From positions 1-54,235 of IMG/VR virus record IMGVR_UViG_3300042934_000356: a DNA stretch of 54,235 nucleotides. One strand, given 5' to 3'. The notes under the pieces are model-generated. The model worked only from the letters and a program-made list of their open reading frames with translations, was not told where the DNA came from and ran no database searches. Source of the stretch: a virus. Taxonomy: Duplodnaviria; Caudoviricetes. Positions 1-54,235 of the stretch are shown here, one piece after another. Position 1 is the first letter of the stretch. Every line of letters starts with the position of its first letter. The position numbers and the translations under genes were made by a program.

Positions 1-28
1 TTTTCGCAACTGTCTTTGTTTTTGACAT

Positions 29-68
29 AAAAATAGGAGAGTAGTAATCTTAAAAATCACCACTCTCC
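29..68 (-). terminator. Intrinsic terminator after the endolysin
   Basis: GGAGAGT(G/A)GT...ACTCTCC stem followed by a T-run on the minus strand. Confidence 0.65.
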
Positions 69-75
69 ATACCTC

Positions 76-93
76 ATAAAATATCTCTTTTAT
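76..93. repeat. ATAAAA-N6-TTTTAT inverted-repeat site, copy 1
   Basis: ataaaa tatctc ttttat, 2 nt beyond the endolysin stop codon. Confidence 0.7.
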
Positions 94-95
94 AC

Positions 96-980
96 TTATT
101 TGGCTGCTAAAAACACCTTCCAAGATATATCTTTTGCAGTAAATTTTCCATCTGGATTCTTTAATCCTACGACTTCTTTCTGGAATTTTTTCATAGCAGC
201 TATTGTATTATCTCCAGCTTCCCCATCTGTCCCTTTAGTGTCATATCCTAGAGCTGTTAATTTTTCCTGTAATAGCTTTGTTCTTATCCCTTTAGTTCCC
301 AATTGGATAGTAGGGGTTTTAGATAAGGTTTCATTTCCAGCTTTACCATCTACTTCAGCCTCAATTACCTTCTGAAATCGCTTTGTCCAGGCTATATTAT
401 CGAACTTAACATCTGAAGCTGATTTTGGAACTTTAATCCTATTGTTTTCAGGGATTTCCACCTTCCAATAGTATTTAACCTCATACTGCCAATCTTCAAT
501 TCTTGCCTTTAGTCTATTAGAATCTGTACTTGCAGGATCATTTATATATACATACCCATTGTCATAAGCATAACATAGTACATAATGTCCACCCTTTGTC
601 CATCTACCAACTCCCATAACAGCAATAATCCAATTCTCTTTTTGTAATTCTGATAGTACAGCTTTGTGTACAGATGCCGTTTTGTTATGATAAACATTCG
701 TATTGTTCAACATAATACAATTTATATCATATTCGGCTAACTGAGGTTTAAAATATGTATAAGCAGTACCTTGTCCTTTAATCTTATAACCATGTGTCTT
801 AGACCATTTTGCAGTGTCAACAGGTGTAATAATTTTATTCTTCAATGATGCAATTACCATGGCAGCACATGTAATTCCGCACCCAGCAGATTTGATTGTA
901 TTGGTTTCTCCTTTTGCAGAATAATCTAATACTGCCCAATTTGAATCATATTGTTTATAATCAACTGGTTTATTAGCCAT
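96..980 (-). CDS. Endolysin: C39-like cysteine peptidase plus C-terminal peptidoglycan-binding domains
   Basis: YKQYD..W, AGCGITCAAM, GHYVL and INDP catalytic motifs; LQEKL..LGY...DGEAG..T..A.KKFQ PG-binding motif; lies next to holins. Confidence 0.85.
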   Translation of the reverse strand: MANKPVDYKQYDSNWAVLDYSAKGETNTIKSAGCGITCAAMVIASLKNKIITPVDTAKWSKTHGYKIKGQGTAYTYFKPQLAEYDINCIMLNNTNVYHNKTASVHKAVLSELQKENWIIAVMGVGRWTKGGHYVLCYAYDNGYVYINDPASTDSNRLKARIEDWQYEVKYYWKVEIPENNRIKVPKSASDVKFDNIAWTKRFQKVIEAEVDGKAGNETLSKTPTIQLGTKGIRTKLLQEKLTALGYDTKGTDGEAGDNTIAAMKKFQKEVVGLKNPDGKFTAKDISWKVFLAAK

Positions 981-1036
981 AATATTACTCCTTTCAAATT
1001 AGAAGAGGAGTAGTTCTCTACTCCTCCAATAAATTA

Positions 1037-1366
1037 TTATTTATTTGTATTAATGGTATATTTATCTAACTCCGTAAATACAGCCTGTATAAGTAAATCT
1101 ATCTGTCCGTCCGTAATATTAATATGGTTTTTCTTTATGTATTCTTTAATTTTTTCAACTACATAAGCCTTTTTCTGCTCGCCAGATTTAGATATTAGTT
1201 TATAAATAGACTCTGCCGCATTTACTGCCTTTTCTATAAATGCGATTAGTCCAACATATTTCTGATCTTTGAGTTTATTACTTACAAACGGGATAAGATA
1301 CCTAAACACAACCAAGACCAAAATACTCACAGCATATTTAATAATTGTAAATAATGTTTCATTCAT
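1037..1366 (-). CDS. Phage holin, LL-H-like family
   Basis: One N-terminal TM segment and an AVNAAE...GEQKK.YV...I..AV motif; upstream of the lysin. Confidence 0.8.
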   Translation of the reverse strand: MNETLFTIIKYAVSILVLVVFRYLIPFVSNKLKDQKYVGLIAFIEKAVNAAESIYKLISKSGEQKKAYVVEKIKEYIKKNHINITDGQIDLLIQAVFTELDKYTINTNK

Positions 1367-1418
1367 AATAAAATCCTCCTATAATTAAAAAAGAGCCTAT
1401 AGGCTCAACAATAAGTAC

Positions 1419-1667
1419 TTATTCGTTTTCTGTTTCTGAAGACTCAACTAATTCTTTACCATATTTCTTAGTTAGCTTTATTTCATTTTCCTTACGAGCT
1501 TTCCAGAAATAAAATCCTGTTCCAGTTGCCATTTCAGTAAAAACCCCTGGTATTAAATATGCCAAAGCAGAAGAGTCTTTTGTATACCACATTAATGCCA
1601 TACTGTATATAATTATAACAATAGTTATAACCATAATTATGTAGAATATCTTTTTACTAAATTCCAT
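1419..1667 (-). CDS. Two-TM membrane protein of the lysis cassette (holin-like)
   Basis: EFSKKI start, two hydrophobic segments, GFYFWKARKEN motif. Confidence 0.7.
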   Translation of the reverse strand: MEFSKKIFYIIMVITIVIIIYSMALMWYTKDSSALAYLIPGVFTEMATGTGFYFWKARKENEIKLTKKYGKELVESSETENE

Positions 1668-1699
1668 TTTCTTACTATTTTTACTTATAATATTATCAC

Positions 1700-2083
1700 C
1701 TACTTTATTATGAACTTAAGAAATTCAATAACTCCATATATACATCCCCCACCAAGAGCAAATGGAAGAATTTTTTCTTTAATATAAGACAAAAAATCTA
1801 CCTTTGACTTTTCATCCACTTTTTCGATTTTTTGCTTTACATCTGTTATTTGTTCATCCATTTTGTTTTCCAATATCTTTTGGCCTTGTTTAACATCATT
1901 TACCGAATCCTTAATAGATGACATATCTTGGGCTATTAATTTAACACTTGAAGTCAATTCATAAATAGCTTTTTGCTCATTTTTTATATCTTTAATCTCT
2001 TCTTTGATTTCTTCTATTTGATGACTATTGCTTCGACTTCTTGCATCGACTTCGGTTAATTTAATTATTTCTTCATTTTCCAT
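1700..2083 (-). CDS. Coiled-coil protein with C-terminal TM segment (XhlA/BhlA-like lysis accessory)
   Basis: RSRSNSHQI motif, long coiled coil, C-terminal hydrophobic helix; first gene of the lysis cassette. Confidence 0.65.
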   Translation of the reverse strand: MENEEIIKLTEVDARSRSNSHQIEEIKEEIKDIKNEQKAIYELTSSVKLIAQDMSSIKDSVNDVKQGQKILENKMDEQITDVKQKIEKVDEKSKVDFLSYIKEKILPFALGGGCIYGVIEFLKFIIK

Positions 2084-2124
2084 TTACATCGCACCTCACC
2101 CTTTCGTATAATGCTCATAGTCTA

Positions 2125-2153
2125 TTGAAAAACTATGAGAGAAGTGGTACAAT
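2125..2153 (+). promoter_or_regulatory. SigmaA-type promoter, antisense to the late operon
   Basis: TTGAAA-17 bp-TACAAT with an extended -10 (TGG). Confidence 0.65.
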
Positions 2154-2159
2154 GTCTTT

Positions 2160-2325
2160 ACCACTTGTTGGTAAACGATAGGCATCTAATCTCCCAAGGT
2201 TCTTTTGCCTATCGTTTAAGAATTTTTGCCGATCGATAACATATAAGAGGCAGACTTAATCCCCTGAGTGCTTTTCTGCCTCTGCACGCAAAATAAGAGT
2301 CTAAATGTAGACTCTTTATTTTCTT
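2160..2325 (+). ncRNA. Candidate small RNA with two related stem-loops and a terminator
   Basis: Stems 2172-2184/2206-2218 and 2246-2254/2275-2283 with similar TAATCyCC loops; terminator 2291-2322; no ORF. Confidence 0.5.
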
Positions 2326-2384
2326 GTATACAAGATATAGTGATTAAAACCATAGAATACACAATATATAGTATAAAATTCCAT

Positions 2385-2402
2385 ATAAAACACAGATTTT
2401 AT
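2385..2402. repeat. ATAAAA-N6-TTTTAT site, copy 2
   Basis: ataaaa cacaga ttttat; contains the tail-fibre stop codon. Confidence 0.7.
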
Positions 2403-4786
2403 GCATATATTAATAAGTTTACATAACTTGGATTTGCATAATCACCGTTAGAATTCTTAAAATTCAATAACAGCTGCTTATTAGTGTTTCCACTCGGATA
2501 TTCTATTGTATATCCAGCTTCTGGTAAAATAATATAGTTACCGATAGTCTTAAAACTACCTTGCTTTAGATTTACAACTAAATGTCCCACACTCGGATTT
2601 TCAATGGATTTTATATTATACGCCTGTGTAAAGGAAGTCAAGTTCCCTATAAAAGCCATAGCAATAGGGTATTGAGAAATATAATTAGGAGCAAGTGAAG
2701 GTATATCATAAAAATTACCCATACTATTTAAATTTACATTACCAGTCTGTGCATAATAAGGCTGTGCATATTCTGGGTAATAGGTTTTAAAACTATTACC
2801 TTTCAAATTCAATACTGTAATATTATTTGCTCCTCCGGTGATATTTATGGTGTTGGCAGATGTTTGTGTAGACGTTCCATTCATGAAAGAGCATCCTGTA
2901 ATATTAATAACAGTATCTCTATCCGTATTAACTAACATTATGTTGGCTGTTCCGTTATTAAATTCGAAATATGTACCACTAATATTACAGCATGTGGATT
3001 CATTCACGCTTGGCTCAACTATGTATATAGGAGCATTGGAAAATGATTGAGTTTTATCTCCGCATCTTTCCATAGAACCATTGTAAATATTTAATTGGCT
3101 TCCTCCATCCATATAAACTGCATAAAAATTTATATCTAAAAATACACAGTCACTTATTGTTATAGCATTTGGCGGAGACATAACATCCATTTTCCCAAGC
3201 AAGATTCCCACTTTACAAAATGTTATTAAATTTCTATTAAAAGTTAAGAATATAACGTCTTTACACCTAAACCCACTATCAAAATGTGTTATAAAACAAT
3301 CGCTAAATTCTGAAAACAATACTCTGCTTAGAATTACCGCATATTCATTTGTTGTATCTGTTCCTCTTAATGTCATCCCTTTGAATACAAAAGATAAATC
3401 AGGATTGTTTGGGACAGGATTATTAAAACTAAAAATAGCACTGGTACTTGAAACTGTTTTCTTTAAATTAACTAACCACTTCCCGTCACCTATAATATTA
3501 ACAACTGCATTATTAGTTCCGTAGGTGATATTTACTGTACTATTAATTATGTATGTTCCTGTAGGAAAATACAATGTTCCACCACCATTAGCAAGTAGAT
3601 AATCAACCATTGACTGTAGATTTCCGGAATTATCACTTGTCCCAGTGCTGTCAGCTTTACCAATATTATTTGGAGGATTTAATACATTAATAAAATGATT
3701 TTTATTAATATTTATTTTTCCATTAACCTCATTTATAGCAACAACCAAATCAGCGTTTGATTTTGTTTGCAATTGGGTTAAGTCACCGACATCAGGAACA
3801 TTCATCGTTCCATTAATCGCTATTTTTACATTTCCTCCCCCTTTAACAATACCAGTTACTGTATCAGTAGCCATCTCTACAACAGCAATATACCCTAAGT
3901 TTATCCATGATGTACCATTGTATCTATAGCTTACATTCTCTCCTGTAACAGTAACTGTCCATCCATTTTCAGGGTTAGGATAAGTAGTTGCCAAATCTGA
4001 ATATGTAGGCACAGCATCCTTAAAAACTTTAAGTGTTTCAACAGCTAACTGGTTGGCAATAGCATTAGCATTAGTCGCAGCGGAATTTGCATTTGATGTT
4101 GCGGAATTTGCATTACTTGTAGCCGTGTTAGCAAGGTCAGCCTTTTCATTAGCATTAGTAGCAGCATTAATTGCTAAAGAGGCTTTACTATCGGCGTTAC
4201 CAGCTGCCGCGTTAGCCAAAGAAGCTTTGCTATTTGCATTAGTCGCAGATGAGTTTGCATCCGATGTTGCAGTGATCGCATTACTTGTAGCCGTGTTAGC
4301 AGCTGTGGCGGCATTATTAGCATTGCCTGTAGCTTCCTCCGCAAGCGTCAGTATCGCAGCAGCATCTCCAACTCTTAATTCCATATCTTGTAGAGCTGTG
4401 AATTCAGATGTATTAACTACAACAGACTCAATATCCACATTTTCTTCAATTAGCAAATGAAGTCTAAAGCTTTTTAATTCTCCACCAGTAAAAGAATCAG
4501 TTATTTTAAATTGAGCTGAGTGTCTGCCTGATTCGGCAGAAATAGCTGGTGTTATATCAAATTCAACTTGATTATTAACAACAGGACAATTATTGTATAT
4601 AACTGCTCCATTAAACTTAGTCATTTGAAACCTGACAATAGCAGTTGCTGGAATTATATATTCATTACTTCCATCAAGAAAATTAATATAAAACTTTCTG
4701 TCTATATTATCTCCTTGCGGTATATGTATTTTAATAAAAGACGATTGACTAGAAATATCTATATCTAGTGCCTTATTAATAGCCAT
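2399..4786 (-). CDS. Tail fibre/receptor-binding protein: BppU-like N-terminus, Ala/Asn-rich stalk, pectate-lyase-like beta-helix (putative depolymerase)
   Basis: QGD..RKF.I N-terminus; ATxxANxA repeats; ADSTG.SDNS..LQ..VD...GGGTLYFPTGTY beta-helix cap; AAAGGAGG RBS supports a start at 4786. Confidence 0.8.
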   Translation of the reverse strand: MAINKALDIDISSQSSFIKIHIPQGDNIDRKFYINFLDGSNEYIIPATAIVRFQMTKFNGAVIYNNCPVVNNQVEFDITPAISAESGRHSAQFKITDSFTGGELKSFRLHLLIEENVDIESVVVNTSEFTALQDMELRVGDAAAILTLAEEATGNANNAATAANTATSNAITATSDANSSATNANSKASLANAAAGNADSKASLAINAATNANEKADLANTATSNANSATSNANSAATNANAIANQLAVETLKVFKDAVPTYSDLATTYPNPENGWTVTVTGENVSYRYNGTSWINLGYIAVVEMATDTVTGIVKGGGNVKIAINGTMNVPDVGDLTQLQTKSNADLVVAINEVNGKININKNHFINVLNPPNNIGKADSTGTSDNSGNLQSMVDYLLANGGGTLYFPTGTYIINSTVNITYGTNNAVVNIIGDGKWLVNLKKTVSSTSAIFSFNNPVPNNPDLSFVFKGMTLRGTDTTNEYAVILSRVLFSEFSDCFITHFDSGFRCKDVIFLTFNRNLITFCKVGILLGKMDVMSPPNAITISDCVFLDINFYAVYMDGGSQLNIYNGSMERCGDKTQSFSNAPIYIVEPSVNESTCCNISGTYFEFNNGTANIMLVNTDRDTVINITGCSFMNGTSTQTSANTINITGGANNITVLNLKGNSFKTYYPEYAQPYYAQTGNVNLNSMGNFYDIPSLAPNYISQYPIAMAFIGNLTSFTQAYNIKSIENPSVGHLVVNLKQGSFKTIGNYIILPEAGYTIEYPSGNTNKQLLLNFKNSNGDYANPSYVNLLIYA

Positions 4787-4808
4787 AGTTCCTCCTTTCA
4801 TTTTTTTG

Positions 4809-5213
4809 TTAATTGTTCTCATCAATCATAAAATCAAGATTAAATAGAAGATACGGTTTAATTTCTTTTGATTTACCTTCTATAAAATAAGAGAGTGGAA
4901 TAGTTAAAAATTCTATTTCACTCTCACAATTAAGCAACTCATTATGTTTTTCTATATATTCAGCTTTTATATTTGGATAAATTTCTGGTTCATTATTAGC
5001 ATTAATAACAAAAGATCCATCCTCTTTTTTTATGGCATATTCATCTAAGAGTTTTCTTTCAAATTCGGCGTAATCTTTTAGAACTGATTCGATTTTTCTT
5101 AAATTTCTTCCAAGATTCCATCCAGCTTTTGTGTCTAAATCATAAGACATTAGTTCAGTAATAGAATTACTTATATTAATTAAATCTATATTTTTAAAAA
5201 TTTTCCTCTCCAT
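4809..5213 (-). CDS. Conserved phage tail-region protein (DUF1617-like)
   Basis: WNL.RNL.KIE...ERKLL.EYA.K.EDG pattern typical of small genes preceding tail fibres. Confidence 0.6.
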   Translation of the reverse strand: MERKIFKNIDLINISNSITELMSYDLDTKAGWNLGRNLRKIESVLKDYAEFERKLLDEYAIKKEDGSFVINANNEPEIYPNIKAEYIEKHNELLNCESEIEFLTIPLSYFIEGKSKEIKPYLLFNLDFMIDENN

Positions 5214-5229
5214 AAAATCTCCGTTTCAT
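5212..5229. repeat. ATAAAA-N6-TTTCAT site, copy 3
   Basis: ataaaa tctccg tttcat; on the minus strand it supplies the GGAG RBS and overlaps the ATG of 4809..5213. Confidence 0.7.
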
Positions 5230-5432
5230 CTTTATTTTTTCGTATCAAAAAAGCACCCTCTATGAAAAGATGCTCCTTAATAATTACCAGTATTTTTTTA
5301 ATCTTTCTTTTTTTACAACATTCACATTCATATAAAACGCCTTTAATCCTATCCACCAAATAGGTGTTTTATAATAAATATCTTTCTACCCATGTATGCT
5401 CACTTTTTCATATTTTGTCTCTTCTTTCTTGA

Positions 5433-5510
5433 TTTTATTTCAATTTGTTACAACTATTGACATAGTTATTATATGGTGCTATCCTTATATGGTAAATAAT
5501 ACCTAGGAGG
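5433..5510 (+). promoter_or_regulatory. Moron promoter/leader module, copy A
   Basis: TTGACA(5457)-17 bp-TATCCT with TG extension, then TATGGTAAATAATACCT and AGGAGG; homologous to 14951-15030. Confidence 0.75.
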
Positions 5511-5520
5511 AGGGTTATAT

Positions 5521-6399
5521 ATGTCTGTAAGCGAAAATTTTCAAACCTTTTGCTCAAATTTAAGAATGGATTCAGATACTATTAGTACAATTCAAAACAG
5601 GTATCATCAAATAACCAAACGAATTAATCTTGATTATTACAATAATACATCTGATACCAATCATAGTCTTTATGTTGGTTCATATGGTAGAGGAACAGAA
5701 ATATTTACAAGCGATATTGATATGATTGTAGTATTGCCATATGCGACATATGTAAAATTTAATGCATATTCAAGTAACGGACAATCTGCCTTATTACAAG
5801 AAGTTAAAAATATTCTTCAAAAAACATATAGTACATCATATCTAAAAGGAGATGGACAGGTAATAGGAATTAATTTTTCAGATGGTATCAACTTTGAAAT
5901 TGTTCCTGGTTTCATCAATGAAAATGGTTCCTATACATATCCTGATTCTAATAATGGCGGTAGTTGGAAAACTACAGATCCTAAAAAAGAAATCGATGCT
6001 ATGAATACAATGAACGCTGAAACTAATAAAAATTTAAAACGATTATGTCGTATGGCACGATCATGGAAAAATAACTGCTCAGTATCTCTAAACGGTATTT
6101 TAATTGACACATTGGCATATAAATTCATAAAAGACTGGGATTATAAAGATAAATCTTATTTATATTATGATTATATGAGTCGTGATTTCTTTAAATATTT
6201 AAAAGATGTTGATACTTCCCAATTATATTGGTTAGCTCCTGGTAGTAATAAATTTGTATATAAAATTGGCAATTTTCAAACCAAAGCCTCAACAGCTTAC
6301 AACCTATCATTAGAAGCTATACAAAAAGAGTCGGACGGATATTCAAGTTCCTCAAAGCAAAAATGGAGAGAAATTTATGGAACGAAATTCCCAAGCTAG
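5521..6399 (+). CDS. SMODS/CD-NTase nucleotidyltransferase (CBASS-type cyclase)
   Basis: GSYGRGT....SDIDM motif, FEIVP third acidic residue, GGSWKTTDP, LKRLCRMARSWK. Confidence 0.9.
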   Translation: MSVSENFQTFCSNLRMDSDTISTIQNRYHQITKRINLDYYNNTSDTNHSLYVGSYGRGTEIFTSDIDMIVVLPYATYVKFNAYSSNGQSALLQEVKNILQKTYSTSYLKGDGQVIGINFSDGINFEIVPGFINENGSYTYPDSNNGGSWKTTDPKKEIDAMNTMNAETNKNLKRLCRMARSWKNNCSVSLNGILIDTLAYKFIKDWDYKDKSYLYYDYMSRDFFKYLKDVDTSQLYWLAPGSNKFVYKIGNFQTKASTAYNLSLEAIQKESDGYSSSSKQKWREIYGTKFPS

Positions 6400-6958
6400 C
6401 CAAGGTTATAAATTGGAATCTCAAATTAGAGAAGCTTTTGGACGAGTAACTTACACGCAGACTTGTCATGATAAAATAATAAATAGGTTATTAAGAAAAA
6501 ATAATAACATAAAGATATGGCAAATAATTTTATCTTCTTTTACTTCTGGTAGTTTTTTAGTGTCCATCTTTAGTAATCAGAAAATTTCAAGTTTTATTGG
6601 TGCAATACTCTCATTACTTTTATTAGTATTAAATACTTATGTAAAGAACTTTGAGTTAGTTCAAACTTCGTTACAGCATCAATATGCTTCAGATGCATTA
6701 TGGAAAATACGCGAAGAATATGTATCTTTACTGACTGATTTTGAACTGCTCTCTTCTGAAGATATAATGATAAAAAGGGATGAGCTTCAAGAAAGAACAT
6801 CAGAAGTCTACAAAAGTTCCCCCAGGACTGATCCAAAAAGTTATAAGCAAGCGCAGAAATCATTAAAAACAGAAGAAGAACAAACTTTTTCAGAAAAAGA
6901 AATAGATGTAATGTTACCAAATTCAATTCGACGTGATAATCGCCAAACTATTGATTAA
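6377..6958 (+). CDS. SLATT-family two-TM effector, overlapping the CD-NTase gene
   Basis: REAFGRVTYTQTCHDK, two TM helices, H...SD.LW.IRE.Y.SLL.D, PRTD..Y..A...L...EE.TFS..EID..LP. Confidence 0.85.
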   Translation: MERNSQASQGYKLESQIREAFGRVTYTQTCHDKIINRLLRKNNNIKIWQIILSSFTSGSFLVSIFSNQKISSFIGAILSLLLLVLNTYVKNFELVQTSLQHQYASDALWKIREEYVSLLTDFELLSSEDIMIKRDELQERTSEVYKSSPRTDPKSYKQAQKSLKTEEEQTFSEKEIDVMLPNSIRRDNRQTID

Positions 6959-6960
6959 TA

Positions 6961-7143
6961 TTACTTTAAAGTATGTTTACGATTTATAATCTGAATTTCG
7001 TTAATTTCTTTCCATAATTTATTAGAAATTTCTTTTTTAGAATTACATAGAGAACAATAAACTACACTAATATTACACCCAACAACATTAGTGTAGTTAT
7101 TTATTTCTTTCCAAACATGTTTGCAAAATAAATTCTTTATCAT
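6961..7143 (-). CDS. Small prophage zinc-ribbon protein (LFCKH.W...CxxC)
   Basis: GGAGGG RBS; CKH and CSLC motifs. Confidence 0.65.
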   Translation of the reverse strand: MIKNLFCKHVWKEINNYTNVVGCNISVVYCSLCNSKKEISNKLWKEINEIQIINRKHTLK

Positions 7144-7354
7144 TTTCCCTCCAATTATAAATTAATTTTGTAGCCATAATAATATCAATTTAACCCATCA
7201 AAAAAGCACCCTTCGAGTAGAAGAGTGTTTAGTATATGTTTTTTATTTAGTTTTTGACATTAAAAAACACCTCCCAATGAGATGTTCATAATTAGCATTT
7301 TGCTTATAATATAAGTCCAGTACTTAATATTATAAACTTTGTAGATATTATTTT

Positions 7355-7534
7355 TTAATAATACCCTGTTTCAAATAAAAGATCGTCCCATGCTTGTTGT
7401 TCCATATCTTCTAGTTGCCACTCAAGTTCCTTAATATCTTGGTCAAGCCACCAAGATTCCATACATTTTTCTGTGAATTCTTCTCTGTCTTCATAAGCAT
7501 CATTAAGATATTCTTCGTAATCATCCTGATTCAT
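7355..7534 (-). CDS. 59-aa highly acidic, aromatic-rich protein
   Basis: GGAGGTG RBS before ATG 7534; own TTGTAA-17-TATAAT promoter near 7607-7579. Confidence 0.6.
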   Translation of the reverse strand: MNQDDYEEYLNDAYEDREEFTEKCMESWWLDQDIKELEWQLEDMEQQAWDDLLFETGYY

Positions 7535-7750
7535 GAAATTTTCACCTCCATGCATTAGTGATGTACATGTACAAAATGATTATAACACTAAGGTAAATTT
7601 TTTACAATATATAAATATGAAAAAAGCACCTACAAATTAATGTAAGTGCCTTTTCAGGTCAGAATAAAAATTCCGACACACATTTTTAAAAAATATGATT
7701 GATGTGAAAACATCAATTCACCGTATTAGTATATATTTATTATAGGTCAA

Positions 7751-8383
7751 TTATGCCTTTTTGTCAATATTTATTTTAATATCTAAATTTTTTATAATAG
7801 CAGTATTAACCAAATTTAAATTGTCATCAGTTATTTTTGCAACTGGTGTTAATGATAATCTTTTTTTTGAAATTTCTCTCATATGAACTATATTAATATA
7901 TCCGTCAACCTTCTGAGTATAACCATCTTCAATTTCAACTGGTATTTCGTAAAAATCTATTAATTTTAATCTTTCCGTTCCATCTTTTGTTTTACACCTT
8001 ATATAACTTTTCCCATCTTTCTCTACTATATCTTTATGCTCGTATGTTGTAATTGGTGCAACAATTGTAGTATCTGCTTTGGTGTTTCCAACATCATTTT
8101 GTAAAATAACAACAGGTCTTTTTAAACCCTGTTCACTTCCAATGTTTATACCCAATTCACAATAAAATATTTCACGTTGCTTAATCACTTTTGGAATATC
8201 CTTAGTTCTCAAGTCTATGCTTTTATTAATCCATTCTAAAAACTCTAAGTTACCTCCCAATACATTTGCGTATAAATTTATATTCTTTTTCAAGTGAAAT
8301 AAAAATTTACTAAGTTTTGCTATTTCTTCAGTTAATTTAAAAATCAACTTAGGAATATCCCCTATAATATATTTATTCTCCAT
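7751..8383 (-). CDS. PemK/MazF-family endoribonuclease toxin with N-terminal extension
   Basis: EIFYCELGINIGSEQ..KRPVVILQND.GN....TIVAPITT and REISKKRL; alternative start at 8398. Confidence 0.85.
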   Translation of the reverse strand: MENKYIIGDIPKLIFKLTEEIAKLSKFLFHLKKNINLYANVLGGNLEFLEWINKSIDLRTKDIPKVIKQREIFYCELGINIGSEQGLKRPVVILQNDVGNTKADTTIVAPITTYEHKDIVEKDGKSYIRCKTKDGTERLKLIDFYEIPVEIEDGYTQKVDGYINIVHMREISKKRLSLTPVAKITDDNLNLVNTAIIKNLDIKINIDKKA

Positions 8384-8539
8384 TTCTCTTCTCCTCATCC
8401 TAGGTATAATATACTATTATATGACAAACTGGTAAGAGATGGAAGAGTGAACATATGTTTATTGTAGTAGTTATGCGATAACATGGTAGGATGTCAATTG
8501 CAAAATAAAAGAGAGGGAGAATACCCACTCTAATTGTAG

Positions 8540-9094
8540 TTACCATTTATATCCGCAACTTTTACATTCAAATGTCTTTCTTACTTTACTACTAAATAAT
8601 CCAAACATAGCACCACCAACTGCTTTTTCTGACAATGATATCTTCTTAATACTAGTAGAATTACAAGTTGGACATTTTGGAATATTTATATTTTGGGCAA
8701 CTGGCTGTGTATCTGTATAATTATAATATTTATTTTGTGGTGGTTGCGGTCTTACTCCTATATCTACTGGATTTTTATGTATATCTAATATTTCAATAGA
8801 AATTAAGTTGTTACAAAATGGTTGAGCAAGTTTTTTAACTTCATCATAAGATAAGTTTTCTGCCAAGATAACTGGTGAACTATCAACAATGTCTTTAGCT
8901 TCTTTCAAACCATAACCAAATAGTTCTCTAACTATTCTTATTGCTTTTATTTGAAGGGGCGTTTGATTAAGTTTCAACGTATATATATCAGATTCAATAT
9001 TATTTACATTCTTAATCGGACAACCACAATGGGGGCAGCTCACTGCCTTATCGGATATTTCCCTGTTACATTCTGGACAATTTATTAGTGCCAT
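8540..9094 (-). CDS. Zinc-ribbon / ribosomal L7/L12 C-terminal-like / zinc-ribbon protein
   Basis: CPEC..CPHC; IKAIRIVRELFGYGLKEAKDIVD; CPTC..CKSCGYKW; own TTGTCA-17-TATAAT promoter. Confidence 0.75.
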   Translation of the reverse strand: MALINCPECNREISDKAVSCPHCGCPIKNVNNIESDIYTLKLNQTPLQIKAIRIVRELFGYGLKEAKDIVDSSPVILAENLSYDEVKKLAQPFCNNLISIEILDIHKNPVDIGVRPQPPQNKYYNYTDTQPVAQNINIPKCPTCNSTSIKKISLSEKAVGGAMFGLFSSKVRKTFECKSCGYKW

Positions 9095-9168
9095 AAAATA
9101 CCACCCTTTTTTATTTTATTATATATCAGGTGGCATAATATGACAATAGAAGTGTAGATGTTTAAACC

Positions 9169-9378
9169 CTATCCTATTTTTATCTCAATTGAATCAACCT
9201 TATGAATGCCATTTTTAAGACAGAAAAAGCTTAAAATATAACCAAATAAATATATTGCAAGATATATATAGTTTCCACCCTGTAATATTAAATAAATACC
9301 AAATGGAAAAAACATTAGTAGTAGTAAAGTATATATAATCCATCCATAAATTTTGATTTTTAGTATTGTTGTTTCCAT
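9169..9378 (-). CDS. Small two-TM membrane protein
   Basis: AAGGAG RBS; two hydrophobic segments. Confidence 0.6.
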   Translation of the reverse strand: METTILKIKIYGWIIYTLLLLMFFPFGIYLILQGGNYIYLAIYLFGYILSFFCLKNGIHKVDSIEIKIG

Positions 9379-9395
9379 AATTTCTCCTTATTTTT

Positions 9396-9407
9396 GAACA
9401 AATGTTC
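9396..9407. promoter_or_regulatory. Putative LexA (Cheo) SOS box
   Basis: GAAC-AAAT-GTTC, a perfect Firmicutes core, just upstream of 9169..9378. Confidence 0.55.
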
Positions 9408-9482
9408 TGTATACCATATTTATCCATATTGTGATATTATAATTATACCTTGTGTCCGACATAAGCAGGAAAGGATACATAA

Positions 9483-9566
9483 GTGACCGATTTTTGTGCT
9501 ATAGTGTCTACTGTTACCGGAGTCATAGCTCTGGTGATTGCAATAGTAGACCATAAAAAGAAGTAG
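9483..9566 (+). CDS. Type I toxin-like peptide, 27 aa (MTDFCAIVSTVTGVIALVIAIVDHKKK), absent from the ORF track
   Basis: AGGAAAGGA RBS, GTG start, one TM helix, C-terminal DHKKK; the leader 9458-9467 is complementary to 9660-9669. Confidence 0.7.
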   Translation: MTDFCAIVSTVTGVIALVIAIVDHKKK

Positions 9567-9720
9567 TAATGAATTTTTAATTTTGTGCTATTAGTATACG
9601 GATTGGCTAAGTCATATATACTATGGGTGACTCCAGAACACAGTAATAAAACTACTCGTTGCTTATGTCTTAGGTATAGAAGGTGTAGGCTATAATGTAT
9701 ACGAATGCACGAAATGGGTA

Positions 9721-9748
9721 TTGACAAATTTTTTATATGTATTATAAT
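9721..9748 (+). promoter_or_regulatory. Consensus sigmaA promoter
   Basis: TTGACA-16 bp-TATAAT; the palindromic ATTATAAT also provides a minus-strand -10. Confidence 0.65.
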
Positions 9749-9754
9749 GAAGAT

Positions 9755-9895
9755 AGTACAAAAATCAAAAAAGTCATTGATGTAAACTTTTTGAGTCTGC
9801 ACATACAACCTAGTCAATTGTATGAATAACCAGATTTAAATCTTCATCATCAGAAGAAAGTGGTGCCTTAGAAATAGGGTGCCATTTTCTTTTGC
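9755..9895 (+). ncRNA. Candidate small RNA of about 140 nt
   Basis: Follows the consensus promoter; hairpins TCAAAAAAGT/ACTTTTTGA and CATACAA/TTGTATG; ends in a terminator near 9854-9895; no ORF with an RBS. Confidence 0.4.
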
Positions 9896-9949
9896 TTTAT
9901 ATTAATATTGCATTACAAAAGGCTGAGATTTCTCCCAGCCTAATTACTA

Positions 9950-10798
9950 TTAAGATTTAGTTGTTACTGTTTTAGTATATAAAACATTTGAAATAGACTT
10001 GTTTTGCTGAGTTACTAAATCTGGTATGTTATTCTGAATTATCTCAATTTTGTATTTGGTCTTGGGATCTAGTTTGGTTATAGTGTTTTTGGTGTATTCT
10101 TTTCCATTGACTTTGAAGGTATAACGATTATCATTGTTATTAAGGTTGATTTTAATAGAATCTTTGGTAACTGTAATCTTGGGAGCTATGGTAAAATTTA
10201 CGATGAATTGACTGTCAATTACATTGAATTTTATTTCAGAAGGAGTAAATCTAAAATTCACTAATGTATATCCAATCCTTGTGTTATATATATTTTTTGA
10301 AAAACGGATATCACCACTAACTTTTCTTCCAATATAATCTGTTATATTCAAATCATCTTTTATTTTAGAATCATATGATATAGAAGTATACTTATCTATT
10401 CTATTATCTAAGCTATTCACTTCAAAAATTTTAGAATCTTCATATAATATTGTTGGATCAAATTTAACAACCTTTAAATTAATTGTATGTGTAATCAAAA
10501 AATCACTACCATTATGAAAAAAGGTAAGAGTGTACTGTGATGTATTTAAATTGACAGTTCCCCCAGAATACATAACATTAAAATCATCAATAGAATACTC
10601 TTTGTTATTATGGATTATCTTACCAGTAATTGAAAAATCACTCGTCATTGGGAAGTCTCCTTCCATATATGATTTATCATTAGTTATTTCTCCATAAAAC
10701 CCATTTTCTAAAGTTTCTTCAGCAGCTTCAACATGTAAAGAAGACAAAGAAATTCCAATAAATAAAAACATTAGGCATAAACTTATTTTAAGTTTCAT
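9950..10798 (-). CDS. Secreted/surface protein with signal peptide and C-terminal FN3-like domain
   Basis: MKLK-hydrophobic-VEA signal peptide; ITKLDPKTKYKIEI motif; own TTGACA promoter. Confidence 0.65.
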   Translation of the reverse strand: MKLKISLCLMFLFIGISLSSLHVEAAEETLENGFYGEITNDKSYMEGDFPMTSDFSITGKIIHNNKEYSIDDFNVMYSGGTVNLNTSQYTLTFFHNGSDFLITHTINLKVVKFDPTILYEDSKIFEVNSLDNRIDKYTSISYDSKIKDDLNITDYIGRKVSGDIRFSKNIYNTRIGYTLVNFRFTPSEIKFNVIDSQFIVNFTIAPKITVTKDSIKINLNNNDNRYTFKVNGKEYTKNTITKLDPKTKYKIEIIQNNIPDLVTQQNKSISNVLYTKTVTTKS

Positions 10799-10886
10799 TA
10801 TACCCCTCCTCGTTATTAAATTATATATAAATAAGTATAAACATTATTATCATAACTTGTCAATCTTTACATATTGCTAACTTAAA

Positions 10887-13800
10887 TTATATTCCTATTT
10901 TTGCTATTATTTTTTGTATCATAAGAGTATTCCAAGCATGCATGTTTTCATAATTTACTACATGAATTTTTCCGTCTAATAAATATTGCCCTTCATCTAG
11001 ATTATCTCTTTTATCTCTAATTTCTATAATATTATAATCTAAAGCACTATACCCATATTTTTCAAATGCAGACTCTATTTCTTGCGCTAAGAATCCAAAG
11101 TGCGTGCCTTCACCATATCCCTTGCACTTAAATTCATACATTTTTGGTTTAAGTTCCATAAATAATCCATAGGGCAATTCTTCTAACGATTTAATATTTT
11201 TTTTCAATCTAAAATCTGAAGAACTTTTTCGTTGAAAATTATTATCAACCCAGTTATATCCTGCGGCTCTAGCACCATTAAATTGAATATATCCATCAGT
11301 TGAATCATCTGCTGGAATTATATTTGTATGAATATTATATGTGGTTAAAACTATTTGCCCTCCTGAGTAAACCGTTTGTCCAGATATCGTCCCAAATGTA
11401 CCAGAAGATGCGCTCATTCCTCCGTTTGCTGTTAATGCTCCACTTAATGTCATTGTTTTAAAAGTTCCATCACCATTTTCACATTTAACTCCTGTACAAA
11501 CAATATTTCCATTGGTAATTAAAAGTTCATTAGCACCATTATTATAAATTCCTATCTGTTTAGCTCCTATAAAAGTATATCCGGCAGAATCGTCAGAAAA
11601 ATCATTTGAATTCATTGGTTTTACTTTTATATAATTTGTAGTTATGTATCCATTTTGAATTAGTGTTTTTTGATATATAGAATCTCTATAACCAGTAGAT
11701 GTCAACGTACTACCGCTTATTGTACTACCTGTTATATTTGTACCTGTTACAGTTCCGCCAGTAATTGTACCACCATTAATATAAGAACCAGATATAGTCC
11801 CTCCGGTTAGAGTTCCATTAACGGTTAAATCCCCAAGAGTACCACCTGTAGCATTAATGTATCCCTCAATATTCAACCTATTATTAACCGTATCTACATA
11901 TAGCTTGTTACTTCCATTAACTGCAATCCTGAAAATTGAGCTAGGAGTATTAGGGTTAATTCCCACTGTATACGTATTTCCATTCAATATAGAAGTAGCT
12001 GTAAACCCATTGTTATTAATATTAAAAGTACCAGATTCATTTATAATAGAAAGATTCTGTCCAAGAAGTAAATCTCCACAAATCAAAGGTGCCCATACTC
12101 CGTACATTGTTTGTCCATTATAAGTACCTTCTCCAATAGCCATTTCAACAGACTGCCAAGAATCTCTTGTTAAATACCATCCGTTACTCGTTCCCCACAT
12201 CTGATTAGGAGAATAATTGTCTGTACCATCAATCAGCTTCCGTAGTTTGACTCCGGTTGAATCTGCTACAAATGTTTCGTTAGATGAATTTTTTAACTTT
12301 TGATTAGCCAAATTAAGTGTAGAAGACATATATTGACTGAATGTACTTGTCTTATTCTTAGCAGTATTCCAACCAGTTCCACTTATATTGTAAGCCGTAG
12401 AAACACCATTTGCCTGTGATTGTATTTCTGCTAATTGCTCGAAAACACCATCTAATCTATTTTTACTGCCAAATGTCAAGCTGAAGTCCTCTGGGTTGTC
12501 CCAGTTCATATGTATTTTTAGAAGCCTTGATTCAACTAAAACTCCATTTCCAAAATCTAATGTGATTATATTTCCTAATTCCAATTGGTCTGTATACTCT
12601 TTAAATTCTGGGATGGCTGCAAAGTTAACAGCATCTACTTCAATTTGGTATTGTGGTTTACATCTTTTAGCTAAATCAGATTGGGCTAAAGCAAGTAAAT
12701 CTTTCTTCATTTGCAGCACTTCACTTGTTGTCATAGCATCAGTAGCAACAAATGTGTCATCTGTAAAGGTATCTTCGTGATAATATCTACTTAGTTCCTT
12801 ATATAATTCATCTCCCAAAAAATCATGGATATTAAGTACAAGAGATTGACACAGAGCAGATTGATTATCTATTTGTGTTTCTTTAGAGGATATTTGATTT
12901 TTTCTTACTATAATTTCATTATCAACCGCAATATAGTAATTGTACGCAACACTATAATTAGGATTGCTTGTATCGTTTATGGCAACATAATCTGCCATTG
13001 TATTATTATAAGTATTATGTTTTACATTTAACTCTTTTAAACCATATTCCGACCAATTTGTGCTGCCAGGAGTTGATGGCAATTTATTATATAAATCATT
13101 TAACTCTGCATAATAAGATTGGAGAGTAGTAATAGCATTATTAAAAACTGTCTGCCTGTTATTATACTCGATCTGATAAGCATCTAACCTATTTTGCAGT
13201 GCAGTACTCATCCAAGGTTTATAATAACTAAAGTTTGTTATTTGATTATTACCAGATGGATTAACTTCAATTATCCCAAGAGTACTTCCATTATCATCCC
13301 CACCAGCTACTGTATAGACTGTTTTTATATCACTAAAATTAGCAGATTGGCTAATTGACTTTACAAGATTTCTATAAGAAAGATAAATGCTTGTCACTTG
13401 ACCTATGTTCTCTAATTTATAAGCATTTACCGTTTGATTGTATGTATCAAATTGAAATATACACTCAAAAGTTTTACTAACATCCTCAACCAGAAAGGAG
13501 TATGCTCCCACCTCATCATTAGTAAAAGTCCTGTATTCCTGAGTAATCATCGGGTCAACATGTCCAATTGACCATGAAGGAAGTTTCTTCTGCCAAATAT
13601 GTAATATACTATGTTCTGGGTCTGCAATACTATATAGTCTATATCTATCTAATCCACCCTGTTCATCATCATCTGTTCCTAATTGACCAAATGATGTAAG
13701 GGTTTTAGACGTTGCTTCATTTTCCAAGGATGAAACATTGACTTCTTTATATTCATAATTAGTTCCATATCCATATTTGTCAGCCTTTGTAATTTGAAAC

Positions 13801-14033
13801 CATCCTAAATAGGTGATCTCTACTAACCTTAACATTTCAATACTTTCATAATTGGACGTTTCTATTCCATCCTCATATTTATATACTTTGAAAGTAGCGG
13901 TTGATATATTATTAAAGCACATGTCAGATTGTAATTCTCTTGCTTGTATTGTACCTAAATGATTTTTATTAGGATCTGCCAAATATATAAATGGTCTTTC
14001 TAATCTTTTAAAATAATCTAAACTATAAGACAT
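10887..14033 (-). CDS. Tal/tail-spike protein with C-terminal peptidase S74 intramolecular chaperone
   Basis: Follows Dit; C-terminal SSDFRLKKNI..L...LKPK.Y...GFLAQE motif; G/T-rich beta repeats. Confidence 0.85.
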   Translation of the reverse strand: MSYSLDYFKRLERPFIYLADPNKNHLGTIQARELQSDMCFNNISTATFKVYKYEDGIETSNYESIEMLRLVEITYLGWFQITKADKYGYGTNYEYKEVNVSSLENEATSKTLTSFGQLGTDDDEQGGLDRYRLYSIADPEHSILHIWQKKLPSWSIGHVDPMITQEYRTFTNDEVGAYSFLVEDVSKTFECIFQFDTYNQTVNAYKLENIGQVTSIYLSYRNLVKSISQSANFSDIKTVYTVAGGDDNGSTLGIIEVNPSGNNQITNFSYYKPWMSTALQNRLDAYQIEYNNRQTVFNNAITTLQSYYAELNDLYNKLPSTPGSTNWSEYGLKELNVKHNTYNNTMADYVAINDTSNPNYSVAYNYYIAVDNEIIVRKNQISSKETQIDNQSALCQSLVLNIHDFLGDELYKELSRYYHEDTFTDDTFVATDAMTTSEVLQMKKDLLALAQSDLAKRCKPQYQIEVDAVNFAAIPEFKEYTDQLELGNIITLDFGNGVLVESRLLKIHMNWDNPEDFSLTFGSKNRLDGVFEQLAEIQSQANGVSTAYNISGTGWNTAKNKTSTFSQYMSSTLNLANQKLKNSSNETFVADSTGVKLRKLIDGTDNYSPNQMWGTSNGWYLTRDSWQSVEMAIGEGTYNGQTMYGVWAPLICGDLLLGQNLSIINESGTFNINNNGFTATSILNGNTYTVGINPNTPSSIFRIAVNGSNKLYVDTVNNRLNIEGYINATGGTLGDLTVNGTLTGGTISGSYINGGTITGGTVTGTNITGSTISGSTLTSTGYRDSIYQKTLIQNGYITTNYIKVKPMNSNDFSDDSAGYTFIGAKQIGIYNNGANELLITNGNIVCTGVKCENGDGTFKTMTLSGALTANGGMSASSGTFGTISGQTVYSGGQIVLTTYNIHTNIIPADDSTDGYIQFNGARAAGYNWVDNNFQRKSSSDFRLKKNIKSLEELPYGLFMELKPKMYEFKCKGYGEGTHFGFLAQEIESAFEKYGYSALDYNIIEIRDKRDNLDEGQYLLDGKIHVVNYENMHAWNTLMIQKIIAKIGI

Positions 14034-14809
14034 CAGACACCGACCTTTCTAGCTTCTTGATAGGAGAGTGTGAGAGTGCATGGATTGCTTACTGTTAAAA
14101 TATTCATACCATCAACTAATCTTATCCAATTTTTATTAAATGCGTCCCATACTTTGTGACTGGATAATGAAGTGTTTATTAATGGAATACTACCTATAAC
14201 CGAAATAACCTCTCCATTAGCTATATTAGTAATAGAAAATACTTTTACATCGTTACTATTGGATATACTAAGAGTTCCTATTGCATTTGATACTATGGAC
14301 ATATCAGGATAGATATAATCGTCATCATCATGATTTATAAATAATCTGATTTGCTGGTTAGCAGTAGTGATATTAAATGTCTTTTTAATTAACCTGGTAT
14401 GAGCAAATGGGTACTTACAGGTTACAGTGAATTCCATTCCATACACTTTTCCAACTCTTACTATTTTAGGATTTGAAATATTTACTTTCAAAACAAGGTC
14501 AAGAAATCTATCATCATCTATTTCAAAATCAACATATTTGCCACGCTTGCACAAGCACTTATTTAATTCTCTCTCTTGTACCTGAGTAATATTAGTAAAA
14601 TCTTTATTTAGTACTTGAAATGTAAAAGATAGAGGAGAAGAGTAGTCTTGATTCACAATATGAAACGCTGAACTATTACTAGCTTTGGCTGTTTCAATAT
14701 TGGTTTCTCCTGTACTACTAACTGTTTCTAAACCTATCTGATTAAATGAAGCACATATTATTCCAAGACTATCACTCGAAATTTTGTCTGCTATAAAACT
14801 ACAAAACAT
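14033..14809 (-). CDS. Distal tail protein (Dit)
   Basis: Lies between tape measure and Tal; C.YPFAH, YIYP, FNKNWIRL..G.N motifs. Confidence 0.8.
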   Translation of the reverse strand: MFCSFIADKISSDSLGIICASFNQIGLETVSSTGETNIETAKASNSSAFHIVNQDYSSPLSFTFQVLNKDFTNITQVQERELNKCLCKRGKYVDFEIDDDRFLDLVLKVNISNPKIVRVGKVYGMEFTVTCKYPFAHTRLIKKTFNITTANQQIRLFINHDDDDYIYPDMSIVSNAIGTLSISNSNDVKVFSITNIANGEVISVIGSIPLINTSLSSHKVWDAFNKNWIRLVDGMNILTVSNPCTLTLSYQEARKVGV

Positions 14810-14950
14810 TAAATCACTCCTCTCTATATTATTTTCGCATCAAAAAACACTCTTCAAATCCAAAAGTGCTACAGGGTTTATCAGTGTTTTTATAACAAAA
14901 ATCTTTTTCAATCTTTGTATATGTACAAAAAATCGCTTCTTCTTTTATAA

Positions 14951-15030
14951 TTTTATTTCAATTTGCTACAACTATTGACATAGTCAATAAATAATGCTAT
15001 CATTTATGGTAAATAATACCTATAAGGAGG
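14951..15030 (+). promoter_or_regulatory. Moron promoter/leader module, copy B
   Basis: TTGACA(14975)-17 bp-TATCAT, TATGGTAAATAATACCT, AAGGAGG; homologous to 5433-5510. Confidence 0.75.
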
Positions 15031-15040
15031 ATTTTTTTTT

Positions 15041-15688
15041 ATGCCAAATATCGCATTACAAGATTTAACCGCAATGATTCACAGTACATCTCGTTATAAT
15101 GGTGGTCAATATGATTTAGTACATGTTGAAACCATTATTACAACAGATTCCCCAATTCCACAAGATAAATATTGGTATGTCCCAAGTGGAGTGACTTCAA
15201 ACCCAATAGCAGATACTATTTTTAAATCACTAAATATGTCAATGTATCCAACATCAGAAGAAGAACTTCTAGCAGGAACAGAAGATATATTTGAACAAGC
15301 CAAGTCTGGAAATTTCGATGGTACTTTAGAAGATTCTTCAAAATTAATGATGCTTTCATTAATGAAAAAACAATCTATTGAGCCATTGGTTGGTGCAACA
15401 AACTGTTATAGATTAGCATATGATTACAAGATATTCCCAGTAAGCAATAATTTTGATTTTAAAGTGCAATTACCTTTTAGTGGTCTTGGGATGGCAAATG
15501 GCAGTATTGTTCAGATGACAATAATCATGCCATTAAGTTCTGTAATTGATGCTGAAGCAACAGAAGGTATTGCTGTAAATGGGCAAAAAATTGAAGAATT
15601 AGTTACACCTATTACGAATATAAATCGTAATATTATTAGTTTTAGATATCAAAATGATCCTATTTTTACAATCAGATACCATTATTAA
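15041..15688 (+). CDS. Hypothetical moron protein, 215 aa, no family recognised
   Basis: Antisense to the late genes, with its own promoter, RBS and terminator (about 15695-15731). Confidence 0.8.
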   Translation: MPNIALQDLTAMIHSTSRYNGGQYDLVHVETIITTDSPIPQDKYWYVPSGVTSNPIADTIFKSLNMSMYPTSEEELLAGTEDIFEQAKSGNFDGTLEDSSKLMMLSLMKKQSIEPLVGATNCYRLAYDYKIFPVSNNFDFKVQLPFSGLGMANGSIVQMTIIMPLSSVIDAEATEGIAVNGQKIEELVTPITNINRNIISFRYQNDPIFTIRYHY

Positions 15689-15734
15689 TCTTAAGGGGAG
15701 AGTGTAATATCAATACTCTCCCCCGTTCTTTACT

Positions 15735-15905
15735 TTACTTCTCGAAATTAGCTTTCTGCATTACAATACCAGCCTTGGCTATTAAATTAATATCATTAGT
15801 GCTGACTATGATTTCATATAATCCAGCAATAATGTTATTTTTTCTTTCAATATTTTCATTTAATATATCTATCTCATTTTCTGAGTTTATTAATTCGTTA
15901 ATCAT
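15735..15905 (-). CDS. Small hypothetical protein, about 56 aa (MINELINSENEID...)
   Basis: GGAGG RBS and ATG at 15905; shorter than the ORF-track cutoff. Confidence 0.5.
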   Translation of the reverse strand: MINELINSENEIDILNENIERKNNIIAGLYEIIVSTNDINLIAKAGIVMQKANFEK

Positions 15906-16047
15906 TATAAATCCTCCATTAAAAATTAATATGTTTTCATCGTCAGAAACATCCTTTATATGAATAAAACATAATATAATTTATAGTTCCATTTTTATCG
16001 ATTGAAAGACTGCATCTTAATAAAAGATAAAAACACAGTCTTACAAA

Positions 16048-19000
16048 TTAGTGCTTTTGATTCCACAATGAAATTAAAGTTTGATTTCCTTTTTCAACTG
16101 CTTTCTGTGCTATTAATTCAAGCTGTTTAATGTTAGATGAATCAACATTTCCTTCTACTTTTATTAAACTATCATACTGAATATTTATAGGATTGCTATT
16201 TTGAATATTAGGATAATTATTATTTCCAGAAATAGAATCAATAGCTGGCTTTATCATAGGGGCATATCCCAACAATGTCTTAAACTGTTCCGTTTGAGCA
16301 GAAGACAACATAGCTTCATCTCTCTTCATTAGAGTGAAACCTTCATCTTCAAGAGAATTTACAAGTTTTCCGGTACCACCTTGACTAAACCCAGCTTTTT
16401 TCATAGCTGCTATCAACTTGGCATTTTGCGAATCAGTTCCTGTATAACTTCCACTCAATCCAAAATATTTGTATAGTTTACTTCTTGCTGAAGATGAAGA
16501 ATCTAAATCATTATACTTTAACCTATCTACAATTGATGTATCTTTATTGAGAGATGATTTATTACCAGTGTATTTTACAGTCGAAATTGGAAGTTTTGAA
16601 CTAGATGTAGAACCTGTACTTGAAGATTTAGAAGTAGATGCGTTGCCTTTAGTACCTGCCCCACTTGCTGCGCCACCAGATGATGAACCTTTCCCAGCTC
16701 CAGAACCACCGGAGCCATCAGAATCCCCACCTGTTTTGGGGACGCCATCAGCACCGTTATCCTTTGGTAATCCATCTAAAGCTACTTTATATAAATCTAT
16801 TGCGGTTTTAGCCTTTTCCCAAGGACTTACAACACTATTAGTAACGTTTAAACCATGCTCAGAAGCAAGAGTCTGTATTCCAGTACTTATTTCTGTGGTA
16901 TTAGAATAAACCTCATTTAAAGCACTTTTTACCAAAGCTTCTTGGTCATTCAATGATTTTTCAAGAGCAGCAACCTTTTCATCTTGTGATTTCTTATAAG
17001 AATCATATTCATCGTCTAAAGCGTCTGATTGTGCTTCTATAGAATGTTGATATTGTTCTTCATCTAAGTCTGCTTGCTGGTCTTTTAAATCTTTTTCCAA
17101 CTTAAGTCTTTTAGCAATATCGCTTCTCTCAGTACTTGACTTTAGAGCTGCTATCTGTTTCTGTAAAGTATCAATAGATTTTTGCTTTTTATTTATAGAT
17201 TCCTGATAGTCATGTAAATCTTTCTCGGCTTGTAAAGCTTCTTTTTTCGCATCTACCAATTCTTTAAAAGCATCGGTTTCCTTATTTATAGCATCAATTT
17301 CAAATTGTATTCTTTGTTTGGCAATTTCTGCAATGGAATCCTCTAATGCCTGGTTATCTTTAACAGCTTGTCTCTGTAAACCCTGATAATTTGCAAGTTC
17401 TTCATTATATTGATCTTGAGTAATAGTTCCATTCTTAAGTTCATTCCCAATCTTTTTAATAGCTTTTCCATACTCAGAAGCAAGTTTAGTATTAGTATTC
17501 ATCTGCTGAGATAATAATCCTAACTTAGTCAATCCTGCTTCTGTATAATTACCTTTGTCGTCTAATATTTCAGAATCTCTAATCATATCAGATAAATCAG
17601 ATAGCTCATTTTTAATGTTATTAACTTTGGTTATACCCTTATCAAAACCCTTCCAATCAAGCTCCCGAATTTCAGTTTTATAATTATAAACTGCCGACTG
17701 TGACTCATTTATTGCTTTAGTCAAATCATTTATTTCAGACAATCCTTTAAGGTACTCAGGGCTGTTTTTTGTAATATCACCATTTTTTACTTGCTCATTA
17801 AATTGTTTAGTGTAAGCAGCCAATTCTTTTTGACTATTTTTTTTATCATCATTTTGTAATTTAATTAATGCTTTATAATCATGTTTGGTTGGGCTTTTAC
17901 CACTATCGGTTTTTAATAATACTTCAGATTCTTTTCTTGAAATCTTTGCACTAATATAATCATTTCTGTCTCCAAAGTATTCAGTAATATTGGTTAATTT
18001 CTGTGCATTAAGCTCCTTAATTTTATCATTAATGTTTTTGATTTCATCAGCAACACCAGCAGCTGCTTCTTTCCACTTTTGATATTCTTCAATCTTTTTA
18101 GCAAGTGCTTCGTTTTTTATGGTCTGAATATTAAAGCCACCATTATTAACAAGATCTTGATATTTCTTTGGTAATTTAACCTTATCAGCCATCTTATTAT
18201 AAGATTTCATTAAAGATGTAAGACTCTTTTTCTCGTCAACTTGAGCGGTAATAGCAATTTTAAGTTGATTATTCTGACTCTTATAATAAATGTATTTGCT
18301 TACATCATCAATTGCTTTTTGAGCCTTTTCTTTGAGTTTATCAATGCGAATTGCTATCCAATCGAATACTTGCGAAAATTCATTTTTCGTTTTATCTTTG
18401 GTTTTCTTTTGCTTGTCACTGGTTGAACTAATACCACCTATTATTTTAGATGTATAATCAGTACCTTCAAAAATACTTTTTAATTCATTATAATTTTTTT
18501 GTGCAGAAGTAGCTTCACTTGATAATTCCTTTAATTTCTTTTTCTGCCCATCTAAAAAAGTGCTATTTGGATTACTCAAATTACCAATTCCAAAAATATT
18601 CAAGTCATTTGATTGCTTTATAATGGGGTCGTTATTTGTTTGTAATTCGGCTTCTAGTCCAATTAATCTGGCTCTTTGAGTATAATATTCTCCCCATTTT
18701 TTATTTAATTCTGTTAATAACGTACCATCTATATCAGCTTTCGCTTGCGCTAATGATTGCCAATTTTTGATATCAATCTTATAGTCATCTGATAATTTAT
18801 TTATTCTATTCTCATTATTTTTAACTATAGTTTTAAATAAATCTGTATCCATTTCCAGAACTGATTTATAGTAATCTTCAGCCGTCTTTTTTTGTTCTTT
18901 TATAGCTTTCTGAAGTTCTTCTCTTAATTGAGCCTCATCACTAACATACTTGAGCAACTTAGGATATTTCTGCGAAATAGTATCAAGACTATCAGATGTT

Positions 19001-21801
19001 AATCCTCCATTATCTTTCATAGATTTTAATATATTATTAAAATCATCAATAGAAGATTCAGCCTTAGAAATTGCATCTTGTATTTTTGATATATCTACAT
19101 TCTTACCTAAATCACTAACATATCCGGTTGCCGATTCAGCAGAAGTGGCAAGAGAGTAAAGAGATGATGCCGTTTCTTTTGCTATTTTAGAGTTCTTTGA
19201 TAATGTATTACTAGATTTATCAGATGTATTGTTAAGAGCATTAAATTGTTCAGCGGCTTCTGTGGCTGATATCCCAGATTCTTTTAAAGAAGACATTAAT
19301 TCTTTAGATGATGATACTTGATCTGGAGTAATAGGTTTAGTCTTAGCTAATTCATTTAAGCTTGCAACCTCATTTTTAACCTCATCTTTATTAATTATGT
19401 CTTGAAATTGAATTTCTTTCCATTTATCCGGATCTAAGCTTTTATATATTAAATCAATTGCACTATTAATTTCACCTAATGTTTTTTTCTGAGTTGAAGT
19501 GAGAGAGTCTTTGGGAGAACTTTCAAGTACTTCTTTAAACTTTGTAAGATTAGTTAAAGCATTATTTAAATTAGTAGATACTTTTCCAATTTCAGTATCT
19601 AATTCTTCATACTTCTTATCATTTCCAGATTCACTTGCTTGTTTTTGAAGTTCAATCAATTGCTTATATAAAGCAAGTTGAACAGAAATGTCTTGCTCTG
19701 GAGTACCAAAAGCACTTATATTTTTATTATGTGAAAGACTTTCCTGATTCTTTTGTACTTTTTCGGGTGATATATTATAAGAAGCATACTGTTCGTTGAA
19801 CCCTTTGACGGCTTCATTTATAACATCTTTTTGTTTAGAGGCATTTATTTTTTCTAATAAATCTTTTTGAATAAGTAGTTGCTCATTAGTCTTATATAAA
19901 TTTTCTAATTCTTCTTTATCTGTAAATTTTAAATTGTCTTGTGAATTAATTTCATCAATTCGTTTTTTGGTGTCTGCTAATTTCTTATTAACTTCTTCTA
20001 TCTTAGAAGAATTTTCATCATACTTGGACTTAACATCCTCAAGTTTATTCATTTCTTCATCAATAGTAGCATTAAAATAGTCAAATGCTTTTGAAAGTCC
20101 GTAAATTGCACTTACTCCTAATACTGCCCAGCCTAATGGGTTAGTTAAAAGAAAACTTTTTATAGCAATTGTTGTTGCTTTTATTGCGCCAGTCAAACCG
20201 ACTTGTGCAACTGCGGCGCTCAATGTTGCAACTTCCATACCTGCCATTTGAGAAGTTATTGCCAAAATATTTGACATGAGTGATGAAAATACTCCGGTCT
20301 TTGCTCCTATTACTGCTAAGAGACCCACAAAAGCAATATTAAATACGCCAATTTTATCTGTAGCTTGTATTAACGCATTAGCAAAATCCAAGAACCCCTT
20401 TATAACTCCACTATTTAAAGTATCAGAAGACAACTCCTGCAATGATGAAGTAAGTTTCTTAGTTTTAGCTTCAACTGATTCTTCATAATTCGCAAATTTA
20501 TCCATTGCTGTACCAGAAGATTTTTGAGCTGTACCTGTATACTCAAGGGCTTTCCCGTAGTTAGACATCAAGACCAAAAAATCCTCCATATGATCTTTGC
20601 CCGCGATAGAAACTGCAATTGCTCTCTGGTTTACCTCTGAGAAAGTATTCCATCTACCAGCGACATCATCAAGCACATCATCAAAATCTCTGAAAGTTTT
20701 GTTGTCGCTTCGTAATGCAATGCCAACATTATTCAGAGATGTTTCTACGTTATTTAAATCTGAGGCTGCTTCTGGATCAGATAGACTTTTTAGCTTTATA
20801 TTAGCCATACGAGAAAACATTGTGCTGAAACTATTTCCTACAGATGACATAGCTTCTCCGGTTGTTTCACCAACTACCGCTAAATAACCCAGAAGTTTTT
20901 CCATAGATACTCCAGCCATATTTGCATTCGTTGCCGTTTGAGCCATGGCAGTAGCGAGTCCACCAGCTGAAGTAGCTGAAACTAAATCTACGGCAGAGAG
21001 TTTATCTACAATGCCAATTACATCAGATACTTCAACCTTATACCCCTTCATGGCAGTAGTAAGATATGTAGTAGCATCAGCAGTATCAATATTACCTATT
21101 TTAGCCAATACTAATGAATCTTTAATAAGTTCATTCGTTTCTGCAATTGTTTTACCTTGACGCAAATAATCCGATGCCGCGGCTGCAACTTCAGTTCCAG
21201 TGGCACCCATCTGCTGACCCATATCTATATAGGTATTAAGTAATTCCTTTGCTTGTTCATGGGTATCACCAGTAGCCATCTGTAGATCAACTAGGGACTT
21301 GTCCAGATTTCCAACTTCATCAATCATACTCCGGATTGCGTTAACACCTGTCATTATTAATGATGCTGATCCTAAGTAATTTAAGAATTGCTTAGAATTC
21401 TTTCCAAGTTTCGCAAATACTGTATCACCAGTTTGCCCAAGAGCATTTGCCTTACTTGTAATCGTACGAAATTCATTACCTAATTGCTTTAATCCACTAG
21501 AGTCAACACTGTTTATTTTAGTTTTGACATTTTCTAATTCAGAAACTAAATCTTTTGATAGTTTTGTATTGTTCTTTATATAAGCAGTAATATTATTATC
21601 TAATTTAACTTTATTCTGGCTTAATGCTGCTTGAGCCTCAACAGATAATTCTTTTAAAGCTTTTTTAGCATTTGCAGTAGAGAGTTCAATGTTTAGCTCT
21701 TTAGCTCCTTTTTGCAATTGAGTTATTTGAGCATTAATGTCAGTTTGAGATTTTTGTAAGTCTATTGCGGCTTTTAATAATAAACTAAACTGGTTATCCA
21801 T
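16048..21801 (-). CDS. Tail tape measure protein (TP901-type core, C-terminal DUF3597-like domain)
   Basis: 1917 aa, helical; VDKLSAVD..SATS..LA.AM core; SIVD.LK..DSS..AR..L...GTDSQN near the C-terminus. Confidence 0.92.
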   Translation of the reverse strand: MDNQFSLLLKAAIDLQKSQTDINAQITQLQKGAKELNIELSTANAKKALKELSVEAQAALSQNKVKLDNNITAYIKNNTKLSKDLVSELENVKTKINSVDSSGLKQLGNEFRTITSKANALGQTGDTVFAKLGKNSKQFLNYLGSASLIMTGVNAIRSMIDEVGNLDKSLVDLQMATGDTHEQAKELLNTYIDMGQQMGATGTEVAAAASDYLRQGKTIAETNELIKDSLVLAKIGNIDTADATTYLTTAMKGYKVEVSDVIGIVDKLSAVDLVSATSAGGLATAMAQTATNANMAGVSMEKLLGYLAVVGETTGEAMSSVGNSFSTMFSRMANIKLKSLSDPEAASDLNNVETSLNNVGIALRSDNKTFRDFDDVLDDVAGRWNTFSEVNQRAIAVSIAGKDHMEDFLVLMSNYGKALEYTGTAQKSSGTAMDKFANYEESVEAKTKKLTSSLQELSSDTLNSGVIKGFLDFANALIQATDKIGVFNIAFVGLLAVIGAKTGVFSSLMSNILAITSQMAGMEVATLSAAVAQVGLTGAIKATTIAIKSFLLTNPLGWAVLGVSAIYGLSKAFDYFNATIDEEMNKLEDVKSKYDENSSKIEEVNKKLADTKKRIDEINSQDNLKFTDKEELENLYKTNEQLLIQKDLLEKINASKQKDVINEAVKGFNEQYASYNISPEKVQKNQESLSHNKNISAFGTPEQDISVQLALYKQLIELQKQASESGNDKKYEELDTEIGKVSTNLNNALTNLTKFKEVLESSPKDSLTSTQKKTLGEINSAIDLIYKSLDPDKWKEIQFQDIINKDEVKNEVASLNELAKTKPITPDQVSSSKELMSSLKESGISATEAAEQFNALNNTSDKSSNTLSKNSKIAKETASSLYSLATSAESATGYVSDLGKNVDISKIQDAISKAESSIDDFNNILKSMKDNGGLTSDSLDTISQKYPKLLKYVSDEAQLREELQKAIKEQKKTAEDYYKSVLEMDTDLFKTIVKNNENRINKLSDDYKIDIKNWQSLAQAKADIDGTLLTELNKKWGEYYTQRARLIGLEAELQTNNDPIIKQSNDLNIFGIGNLSNPNSTFLDGQKKKLKELSSEATSAQKNYNELKSIFEGTDYTSKIIGGISSTSDKQKKTKDKTKNEFSQVFDWIAIRIDKLKEKAQKAIDDVSKYIYYKSQNNQLKIAITAQVDEKKSLTSLMKSYNKMADKVKLPKKYQDLVNNGGFNIQTIKNEALAKKIEEYQKWKEAAAGVADEIKNINDKIKELNAQKLTNITEYFGDRNDYISAKISRKESEVLLKTDSGKSPTKHDYKALIKLQNDDKKNSQKELAAYTKQFNEQVKNGDITKNSPEYLKGLSEINDLTKAINESQSAVYNYKTEIRELDWKGFDKGITKVNNIKNELSDLSDMIRDSEILDDKGNYTEAGLTKLGLLSQQMNTNTKLASEYGKAIKKIGNELKNGTITQDQYNEELANYQGLQRQAVKDNQALEDSIAEIAKQRIQFEIDAINKETDAFKELVDAKKEALQAEKDLHDYQESINKKQKSIDTLQKQIAALKSSTERSDIAKRLKLEKDLKDQQADLDEEQYQHSIEAQSDALDDEYDSYKKSQDEKVAALEKSLNDQEALVKSALNEVYSNTTEISTGIQTLASEHGLNVTNSVVSPWEKAKTAIDLYKVALDGLPKDNGADGVPKTGGDSDGSGGSGAGKGSSSGGAASGAGTKGNASTSKSSSTGSTSSSKLPISTVKYTGNKSSLNKDTSIVDRLKYNDLDSSSSARSKLYKYFGLSGSYTGTDSQNAKLIAAMKKAGFSQGGTGKLVNSLEDEGFTLMKRDEAMLSSAQTEQFKTLLGYAPMIKPAIDSISGNNNYPNIQNSNPINIQYDSLIKVEGNVDSSNIKQLELIAQKAVEKGNQTLISLWNQKH

Positions 21802-21849
21802 ATTTCCTCCTTTTGGGCATAAAAATAACGCCTCGAAGGAGACGTTTCA

Positions 21850-23034
21850 CTAACTTGCAATATTTATTTCTTCAATAGCCCCACATTTAACTAGTTCACA
21901 AAATAAAAAATATTCTAAATTACCATTGTATAACTCCCAATAAGGAACTCTAATAAGTGGTATACTATTTTCTTTACAATATTGATTTTTTATTTCATCT
22001 CTAATGTGTGTAGTTTTTAAGTTTTCATCTGCTTGTTCCTGTGTCATATTAGGATATCTAATTGCTTTATAATGGAATAATCCATCAAACTCTATAAGGC
22101 ACAATATTTTACTGTTCTGATCTAACAATACAAAATCGAATGGAAGAGTATATTTGCATTTACAATCATTGAATCTAAATTGTTCCTTAAACGTATAACC
22201 CCACCTTTTTAATATATTTGATATTGCAATTTCTCCGCGAGAACGTGTCAAACAACCACATGATAATGTGTTTCCTGATTTTAAATTATTCTGTGCAACC
22301 GTAACAACGTTCCCACAAGTACATTCGCACTCCCACATATTTATACTAGTTTCTTCATAATATTTTTTCTCAATAAATCTTAAAACTGTAAGTTCTCCAA
22401 ATTGCTGACCCACTAAATCTTCAATTTCTTTATTGATACAACCACATGAACGTATGTTTCCAGTGACTAATGAACTTGACCGAATATATTTTATTTTTCC
22501 ACAGTCGCACTCACATTCGTATGTAGTGGCACCATATTCCCTTGACCAATAATTATCTTTTTCTATTACTGTAAGTTTCCCAAACCTTCTACCAGTCAAA
22601 TCATTTTTAGATAAGCATCCACAACTTTTTGTATGACCACTTGTGAGAGAAGAAATTTCGACATCTAGTTCTTCACCGCAATCGCATTTACAATGCCAAT
22701 ATCTTCTCAATCTTGATTTTTGTTTGTGTCCTGAGAAATATAATACAGTTAGATTTCCAAATCTTTTTCCGGTTAAATCCTTAGATTGCTTATTACCTAG
22801 TTTTAAAGCTTTTTCTTTATAAATACATCCACAGGAATTTGATGAACCGTTTTTTAATGCTTCTCCATTGACTTCTCTAACTGTATGTTTTTCACAAGAG
22901 CATTCACACAACCAATATTGTTTATATCTTAATCTATTATTTTTATCATATTTACATTCGATTTTTCCCTTTTTAATAACAGTCCATCTACCATATCTGT
23001 CACCAATTTGAATATCTTTATATTTCTTTTCCAT
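21850..23034 (-). CDS. Homing-endonuclease-like protein: four Cys-rich repeats plus a Vsr/PD-(D/E)xK-like nuclease domain
   Basis: Four G.RFG.LTV...C.C.CG...L.SG...SCGC repeats; SRGE..I, LPFDF, IEFDG.FHY, RDEIKN.YC motifs. Confidence 0.75.
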   Translation of the reverse strand: MEKKYKDIQIGDRYGRWTVIKKGKIECKYDKNNRLRYKQYWLCECSCEKHTVREVNGEALKNGSSNSCGCIYKEKALKLGNKQSKDLTGKRFGNLTVLYFSGHKQKSRLRRYWHCKCDCGEELDVEISSLTSGHTKSCGCLSKNDLTGRRFGKLTVIEKDNYWSREYGATTYECECDCGKIKYIRSSSLVTGNIRSCGCINKEIEDLVGQQFGELTVLRFIEKKYYEETSINMWECECTCGNVVTVAQNNLKSGNTLSCGCLTRSRGEIAISNILKRWGYTFKEQFRFNDCKCKYTLPFDFVLLDQNSKILCLIEFDGLFHYKAIRYPNMTQEQADENLKTTHIRDEIKNQYCKENSIPLIRVPYWELYNGNLEYFLFCELVKCGAIEEINIAS

Positions 23035-23065
23035 GCCTCTATCACCTATTATCCTTTCAGTATTA

Positions 23066-23242
23066 TTATTTTTGTGCATAAAAAGAAGCCAGTGCTAAAA
23101 ATAGCTCCTGACTTTTTTGATATTTATATGTGGTTATTCCGTTTACTTCTTTTACAAATTTATATCTAATCCCAACTGATTCCAAGTACTTCATTTCCTT
23201 TGGATATTGAGAAGAGTATTCTTTATCAAATATTAGAGATAT
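23066..23242 (-). CDS. 58-aa phage protein (DUF5659-like) with an apparent ATA start
   Basis: AGGAGG + 7 nt + ATA; product ISLIFDKEYSSQYPKEMKYLESVGIRYKFVKEVNGITTYKYQKSQELFLALASFYAQK. Confidence 0.6.
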   Translation of the reverse strand: MSLIFDKEYSSQYPKEMKYLESVGIRYKFVKEVNGITTYKYQKSQELFLALASFYAQK

Positions 23243-23354
23243 AACAATCCCTCCTGTCTATAAATATTATAGTTTTAGAAAATTATGTAGGTTCCAGCCA
23301 CATTGTTTTAATATTAAAGTTTTAATATAATAACGTGGTGTGGAGGATTTACAA

Positions 23355-23546
23355 ATGTATATAAATATAAGTAATATTTTGGAGTCGCAAAACAAGACAG
23401 CCTATTGGCTTTCGAAAGAAGTTGGATGTGACTATCACAGTTTGCTTAATTTATGCAATAATCAGACCTCATCAATTTCCTTCTTACTCTTAAACAAGAT
23501 ATGTTTAGCTTTAAATTGTACTCCGGGCGATATAATTAAAATGTAA
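23355..23546 (+). CDS. Cro/C1-type HTH regulator (YozG-like)
   Basis: YWLSKEVG...L..LCNN...ISF..L.KIC.ALNCTPGDII; GGAGG RBS. Confidence 0.85.
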   Translation: MYINISNILESQNKTAYWLSKEVGCDYHSLLNLCNNQTSSISFLLLNKICLALNCTPGDIIKM

Positions 23547-23657
23547 ATAGAAAACAACATTAAAAAAGCCATAGTATATGAAGTAAATCATATAAAATGG
23601 CAGATTTCTTAATTCGTTATTTAGTAGAAGAGTAGTTGCATTTACCACATAATATTG

Positions 23658-23987
23658 TTAACTTGCTTTTTCAATAAATACCACACCATGATTTCCAAAT
23701 TCTAATTTTTCAATATATCCACAACCATCATTTAGAGGAATTAATAATATATTGGTTAAATGTTCACGCAAAAAAGCCATGATTGTGTAAGAATTATTAA
23801 TAATAATATCGTCAGCATCATAGCACATAACGATATTATCTATTAATTCCATTGTTAACCCATATACTATAAATTTTCTTTCTCCATTGTGTGGAAAATT
23901 TTCAGTGACTAATACCTTTTCAATTCCCATTTCGTAAAATAACATTTCCCATCTCTCTTGAAGTTCTTCAATAGTTAACTTAATCAT
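23658..23987 (-). CDS. Hypothetical protein
   Basis: 109-aa ORF with AGGGGGT RBS. Confidence 0.6.
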   Translation of the reverse strand: MIKLTIEELQERWEMLFYEMGIEKVLVTENFPHNGERKFIVYGLTMELIDNIVMCYDADDIIINNSYTIMAFLREHLTNILLIPLNDGCGYIEKLEFGNHGVVFIEKAS

Positions 23988-24095
23988 ACGGTAACCCCCT
24001 TATAATCTAACTATCATAATAGTTGCTGTTTACAATTATATCATAATAAGTAGAAAAATGTTACATTATAGGGAAAGTGATTCATATGTTAACCA

Positions 24096-24311
24096 TTATA
24101 TATAATCTGTGTCCAGAATAAAAACTTCTTCTACTTTTAACTCTAAACCTCGAGCGATAAGCATCATTGTTATTTGAGTTGGATAAGAATCCCCATTCTC
24201 TAATTTGCTTATCATGCCATTAGTAATCCCTGTTAATTTTTCAACATCCCTGGTAGATAAATTCCTTTCCCATCTGATTTGTTTTAGTTTGTTTAGTATT
24301 TTTGTCCTCAT
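24096..24311 (-). CDS. XRE-family HTH regulator
   Basis: LKQIR.ERNLS..DV...TGI....ISKLENG.SYP....IARGL. Confidence 0.85.
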   Translation of the reverse strand: MRTKILNKLKQIRWERNLSTRDVEKLTGITNGMISKLENGDSYPTQITMMLIARGLELKVEEVFILDTDYI

Positions 24312-24466
24312 TATGTATGCAATCACCAATCCATTTGACTAATGTAGTAGGAAATATATCCTATAAATTAAGTGATTAAATTATATCAATAAGTTCGACA
24401 AATATCTGCAAGAAATACTTACCAGAAATGGATAATAAAGGTAATGATGGAAGGGTAGTAAATGAT

Positions 24467-24484
24467 ATGAAATTAGACTTTTAT
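24467..24484. repeat. ATGAAA-N6-TTTTAT site, copy 4
   Basis: atgaaa ttagac ttttat, directly adjoining the recombinase stop codon (24485-24487). Confidence 0.7.
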
Positions 24485-25498
24485 TTAGATAAACAATTCA
24501 TCAGATTCTGATTCCTCATCTCCACCAATTACGTAAATTTTCGTGGTTTCACTCGACTCATGTCCAAGCAGTGCCTTTGCCGCTTCGATACTCTTACCTT
24601 GTGCAATAACAATATCTGTCGCAGCTGCTTCACGTAATGCATGAGGATGAAAACGGCGACCTAGAATAGGAGCAAATATTTTTGAAGCCCAACCATTAAA
24701 TGTACTTTCAGATACTTGTTTTACTTGTTTATCGTATACTGAGGTAAACATATAAGGACAGTCATCATCTCTTTCTGCTAACCATTCTTTAAATGCGTCC
24801 ATAGCATAATCACTGAATTTGAGCTGACGAATTTTTCCGGTTTTCCCGTGGCCTTTGCAACGAATCTTAGGAGTAAGATAATATTTCGCTTCCTTTTCAA
24901 TATCTTTACCATTATCATCTTTAGTTTTAACCATCTTTGTTATCAACGGTGTATCTACGATATTCTTCAATATTTGTGCAGTTTCAGCACGTCTACAGCC
25001 CGTTTCAAATGTAAATTTTAAATATGCAATATATTCTTTCTTGTACTTACGATTTGATTTCTCAAGAATATCAACCATCATGTCAATTTCTTCTCTTGTG
25101 GGTGGAATTTTATCATGTACAAATGCCTTTTCAGGTTTCTTTATACTCTTGTTAATAAAATTATGAAATGTGGGATATTCATCTGTGTAATATACGACTA
25201 TGTAATTGTTTAATGAACTAATTGCAGCTCTCTTATTTGCTATATCAGAAGATGAATGACCTTTATTTAAAAGCCAATTTTGATACTTTAAATATTCCCT
25301 AGGTTTAATTTCTACTTGTTTCTTATTATCTAGATGTAACCTAACCCAATTGAACCAAATCGCCAAGTTTGAATGATAAGCCTTTAAACTTTTATCTGAC
25401 AACTCTGTAGAATTAGAAATAAATTCATCACGTATTTCTTTATTAAATTCGTTACATAATTCCCATTCTTTATCAGTTATTGCTTGTAATCTTTCCAT
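24485..25498 (-). CDS. Tyrosine recombinase (SPbeta YomM-like, in the tail region)
   Basis: ETGCRRAE (R), KG (K), HPHALR (HxxR), LLGH.S.ETT.IY (H, Y); upstream of the tape measure gene like yomM. Confidence 0.9.
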   Translation of the reverse strand: MERLQAITDKEWELCNEFNKEIRDEFISNSTELSDKSLKAYHSNLAIWFNWVRLHLDNKKQVEIKPREYLKYQNWLLNKGHSSSDIANKRAAISSLNNYIVVYYTDEYPTFHNFINKSIKKPEKAFVHDKIPPTREEIDMMVDILEKSNRKYKKEYIAYLKFTFETGCRRAETAQILKNIVDTPLITKMVKTKDDNGKDIEKEAKYYLTPKIRCKGHGKTGKIRQLKFSDYAMDAFKEWLAERDDDCPYMFTSVYDKQVKQVSESTFNGWASKIFAPILGRRFHPHALREAAATDIVIAQGKSIEAAKALLGHESSETTKIYVIGGDEESESDELFI

Positions 25499-25624
25499 AA
25501 TTATTCCTCCGTTTCTTAAAATTTTTCACTAGTCTTAAAGCAATTCAGAGCACAATAAAAGCACCTATTAAGCTAGGTGCTTCAATCTACTTTGAATAAT
25601 TATTCTTCCATATACTGCTTTTAT

Positions 25625-26092
25625 CTACACAATTGTCTTATAATACACATTCAAGATATTATCTACAGAATTGATTCCTATTGTTAACTTAGCTGGTAAC
25701 ACCGCCGTTTTAGTGGTATCTAACTCATAAGTAGTAGAAGAGTAGTTAAGTAACATAATTACTGTTCCTAAGACAGCTTCACCAGAAATGGATTTTGTGA
25801 TATCTTTTACATTGTCAAAATAGTAATTTACCTCATAGTGATACTGTGTCGGAGCATCTGTAGAGTCAAATAAATAATCATTATCATATGAGATTTCAGT
25901 TACAACTTTTAATTTACTGGTTGGTATACTAACATCTAATTGCTTTAACTTGAACTCGATTATATCCAGATTTTCTGCTTCAAAAATCTCATTATTATCA
26001 TCCGTTACGAATTCCCATAATGCTCCACGTGAAGAAGCAGAAGTAGTAGATACAATTGCATCAGATACACATTTTAGTATTCTATATTTCAT
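25625..26092 (-). CDS. Hypothetical protein with C-terminal MucBP/Ig-like domain
   Basis: YEVNYY....N.LNVYYK pattern; GAAAGG RBS. Confidence 0.55.
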   Translation of the reverse strand: MKYRILKCVSDAIVSTTSASSRGALWEFVTDDNNEIFEAENLDIIEFKLKQLDVSIPTSKLKVVTEISYDNDYLFDSTDAPTQYHYEVNYYFDNVKDITKSISGEAVLGTVIMLLNYSSTTYELDTTKTAVLPAKLTIGINSVDNILNVYYKTIV

Positions 26093-26135
26093 ATAATTCC
26101 TTTCTGTTGTAAATACAACGAATATATAATTTGTG

Positions 26136-26576
26136 TTAACCAATAACTGTTAACCCTCTTGATTTTAAAAAGATAATACAATCTGCAAGCAATTGTCCGG
26201 ATTCAATCGTAGAGTCTATGGAATCATCCCATACATGAGTATTTGTATCAACATCAAGGCCACCATGCAACCCCTGGTTGGCGAACACAACTACATCAAA
26301 TCCTGTAGCCTCCTTATAATTATCTAATGACTCATAGTCAATACCAACTACTGCTTGATAACCATTTCCGACCCTTTTAAGTTCTGTTTTAAAAGCTGAT
26401 CGCAGGAATTCTTCAGTTCTTTGATAGTGGGAGGGTGTCCACTCTATATAATACTGATTTAAAAAATAGTTTATAGTTTCATACACTTCATTTGTTGCAT
26501 ATTCACATAACTGCTTACAATGCTCTAACATAAACTTTTCTAAATCAGCCATAGATTTCCCATATATAGCTGCCAT
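26136..26576 (-). CDS. Putative tail-completion/neck protein (HK97 gp10-like)
   Basis: YY.EWTP..YQRT...L and G.HGG motifs; tail-region position. Confidence 0.5.
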   Translation of the reverse strand: MAAIYGKSMADLEKFMLEHCKQLCEYATNEVYETINYFLNQYYIEWTPSHYQRTEEFLRSAFKTELKRVGNGYQAVVGIDYESLDNYKEATGFDVVVFANQGLHGGLDVDTNTHVWDDSIDSTIESGQLLADCIIFLKSRGLTVIG

Positions 26577-26578
26577 AA

Positions 26579-26785
26579 TTATTCCTCAGATTTCGTTTCT
26601 TTATCTTTGGTAAATTTGACTATCTCTGATACTATATCTTTAGAATCTACATTCTTAACTTTATTAGCCATTTCTAAGATATCAGAAGTACCATTTATAA
26701 ACTCCAGTACCTTTCCTAGTATAATAACCTCATACTGTCTCTTCATTTTCTTTAAATCACGCATTTCTTTAAAATATTTGAACAT
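26579..26785 (-). CDS. Hypothetical protein
   Basis: GGAGG RBS before MFKYF. Confidence 0.6.
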   Translation of the reverse strand: MFKYFKEMRDLKKMKRQYEVIILGKVLEFINGTSDILEMANKVKNVDSKDIVSEIVKFTKDKETKSEE

Positions 26786-26835
26786 ATATTTTCCTCCGAT
26801 TATTATAAAATTAGGCATAAAAATAGATGCTAACT

Positions 26836-27306
26836 TTATTTGGTTGCATCTGACTTTGATTTCTTATCTATTTTTTTCTTCTTTTCTAATTCTTCATATG
26901 TAAGCCAATGTGATATATCACCATATTTGATATTCCTACACATCCAAACGTACTTTTCGTCAGGATATCGTTTCCAAAATAATTTGCGCTTACATTTTGA
27001 TAACGAATCGGGCAATCCTTTTACATCAAAAATAGTACGAGTACCATCATTCCAATATACAATATAGTCACTTACATATTTAATGGGTAATACTTTTACG
27101 TTATTATAAATGAATCCCTCTTGCAGTATAAACGGTATTTGTCTCTCATAACGAATTACCTCACCGCTTTCCATTTTAGGCAGTATCCATTCTTTTAAGA
27201 AATTTAGTTCAGTAAGCGAATCAAAAATTTCTCCATTATATGTACGTTTCTCTTTCCCCTTCAATGTCATGTCAACATTATATAAACTACGTTTTCTTTT
27301 AGCCAT
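26836..27306 (-). CDS. DUF1064-family PD-(D/E)xK nuclease-like protein
   Basis: FDS..E..F, Q.PFILQ, IKYVSDY...IFDVKG, KRKLF motifs. Confidence 0.8.
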   Translation of the reverse strand: MAKRKRSLYNVDMTLKGKEKRTYNGEIFDSLTELNFLKEWILPKMESGEVIRYERQIPFILQEGFIYNNVKVLPIKYVSDYIVYWNDGTRTIFDVKGLPDSLSKCKRKLFWKRYPDEKYVWMCRNIKYGDISHWLTYEELEKKKKIDKKSKSDATK

Positions 27307-27335
27307 TTATATCCTTTCTGAAAGTCAATTAACAA

Positions 27336-27382
27336 CCAAAACGGTCATTCAGTACATAATATAATACCCCAAAACGGTCATT
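27336..27382. repeat. Direct repeat pair CCAAAACGGTCATT (iteron-like)
   Basis: Identical 14-mers at 27336 and 27369, 33 bp apart, downstream of the RepL-like gene. Confidence 0.7.
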
Positions 27383-27455
27383 TTATGCCCTATAGAAATC
27401 ATTATAAGTGGCATGTATACTATGTTTTTCGCAAATGTTATCTCTAATTCTACAC

Positions 27456-27980
27456 TTATTTATCCCATTTAGTTTCTGCAAATAGTGCCGCAACAGATTT
27501 ATTAATAGTAGTTCCTTTACTTGCAATATATGGATTAAATACATAACATTTAAACATTAGTTTTGGTTTTTCTTTACACCCTGTTTCAAATATTCCTAAC
27601 ACTCCTAAAGTGGTAAGAGATTTTATTATTTTTCTGACTCTGTCATAACTCAATCCTAACAAATCAGGAAAGTCTTGCAATTTAATTATTGAACCGTCCC
27701 CATGTTTAAGAATACAATCATCATATGAAATATAAGGCAATAGCATCATAGCAGTAGATAACTCTGCTTTTGATAGCTTTTCACACAATTCAGGCATTAC
27801 CCTATCATATATCTTCAAGAAACTCTCTCCTTTATTAAAATTTCGTATATATTTTTCATTTGCATCTTTGGACTTATCTCTTAATATCGAATCACCTTCA
27901 TATAAATGATCAATTATTTCACCTGTAGTTTCATTGATTATAGTACCTCTCAGTTCTTTTTCTCCGCATAGTTCTTTCAT
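27456..27980 (-). CDS. RepL-like HTH replication/maintenance protein
   Basis: NETTGEI N-terminus, F.K.Y, HTH (LGLSYDRVRKIIKSL), C-terminal YVFNPYI..KG. Confidence 0.65.
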   Translation of the reverse strand: MKELCGEKELRGTIINETTGEIIDHLYEGDSILRDKSKDANEKYIRNFNKGESFLKIYDRVMPELCEKLSKAELSTAMMLLPYISYDDCILKHGDGSIIKLQDFPDLLGLSYDRVRKIIKSLTTLGVLGIFETGCKEKPKLMFKCYVFNPYIASKGTTINKSVAALFAETKWDK

Positions 27981-28092
27981 TCAAACCCCTTTCATAAAAT
28001 TTTGAAACTGGACGTGAACTTGTTCACGGACAGAATGGGTTGCGATAGCAACACATCGTCTTTAATCCTAATAATTATATTCAAAACAAAAG

Positions 28093-28428
28093 TTATATTT
28101 TATGTATGTTTCTTCTATTAAAATCTTCTGATTCTAATAATAATTTTAATTCCAATACAACATCATCAAAATCTACATCAAACCATTCTCCATTTTTACG
28201 TCTATATGAAAAACGACTATGCATTATCTTTTCAATTAAACTGTTTATGTACATTGGTTCAGTTATATAATACTTAAATTTTGCTCCATTCTGATTGCTT
28301 AGACTTGTAAATTTTTTGTGAGGATGTTTTGTTTTTCCGATTTTAACTAAATTACTTTCTGGATTATATATGACATACACATACCCCATATCAAATTCAG
28401 CGTCTAACCCTAAGAGCTCCTTATACAA
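28093..28428 (-). CDS. T5orf172/MUG113-type GIY-YIG domain protein
   Basis: GYVYVI.N....VKIGKT..P...E..MH..F...R..GEWF; probable TTG start after a GAAAGGG RBS. Confidence 0.75.
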   Translation of the reverse strand: MYKELLGLDAEFDMGYVYVIYNPESNLVKIGKTKHPHKKFTSLSNQNGAKFKYYITEPMYINSLIEKIMHSRFSYRRKNGEWFDVDFDDVVLELKLLLESEDFNRRNIHKI

Positions 28429-28447
28429 TAATTTATCCCTTTCACAA

Positions 28448-28675
28448 TTAAAGTTCTCTTTTGCACCATTTCGAATACAGTTCATCCATGATTTTTGACT
28501 TTTTCCATACAAAAACCAACTTATTATCCTCACCACATATAATATCCACCAACTGATCTTTTGCTTTCCCTGAATTTAAATAGCGATAGTTTTGCTGCAT
28601 ATTGGGAATTAATCTGGTTTCCTCTGTTTCATAATAACACTTGAATAAATCACTATAATATCTAATTACAATCAC
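28448..28675 (-). CDS. Small phage protein (DUF5659-like)
   Basis: Q...YL..G...LVFVW.K....ELY.KW pattern; the real start may be ATT 28666. Confidence 0.6.
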   Translation of the reverse strand: MIVIRYYSDLFKCYYETEETRLIPNMQQNYRYLNSGKAKDQLVDIICGEDNKLVFVWKKSKIMDELYSKWCKREL

Positions 28676-28771
28676 CGCTTTCTTCTAAATTTTTGCGTAA
28701 AAAAATAGGGGTATCACAATAATAATTCAAATAAATGAATAGTATTGGAATACCCCTATATAAAAATCACA

Positions 28772-29095
28772 CTATTCATTATCATTGCTTTTTACTCTTT
28801 TTGTTTTTAACGTTTTAGGTTCATCTTCATAAGAAAGAATATATTCAATTATATTTTTTATCTCTGGAACAAAGGTATCTAACCCAACTAAATCACATTT
28901 TTGCAATTGTTCTTTTGCTGTTTTTATATCTGTATATTTATTGTTATAATCTCTTATGATTAGAAAAATTTTATAATGCTCCATACTATCAACTATTGTA
29001 CGCCAGGGTGTATAAGATTTAACGTCCATACACCCTGAACAGGCATTATATCCAGTACCACAAATAGAGCAAGTATGATTAGGCTTTTCAGTCAT
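28772..29095 (-). CDS. Cys-cluster hypothetical tail-region protein
   Basis: CSICG..Y.AC..C...WR motif; directly after the tail tube gene. Confidence 0.65.
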   Translation of the reverse strand: MTEKPNHTCSICGTGYNACSGCMDVKSYTPWRTIVDSMEHYKIFLIIRDYNNKYTDIKTAKEQLQKCDLVGLDTFVPEIKNIIEYILSYEDEPKTLKTKRVKSNDNE

Positions 29096-29113
29096 CAAAT
29101 CTCTCCTCACACC

Positions 29114-29911
29114 TTAATCTTCAGAAACCATAATTTCGAACAGTTTGCCGTCTTCTCCGCAATATTCTTTCTGTAAAACATAAGATGCAGCATGTTTTCC
29201 TTCAGAAGTGAGATCTAAGCTTACGTTAGTAGGATCTATCTGTGCTCTAGGGCACCAGATTGCACCAGCATAAACAATATTTTTGTTACAAACCTCATGA
29301 AAGATCGCATGGATCAGTAAAGACCTTACTTCAGGAACACCATCTGTGTTTTTTGTAACCTTCACAGCAGTTGAAGTTTCTTTATTGTAATTTACAAAAG
29401 CCCTCCCGGTAACACCTGCTGGAAGAGTAATGGTTTTTGTGGCAACATCTAATGTGAATTTACCAACGGCTGCGGTTGCAGAAATTTCATATGTTTCGCC
29501 AAATGTGTTATTTGCATTAATAACTCTTACATATTTTACTTCAGCACCAGTTGTTCCTACTGGCTTGTATTTTAAAACAATCTTATTATCTGTGCTAATC
29601 TGCACGATTTCTGATACAGGCATAGTGATTTTATCAGTATCAGATGCTACCTTTTTCTCAGATGCAAACTGACTAGCTGCTAAATCCAAGCTAAATAGTG
29701 AATTTGTAAATCCAAAGGTACCAGACTGCGCGTTATAGAATGTCATTATGGGACTACCCATACTATCTACAACATCTGTACCTGTTGCAGTTGTGGCAAG
29801 AGTGGGAGATTCTATTTGTGTATATCTACCCACTAATTCATTGGTTGCGATATCAAATTCTTCTACCGCACGAATTTTTTCGAGTACTAGCTCGTTAGGA
29901 TTAAAAGCCAT
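29114..29911 (-). CDS. Major tail (tube) protein, YomU-like
   Basis: 265 aa, beta-rich, strong RBS, follows the neck genes. Confidence 0.65.
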   Translation of the reverse strand: MAFNPNELVLEKIRAVEEFDIATNELVGRYTQIESPTLATTATGTDVVDSMGSPIMTFYNAQSGTFGFTNSLFSLDLAASQFASEKKVASDTDKITMPVSEIVQISTDNKIVLKYKPVGTTGAEVKYVRVINANNTFGETYEISATAAVGKFTLDVATKTITLPAGVTGRAFVNYNKETSTAVKVTKNTDGVPEVRSLLIHAIFHEVCNKNIVYAGAIWCPRAQIDPTNVSLDLTSEGKHAASYVLQKEYCGEDGKLFEIMVSED

Positions 29912-29947
29912 TTTGTTCCTCCTTCATTTTGGGCAATAAAAAAGAAC

Positions 29948-30703
29948 TCAATCGAGTTCTCCATACCAATCTAATTGTTTTTTGTCTATATCTTTTAAAT
30001 TAATTCCATATCCAGAATATCCGCTTTGTAACAACAAATCCGCATTTTTAATTTTAGAAATTCGTTTTACACTATCCATAAAAGCATTTATTTTCATATC
30101 CCAAACTTTTTCATGATTGTATTTAAAACCTTCAAAATTTATCATTGCTGATATTAAATTAAGGAGATAGGAATGAGCCTCTTTATTTCTATTTAGTAAA
30201 TAGTTTTCTCTGTCATCCTCAATAAGTATCCGCTTTGTAGACTCATTTGCTGGGACTTGCTCATTTTTTTTAAATCCATGTGCCTTACGTATATAATCAG
30301 TGATTACGATATAAGTAAATTTATCTATGGTTATGTAATCACAATTACCTTCACTATCATAGATCTCTTGCATAAGACATATTTCATCATTGCTTTTATT
30401 CGAATATAATTCAAACTTAGTAAAATCTAAGTCTCCAAATATGATTTTGGTTTGTTTAACAGTAAACATTTTTATAAGCAGTTTATAAAATAATTCAAAA
30501 TCATCTATTAAAGTATAGTCAATTCCCATATCATCAAGCTGCCACTTTAAATCTGATCCAACAGAGGTTAATGTGTTGACTAAGTGGAAATATTCTGATT
30601 CTCCATAGTTACAGATTTCATTTAGAGTTGGCTGATGTATTGTAATATACTTATTAACAACAAAATCATCACCTCGATAAATTTTCAGTTCATCATTAAA
30701 CAT
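29948..30703 (-). CDS. Conserved tail-region protein (YomV-like)
   Basis: I.QPTL.EI..YGE..Y motif; synteny. Confidence 0.55.
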   Translation of the reverse strand: MFNDELKIYRGDDFVVNKYITIHQPTLNEICNYGESEYFHLVNTLTSVGSDLKWQLDDMGIDYTLIDDFELFYKLLIKMFTVKQTKIIFGDLDFTKFELYSNKSNDEICLMQEIYDSEGNCDYITIDKFTYIVITDYIRKAHGFKKNEQVPANESTKRILIEDDRENYLLNRNKEAHSYLLNLISAMINFEGFKYNHEKVWDMKINAFMDSVKRISKIKNADLLLQSGYSGYGINLKDIDKKQLDWYGELD

Positions 30704-31184
30704 AACCTTCCCCTATTTTACTGCACAAATTATTGGTTGTTAGATTAACAAATTGTAATGTTCTAACGTGATATTTGTTCTCTAAAATTGCTTCAGTATC
30801 AGAGACTAATTCCAACTCAAAACCTAAAATATTAGTCCAATTAAAACTATTTAAAACAATTCCACCTAGAACATCATGTCTGTTTCCATAATTAGTACTT
30901 ATAGTATCTTCATGACAAATTATCCCTAGATTAATTGTACAGTTCTTAAATGCTGAATTTCTATTTGATTTCTTAGAATTATAATCAAAGCAGATATAAT
31001 TTTTAACTGTTGTAGTAGAGTCAGGAACCCTCATATAAGAAAATATGTTTTTGTTTACCATCTGAGCAGGATTTGTTATTTCAGTATTGCTGATAAAGTT
31101 ATATATCTCTGGGATGCTTACTAATTGATTAATTATTTTTCGTTTATATTCAATAACCTCTGAATCCAATAAATTAACTGCCAT
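30696..31184 (-). CDS. Putative tail terminator/neck protein
   Basis: Size, synteny and NRHD motif. Confidence 0.5.
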   Translation of the reverse strand: MAVNLLDSEVIEYKRKIINQLVSIPEIYNFISNTEITNPAQMVNKNIFSYMRVPDSTTTVKNYICFDYNSKKSNRNSAFKNCTINLGIICHEDTISTNYGNRHDVLGGIVLNSFNWTNILGFELELVSDTEAILENKYHVRTLQFVNLTTNNLCSKIGEGYV

Positions 31185-31187
31185 CTC

Positions 31188-32201
31188 CTAATACCACCCC
31201 CCAAGAGTCAAAGTAATATTTCCTTTGTAATTTCCAGTCCCATTTGATACCGAAGCAATAATCGTAGTGCCATATAGTTCAAATTTATCATCAGCATAAA
31301 TATTTACATTATTACCAGTGTAGTTTAAATGAATATATCCTTCCAGACCAGCCGGCAGCGCAAATTCCCACACCGAAACAATAGAAGAATTTTCTGTCTT
31401 ATCTGCATTATAAAATTTTGGTGAGAGAGTAGTGCCATCCTTATAACCAACAATTACCTTATTATCTTCACTATCTGAAGCTATAACTGCGTATGTATCA
31501 CCATCTGGTGGATTTGGATTTTCTGTTGGTTCTATATAATTACATATACCCAAATCTTTTCTATCCGTTTTATCATTGTATTTGGATTGTTTCATTGTAA
31601 GTTCAATTAGCCCTTTATCTCCAAACTTAAATTCAGTCCTATTTGGTTTACTGACTGCATAGACCTGTGGAATTTCAACATTGAGGTCATCAATAAAAAA
31701 CCTATCATCATAATCAATCAAAACTGTATTAGAATCAAAAGGTAATTTTATCGTGTAAATTGAATCGCCTACTGTTATTACTTTACCCTCAGATATGCCA
31801 GCAGTTGAACTGGTTGATGCTATGCATGGATAGGAGAGGATAGTACCTGCGGAGTTTTGCCATTTCAGTGTGTAATTACAGAGTTGCATCTTGCCTGATG
31901 TATATACTTGATTTCCAGTATCTTTAGAGATGACAAACCAGTTTAAATCATTCCAAAAGATATAATCACCAATATTAAAATCTTCATCCGGTCTAGCTTT
32001 AATAGTCTTTTTATTCTCATCTATTGTTCTTACTATGAGTAAATCTTGTTTATTTTCATTAACTTTTACAGTATAAAAATCTATCGTATCATTAAACCTA
32101 TTATTTACTTGTGATTTAATATCATAAAGCATAGTATCTTTTTTACTAGAAGTACCATATGTATTATTAATTTTTAAAAAGTAATTAATATCAAACGCCA
32201 T
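31188..32201 (-). CDS. Head-closure/neck protein (YomX-like)
   Basis: GDYI.W...W....CNYTLKW; D...DLGICNY motif. Confidence 0.55.
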   Translation of the reverse strand: MAFDINYFLKINNTYGTSSKKDTMLYDIKSQVNNRFNDTIDFYTVKVNENKQDLLIVRTIDENKKTIKARPDEDFNIGDYIFWNDLNWFVISKDTGNQVYTSGKMQLCNYTLKWQNSAGTILSYPCIASTSSTAGISEGKVITVGDSIYTIKLPFDSNTVLIDYDDRFFIDDLNVEIPQVYAVSKPNRTEFKFGDKGLIELTMKQSKYNDKTDRKDLGICNYIEPTENPNPPDGDTYAVIASDSEDNKVIVGYKDGTTLSPKFYNADKTENSSIVSVWEFALPAGLEGYIHLNYTGNNVNIYADDKFELYGTTIIASVSNGTGNYKGNITLTLGGWY

Positions 32202-32212
32202 ATAAGTACCCC

Positions 32213-32701
32213 CTAGTATTCATACTTACTATGGTCAATAGTTTTAGGTATACCAGTAATTCTATCAACAGATTTATAGTGATCTATTTTAACTATATTA
32301 TCTAATTTAATTTTTTCTACCATATCCGAGAATGTCTTGCGTTCTGATGCCGGAGAAAATTGATTTAAATCAGAAGGAGTCATAGCTATCTTAAAAGCCT
32401 TTAACAAAACTAAATCACGTTCAAAATATACTTCATACATTAATCCAACAAATAAACCTAATTCTTTCTTAGTGAAATCAAAATTAAATTTATCCAAATC
32501 TTCATCATAATCAAAAAAATCTACATCAGGTGTGCATTCATTTGTCAACTTTTCGACCGCTTCAACAATATATCCATTTGCTTGTGTTTGTGCTAATTGA
32601 ATTACCTCTGAAGTAGAAACATTATAGTATGTAAAAAAATCTTTGTCTTTTTCTATTCTTTTATAAAATTTATTTCTTAACTGATCAAATGTAGTTGACA
32701 C
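32213..32701 (-). CDS. Head-tail adaptor (YomZ-like)
   Basis: TTF...F..RI, FNFD.T..E, D...FSPA motifs; follows the head genes. Confidence 0.55.
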   Translation of the reverse strand: MSTTFDQLRNKFYKRIEKDKDFFTYYNVSTSEVIQLAQTQANGYIVEAVEKLTNECTPDVDFFDYDEDLDKFNFDFTKKELGLFVGLMYEVYFERDLVLLKAFKIAMTPSDLNQFSPASERKTFSDMVEKIKLDNIVKIDHYKSVDRITGIPKTIDHSKYEY

Positions 32702-32712
32702 GATTCACCTTC

Positions 32713-33393
32713 TTACTTGGTAGATGGCCTTCCGACTTTTTTAGATTCCAGCTCTTTCTTTTCTTCTGGTTTAACATTTGCTTTCTGTATTTCAATCATT
32801 TGTTCCATCATTTTTTGCATCTGTTCAATTTTGTCTTCAAGAGATTTGTTCTGTTCTTTTAATGCTTCAACATCTTCAGTAGATGCTTTTTTAGATTCAC
32901 CATCTTTATCTCTTAAAGTAATCTGAGTCTTTGAAATATTCTTCCTAAATTCAGTGTGTCTTAATTGAACTAAATTTATAACTCTATTAGAAATATCGTA
33001 ATCCCCAGAATTTATTAGATTAGTTAGAATACACCTTACCCGTTCAAATGTGATTTCATCTCTCACATCAAGGATTCTCTGCAATCCATCTTTACTAGGA
33101 TTCAATAAATATTCCTTAATATTTTCATTAGTTAAGATTCTATCCCAATCAGAAATATTTAAAGCTTCATAAATTTCCTTTTCCTGTTCTGAACTAAAAC
33201 GAATAAAACCATTTTTAATAGCATTACTTTGAGCATTTACGTATTCAATTTCTTCAAATGTAAGATAGTCCATTGTTGGAGAATTGTCCCGACAAGGCTC
33301 AAGAGCATGTGTCTTAATATTAGTAACAATGCTTACATGAAACGCATTATAGTTATAGACAGGAATAAGTTTATTTGTTTTAATATCACTCAT
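32713..33393 (-). CDS. Head-associated protein (YonA-like)
   Basis: Follows the capsid gene; C-terminal coiled coil and KKVGRP tail; RBS supports a start at MSDIK. Confidence 0.55.
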   Translation of the reverse strand: MSDIKTNKLIPVYNYNAFHVSIVTNIKTHALEPCRDNSPTMDYLTFEEIEYVNAQSNAIKNGFIRFSSEQEKEIYEALNISDWDRILTNENIKEYLLNPSKDGLQRILDVRDEITFERVRCILTNLINSGDYDISNRVINLVQLRHTEFRKNISKTQITLRDKDGESKKASTEDVEALKEQNKSLEDKIEQMQKMMEQMIEIQKANVKPEEKKELESKKVGRPSTK

Positions 33394-33474
33394 TAAATAT
33401 AATTCCACCTTCTTGTTTAAATTTAAGGGGTAATGCAAAGCAAAACCCCTCATTATGTATCATATTATTTATAA

Positions 33475-34479
33475 TTACGCTGTAAACGTAATTTTACCTA
33501 CCTTCTCAGGATTGGTTACTTTAATACCATACTCATAACCAGTAAATTTTAAAGAAACAACTTCTTTATTGTTATCCATAGTTTCATATACTCTTAAAGC
33601 TCCTCTATCAGCAATTTCACCAATCTTACCAGCTACACCAAAAATTCTCTTATCTGGGACAAGTAATTCACCATCAGCAGCTTTCTTAGCAGCAGAGAAA
33701 CCAGCTATTAATAAACCACCATATTCTTTTACTAAACCATATCTATTATATGCATCTTTCATAGAATCACTCATATAAGAAGAGTATCCAGCCATATTTG
33801 CAATGGCTTGTGCATACTTATTCAAGCCAAAAGAAAATGGTGCATCGCCAGTATCAACCTGATCAATAACATATAATGCAAGTTTATCAAGAGTTGTTTT
33901 ATCAAGAGTAGAACCAGTAATACCAAATACCTGATCAGAACCAACAATTGCAGCATCAAGAGCAGCAAATACATCCTTAATTTTCTTATTATCAAGAGCT
34001 TCTTTTGCAAATACAGCTAATGTAGCCATATTCTTGAAACCACCTCTACGAAGCTGTGCATAGGATATTTCTGTCTCTACCTGAGCATGTTTCCAAGTGG
34101 GGGTAAGTACGGAACCATCAATATAACTCTTATCCACATTTCCGCCTTTAGCAGCATCATATGCAATAAGTGTATTCTTAGGAGTTTTATTGATAATATA
34201 ATCATCAAACTCACCTACAGAGCCACGATTAAACATAGTATCAAGCAATGCATCTGGCTTGTCATAAACGGGATCAGTAATAGTCTTAATAATAAATTCT
34301 GCTACCTCATTATCAGAATCCTTACCTTTTGTTCCTATTTCTTTTGCCCAAGCATCAACAACTTCGGAAATCTCTTTTTCTTCCGATGTGAGATTGCAAT
34401 TACCAACAACCTTCTCAGCCCAGTCATACATCTGACCTTCTTTATTCATAATTTCAGCAATTTCTAATTTAACGGACAT
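33475..34479 (-). CDS. Major capsid protein (YonB-like)
   Basis: 334 aa, strong AAGGAGG RBS, follows the scaffold and decoration genes. Confidence 0.75.
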   Translation of the reverse strand: MSVKLEIAEIMNKEGQMYDWAEKVVGNCNLTSEEKEISEVVDAWAKEIGTKGKDSDNEVAEFIIKTITDPVYDKPDALLDTMFNRGSVGEFDDYIINKTPKNTLIAYDAAKGGNVDKSYIDGSVLTPTWKHAQVETEISYAQLRRGGFKNMATLAVFAKEALDNKKIKDVFAALDAAIVGSDQVFGITGSTLDKTTLDKLALYVIDQVDTGDAPFSFGLNKYAQAIANMAGYSSYMSDSMKDAYNRYGLVKEYGGLLIAGFSAAKKAADGELLVPDKRIFGVAGKIGEIADRGALRVYETMDNNKEVVSLKFTGYEYGIKVTNPEKVGKITFTA

Positions 34480-34512
34480 TTATAATTCCTCCTTGTTTAA
34501 TATTATTTTCAA

Positions 34513-34977
34513 TTAGGCTATTGTCGCCCAGTCAGTAACCTCAAATACAATGCCGGAATGTGTGCCAGCATCTTTATATGTAATACTTGTAACCTTTAAG
34601 TTGGATTTGGCACTTGTCGCTCCCTTTTCAAACTTACCATCTGTACCTACTACAAGATAATCACCAACTGCGACAGTATCAGCCTGATCAGTAAAATATC
34701 TTTCACCAATAATAGGTTTAACTAGTACAACAGGTTCATCTTCAGCAATCTTTTCAAAAGTATCATGATAATCGGATAATTCTCCATACAGCGTATATAC
34801 ACCAGTAGGAATCATTTCTTTTGTAACCAAAAATACATCCAGAGCGGTAGCAGAAGTGGGGAAAGCAGTCTCTTTATTTGCACCCTTAATAGCACCCATA
34901 CCTTTAACCATTGCAGCGCCAGCTACATATGTAGCATCTGCGTTCTTACCATTAATTGACTGTAAAACTCTAAGCAT
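34513..34977 (-). CDS. Head decoration/cement protein (YonC-like)
   Basis: 154 aa beta-rich protein with GERYFTDQ..VGDYL motif, between scaffold and capsid. Confidence 0.6.
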   Translation of the reverse strand: MLRVLQSINGKNADATYVAGAAMVKGMGAIKGANKETAFPTSATALDVFLVTKEMIPTGVYTLYGELSDYHDTFEKIAEDEPVVLVKPIIGERYFTDQADTVAVGDYLVVGTDGKFEKGATSAKSNLKVTSITYKDAGTHSGIVFEVTDWATIA

Positions 34978-34991
34978 TATAATTTCCTCCT

Positions 34992-36485
34992 TTATTTTCC
35001 TAAGAATTTTTTCATAACAGATACTTTATCAACTGTTACATCATCATCCACTAAACTAGCCGAAGCTACATTTGTGTCTTTCTTTGTTTCTTTTGTTTCA
35101 GATATTTCAACTTCTTCCTTTTCTAAAGAAGCCATATATCTTGTTGCAACTAATTCTTTTAACGCCTTTTCATCCAGCGCGTCAACGAAACCTTTAATCT
35201 CTTGTGAAGACTCAAATTCTTCTTTAGTAATAAGACCAGACTTTTCATATTTTGAAATTAAATTTTGCTTCTTTTCAGAAGTTTCTTTTTCAATGCGTTT
35301 CTGTTCAACTTGTTCAAACTTTTCCTTAAAGGGAGTGAGTTCACTTATTTGAATTTTTAAAACTTGAATTTCTTCGCTTGCTTTTACAATAGCATCATTT
35401 TTTGATTCAATCTGAGAATTAATTTCTGAAACACTAACTGTAAGTTTTACATTCTGTGGCTCAGAAAGAACGATTTCTTCGTTTTCAACTTCATATGTAA
35501 ATAAAACATAATCAAGTTCACTTTCTCTATTCCAATCCTCAAACCATACTGTTTTTTCTAATGGAAAATGGAAAGCAATCCACCCATATGTATCAAGTTT
35601 CTTCTCACATGCATCCATTAGCTTCATTCTTAAATCTCTATCAGTCAAAGCTGAAGTTTCAACATTTTCTGCATTTTCTTCTACAGATTTGGTTGGTGCT
35701 TCAGTTCCTTCTGAACTAACTTCAGAATTTTCGGTTGTTTTTACAGTGCTATCTAAATTTTCATCTGTATTAATAGCTTCTTCCGAAACTTCTGTTTCTT
35801 TATTTTTCTTCAAATCTACGTCCTCCTTTTCTGTAGCATTTATATTAAGCCCATCTAAAATATCATGGGATAAGGCTTCTGCAATTAATAACTGACTTTC
35901 TTTTGTTGATAATGAAACTGCCTTTGCATCTTTTCCATATGCTGGGCTAGAAAATTCATACCCTAAAAGACAATTTGATAGAAAGACATAGTCAGTAATC
36001 TTTTTTATACCATCTTTAAATTCATAAGCAGATGTTGCAATTTCCCAAGAACTAAACAATTTATTTTCTGCAAATAATCTTCTGATTGCAGCAACTATAT
36101 TTTTATTTCTTTTCCATATTCTATATTTTGCAAATAAACACGGCAGAGTTCTTTGGGTTCCGTCAACGTCAACGTTATCATCTTGAATATAAACTTCTGT
36201 ATGAGTCCCAATACTATCAGTAGCAAATGCAACTTCACCATCTTCATCTATGTACATTTCGTGACCACCTAAAGTGGGTTCACCTTTGCTATTAACTCTA
36301 TAACGAGCTACTACAGGCATATTTATAAGTGTCTCCGCCTTTTCTTTAGCCCCTTCTGATGGCAACATTGCATTATTAAGATTAGGTTCATCATAAAAAC
36401 AAACTCTATTTGTCAATTCTAAATATGATTCATTTTCTGCTATATCTATTGTTTGACTAGATAGGCAAACTATATCTTTATTCAA
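34992..36485 (-). CDS. Prohead protease/scaffold (YonD-like)
   Basis: LGGHE, SSWEI and LLG..PAY protease-like motifs; acidic coiled-coil C-terminus. Confidence 0.7.
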   Translation of the reverse strand: MNKDIVCLSSQTIDIAENESYLELTNRVCFYDEPNLNNAMLPSEGAKEKAETLINMPVVARYRVNSKGEPTLGGHEMYIDEDGEVAFATDSIGTHTEVYIQDDNVDVDGTQRTLPCLFAKYRIWKRNKNIVAAIRRLFAENKLFSSWEIATSAYEFKDGIKKITDYVFLSNCLLGYEFSSPAYGKDAKAVSLSTKESQLLIAEALSHDILDGLNINATEKEDVDLKKNKETEVSEEAINTDENLDSTVKTTENSEVSSEGTEAPTKSVEENAENVETSALTDRDLRMKLMDACEKKLDTYGWIAFHFPLEKTVWFEDWNRESELDYVLFTYEVENEEIVLSEPQNVKLTVSVSEINSQIESKNDAIVKASEEIQVLKIQISELTPFKEKFEQVEQKRIEKETSEKKQNLISKYEKSGLITKEEFESSQEIKGFVDALDEKALKELVATRYMASLEKEEVEISETKETKKDTNVASASLVDDDVTVDKVSVMKKFLGK

Positions 36486-36648
36486 TTATTTCACCACCTT
36501 TCAAAGTTCCTATCTCAATACCATTGTCAGACAAAACCTTACGCAGTTCTTCCTGATTTTGCGTAACAAAAAAGACGGTCAATTTTCCGTCTTGTTCTAA
36601 TAATCTTATTTTCTTTTTACAACAAGGACATATAATATATTCTTCCAT
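36478..36648 (-). CDS. Small CPCC zinc-finger protein, 56 aa
   Basis: MEEYIICPCCKKKI...; fills the gap between portal and scaffold. Confidence 0.55.
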   Translation of the reverse strand: MEEYIICPCCKKKIRLLEQDGKLTVFFVTQNQEELRKVLSDNGIEIGTLKGGEIIE

Positions 36649-36653
36649 AAGCC

Positions 36654-38255
36654 CTACCTGTTCTTATTGTATTCTTGATCATAATTTGTCTTATTTGTTT
36701 CAGTATCAGAATTTGGCCTACCACTGTTATTATTTGAACCATTAGAATTGTACGATGTTGCTCTAGGAGTAAATATTTTATCATACCCTTTTTCTTTTTC
36801 TGTTTTACGTTTTGACAATTCGTCATTAATGTCCAATCCGATAGTATTATATACAGTTTCAAGGCTTGCATTAAGAGTGGTGTATAAAAATGTTGCCAGT
36901 TCAAGTTTCATTTTAGCTTCAAGCTGCTCTGAATCAATTATTGTAACTTTGGGACAATATTCAACTGGATATCCATTGTCTTTCAATACTTGTTTATACC
37001 ATCTTTGTAATATATCCTCTTGCTGTTCTGAAATTTTATTGATTGTTCTTAATAATTGAGCAATAGATATGCTGGCTGTACTTACAGATTGAGAAGAAGA
37101 ATCCATTAGAAATCCAATACCTAAAGTATTTAATACTTTTGATCTATAACTGTTAACAGTACTTACATCTGTTAATTCAGTTTTACTTTCTACATATTTT
37201 ATATCCTCAACATGGGCAGGAGCAGTAACAACAACCGTTGGTTGTTTCCATGCAAGCATAAAGTTATCATGAGCATATGCCATTTCTTCAAAACCTTTTT
37301 TATTATAATCTGTTCCCAAAACTTCTTTTCTTAACTTTTGAAATATAATTTTCTTGGCTTTAGCTTTGCTGTTTACTCTATCTGAATTTTCAAAAGTCTC
37401 AAGCATAATTGTAGGTTTTAAAGCCCTAAAGATAGGAGATAAGCCATACTTCCTATTAATATTACCTATTCGCATAACACCAATATATTTAGGATTAAGC
37501 TTTGCATATTTTTCTTTGTCAACAAATGCTTGATATACCTCTTCCGGATAATTTGCTTTTACTTCTTCATCCATTGTATCAAAAAATAGTGCCTTATTTT
37601 TACGATTTTTTTTATATACTCTTGTTAGACGATTTCTAAGTTCTTGAACATCTAGCAGTATATTTGGTATACCGCCAATGTTATAATCTGAAACTTCAAC
37701 TATACCAAGTGGATAGTAGTCAACAAAATATGAACCATCGTCCCTATGTCTAAGATATTCAATATATGTACCTTCTGCATATGTAGTCGGTATTGAAGTC
37801 CTAATTAAATTCTTTATATTAATCTGGTCATTAAAATTATCAATAAATATTTTTGTTTCATCTAATGTTTTTAATTTATTTCTTCCTTCAACAACATTAG
37901 TATAAGATAATTTTATTTCAGTATTTACATTAGTTTCAATACATTCAACCGTTTTACCAATAATATCATCTTTATTAATATATTTTCTTATAATAGCATT
38001 AATCTTTAATATTTTGTCTAAATCAGATTGAGGCATATCTGCCAGCTCTTCTAGCTTTTCAGGTGTGACAATTATATCAGATACAAAACCATCTTTTAGA
38101 TATGTAGAGTATATTTGATTTGTTGCATCATACTTAGTAAATGCCTGAGACAATATTTTTTCTATATCACTTTCTGGTGATGTAACTAATGTTGTGTTTT
38201 CATCTAACTTAGAAATTACTACGACATCAAAATCTTTTTTATTTTCTTCTGACAT
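36654..38255 (-). CDS. Portal protein (YonE-like)
   Basis: About 530 aa, directly after the terminase; RKYGLSPI motif; C-terminal GRP. Confidence 0.75.
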   Translation of the reverse strand: MSEENKKDFDVVVISKLDENTTLVTSPESDIEKILSQAFTKYDATNQIYSTYLKDGFVSDIIVTPEKLEELADMPQSDLDKILKINAIIRKYINKDDIIGKTVECIETNVNTEIKLSYTNVVEGRNKLKTLDETKIFIDNFNDQINIKNLIRTSIPTTYAEGTYIEYLRHRDDGSYFVDYYPLGIVEVSDYNIGGIPNILLDVQELRNRLTRVYKKNRKNKALFFDTMDEEVKANYPEEVYQAFVDKEKYAKLNPKYIGVMRIGNINRKYGLSPIFRALKPTIMLETFENSDRVNSKAKAKKIIFQKLRKEVLGTDYNKKGFEEMAYAHDNFMLAWKQPTVVVTAPAHVEDIKYVESKTELTDVSTVNSYRSKVLNTLGIGFLMDSSSQSVSTASISIAQLLRTINKISEQQEDILQRWYKQVLKDNGYPVEYCPKVTIIDSEQLEAKMKLELATFLYTTLNASLETVYNTIGLDINDELSKRKTEKEKGYDKIFTPRATSYNSNGSNNNSGRPNSDTETNKTNYDQEYNKNR

Positions 38256-38269
38256 ATATAACCTCCTCT

Positions 38270-40105
38270 CTAAAATGATATTGAGCTTGCACAACGTGGA
38301 GCATTTGAAAAATCTGCTTCAACTGGCTTGTTGATAATGCTGCCTCTTCTTAGCTGAGCTAAATACCAACATAATAAACCAAAAGTAAATGCTCTATCAT
38401 CATGCATAGTATTCCTTTTATCTGGAGGAAAATCATATTTCACATTTCCAGCACTTGTATACTTACACATTGTAATAATTTCAGTTTTCATTAAATCAAT
38501 TTGTGCTAAAGATGCTTGCTCATCATGAGATAAGTCATATTTGATTTCGTTTCCTTCATCATCAATATTAATTAAATAATCTTTACCATCAAAATCAGCA
38601 GGAAATGTAACTACTCCAAGTTTAACCATTTTTTCTGTGGCTTCAAATATTTCATTTCTGTGTGCCCTTGGATCTACTAACTTCATAATATCAATAGCAT
38701 CTGGAAAAGTACTTACAGCGGTTTCATTTGCTTTATGTGTTTTATCAATTATACCTTTATGCTCTTGTCCATCTTTTCCAAGCCAATTGTCTAGCATATA
38801 GTCTGAAACTCCACCAACCATTTGACCACCCGCACCAGAATCACAAATTACCGCTTTAATATTTTCATAATCTAATTTTCCTCTTTCATTTCCGTTATAA
38901 TCAATTAATAAATCTTGAAATTTCTTAACCTGATCCGGTAATCTCATAGGTGTTTTCTTTTTGGTAGATATATCAACTAAGCTAACGACATTATGTAAGT
39001 CCATGCACCAACCTTTTTCATTGTCTTCTCTAAATTCAGCCATTCCTATAATACTATTGTCATTTAATCTGGCACTATCCCAAGCAAATCCAAATAATCT
39101 ATTTCCCGTATCATTAACAAGCAATGGTGGTCTACGTTTTGTGTATTGCATAATATCACGCCTTGTCAATATTTGTCCCTCATGAGAGTCAGCGCTAAAT
39201 TTATTATATAATTCCCTAAGTGCCTTTTCTCTATTGTCACCCATAGCTTTATCAACTTTATCTTGTGATATTAAAGGCGGATATTCTTCGCCATTGAATT
39301 TGGCTTTCATAACTAAATCAATAGTATAATTACAAGCAAAATATTTTTGATCACCCATAATCATACGTTCAGAAAAATATTTAAATTTCTTATAAAATTC
39401 AGAAGAAGTGTCACTAGCAGAAGATGCATATAAAAGTTGTCTGGGCATACCTTTTGGCTCTAATGTAATATCAACATTACCGCCAAGTTTAAAGTTCTCG
39501 TCTTGGTTTACAAAGTTTTCAGCTTGTACAAATAATTCGTCAGAAAACCAACCAGCTTCATCAAAGCAAACCAAATTTGCTCTCTTACCCTTAATATTTG
39601 TTACATCTGAATTCAATGTGTTGATTTCAGAACCATTAAATAAAGTACATGTAAACGAAGCAGGATTGTGAACAAATCCGTCAGATGTAGCGCCACTCTT
39701 TTTTAACTCATTAAAAAATACATCTGTACTACCAGTAAAAGATTCGATTTCTTTCTTTGTTATTTTTTCAACTTTTTTATATGTTTCCTTTGCTTGATCA
39801 CCCGTATTTCCCAAGAAATATGTAACATGAAATGGAAACAGGGCACTTCTAAGCATAGTGTAAATAGCAAGTTCAGTTGTCTTTCCAGCATTTCTTGATT
39901 TTAGCCAGAGAACAAAATCTTTTGTCCATGAGTTATAAATGGCATATTTCTGCATGTCTAAAAGCTCAATTCCCATGAACCTACTTGAAAATTCTATAGG
40001 GTATGAACGCCCCCATTGTATTACTTTACAATACTTGTCATATGTTTCTAGTTTTCTTTGTGATATTTCTTTTTTTGATGGTCTATTGATAATAGTAGTA
40101 GACAT
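38270..40105 (-). CDS. terL: Terminase large subunit (YonF-like)
   Basis: SRNAGKT Walker A, VCFDEAG Walker B, YASSA motif III, WDSAR.ND nuclease motif, HDDR. Confidence 0.9.
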   Translation of the reverse strand: MSTTIINRPSKKEISQRKLETYDKYCKVIQWGRSYPIEFSSRFMGIELLDMQKYAIYNSWTKDFVLWLKSRNAGKTTELAIYTMLRSALFPFHVTYFLGNTGDQAKETYKKVEKITKKEIESFTGSTDVFFNELKKSGATSDGFVHNPASFTCTLFNGSEINTLNSDVTNIKGKRANLVCFDEAGWFSDELFVQAENFVNQDENFKLGGNVDITLEPKGMPRQLLYASSASDTSSEFYKKFKYFSERMIMGDQKYFACNYTIDLVMKAKFNGEEYPPLISQDKVDKAMGDNREKALRELYNKFSADSHEGQILTRRDIMQYTKRRPPLLVNDTGNRLFGFAWDSARLNDNSIIGMAEFREDNEKGWCMDLHNVVSLVDISTKKKTPMRLPDQVKKFQDLLIDYNGNERGKLDYENIKAVICDSGAGGQMVGGVSDYMLDNWLGKDGQEHKGIIDKTHKANETAVSTFPDAIDIMKLVDPRAHRNEIFEATEKMVKLGVVTFPADFDGKDYLINIDDEGNEIKYDLSHDEQASLAQIDLMKTEIITMCKYTSAGNVKYDFPPDKRNTMHDDRAFTFGLLCWYLAQLRRGSIINKPVEADFSNAPRCASSISF

Positions 40106-41220
40106 TAATTATCACCATCCAGTTCCGCTTTCAAAGCCTTGTTTTCAATTTTTAGTATTCTAATTACTTCCTCTAATTTTGTGATTTTCGTCTGATAGTC
40201 GTCTAACATTTCTGCTTGTGTTGCTACCATTCTTGCATATTCATCTGAAGTAAAACTTAATTCATCAAACAAAGCTTTGGCATTATCTTTAGCAATTTCT
40301 TGAAATGAATTCGATAATTTTACATCAACAATATTAACTTTGATTTCTTCAAATCCATTTTCCGCCATTTCCTTCATGATATTGGTGAGAGTATTACTTC
40401 CTTTACTTCCTTTACCACTACCTTTTGCTGATATGCCATTATCATTAGCACTTGAGTTGATTGTTCTTGACAACTTGTCTTTAATCTCGGTAAGAGATTT
40501 TATTAAACTATTATCTGGTATCTTTTGCCTAAACTCACTATTAATCAGCTTATCTACATTCTCTACCTGTAAAGTTGTTTTGACTAACGAAATAACACTC
40601 TGCATTTTATGAGGGTCTTCAATTACATCATCTGTCAAATAATCTGCCAAAGTATTAAATAAGAACTTTCTGTTGGCATCTGTATAATTTTCATCATCAA
40701 AACAATCATAACCAACTGTTTGAAGTACATAAGCTTTATTTTTTCTATCTGAAGAATTCCATTTTGCCTCTTCCTCTGATTTTCCAGTGTCATATTCATC
40801 TTGTTCAGCTTTATCTTTTAAGGTATTTACTAAATATGTAGTGAAATTTTTTGCTTTATATTGTGTGCCATTAAGCAACTTACTATAGTTCCCATATGAA
40901 AAATTAGCATTAACTTTGACTTTTTCATACAAGTCTTCTGCAAAATAAACGTCAAGATAATGACAAAGGATAATGAGTGCCATCTTTTCATCTTTATATT
41001 TTGATTTCATATCGTCAAAGAGTTCATTCGCACAATCACAGCAAATATTTGTATATAACTCATTTGAAGTGAATAGTGGACTAGTTTTTGACATAAAGAA
41101 AAATCCTTTTGGATCATCTTTTGTTTTTCCACATCTAGTACACTTATACGATGGAGCATTATCGCTAGTAGGTTTAACAATACGCTTACTATTTGGAGAT
41201 TTTGGTTTTGTAATAGCCAT
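40105..41220 (-). CDS. Zinc-finger protein upstream of terminase (YonG-like; possible small terminase subunit)
   Basis: CTRCG...CCDC; overlaps the terL start. Confidence 0.55.
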   Translation of the reverse strand: MAITKPKSPNSKRIVKPTSDNAPSYKCTRCGKTKDDPKGFFFMSKTSPLFTSNELYTNICCDCANELFDDMKSKYKDEKMALIILCHYLDVYFAEDLYEKVKVNANFSYGNYSKLLNGTQYKAKNFTTYLVNTLKDKAEQDEYDTGKSEEEAKWNSSDRKNKAYVLQTVGYDCFDDENYTDANRKFLFNTLADYLTDDVIEDPHKMQSVISLVKTTLQVENVDKLINSEFRQKIPDNSLIKSLTEIKDKLSRTINSSANDNGISAKGSGKGSKGSNTLTNIMKEMAENGFEEIKVNIVDVKLSNSFQEIAKDNAKALFDELSFTSDEYARMVATQAEMLDDYQTKITKLEEVIRILKIENKALKAELDGDN

Positions 41221-41284
41221 AGCAGTCAGCTCCTCTCATTATTTTTTGTATAGAAAAAGCAACTGATTTTCACAGTTGCTATGT

Positions 41285-41863
41285 TTAAATCTTATTAATA
41301 AATCTCTTTAAATCTCTTTTTAGAGCATACCAAAAACCTTTATTTATTTCTGATATAATAAAAGTGCAATTATCAATATGACATAATGCTACTAATTCAT
41401 CTCTGCCTTTTCTTGCATCTTCTAATTCTTTTTCTGTCATAGCAGATGTATAGAAATTATCTTCTACATGTTCTGTAAAATAAATTAAACTGTCTTTGTG
41501 TTCTTTTAGACATTTCTTATATTTATAATAATTCTTTACCCATGATTTTGAATACTTATTAGTATAACAATTCCAATAAATATCTTTTGGTGATATCCCA
41601 TATGGCACAATTAAAGAAGTTGCTCCACTAAAATAAGTGTCATAAGAATATTCTTGATTTTTGTCTAATTGACTTTTCCATAAATTCATATACTCATCTG
41701 CTTTATTATCAAATTCTTCCCATAATTCATCAGAATTTTTTACTGATACAGGTACTCCTACATTAAATATATTTGCATGACAATCTGTTTTATCATTATA
41801 AATAGTTTTTGTTACAACTTCATAGTTACGTAACCTATACAGCAAAATTATTCCTTCTTTCAT
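41285..41863 (-). CDS. Hypothetical protein
   Basis: ORF of about 190 aa flanked by terminators. Confidence 0.6.
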   Translation of the reverse strand: MKEGIILLYRLRNYEVVTKTIYNDKTDCHANIFNVGVPVSVKNSDELWEEFDNKADEYMNLWKSQLDKNQEYSYDTYFSGATSLIVPYGISPKDIYWNCYTNKYSKSWVKNYYKYKKCLKEHKDSLIYFTEHVEDNFYTSAMTEKELEDARKGRDELVALCHIDNCTFIISEINKGFWYALKRDLKRFINKI

Positions 41864-41965
41864 ATTTAATTAACAGTGGAAGAGTAGTAATCCCACTAAA
41901 AAAGCAGATAAGCTTTGACCCCTATCTACTTTGATGTAACTATGTATTATATTATTATTATAATT

Positions 41966-42760
41966 TTAGGCTGTCTGCCTTACTTTATTCTCTTTAAAAG
42001 TAACATTGTGCATTTTATTAAGCATATTCATTCTATCGGTATACCCCATATTCATGCGAAGTAACACTTGATTTTGTCTTTCAAGAAATAACAACTCTTC
42101 ATTATGGTCTTTCTTTAAATAATCTCTAATAAGTTCATTCGTAGGACAATTATATTTGAGTTTCAGCTCTTGGCTCGTTAATCCTGTTACGATTTTATTT
42201 ATTCCATCAGCTTCTACGGAATAGACAGATTTACTCGCCTTTTTATGCCAAACACGCAGCATCCACGCATCAACTTCAAAACTCATATTTTTGTATTCTT
42301 CTTTTTCTGGGTCACGAATTTCTAACCACTGTTTATTTTCGTGAACTACCTTTTCCATAAGGATAAAGTATTTTCTTACAATTCTACTTGTTTCCTTTAG
42401 CTCATTGCTTGCTTGTGAATTTCTACCAGTATACATCGCAATTTCTTTTGCCAGTCCTAGAGTCAGGAAATATTCTTCTTCATTAATAAATTTTCCATGA
42501 TTATCATCGGTTTCCCGTGGGGAACTGATGATATAATCAACGTTTACCAGATAATCTTTTAAATTTGATTTAATCCATGTTGAAAACTTTTTCTTTACTC
42601 CAAGTTGCTTATGTAAGATTCTTGCGTCTACAGAAAACTCTTCAATATTTACATTATCAACTATAATTGGTAGTTTCTTTTGATATTCCATTACTAATTT
42701 AACTTCTTCTTCGTTACAACCTAAACGTTCTAATTCTTTTTTACTAAATTTTTGATTCAT
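41966..42760 (-). CDS. AntA/AntB-family antirepressor
   Basis: VDARILH..L.VK..FSTWIK, EYFLT..AKEIAM, VRKYFI.MEK. Confidence 0.85.
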   Translation of the reverse strand: MNQKFSKKELERLGCNEEEVKLVMEYQKKLPIIVDNVNIEEFSVDARILHKQLGVKKKFSTWIKSNLKDYLVNVDYIISSPRETDDNHGKFINEEEYFLTLGLAKEIAMYTGRNSQASNELKETSRIVRKYFILMEKVVHENKQWLEIRDPEKEEYKNMSFEVDAWMLRVWHKKASKSVYSVEADGINKIVTGLTSQELKLKYNCPTNELIRDYLKKDHNEELLFLERQNQVLLRMNMGYTDRMNMLNKMHNVTFKENKVRQTA

Positions 42761-43161
42761 GTATTTCCCCTTACGATTTATTTACAAGCTTTTCACCTTG
42801 CATATTCCTCGCTGTAGAATATTCTTTTCACACATATTCCTAATTCGCTGTAGCACATCATCTCACGGGTGCTAATTATCTCTGTAATAGGGGAGCAGTG
42901 GGCTATTTTCACTTTCCACAAGTTTTCTCTGTTTATATGCGTTTTGGTAACCCGGACACGCTCCGCACGATATTCAATTGTAATGATGCAAATTTGCGCA
43001 TCAAAAAAGACCATATCTTTTGACAGATACAGTCCTAGGTATATCTTTCTAAATGGTTGAGATTTCACTCTCGATTCACACATAGTTGGGATTTTATACC
43101 CTATTTTCACGATAAAATTCTAAATTGATTGTTTGCGTATCATATTATCCATAATAAAAAA

Positions 43162-43620
43162 TTAATCCTCATCGAATCCAAATAGAAGAGTAGGTATATC
43201 ATTTTTATCTAACATGTCAAGTACATCCTGTTTTGTATCTTCCTGATAAACAAAAGCTAATGTTGCCTCAGAATTAAAAGGCTTATATTCGGAAGTGTTA
43301 TCATCATATCTTAATGCCGGCTCTATCCAAATCTCGTTTAAGTCGTTTATTGATAAGCAGTATAAGTCATCATAATCACCATCAATACATTTTCCTTCAA
43401 AGTCAATTACAGCAATCTTAAATTCATAATCCAATTCAGGATTTAATAATTCTATAAATATTTTCTCAATTAATTCTGCTTTAGCATAAACCTCTATTGT
43501 TTCATACTTTCTAGCACAATCAACAGCTTCTAATATATTTGACACCAAACAATCTTCACAGCAAAAATCTGTAATCTGAAGACGATCATCATCTTTAAAA
43601 TTATATATCATTGTCCTCAT
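43162..43620 (-). CDS. Acidic hypothetical phage protein
   Basis: 152-aa ORF with AAGGA RBS. Confidence 0.65.
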   Translation of the reverse strand: MRTMIYNFKDDDRLQITDFCCEDCLVSNILEAVDCARKYETIEVYAKAELIEKIFIELLNPELDYEFKIAVIDFEGKCIDGDYDDLYCLSINDLNEIWIEPALRYDDNTSEYKPFNSEATLAFVYQEDTKQDVLDMLDKNDIPTLLFGFDED

Positions 43621-43646
43621 TCCTTTTCTATGTATTATATTATTTT

Positions 43647-44882
43647 TTAATTTAACTGCACGTCTTTAATTAACTCTATTTCATTAGGTTTTGTTATAAT
43701 AATAGTTTGGCTTGCAACAGTAGCACAACCAAAATTAGTACTGTAATCGTTGTATCCGCTTAAGCAGCCACCAGAAACTATGTATCTTCCTTTATTTTCT
43801 GAAATCACTCGATGATTATGTTCATGTCCTTTTAATAAAATTTGATAGAATTCTTCATCCATAGAAATATCATTCTTTAAATCTGTCTTATCATCCTTGG
43901 CACCCTTATCTCCGTGTTTTGCTTTAATACTTAATCCATTGACCATTTTTACAATTTCTTTATCCGTATGAGGCCTATCTATTACTGTAAGCCTAACCAA
44001 ATTAGATAATTCCTTGTATTTTTTTATTTGTTCGCAAATTATGGTATCTGCATTATCTCCATCTAAGTTGGCAGAATAATCTCCATTGGTGCGATCATGA
44101 TTTCCATAAATACTATCATATTCGACATTACACTTTTCGCATAAGGCCACCAATAATCTAAAAATAATTTCAATAGCATGATTAATTTGTTGTGCTTGAT
44201 TAAACTCACAAAACTGAGATTGATTCTTTCTCATAGAGATGTGCTCTATCATGTCTCCGGTATTGATAACGTAAATATTTTTTACATCATATAACTCAAT
44301 ATATCTACGACATTCAGAAATTAATTTATTAACACGATTATTTGCTATTTCCCAATTGTAATAATTACCTTTGCAATTTTCTATAATATAGCCAATATGC
44401 CAATCTGTTATGTGAACAATCATTTTATATTCGCCAATTTCATCTAACTCAACATGGCAATATTCCGGAACATTAACAGTAAATCCATTTTTCTCTTGAA
44501 TAGCAGCAAGTTCTTCCGCTATAGAAATTGATTTTACAAATTCAGTTTTAAATTTATTAATCTGAGACTTATCATTTTGTAGTTGCTTCTTTAACAGAAA
44601 TTGCTCTCCAATTAACTCTTTAGCTTGAGAAATTTTTGTAGTGGAAGAGGAGTTTATAACACCTTTCCATTTTAAATATTCAGATACAAATGCTCCACCA
44701 AAAATTGTTTGAGAAGCTTTTCTAACCGTATCATAATGAGCTTTGATGTTATATTTTTCTTTTATTTCATTCCAATCTAAATCATTTAACCCAGTCATTT
44801 TATCCGATATATCTTTCAAACATAATTCATATTGTTCTACGTTAATTCCATACTTACTAATTTCTTCTTCAAAGTTGTATAT
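43647..44882 (-). CDS. Calcineurin-like metallophosphoesterase (YonJ-like), apparent ATA start
   Basis: DWHIG, GD.IE, GNHDR, HGD, GHEH motifs; the frame is open to ATA 44882 after a GAGAGG RBS (ORF track starts at TTG 44819). Confidence 0.85.
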   Translation of the reverse strand: MYNFEEEISKYGINVEQYELCLKDISDKMTGLNDLDWNEIKEKYNIKAHYDTVRKASQTIFGGAFVSEYLKWKGVINSSSTTKISQAKELIGEQFLLKKQLQNDKSQINKFKTEFVKSISIAEELAAIQEKNGFTVNVPEYCHVELDEIGEYKMIVHITDWHIGYIIENCKGNYYNWEIANNRVNKLISECRRYIELYDVKNIYVINTGDMIEHISMRKNQSQFCEFNQAQQINHAIEIIFRLLVALCEKCNVEYDSIYGNHDRTNGDYSANLDGDNADTIICEQIKKYKELSNLVRLTVIDRPHTDKEIVKMVNGLSIKAKHGDKGAKDDKTDLKNDISMDEEFYQILLKGHEHNHRVISENKGRYIVSGGCLSGYNDYSTNFGCATVASQTIIITKPNEIELIKDVQLN

Positions 44883-44992
44883 TTATAATCATTCCTCTCT
44901 GTATTCAAATTTTTCTTGCAATCCAACCTATATTGATGTATAGTGTATTTAGTGGAAGTTTACGATAAAATCGGAAATAAAATAAAATAGAA

Positions 44993-45226
44993 TTATTCAT
45001 CATCATCTTCATTAAGAAATTCAACTTCGTAATCATACATTTCTTCGGGTTCATTAAGAAATTCTCTTAGTATAGCAGTGTCTTTCTCATGTTCTAATAT
45101 ACGTTTAGAAGGAGTCGTTTTAAGTGACTCTATCCATACTTCAAGTAATTCTGTAAACTTATTAATTACTGGCACCATAAAAATAATAGTAACTATGCCT
45201 CCTATATAATACTTCAAATTTTTCAT
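44993..45226 (-). CDS. Small membrane-anchored hypothetical protein
   Basis: N-terminal TM segment; GAGGT RBS. Confidence 0.6.
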   Translation of the reverse strand: MKNLKYYIGGIVTIIFMVPVINKFTELLEVWIESLKTTPSKRILEHEKDTAILREFLNEPEEMYDYEVEFLNEDDDE

Positions 45227-45252
45227 AGAACTACCTCTTGTTATTATTAGTT

Positions 45253-46485
45253 TTACATGTTATCAACGAGCGCAGCCAATTTGCTTCTCCACACATTTTG
45301 TAATTGTACATATCCAAAAACATCATTTCCCTGTAATATTTCAATCATTCTTAATAGTCCATTATTTTCGTTATTAAACATAGGATTATCTATCTGAGCA
45401 TAGTCACCCTCTACAATTACTTTTGCTTCAGAAGACACTCTCGACAAGCATATCTTCATTAAATCAACCGAAGTGTTTTCTGCTTCAGTAATCCACAGGA
45501 TTTCGTTGTCAAGTATTTCCATGCCTCGGCAATCAGACATACATACAAGTTTTAATTTTTCTTGTTGAATCATCATATCAACACCAAGTCTATTCCCAAA
45601 CTTTGTTGTAAGTATCTGTCCTATATTTGATTGCATAGCCTTTTCTATAGCAGATCCACTATAATAGCCTTGCTGCTGTGCACCCCGTACTGGAGTAGGA
45701 TTATGTAAAATAACCAATTTATCATACTTTCCGGTTTCAATAAGGTTCATAGCACAAACTAAAGATAAAAGAGACTTTCCGCTACCAGCCTTTCCTGAAA
45801 TACCAGTAATTTGATTATTCATAATTGAATCAATTACCATTGACTGATAGATATCTTTGGCTTTTATTTTATCTCCAAAAGAGACTGATTTAACAGATTT
45901 CTTATATAAAGAAAGATGAGATTGCCCATCCCATCTGTATGCATCTAAAATATTATTCTTTTTATCCTTAATAATGAAATATTCATTTACAACTAAATCA
46001 TAAACGTTATTCCTTATATTACCATAGAAGTATGACATTTCGTCATTATCCATAGATATTTCCAAAAACCCTTTGTATTGTTCCCTGTCTAACTGTTTAA
46101 TACCTTCTGCTTTTAATCCAAATATCTTGTTTGCTATGTTTTTACAGCAGATATCATCACTTATAAATACAATTTCATGTTCTTTTGAATATAAATAAGC
46201 TGAAGCAACTATAATATTATCAGGAGTATATTCTAATCTAAATTCGTCAATGATTTCTCTAACTTCCATGTTGTTGATAACAACATCATATTCTTCTTTA
46301 TGTATATCTAATAACTTTGATAATGTTCTACATTTAAATTTGACATCTTGATCTTTATTTCCTGATACTTTGATATTTTCTATTTCTTCTAGTGTTTTAG
46401 AACTACAGATAAATTTATTTTCAAATGCTTTGTTAAGAAGTTTGATTAAAGCATTTGTATCGTAGAATGGTAATTTATTTACCAC
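45253..46485 (-). CDS. phoH: PIN-PhoH protein
   Basis: PIN: FYDTNAL, EEIE, PDN, SDD; PhoH: GKAGSGKS, RG, EAEN, SRV, GD..QID. Confidence 0.9.
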   Translation of the reverse strand: MVNKLPFYDTNALIKLLNKAFENKFICSSKTLEEIENIKVSGNKDQDVKFKCRTLSKLLDIHKEEYDVVINNMEVREIIDEFRLEYTPDNIIVASAYLYSKEHEIVFISDDICCKNIANKIFGLKAEGIKQLDREQYKGFLEISMDNDEMSYFYGNIRNNVYDLVVNEYFIIKDKKNNILDAYRWDGQSHLSLYKKSVKSVSFGDKIKAKDIYQSMVIDSIMNNQITGISGKAGSGKSLLSLVCAMNLIETGKYDKLVILHNPTPVRGAQQQGYYSGSAIEKAMQSNIGQILTTKFGNRLGVDMMIQQEKLKLVCMSDCRGMEILDNEILWITEAENTSVDLMKICLSRVSSEAKVIVEGDYAQIDNPMFNNENNGLLRMIEILQGNDVFGYVQLQNVWRSKLAALVDNM

Positions 46486-46515
46486 ACATTCACCATCTTT
46501 CATAAGTTATTATTT

Positions 46516-46689
46516 TTAATACTGAAAATCCTCTTCAACAATAGTCTTTTTAAGCTTTTTCTTTTCTTTAATATTCAATTTTCTTTTGTCTCTACTTTGC
46601 AAATCGGATATTTTATCCTTTGCGATTTTGTTTACTTTCTTAATCATTTTTTCTAAATCATAAGACTGTATTATATTGTTATCATTCAT
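46516..46689 (-). CDS. Small basic hypothetical protein, 57 aa
   Basis: ORF between the tRNA and phoH, with AAGGAAG upstream. Confidence 0.45.
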   Translation of the reverse strand: MNDNNIIQSYDLEKMIKKVNKIAKDKISDLQSRDKRKLNIKEKKKLKKTIVEEDFQY

Positions 46690-46743
46690 AAAAGATTATC
46701 AAATCTTCCTTTCATAGTTAAAATATTCTTCCGTAGAAGATAG

Positions 46744-46830
46744 CGGTATGAGTAGGATTTGAACCTACGGTGCTTTTACACACATCTGTTTTCAAGACAG
46801 ACACCATAAACCAGACTCGGACACCATACC
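46744..46830 (-). tRNA. tRNA-Ser(UGA); CCA not encoded
   Basis: GGTATGG/TCATACC acceptor stem, TCTGT-CTTGAAA-ACAGA anticodon arm, long variable arm, GTTCAAATC T-loop, G discriminator. Confidence 0.92.
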
Positions 46831-47147
46831 AAAAATAAGACCTCCTAAGAAGTCTTTATAGACCATAGACCCGTAGGTTACTATAGTATGATCACTTATT
46901 TCTAAATTGTCCATTTAAGGATTCGTTTTTAATTATTGGCTGTTTTACGGCCATATGAATTCATATGATTGACCACATTTAATCTGACTTCCCATCCACG
47001 TCAGAACCAATAATTCTAAATTTCCGTTTTGGATTCAGACAGTGTTCCACCCGTTGTATGCAGCAACACACCATCCGATAGAATAGAAGTATATGAAAAA
47101 TATAGAAAGCTTAATTGAAATATTTGCGTTTTATATTATTTGCTATT

Positions 47148-47185
47148 AAAAAAATAGGGCAGAAACTTGCGAGTCTACCCTATTA
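47148..47185 (-). terminator. Intrinsic terminator downstream of the RNAP gene
   Basis: ATAGGGTAGA...TCTGCCCTAT followed by a T-run. Confidence 0.65.
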
Positions 47186-47380
47186 TATTTATATCCACAT
47201 ATCAAGCCTGTGGAGAGGCTATAAGATCCGGATTCCATATTTGTAGCCCGCAATTGGCAATAGCGGAGAAGTCTACTTGTACAATCTCGTACGTTCTTCC
47301 TTCATATAACACCCTCATTTTATTTTCTGTAATAGGCTTAAATACTAGGTTTATTTAAAAAGCAATACACCAAATTTATC

Positions 47381-50191
47381 TTATTTAGATGAAAAATTAA
47401 CCATAAACTTATCCTTATTTGTCTTATATAACAAATTTAACATCTTTACCGTATATTTATTTGCATTTATTTCAACCTTTTTACCCCCATTATTTTTTTC
47501 TAATCCTAATGCAGTTTCTATTAACCTATTGATTGTTATTATATTACCTATCTTCATTTTTTTTATCTCTTCAATAAAACCGGCTGATTTATCCAAAAAG
47601 AATATCAAGTTATCATCATCTAGATTATTTATATTGTTTTTTACAAACATATCATATTGTTCAACAATATTCCTGATTTTACTCATCTGCCTATCATGCC
47701 CCCTACCATTCATTTTAATAAAAAACTCTTCAGTAGGAGTAGCGGCATCATTACTTGCCATTTGGATTGTATCCAAAACTTCTTCCAACCAATTCATAGG
47801 GCATACTAAATCTTTATTTATCCGCTTCTTTAGTTTATCTTTTGATTCTTTTATTTCTTCGTATGGAATTTCAAGACCATTTTTAGTATGTTTAATTTCT
47901 TTTGTATATTTCATGAATTCCGGTAAGTCGCATTTAATCTTTATGTGTTCACCATTACGTATCATATTATTTGCTATATTCATACAATCCATAGCTTTTA
48001 TTCTATTGATTTCTGTAATTGGATCAACTTCATATTCACGCTTACAGCTATCAATTGCAACCTGCGCTATTACAGATAGAATGACAAAATTATCATATAA
48101 ATCTTTATTACTTGGATTTGTCCAATAATATGTCATGGCGAGCTGTGCTAAGTTACTTGATTCTCCAATTGACATCCTTGATTTTGCAAATTTATTATCC
48201 ATTTCAGCATAAGCAATTTTTGTGTTTTCATATGTTATATTGCTTTCTTGCAATTTATTAACAATCGTAGGATATTCTTCATAACATAACTTTGCATATT
48301 TAACCATAATTAGATGATTTGTGACGAATAAAAAATCGCTATCTTCATCCATTCCGTTAGCTCTATCCTGAATATCACTTTGTATACAATTTATCGCGAT
48401 AATATTTTTACTAAATGTAAAATACTTTTCTATTTCATCACTATAGATATTATGTAAGTAACAAATATTGTTTGGAGAATTATGTGGGTTCCTAATTGCA
48501 CACAGGTATTCATCAGCTTCAAATCTTTTTGTATAACACTGTATTGTTCCTTTTTCAAAATTTAATGTCGGATCTTTTGACCAATCTTCACCAACAGAAT
48601 ATAGCAATAAAGCATAAGGATTACCACATACTGTTAAATTATCAGCATTAATAGTTATTTTTCCTTTTCTAAGTTTATAAACATAATTCTTGATTATTTC
48701 TTTTTTTTCATAACGAAACCATTTACTATTTGCAAAATCTTTATTATGCTCATATAAATCAGCAAGCATTTCATAATGATTAATTTCATTTGCATTATTT
48801 CTCAAAAACTTTTCAAACTCATCATTATCTCGTTTCAGTAATTCAACATAATTGACACTTGTTTTTGCAATGTCTACAATATCGTCTTTAGTGCATGGGA
48901 GAGTATTAAGCATCTGGTAACTCATTTGTTGCACTAATCCTAATTTACTCTCATGATCAGTTTTAACAATACCAAAAACTGAACCATCTGCATTTATTTT
49001 ATTACACCAATATTGATATGCTTCTAGGTCATTACCACCCATTAATTCTTTGAATTTTAACCATTTAATCGCATTATTAGTTGTAATTACTTTAATTTCC
49101 TTTAAAAAATGGGGTAATCCAAACATATCATAGATTACATATGTATCATAATCTTTATTATTTTTTTTACACCAGTCCTTAAAAAATAACTGCATATTGG
49201 TTCTGAATCCACACATCTTAAAAAAATGATTTCTCAGCAGTACCATCCCGTTTATATAATCTGGTAAAATACTGTTGTCAATAAGTCCCATACCATCCCA
49301 CAAAGTATTTTTTACTCGGCTTTCTTTCTGTTCAACTACACATCTATTTTCTTTTCCATCAACTTTTTTATATGATTTTTTATATATAGGATTTCCGTCG
49401 ATATCAAGCTTGCTATTTTTTATAGCATTTTGTCTATTTAATTCTGTTTTTTCTTCATCAATAACACGAATTTTAGTTTCATATTCTTTGGACTTAACAA
49501 TATTAGTCATTGTTGTAAAGAAACTGTCTTGATCTTTTAATATTAGAACATCATTAATTGGTATATGTAATGTATCTATAACTGTACTTGTTACAAGAGG
49601 GGCATATGCTGACATTTCAACTATCTTAGCATTGTCCTTATCCATCTTATTCCCAAGTCCAATTGTTAACCAATCATATGCCTTTTTATATAAGTTTTCA
49701 TTTATAAACATAACCTGGCCAACTTTTGCCTTGGATGGAGTACGATATAGCATTTTATAGTTTATATATTCAATCTTATTAATTTCTCCGTTTTTATCGA
49801 ATGACTTATATTCTACTTTAACACCACTCTGATAAAAATCTTCTCTAATTTCTTCTTTTGATTTTTTAATACATTTTTCTTTATTGATTTCTATTCTATT
49901 GATGATTTTTTTTATTCGTTCTTTTGAATTATCATCTGCATCATCTAATATTTTTCTTAATCGCTTCATTTCTTCGTCATAAGATCTTGAGCCAAAATCA
50001 AAACATAAACAAATAATATCTCTTGTACTTTCACCTTTATGAACGTTAAGTCCATTTTTCAAAAGATATAGACTAAATAAACTATTGTTTAACATTGCAT
50101 CAGTGTAGTCGTACCTATCACGTAATCCTTGATTATATCCATATAATGTTCCTGCTTTTATATTTTTTATCCTTATTCCGTATTTGCTAAT
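47381..50191 (-). CDS. yonO: YonO-like single-subunit RNA polymerase (RdRP-related two-barrel), apparent ATT start
   Basis: LWDGMGLI, LRNHFFK, RNPHNS and the DxDxD motif in QDRANGMDEDSDF; IG..SNLAQ; AIDSCKR; frame open to ATT 50191/50194 after a GAGGAG RBS. Confidence 0.85.
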   Translation of the reverse strand: MSKYGIRIKNIKAGTLYGYNQGLRDRYDYTDAMLNNSLFSLYLLKNGLNVHKGESTRDIICLCFDFGSRSYDEEMKRLRKILDDADDNSKERIKKIINRIEINKEKCIKKSKEEIREDFYQSGVKVEYKSFDKNGEINKIEYINYKMLYRTPSKAKVGQVMFINENLYKKAYDWLTIGLGNKMDKDNAKIVEMSAYAPLVTSTVIDTLHIPINDVLILKDQDSFFTTMTNIVKSKEYETKIRVIDEEKTELNRQNAIKNSKLDIDGNPIYKKSYKKVDGKENRCVVEQKESRVKNTLWDGMGLIDNSILPDYINGMVLLRNHFFKMCGFRTNMQLFFKDWCKKNNKDYDTYVIYDMFGLPHFLKEIKVITTNNAIKWLKFKELMGGNDLEAYQYWCNKINADGSVFGIVKTDHESKLGLVQQMSYQMLNTLPCTKDDIVDIAKTSVNYVELLKRDNDEFEKFLRNNANEINHYEMLADLYEHNKDFANSKWFRYEKKEIIKNYVYKLRKGKITINADNLTVCGNPYALLLYSVGEDWSKDPTLNFEKGTIQCYTKRFEADEYLCAIRNPHNSPNNICYLHNIYSDEIEKYFTFSKNIIAINCIQSDIQDRANGMDEDSDFLFVTNHLIMVKYAKLCYEEYPTIVNKLQESNITYENTKIAYAEMDNKFAKSRMSIGESSNLAQLAMTYYWTNPSNKDLYDNFVILSVIAQVAIDSCKREYEVDPITEINRIKAMDCMNIANNMIRNGEHIKIKCDLPEFMKYTKEIKHTKNGLEIPYEEIKESKDKLKKRINKDLVCPMNWLEEVLDTIQMASNDAATPTEEFFIKMNGRGHDRQMSKIRNIVEQYDMFVKNNINNLDDDNLIFFLDKSAGFIEEIKKMKIGNIITINRLIETALGLEKNNGGKKVEINANKYTVKMLNLLYKTNKDKFMVNFSSK

Positions 50192-50256
50192 AATTCATTC
50201 TCCTCTCAAATTTCAAATAAATAAATTTGTGAATAATATGTGCCATATTATCTATA

Positions 50257-50463
50257 TTACCTTCCTGCTTTTCTATAATATATTCTACGAGCCTTGTCAT
50301 TGCATTCCATTAAGTATCTATTATATGTACTTTCGTTTCTTCTGTTTTCTCTGACCCTTTCACAGTCTTCAGCAAAGACCAAATAACTTTGACAAGTAGA
50401 ATGGCAACCAATTATTCTTTCTGTACATCCTTTACAGTTGTTCTTTATCATTATGTATTTCAC
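50257..50463 (-). CDS. Small Cys/His-rich phage protein
   Basis: CKGCTER..GCHSTC..Y motif. Confidence 0.7.
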   Translation of the reverse strand: MKYIMIKNNCKGCTERIIGCHSTCQSYLVFAEDCERVRENRRNESTYNRYLMECNDKARRIYYRKAGR

Positions 50464-50663
50464 CCCCCCCCATCGAATAAACGTATTATATTATCTGATA
50501 TATTCAATTCTTCATATAATTTTTCCAACAAAGTTTCTAGTACTTTAAATATATAATTGACCTTTCCTATATAATTATTTTTATCAAACGATTTTACTTT
50601 ATCTAATTTGTCATTGTTTAACTCATATAATGTATAAAGATCTATTAAATTGATTGTACTCAT
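50460..50663 (-). CDS. Hypothetical protein
   Basis: 67-aa ORF overlapping the next gene. Confidence 0.5.
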   Translation of the reverse strand: MSTINLIDLYTLYELNNDKLDKVKSFDKNNYIGKVNYIFKVLETLLEKLYEELNISDNIIRLFDGGG

Positions 50664-50768
50664 CTTTATTTTCTTTCCTAAATATCCTCCTGCTAGTGTG
50701 TTGTTGTTTAAAATTCATTCATAATACTTTGATGTAATTTATTTCTACATTCTTTTTCATCCATACTT

Positions 50769-51980
50769 TTATTCTCCTTCTGAGTGTTTTGTATTGTTAA
50801 TCCAATTAATTAGTAATTCTCTCATTCTATGACTAGGTATGTATAAACATATTTCTTTTCCATCTCTAATAGCAGATCTCCATATGAACTGTAACATTTC
50901 ACTAATAGCAAATGCATCCTGATCAACTTCAACCCCATTCTGTTCAAAAAAATTCTTTATATAAGGATTAAAATACTTATTAACCAAGTAAGCAACAGCA
51001 ATTCTGTTTCTATATTCATTGGTGGCTCTCATGTTAGAAGATAAGAATCCTTTAGCATAACCCTTACCAGAAATAAGAGTTTGATAGTCTTTAAATGTTG
51101 TCCATAAATTTTCACTAGTTTTTGTTTTAGTGTAATTTTTAAAATAATTTGAAACAGCGTTCTTTAGTTGTTTCATATTTTTGTTCTCTTTATTTCTTTT
51201 GTACCATCCTTTAGACAGAGACGTATCCAAATCTCCTATGCGATTCAATTTATCATTGTCGCATATATGTATTAACTTCCCATAGTCTAATTTATCATAT
51301 AAGACGACTTCACTGGTAAATTCATATGTATCAACAGAATTGCCTTTTACATACAAGTAATTGTATTCAACATCATAGTAGTCATAATAGTATTTCTGCG
51401 TTTGAGCCTCAAACATATATGTAAGGATGTAGATATTATTAAATGCTTTAAACGTACTAATAGGGAATAACCACATGACTACTGATTCCCCGTATATAGC
51501 AAGACAATTTAAATCGCATAATCTTTTAAATTTTTCAAATTCTCCATGATAATCAGTTGCATACCATTCCAATAAATGTTTGTCTTTGATTCTTGCATAC
51601 TTTTCCAATATCGTTGTCAGATCATCTTTAGATATTTCAATTGTTTCAATGACATCTGCGACCTCATCCATAATTAATGTATAATTATTTGTATATGCCA
51701 ATTCAATTATTTCTTCATCAAATAAACTAAACAGTGAATGAGTAGATACAATGTTATATCCCTGATTAAACAAATATTTAATTCCATTTATTTTTGTACC
51801 AAAAGATTCTGGTTGTTTAAATTTTTTAACTGGACAATTATCTATTACACGTTTTACTTCAGTTAAATAGGGAGTTATGTATAAAAACCTGTCTTCATTG
51901 TTTGAATTGTTAATAAAGTTAATTGCAGCACTTGTTTTACCGTTGCCCATAAGGGCATCTACTATATTTACTTTCATCAA
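50769..51980 (-). CDS. SF2 helicase-like P-loop protein (SPbeta YonV-like)
   Basis: IVDALMGNGKT Walker A, YITPYL.EV, LIMDEV Walker B, Q.IWRSAIR motif VI-like. Confidence 0.75.
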   Translation of the reverse strand: MMKVNIVDALMGNGKTSAAINFINNSNNEDRFLYITPYLTEVKRVIDNCPVKKFKQPESFGTKINGIKYLFNQGYNIVSTHSLFSLFDEEIIELAYTNNYTLIMDEVADVIETIEISKDDLTTILEKYARIKDKHLLEWYATDYHGEFEKFKRLCDLNCLAIYGESVVMWLFPISTFKAFNNIYILTYMFEAQTQKYYYDYYDVEYNYLYVKGNSVDTYEFTSEVVLYDKLDYGKLIHICDNDKLNRIGDLDTSLSKGWYKRNKENKNMKQLKNAVSNYFKNYTKTKTSENLWTTFKDYQTLISGKGYAKGFLSSNMRATNEYRNRIAVAYLVNKYFNPYIKNFFEQNGVEVDQDAFAISEMLQFIWRSAIRDGKEICLYIPSHRMRELLINWINNTKHSEGE

Positions 51981-52035
51981 TCACACACCTTATAATTATT
52001 TAATATAGTTGTTTCATATTATCTGTAATAACGAT

Positions 52036-52326
52036 TAGAACGTTATTTTTTTAAAAAGTTCTAGTTATATTTTAAGAATCCTTGATTTTAGCCACTTTTT
52101 ATCTATCCACACCTTAAATGAAAAATTAAAAAGTTCTAAAATATTTTTTAAAGCCTTATTTTACTAGGGTTTCAGACGTTACATCTAATAAGAAGGGTAT
52201 TATATAAGTTCTAAAATAAATAATAAATAATTCACTCGAAATGGCTGCTTTTTGCCATTGAGAGACACAAGCTGCGTATTTTGCAGCGCAGTGCGTAAAG
52301 TGGAACAGCCAAGAAATAAATCTTGG
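52036..52326. repeat. Putative origin-like region: AAGTTCTA repeats at 75-bp spacing plus GC hairpins
   Basis: AAGTTCTA at 52056, 52131 and 52206; inverted TAGAAC at 52036; hairpins AATGGC/GCCATT, GCTGC/GCAGC, CCAAGA/TCTTGG. Confidence 0.5.
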
Positions 52327-54235
52327 TCAAGATGTATCAATTTCTAACAGTAAATAGATGTGTTTTGTCTGAACCATATTGCCTATACCTCCAAACGAAT
52401 CTGTATCATATTATTTAATAGTGCCTGTTTATTTGTGTATCTTCTCCTTACACTTAGATAATACCATAAATGTTAACTCTTGTCAATGATATGTTTCATA
52501 TTATATGTATTAAATCGATTCATTTTCTTTTTTGTCTTTGTCAGACGATAAAACCGTCTTCCAAATCCAAGCCTGAAGTCTTGTTAAATTTATTTATTAG
52601 ATTTTCTTTCTACCTTTTTACAGATGTTTCTGATGAGTTTTGGATTTATATAATAAGGTAACGAATACTTATTTCTGGATCTGGAATATTTTCTGAATCT
52701 GATCACATATCTGTAATAATTTTCAGATACGGCTGCAATGATAAAACTTCATTAAATATATTTATTGCAAAATAATAAGAAGCTGATAGCTAAAATTGAT
52801 TTTTAAGGTGTAGGTATAGTATTTACCGTGTTAGCTATTACAATTGAAATTTGATGCATTTTACGTTATTTATCACAAAGGATTACAGGTAATAAATATA
52901 AAAGTATAAGGTTTGATTTCTTGACTCATGATTTATAATGATGTTATTTCAATATTTTGGGCTGATTGACTTATGGTGCTTCATGTTATGGTTTGTTATT
53001 AATTCATTTATAAAAAATGCAGTTTATGGCTCTAAAATCGTTTATGCGTTATTACCCATAGAATTTACCGCATCTAACATTATAAATTGAATTTGAGCTA
53101 TTAAGTTATGTTTTTTATCGTAGATTAGGGTAAGAGGAGATGAGGGAATAGTAAGTTGTATTATGTGATTCAGTGATGGTGTTATATTTTTTAATTGGTA
53201 CACGAGAATGTTGGTTATGAGATCAATTTGATGTAAAATATACCCCCCACTTCGGTAGAGATGATAAATGGATAATATGAAACACAGTTCAAAGTATTGA
53301 TTTTACTGATATTGCATGTTATTTTATGGTGGCAAGGAAGAGTGTTTACCTGGTACAATATAATGATATTTTAGGTGATTTGTGGTAAGTTCGATAGAAT
53401 TCAGTGTTTAATAGGGCTATAGTGATTTTAGTGGGTAAAATTGAGAGTATAAGTATGTTCGTTTTATATGTATAGTCAATATTACTAAAATTGTGAAGAT
53501 GGCTTATTTATTGGATTGTGTGAAATGATTATGATGTAAATAGTCCATTCTGCCGAACACTATACCGAACTAATGATGAATTTATTATGCAATTTGTACA
53601 AGTGGCTCTAAGTGGCTTAAATACTAGGTTTGATGGGAGTTTATAAGATTCGAATGTGGATTTTCAATATGAGGTGTGAATGGAACTGATAGGGGATATT
53701 TCTCCGGTTGGATTGCTCTTGAAAATGTAAATATACCCCGTCATATGATAGAACGTATGTTTATAATAATCCATAAAAGTATAGTATTATAGCCTATTCC
53801 AGATATCAATTACACTTTATAAGAAAATAAGGAACTGATAAAGCCAGTGTCATATGAGTACAGGCAAATATGAGGTGGATTCAATTTCATGACAAGTTTA
53901 CAGTGTCATTTATGGTACCGTAGACCACAACTGTAATCTGTTCGATTTTCACTACCTTGTGTTACATAGTACTAAATAGAATATAAAGTAATAATCAATA
54001 TAATATATAATGACATTAGATATAATATCACATAGTAATGAATACTACATACATTATCCTATGAATAAGTTAGCATATAATGAATGATGTTGTATACAAA
54101 ACTTATATTGAAATCAATATTATATAATAGCATAATAAAAACTATATTATGTAGTTTTAATAACTACATACATAGTGCGTCATGCATCATATCACAATAG
54201 TTATCTCTTATAATTTACTAGTAATATTGCACAAT

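Follow-up and report, generated by a model that had tools for sequence, protein, structure and literature searches.

A repeated promoter/leader as a probable expression platform for exchangeable accessory genes in a large siphophage lineage

RESULTS

Two copies of one promoter/leader precede unrelated genes

Why does one short sequence stand in front of two unrelated genes of the same phage? The DNA analyzed here (54,235 nucleotides, called the window) is a 54-kb virus record with a completeness of 31% according to CheckV. Two cargo units lie antisense within its tail module, which is that of a large siphophage, and the original prediction was that the sequences ahead of them, at 5433-5510 and 14951-15030, are homologous copies of a standard platform onto which cargo is swapped. 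The homology was confirmed by BLAST, with 85% identity between 5422-5516 (copy A) and 14940-15034 (copy B) at an E value of 1.4e-25. A repeat search gave the same pair as family D2 (5420-5486 versus 14938-15004; 85% over 67 nt), and the local alignment of the two copies covered 97 columns, from TCTTCTTT through AGGAGG. A 29-mer, TTTCAATTTGYTACAACTATTGACATAGT, and an 18-mer, TATGGTAAATAATACCTA, each occurred exactly twice in the window, and the 29-mer was matched by 0 of 100 shuffles; shuffle controls throughout preserved mononucleotide content alone. As had been claimed, the likeness ended at the ribosome-binding site (RBS), and the coding sequences beyond, an SMODS cyclase gene in one case and a gene for a 215-amino-acid (aa) protein in the other, were unrelated and stood at separate insertion points. 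A profile search of the other intergenic regions of the window found no further copy.

The two copies have a common layout, TTGACA-17-TGcTATC(C/A)T, followed by an identical 18-nt leader and AGGAGG. Copy A occupies the entire intergenic region separating the cyclase gene from a 134-aa late gene (5214..5520, plus strand; 66% identity over 317 nt with its counterpart in the metagenome contig L030). It contains an AT-rich upstream tract, the -35 box TTGACA (5457-5462), a 17-nt spacer, and the TG-extended -10 box TGCTATCCT (5477-5485; together 5430..5485, 10/12 with TG), and then the conserved leader (5488-5505) and the Shine-Dalgarno site AGGAGGAGGG (5488..5520). This leader matches copy B at 18 of 18 positions and is near-identical in L030; the leader RNA had no significant fold (z +0.43). 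Copy B likewise fills the whole intergenic region, from Dit to the 215-aa gene (14810..15040, plus strand). Its AT-rich tract, -35 box TTGACA (14975-14980), 17-nt spacer, and TG-extended -10 box TGCTATCAT (14995-15003) span 14948..15003 (11/12 with TG), and its leader (15005-15022) and Shine-Dalgarno site AAGGAGG span 15005..15040. The -10 hexamer is TATCCT in copy A (promoter at 5457-5485) and TATCAT in copy B (14975-15003). From this anatomy, the repeat is predicted to be a host-type (sigma-A/sigma-70) promoter with a leader of about 20 nt and a Shine-Dalgarno site, and both copies would be expected to have promoter activity.

Strong promoters may come to look alike by converging on the sigma-A consensus, and a looser pattern, TTGACA-N14-TGCTAYC-N4-5-ATGGTAA, did match 15 unrelated, generic promoter-like sites in GTDB genomes. 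However, these sites had only the pattern in common, whereas the identity of copies A and B takes in nonconsensus positions, namely, 27 bases 5' of the -35 box and the whole leader. Chance convergence of the two promoters is refuted by the 29-mer, the 18-mer, and the BLAST E value, and we regard it as extremely improbable.

The similarity had also been said to continue upstream and to include a terminator. The sequences upstream of the promoters gave a local score of 36, versus 19.2 +/- 3.0 for shuffles (2 of 500 as high), and this likeness was centered on the terminator and adjoining bases (5229-5302 versus 14823-14896). That part of the claim stood; the stretch between terminator and promoter did not follow, its two versions showing no significant likeness (48 of 300 shuffles as high), so that either copy may be the source of the other. 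Nor does the terminator act on the promoter strand, since it reads on the minus (late-gene) strand. Within the promoter/leader itself, the palindromes are just 4 to 6 bp long and AT-rich, the proper terminator being 100 to 180 nt upstream on the opposite strand. Similar late-strand terminators were found at two places remote from cargo, 36562 and 42997; rather than belonging to a mobile unit, the terminator likeness may be a general trait of the intergenic regions of this phage.

Cargo units at sites A and B

At site A, the late-strand intrinsic terminator (5241..5275, minus strand; -13.7 kcal/mol, z -2.2, then U6) belongs to a family, T, and is followed by TTTTTTGATACGAAAAAA and then by the RBS and start codon of the anchor gene, as the 134-aa gene is called here. 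Other members of the family were found in the window (7196-7229 and 14836-14870) and in loci L020, L021, and L030. Next to the terminator lies what remains of a small Zn-ribbon gene (5284..5412, minus strand), broken here and intact (47 aa) in L030. The two aligned with 105 of 129 bases identical (0 of 300 shuffles as high), and reading the remnant takes all three frames (MKK*, VDRIKGVLYECECCKK, KKYW*).

The first cargo gene (5521..6399, plus strand) encodes a 292-aa CBASS cyclase, a CD-NTase with an SMODS domain (Pfam SMODS, 4.3e-48; PADLOC PDLC00786, 1.3e-139), although the NCBIfam CBASS cyclase models stayed under their cutoff (109 versus 200 bits). The second (6377..6958, plus strand) overlaps it and encodes a 193-aa SLATT_4 effector with two transmembrane segments (2TM; Pfam SLATT_4, 3.7e-60; PADLOC PDLC00696, 6.2e-75). 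The unit has no other plus-strand gene and so is without Cap2/Cap3 or HORMA/TRIP13 genes. Judged by these domain matches, the genes of site A are a type I CBASS of cyclase plus 2TM SLATT effector alone. A hairpin followed by a T-rich tail (7060..7098, plus strand; -14.0 kcal/mol, z -6.6, 0 of 200 shuffles) is the likely terminator of the unit; it falls within a 60-aa minus-strand open reading frame (ORF) at 6961-7143, and the terminator scan places the hairpin on the minus strand. At the other end of the CBASS unit is a second family T late-strand terminator (7196..7229, minus strand; stem 7227-7207, z -2.4), which was 90.6% identical over 32 nt to the L021 terminator adjoining the anchor gene.

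At site B, a weakened copy of the late-strand terminator (14836..14870, minus strand) shows 0 mismatches to the pattern and a weak fold (z -1.2); it is followed by TTTTTTGATGCGAAAA and the RBS and start of Dit. The cargo (15041..15688, plus strand) is the 215-aa protein, a predicted beta-sandwich with a helical insert (AF2 pLDDT 88). It had no match in Pfam, PHROGs, PADLOC, or NCBIfam, all 73 of its homologues were "hypothetical" or unnamed, and the top fold match of the model, 4g2a (Z 10.1), was uninformative on function. The unit ends with a strong intrinsic terminator (15695..15723, plus strand; 11-bp stem with 6 GC pairs, -19 kcal/mol), so that each cargo unit has a strong terminator of its own (z -6.6 for CBASS and -5.0 for the 215-aa unit). 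A 56-aa late-strand ORF (15735..15905, minus strand) accompanies the 215-aa gene; its homologues in L020 (83% over 35 aa) and L021 (52%) lie directly 3' of that gene.

Site B was found uninterrupted in a relative, G001 (130,653 bp, complete, with a direct terminal repeat [DTR]), whose tape measure, Dit, and Tal proteins are 51 to 65% identical to those of the window. There, the tape measure gene stops at position 5158 of locus L007 and Dit begins at 5160/5217, and the tape measure-Dit region contained neither an insert nor a strong module match. The 215-aa unit thus has its own predicted promoter and terminator and is placed between genes that are adjacent in G001.

Different cargo stands behind the same promoter/leader in relatives

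The original prediction was to fall if its element occurred only with the two genes of the window. Other cargo was found behind homologous copies, and that restriction therefore does not apply. In L030, a 1,195-bp metagenome contig, the order is a homologue of the anchor gene (36%, E 6e-29), terminator, intact small ORF, and then the common promoter/leader ahead of a gene in which the contig ends. This cargo is a ThsB-like TIR fragment (PF08937, 1.2e-8, 35.7 bits against a cutoff of 21.2; PADLOC ThsB1, 5e-10), an identification that rests on the first 91 aa of the protein. In the complete relative G002 (139,975 bp, DTR; locus L020), site A carries the 215-aa gene (87% aa identity), divergent from the anchor homologue (41%), and the promoter aligned with copy A at a score of 36 (0 of 300 shuffles as high). 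From the -35 box to the Shine-Dalgarno site, identities were 83% for A-B, 82% for A-L030, 77% for B-L030, and 68 to 70% for L020. An nhmmer profile built from these same four copies scored 1.1e-19 and 4.4e-16 in the window, 5.7e-19 in L030, and 2.1e-11 in L020, and it found nothing beyond its four source copies among the loci compared.

Thus, the window has CBASS at site A, L030 has the ThsB-like gene there, and L020 has the 215-aa gene. By sequence homology, three cargo types use one promoter/leader within the lineage, and with differing cargo at one locus in relatives, site A fits a phage defense hotspot (n = 3 records). Listing the genes downstream of the core, as had been suggested, showed that recognized defense genes (CBASS and ThsB-like) are two of the three cargo types. 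The 215-aa gene and the small ORF were found jointly in three contexts (the window, L020, and L021), indicating that this cassette moves as a unit; the promoter ahead of the 215-aa gene in L021 was not clearly homologous (copy A versus L021, 27 of 300 shuffles as high).

The homology partner of copy B changes exactly at the leader: upstream, it is A-like (83%, -35 to Shine-Dalgarno), and from 15005 onward, it is L020-like (79% over 920 nt). These observations bear on whether the promoter region was simply copied once in the genome, or homogenized by gene conversion, with no general role in cargo exchange. There are just two copies in the 54-kb window, a BLAST search of G002 gave no further copy (a match at 133,769 falls within a TnpB coding sequence), and the exact blocks were not found elsewhere in IMG/VR. 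However, a one-time duplication would not account for the homologous promoter/leaders of two relatives, one ahead of a third cargo (L030) and the other ahead of the 215-aa gene at site A (L020), or for the change of partner at the leader, and we consider it quite unlikely.

The platform is confined to one phage lineage in the data searched

The platform totaled four copies in three records, all of one phage lineage. Searches of IMG/VR with exact blocks and a degenerate pattern gave no copy outside it, nor did the pattern in metagenome contigs or the looser one in GTDB genomes, and there was none among GenBank phages or in 388 scored genomes of one Clostridia family. Breadth is thinly sampled, given four copies in three records and a metagenome-contig pattern modeled on the three copies known by then. 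The notion of a platform with swapped cargo was therefore upheld by the varying cargo in L020 and L030, but "standard" was too wide a term. The module is not tied to CBASS genes: none of 10 IMG/VR loci with cyclase relatives matched it by blastn, and the three upstream regions examined showed no likeness. The cyclase was encoded in none of five related large genomes, and these two counts suggest that CBASS is a late arrival.

The related phages are large (about 130 to 175 kb) with direct terminal repeats, and the hosts of the lineage are most likely Clostridia or related Bacillota. Tyrosine recombinase genes are present, and the tail genes are distantly akin to those of plasmid-prophage-type Clostridium phages; from these genes, the window phage may be temperate or have a carrier state.

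An alternative is that the copies belong to a general early-promoter family of a virulent phage, a true analogue of what is known in T4-type phages as promoter-early stem-loop (PeSL) cassettes (Arbiol et al. 2010, PMC2839356; Comeau et al. 2014, PMC4122927). Many near-identical copies would then lie in the remaining 69% of the genome, and the cargo would be early-expressed accessory genes and not lysogeny-expressed morons. The genome is large (the window record is 31% complete, and relatives are 130 to 173 kb with direct terminal repeats), and the anatomy is PeSL-like, with a sigma-70-like promoter, an AT-rich tract, small palindromes within or close to this promoter, and a Shine-Dalgarno site and start codon at the end. 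However, the complete G002 genome has a single copy at BLAST sensitivity, complete G001 has none, and the other intergenic regions of the window lack one; two copies in about 31% of a genome, one in G002, and none in G001 are far from the PeSL number of about 50. The recombinase genes and the Clostridium phage kinship, which leave a temperate or carrier state possible, also argue against this reading, and we judge it unlikely.

A palindrome shared with an HTH gene region

The ACTAT-N4-ATAGT palindrome that had been noted over the -35 box was present in both copies, at 5453-5466 (A) and 14971-14984 (B), within AACTAT-N4-ATAGTT at 5452-5467 in copy A. Control of both units by a common phage HTH repressor had been raised as well. 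A third exact AACTAT-N4-ATAGTT lies at 24009..24024, between an HTH_3 gene (24096-24329) and a 109-aa gene (23658-23987). The window contains three exact ACTAT-N4-ATAGT sites versus 0.14 expected, and 0 of 100 shuffles reached three. The sole independent site, 24009-24024, has the 6-bp arms of copy A, falls in the gap of 108 nt that immediately follows the HTH_3 gene, and is about 12 nt downstream of TGATATAAT, a promoter-like extended -10 site on the minus strand. Repressor sites are typically placed over the -35 box or just past the start site, as are the palindromes here. AACTAT-N4-ATAGTT may thus be a candidate operator at which an HTH repressor of the phage acts. Of the two HTH proteins, HTH_26 (23340-23546) and the 77-aa HTH_3 (24096-24329), the latter is the most plausible repressor, and it would switch both cargo units and the 109-aa gene together; such a regulon would be compatible with the platform.

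On the other hand, the two cargo-copy sites are not independent, which leaves one extra site, found post hoc, and a 5-bp inverted repeat is weak evidence alone. The homologous promoters of L020 and L030 lack the palindrome, and the L020 spacer holds a different one, ACTTATTAATAAGT, which is unique in the 140-kb genome. The HTH_3/109-aa gene pair is kept in G001 and G002, with no such site between or before the genes. The shared repressor is therefore a lead only, and we hold it to be rather doubtful.

DISCUSSION

We propose that the promoter/leader is probably a fixed platform from which exchangeable accessory genes, antisense in the tail cluster of large siphophages, are expressed. Its ancestral home would be site A, divergent from the conserved 134-aa late gene (DUF1617-like) and just upstream of the tail fiber gene. 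In the window phage, a second platform copy, inserted at the tape measure-Dit junction, would drive the 215-aa gene with its 56-aa companion ORF. The breakpoints suggest that cargo may be exchanged via homologous recombination between coinfecting or coresident relatives, with the conserved promoter/leader as one homology arm and the recurrent late-strand terminator sequences or neighboring late genes as the other. Expression would presumably take place either while the phage is resident as a prophage or plasmid or else in the early phase of a lytic infection.

The platform can be compared with several known systems. A classic moron carries its own unrelated promoter, whereas here, the cargo varies and the promoter/leader is what stays constant. 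Classic morons also belong to temperate phages, and for the window phage, a lysogenic or carrier state is a possibility. The likeness to the morons of temperate phages, to which Rousset et al. (2022, PMC9122126) refer, lies in an autonomous promoter, cargo, and terminator placed between late-operon genes adjacent in a relative, with cargo dispensable for virion production.

In anti-CRISPR/Aca systems and archaeal viruses, as the cited accounts describe them, one conserved strong promoter or regulatory sequence stands ahead of many unrelated small cargo genes and is usable as bait for new cargo (PMC9410906, PMC11065993). The promoter inverted repeats of Aca systems are bound by an HTH repressor (PMC9410906, PMC11065993), and by analogy, the candidate operator here is a promoter inverted repeat with an HTH protein as its putative binder. 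However, the cargo there is anti-defense with the HTH gene in the same operon (PMC9410906, PMC11065993), whereas here, two of three cargoes are defense genes and the candidate HTH gene is 9 to 19 kb away.

Phage defense hotspots, in the descriptions cited, share with site A a fixed locus between conserved phage genes with different anti-phage systems per relative, and unknown genes at such a locus become defense candidates by association (PMC9122126, PMC13586616). Those hotspots were defined by flanking core genes, and their systems were cloned and assayed under native promoters (PMC9122126, PMC13586616); here, one promoter/leader is common to the cargoes, and the hosts and phage types also differ.

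PeSLs are described as numbering about 50 per genome and clustering in hyperplastic regions, and the phages that carry them are T4-like myoviruses infecting Gram-negative hosts (PMC2839356, PMC4122927). The present units, with two copies in 54 kb and one in a complete relative, belong to a siphophage lineage of low-GC hosts; they are antisense within a tail gene cluster, their stem-loop is 100 to 180 nt off and acts on the opposite (late) strand, and their cargo includes recognized defense systems, whereas PeSL cargo consists of ORFans. The likeness is that of a short composite in which an AT-rich tract and a sigma-70-like promoter, here predicted to be strong, lead to the Shine-Dalgarno site and start of a nonessential gene, possibly with a stem-loop terminator as a further common element; repeated copies of the composite mark the insertion, deletion, or replacement of unrelated genes among close relatives (PMC2839356, PMC4122927). 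Copies A and B have the sequence expected of such a promoter (TTGACA-17-TG-extended -10, AT-rich tract, and Shine-Dalgarno site), and like PeSLs, they mark breakpoints, with three cargoes and a homology switch at the leader. Among these systems, the closest analogue of the whole arrangement is a T4-type PeSL regulatory cassette joined with a phage defense hotspot.

A repeated promoter and leader precede two cargo units

According to the original prediction, one promoter and leader are reused in front of two unrelated genes of the window. This repeat proved to be real. A repeat search aligned positions 5420-5486 (copy A) with positions 14938-15004 (copy B) at 85% identity over 67 nt, and BLAST extended the match to 5422-5516 and 14940-15034 (E = 1.4e-25). 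The 29-mer and 18-mer blocks of the repeat each have exactly two occurrences in the window, and two matches of the 29-mer were reached in 0 of 100 shuffles. In both copies, an AT-rich tract precedes TTGACA, which a 17-nt spacer separates from a TG-extended -10 element (TGCTATCCT or TGCTATCAT), and both score near the top of the promoter-like sites in this region. Conservation is lowest in the spacer between -35 and -10. The predicted transcription start lies 6 to 8 nt downstream of 5485 and of 15003, where GGTAAATAA has its GG. The leader TATGGTAAATAATACCTA, identical at 18 of 18 positions, is followed by AGGAGG, after which the similarity stops, as first seen. No Rfam family was found in the module, and the leader RNA folded no better than shuffled sequences (z of +0.3 to +0.4).

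The similarity was also said to continue upstream and to include a terminator. It does, to a modest degree (score of 36 versus 19.2 +/- 3.0, reached by 2 of 500 shuffles), and the likeness lies mainly in a hairpin plus T run, which is a terminator of the minus (late) strand and immediately precedes the RBS of the late gene that follows. Between this terminator and the promoter, the two copies are not significantly alike (48 of 300 shuffles reach the score). As for a divergent late-strand promoter, the only candidate was TTTACC-17-TATAAT, which is specific to copy A and lacks conservation in copy B; it was rejected.

Cargo of the two copies

The plus strand of the window carries only three units, namely, the cargo of copy A (5521-6958), the cargo of copy B (15041-15688), and a small HTH gene (HTH_26, 23340-23546). 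Copy A is followed by the gene of a SMODS cyclase (Pfam, 4.3e-48; PADLOC cyclase, 1.3e-139) and, overlapping it, that of a SLATT_4 2TM protein (Pfam, 3.7e-60; PADLOC 2TM effector, 6.2e-75). This cargo is a two-gene type I CBASS.

The 215-aa protein encoded behind copy B had no match in Pfam, PHROGs, PADLOC, or NCBIfam. Its 73 homologues are unnamed or "hypothetical," with the named ones coming from Paenibacillus, Bacillus, and Cohnella. A further homologue, with 43% identity, adjoins the integrase gene in Clostridium phage CP51. A confident structural model (pLDDT 88) shows a beta-sandwich into which a helical segment is inserted. A Foldseek search against the PDB gave TM scores of 0.2 to 0.47 only, and all clusters obtained from the ESM Atlas were "hypothetical." With VIA-align, the best match (Z of 10.1) was an uncharacterised Legionella protein, and M1 aminopeptidases and OST subunits also matched through their beta-sandwich domains; both results are uninformative on function.

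Each cargo unit ends in a strong hairpin terminator (z of -6.6 and -5.0). Directly after each unit lies a small convergent late-strand ORF, at 6961-7143 (-) for 60 aa and at 15735-15905 (-) for 56 aa. The two ORFs are not significantly alike (E = 0.064). They could be candidate lytic-cycle partners or antidotes of the cargo.

The phage and its relatives

The IMG/VR virus record of 54,235 bp is 31% complete by CheckV and has a GC content of about 30%. All recognisable phage genes are on the minus strand: holin and endolysin (96-1366), tail fibre (2399-4825), the 134-aa late "anchor" gene divergent from the CBASS unit (4809-5213), Tal (10887-14033), Dit (14033-14809), tape measure (16048-21801), and terminase (38270-40105), followed by the portal. 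Its kin are complete genomes of 130 to 173 kb with direct terminal repeats. In GenBank, only distant matches to the tail genes were found. The anchor protein is 28 to 32% identical to proteins of Clostridium perfringens phages, Dit is 32% identical to that of an uncultured 176-kb faecal phage and 23% identical to that of Clostridium phage c-st, and the terminase is about 26% identical to those of Bacillus siphophages. Given these distant matches to Clostridium and Bacillus phages, the host probably belongs to Clostridia or related Bacillota.

Several further genes of the window were observed. The tail module contains, at 21850-25498, a tyrosine recombinase (337 aa), two HTH genes, and an HNH or homing-type endonuclease (409 aa), the last directly upstream of the tape measure; at the matching place, the complete relative G001 has a recombinase (28%), and none was detectable in the complete relative G002. 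Between Tal and the CBASS position, the late strand has two accessory genes, at 7751-8398 (-) and 8540-9094 (-). One encodes a PemK/MazF-like toxin domain that is extended by 70 aa at its N terminus, and the other encodes a zinc-ribbon protein with a domain like the C terminus of ribosomal L7/L12. A single tRNA gene is found at 46744-46830 (-), among replication-side genes (Rfam RF00005, 48.5 bits).

Relatives carry other cargo at the same position

Compared with the relatives, both cargo units are insertions. In G001 (130,653 bp), the tape measure, Dit, and Tal are 51 to 65% identical to those of the window. The tape measure and Dit genes adjoin there with only a small hairpin between them; the window has 1,238 bp at this junction. 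No strong match to the module was found in G001 (best E = 0.04), and the cyclase gene was present in 0 of 5 related large genomes.

G002 (139,975 bp) encodes an 87% homologue of the 215-aa protein, within locus L020. This gene is not at the junction of tape measure and Dit but is divergent from an anchor homologue (41%), which is the position of the CBASS unit in the window (site A). Its promoter, TATTGACA-N14-TGCTACCAT-N5-ATGGTAA, aligned with copy A at a score of 36, reached by 0 of 300 shuffles. Beside this cassette is a 314-aa late-strand gene (L020 4286-5230, minus strand) matching the PADLOC candidate family PDC-M59A (1.1e-7), and about 4 kb away lies an IS200/IS605-like TnpB/TnpA pair (locus L049, 657-2391), named from its translations.

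A search pattern was built from these three copies and run on IMG/VR and metagenome contigs. In IMG/VR, it found the contig of L020 only. Among 241 million metagenome records, it found one contig of 1,195 bp (L030). This contig represents site A: a 146-aa anchor homologue (36%, E = 6e-29) is accompanied by the late-strand terminator and by a Zn-ribbon ORF of 47 aa, which is intact. The promoter follows this ORF on the contig, and its leader, TGCTATCCTAAAATGGTAAATAATACCTAGGAGGA, is almost identical to that of copy A. The cargo behind this promoter is of a third type and encodes a TIR protein of the ThsB type (PF08937, 1.2e-8; PADLOC ThsB, 5e-10). From the -35 element to the SD, identity was 83% between A and B, 82% between A and L030, 77% between B and L030, and 68 to 70% between L020 and the others; the L020 leader contains a 14-nt insertion. 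A profile built from all four copies recovered these four and no others in the window and the loci compared. Loci L071 and L072-L079 contained nothing comparable to the module.

Locus L071 belongs to a distant 176-kb relative (MT835469) and has another antisense unit between tape measure and Dit, at 11050-11640 on the reverse strand. This unit has a TTGACA-17-TATAAT promoter, a leader of about 120 nt without an Rfam match, and a gene for a small hydrophobic membrane protein, and it is not homologous to the module. This junction is therefore a recurrent insertion point too.

Signs of recombination and late-strand terminators

The window unit with copy B and L020 are 79% identical over 920 nt, a homology that starts at 15005, the first base of the leader, and spans the 215-aa gene, its terminator, and the 56-aa late-strand ORF. 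Upstream of 15005, copy B is like copy A but unlike L020. The 215-aa gene occurs together with a small ORF of the 56-aa type in three surroundings: the window, L020, and L021, another locus with this gene. The upstream part of copy A holds a broken copy of the Zn-ribbon gene of L030 (105 of 129 bases identical, 0 of 300 shuffles), for which three reading frames are needed. A remnant of the same gene in copy B was unsupported (48 of 300 shuffles).

Late-strand terminators of one family flank the cargo units in the window (5241-5275, 7196-7229, and 14836-14870, minus strand). Members are also found at 3886-3925 of L020, on the far side of the cassette, and in L030 and L021. Positions 36562 and 42997 of the window, which are remote from the cargo, have similar terminators, followed by TTTTTTGATGCG. 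These seem to be a general feature of this phage and might provide the second homology arm, though not necessarily as part of a mobile unit. The motif TTTTTTGAT(G/A)CG(C/A)AAA repeatedly follows the terminators at 5241, 7196, 14836, 36562, and 42997 (-), just before the RBS of the next gene, and at 43007 it is extended to a near-palindrome, GATGCGCAAATTTGCATC. The motif may act on the late strand as a signal for processing or regulation.

A palindrome over the -35 element

Both copies in the window have the ACTAT-N4-ATAGT palindrome over the -35 element, as predicted. It had been suggested that one phage HTH repressor might control both units; we find this doubtful. A further exact copy of AACTAT-N4-ATAGTT occupies 24009-24024. 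It falls within the gap following the HTH_3 gene (24096-24329), with TGATATAAT about 12 nt upstream of it, and the three exact sites in the window versus 0.14 expected are suggestive but post hoc. However, the homologous promoters of L030 and L020 lack this palindrome, the palindrome in the L020 spacer is unique in its genome, and the HTH_3 gene pairs conserved in G001 and G002 have no such site. The partner in these pairs (L056 and L057; window 23658-24480) is a 109-aa gene of no known family. The pair is split by 108 nt in the window only. Another promoter-like site lies in this gap; its CTTATTATGATATAAT is similar to the CTTATTGATATAAT that precedes the HTH gene.

Searches beyond the lineage

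Exact 17-mer and 18-mer blocks gave three matches in IMG/VR, all dismissed as chance, in or beside unrelated sequence. No match to the module was found in GenBank phages by blastn. A loose promoter pattern gave 15 matches in GTDB contigs, which were generic promoter-like or coding sequences without the leader. In a sample of 401 genomes of one Clostridia family (388 scored and 13 not), 24 genomes gave partial AT-rich matches to the module DNA; the best 6 contain neither the leader nor the full module. Scans of IMG/VR with the anchor and Dit proteins yielded nothing beyond two contigs already known, and 0 of 10 IMG/VR cyclase loci had the module beside CBASS. The closest cyclase relative in IMG/VR (74%, L009) has two GAAC-N4-GTTC motifs upstream, at 1925-1965, which we take to resemble LexA boxes of Bacillota. 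Within one lineage, the predicted cargo-swapping platform finds support, with three cargoes behind homologous copies; its generality does not.

Proposed mechanism

We propose that the module acts as a promoter for host RNA polymerase with a short unstructured leader and a strong SD, and that it would express whatever follows. The cargo would be transcribed antisense to the late genes, and the late-strand and cargo terminators would insulate the unit. Since the promoter and leader are conserved and the cargo is not, they may serve as a stretch of homology for recombination and cargo exchange between relatives; with two copies, the window phage would have two slots. For the module, we infer promoter activity, recombination pathway, and expression time.

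A broader reading, which we regard as improbable, is that the promoter/leader and the late-strand terminator form a dedicated cassette-exchange system of large Clostridia-type siphophages, that the 215-aa gene encodes a new protein of anti-phage defence, and that the 56-aa ORF (15735-15905) is its antidote. If so, a gene placed between the two arms would gain instant expression and be transferable among relatives, the 215-aa protein would occupy a slot common to CBASS and ThsB, and the 56-aa ORF would act in the lytic cycle, sparing the phage's own replication.

The 215-aa family, none of whose 73 homologues has an assigned function, is hereby marked as a defence candidate. The module itself may offer a compact, self-contained, and probably strong expression unit for Bacillota.

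Comparison with known systems

Full-text literature searches gave no description of Bacillota siphophages in which CBASS, Thoeris-type, and unknown cargo share a promoter/leader within the tail module. Conserved regulatory sequences before diverse cargo have reportedly been described already for anti-CRISPR operons. Archaeal viruses, as outlined in PMC11065993, have such sequences before anti-defence genes, and the motifs were used to find these genes. The promoter/leader profile may likewise be a sequence bait for new cargo in this uncultured phage lineage.

By anatomy, the unit fits a moron, as the original prediction had it. By content, its site fits a phage defence hotspot as sketched in PMC9122126 and PMC13586616; however, hotspots have hitherto been defined by flanking core genes, whereas the conserved landmark here is an expression signal. 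Among known concepts, the PeSL of T4-type phages comes closest. In the accounts of PMC2839356 and PMC4122927, it combines a stem-loop with an early promoter that is strong, sigma-70-like, and preceded by an AT-rich tract, and it extends as far as the SD; its copies are repeated, and recombination between them swaps non-essential genes. The module resembles it as a promoter and as a breakpoint, but it lacks the copy number, and its stem-loop lies elsewhere, on the other strand. It is therefore PeSL-like and not a PeSL, and it would carry the idea that regulatory sequences can serve as arms for recombination beyond T4-like myoviruses, to low-GC siphophages and to defence cargo.
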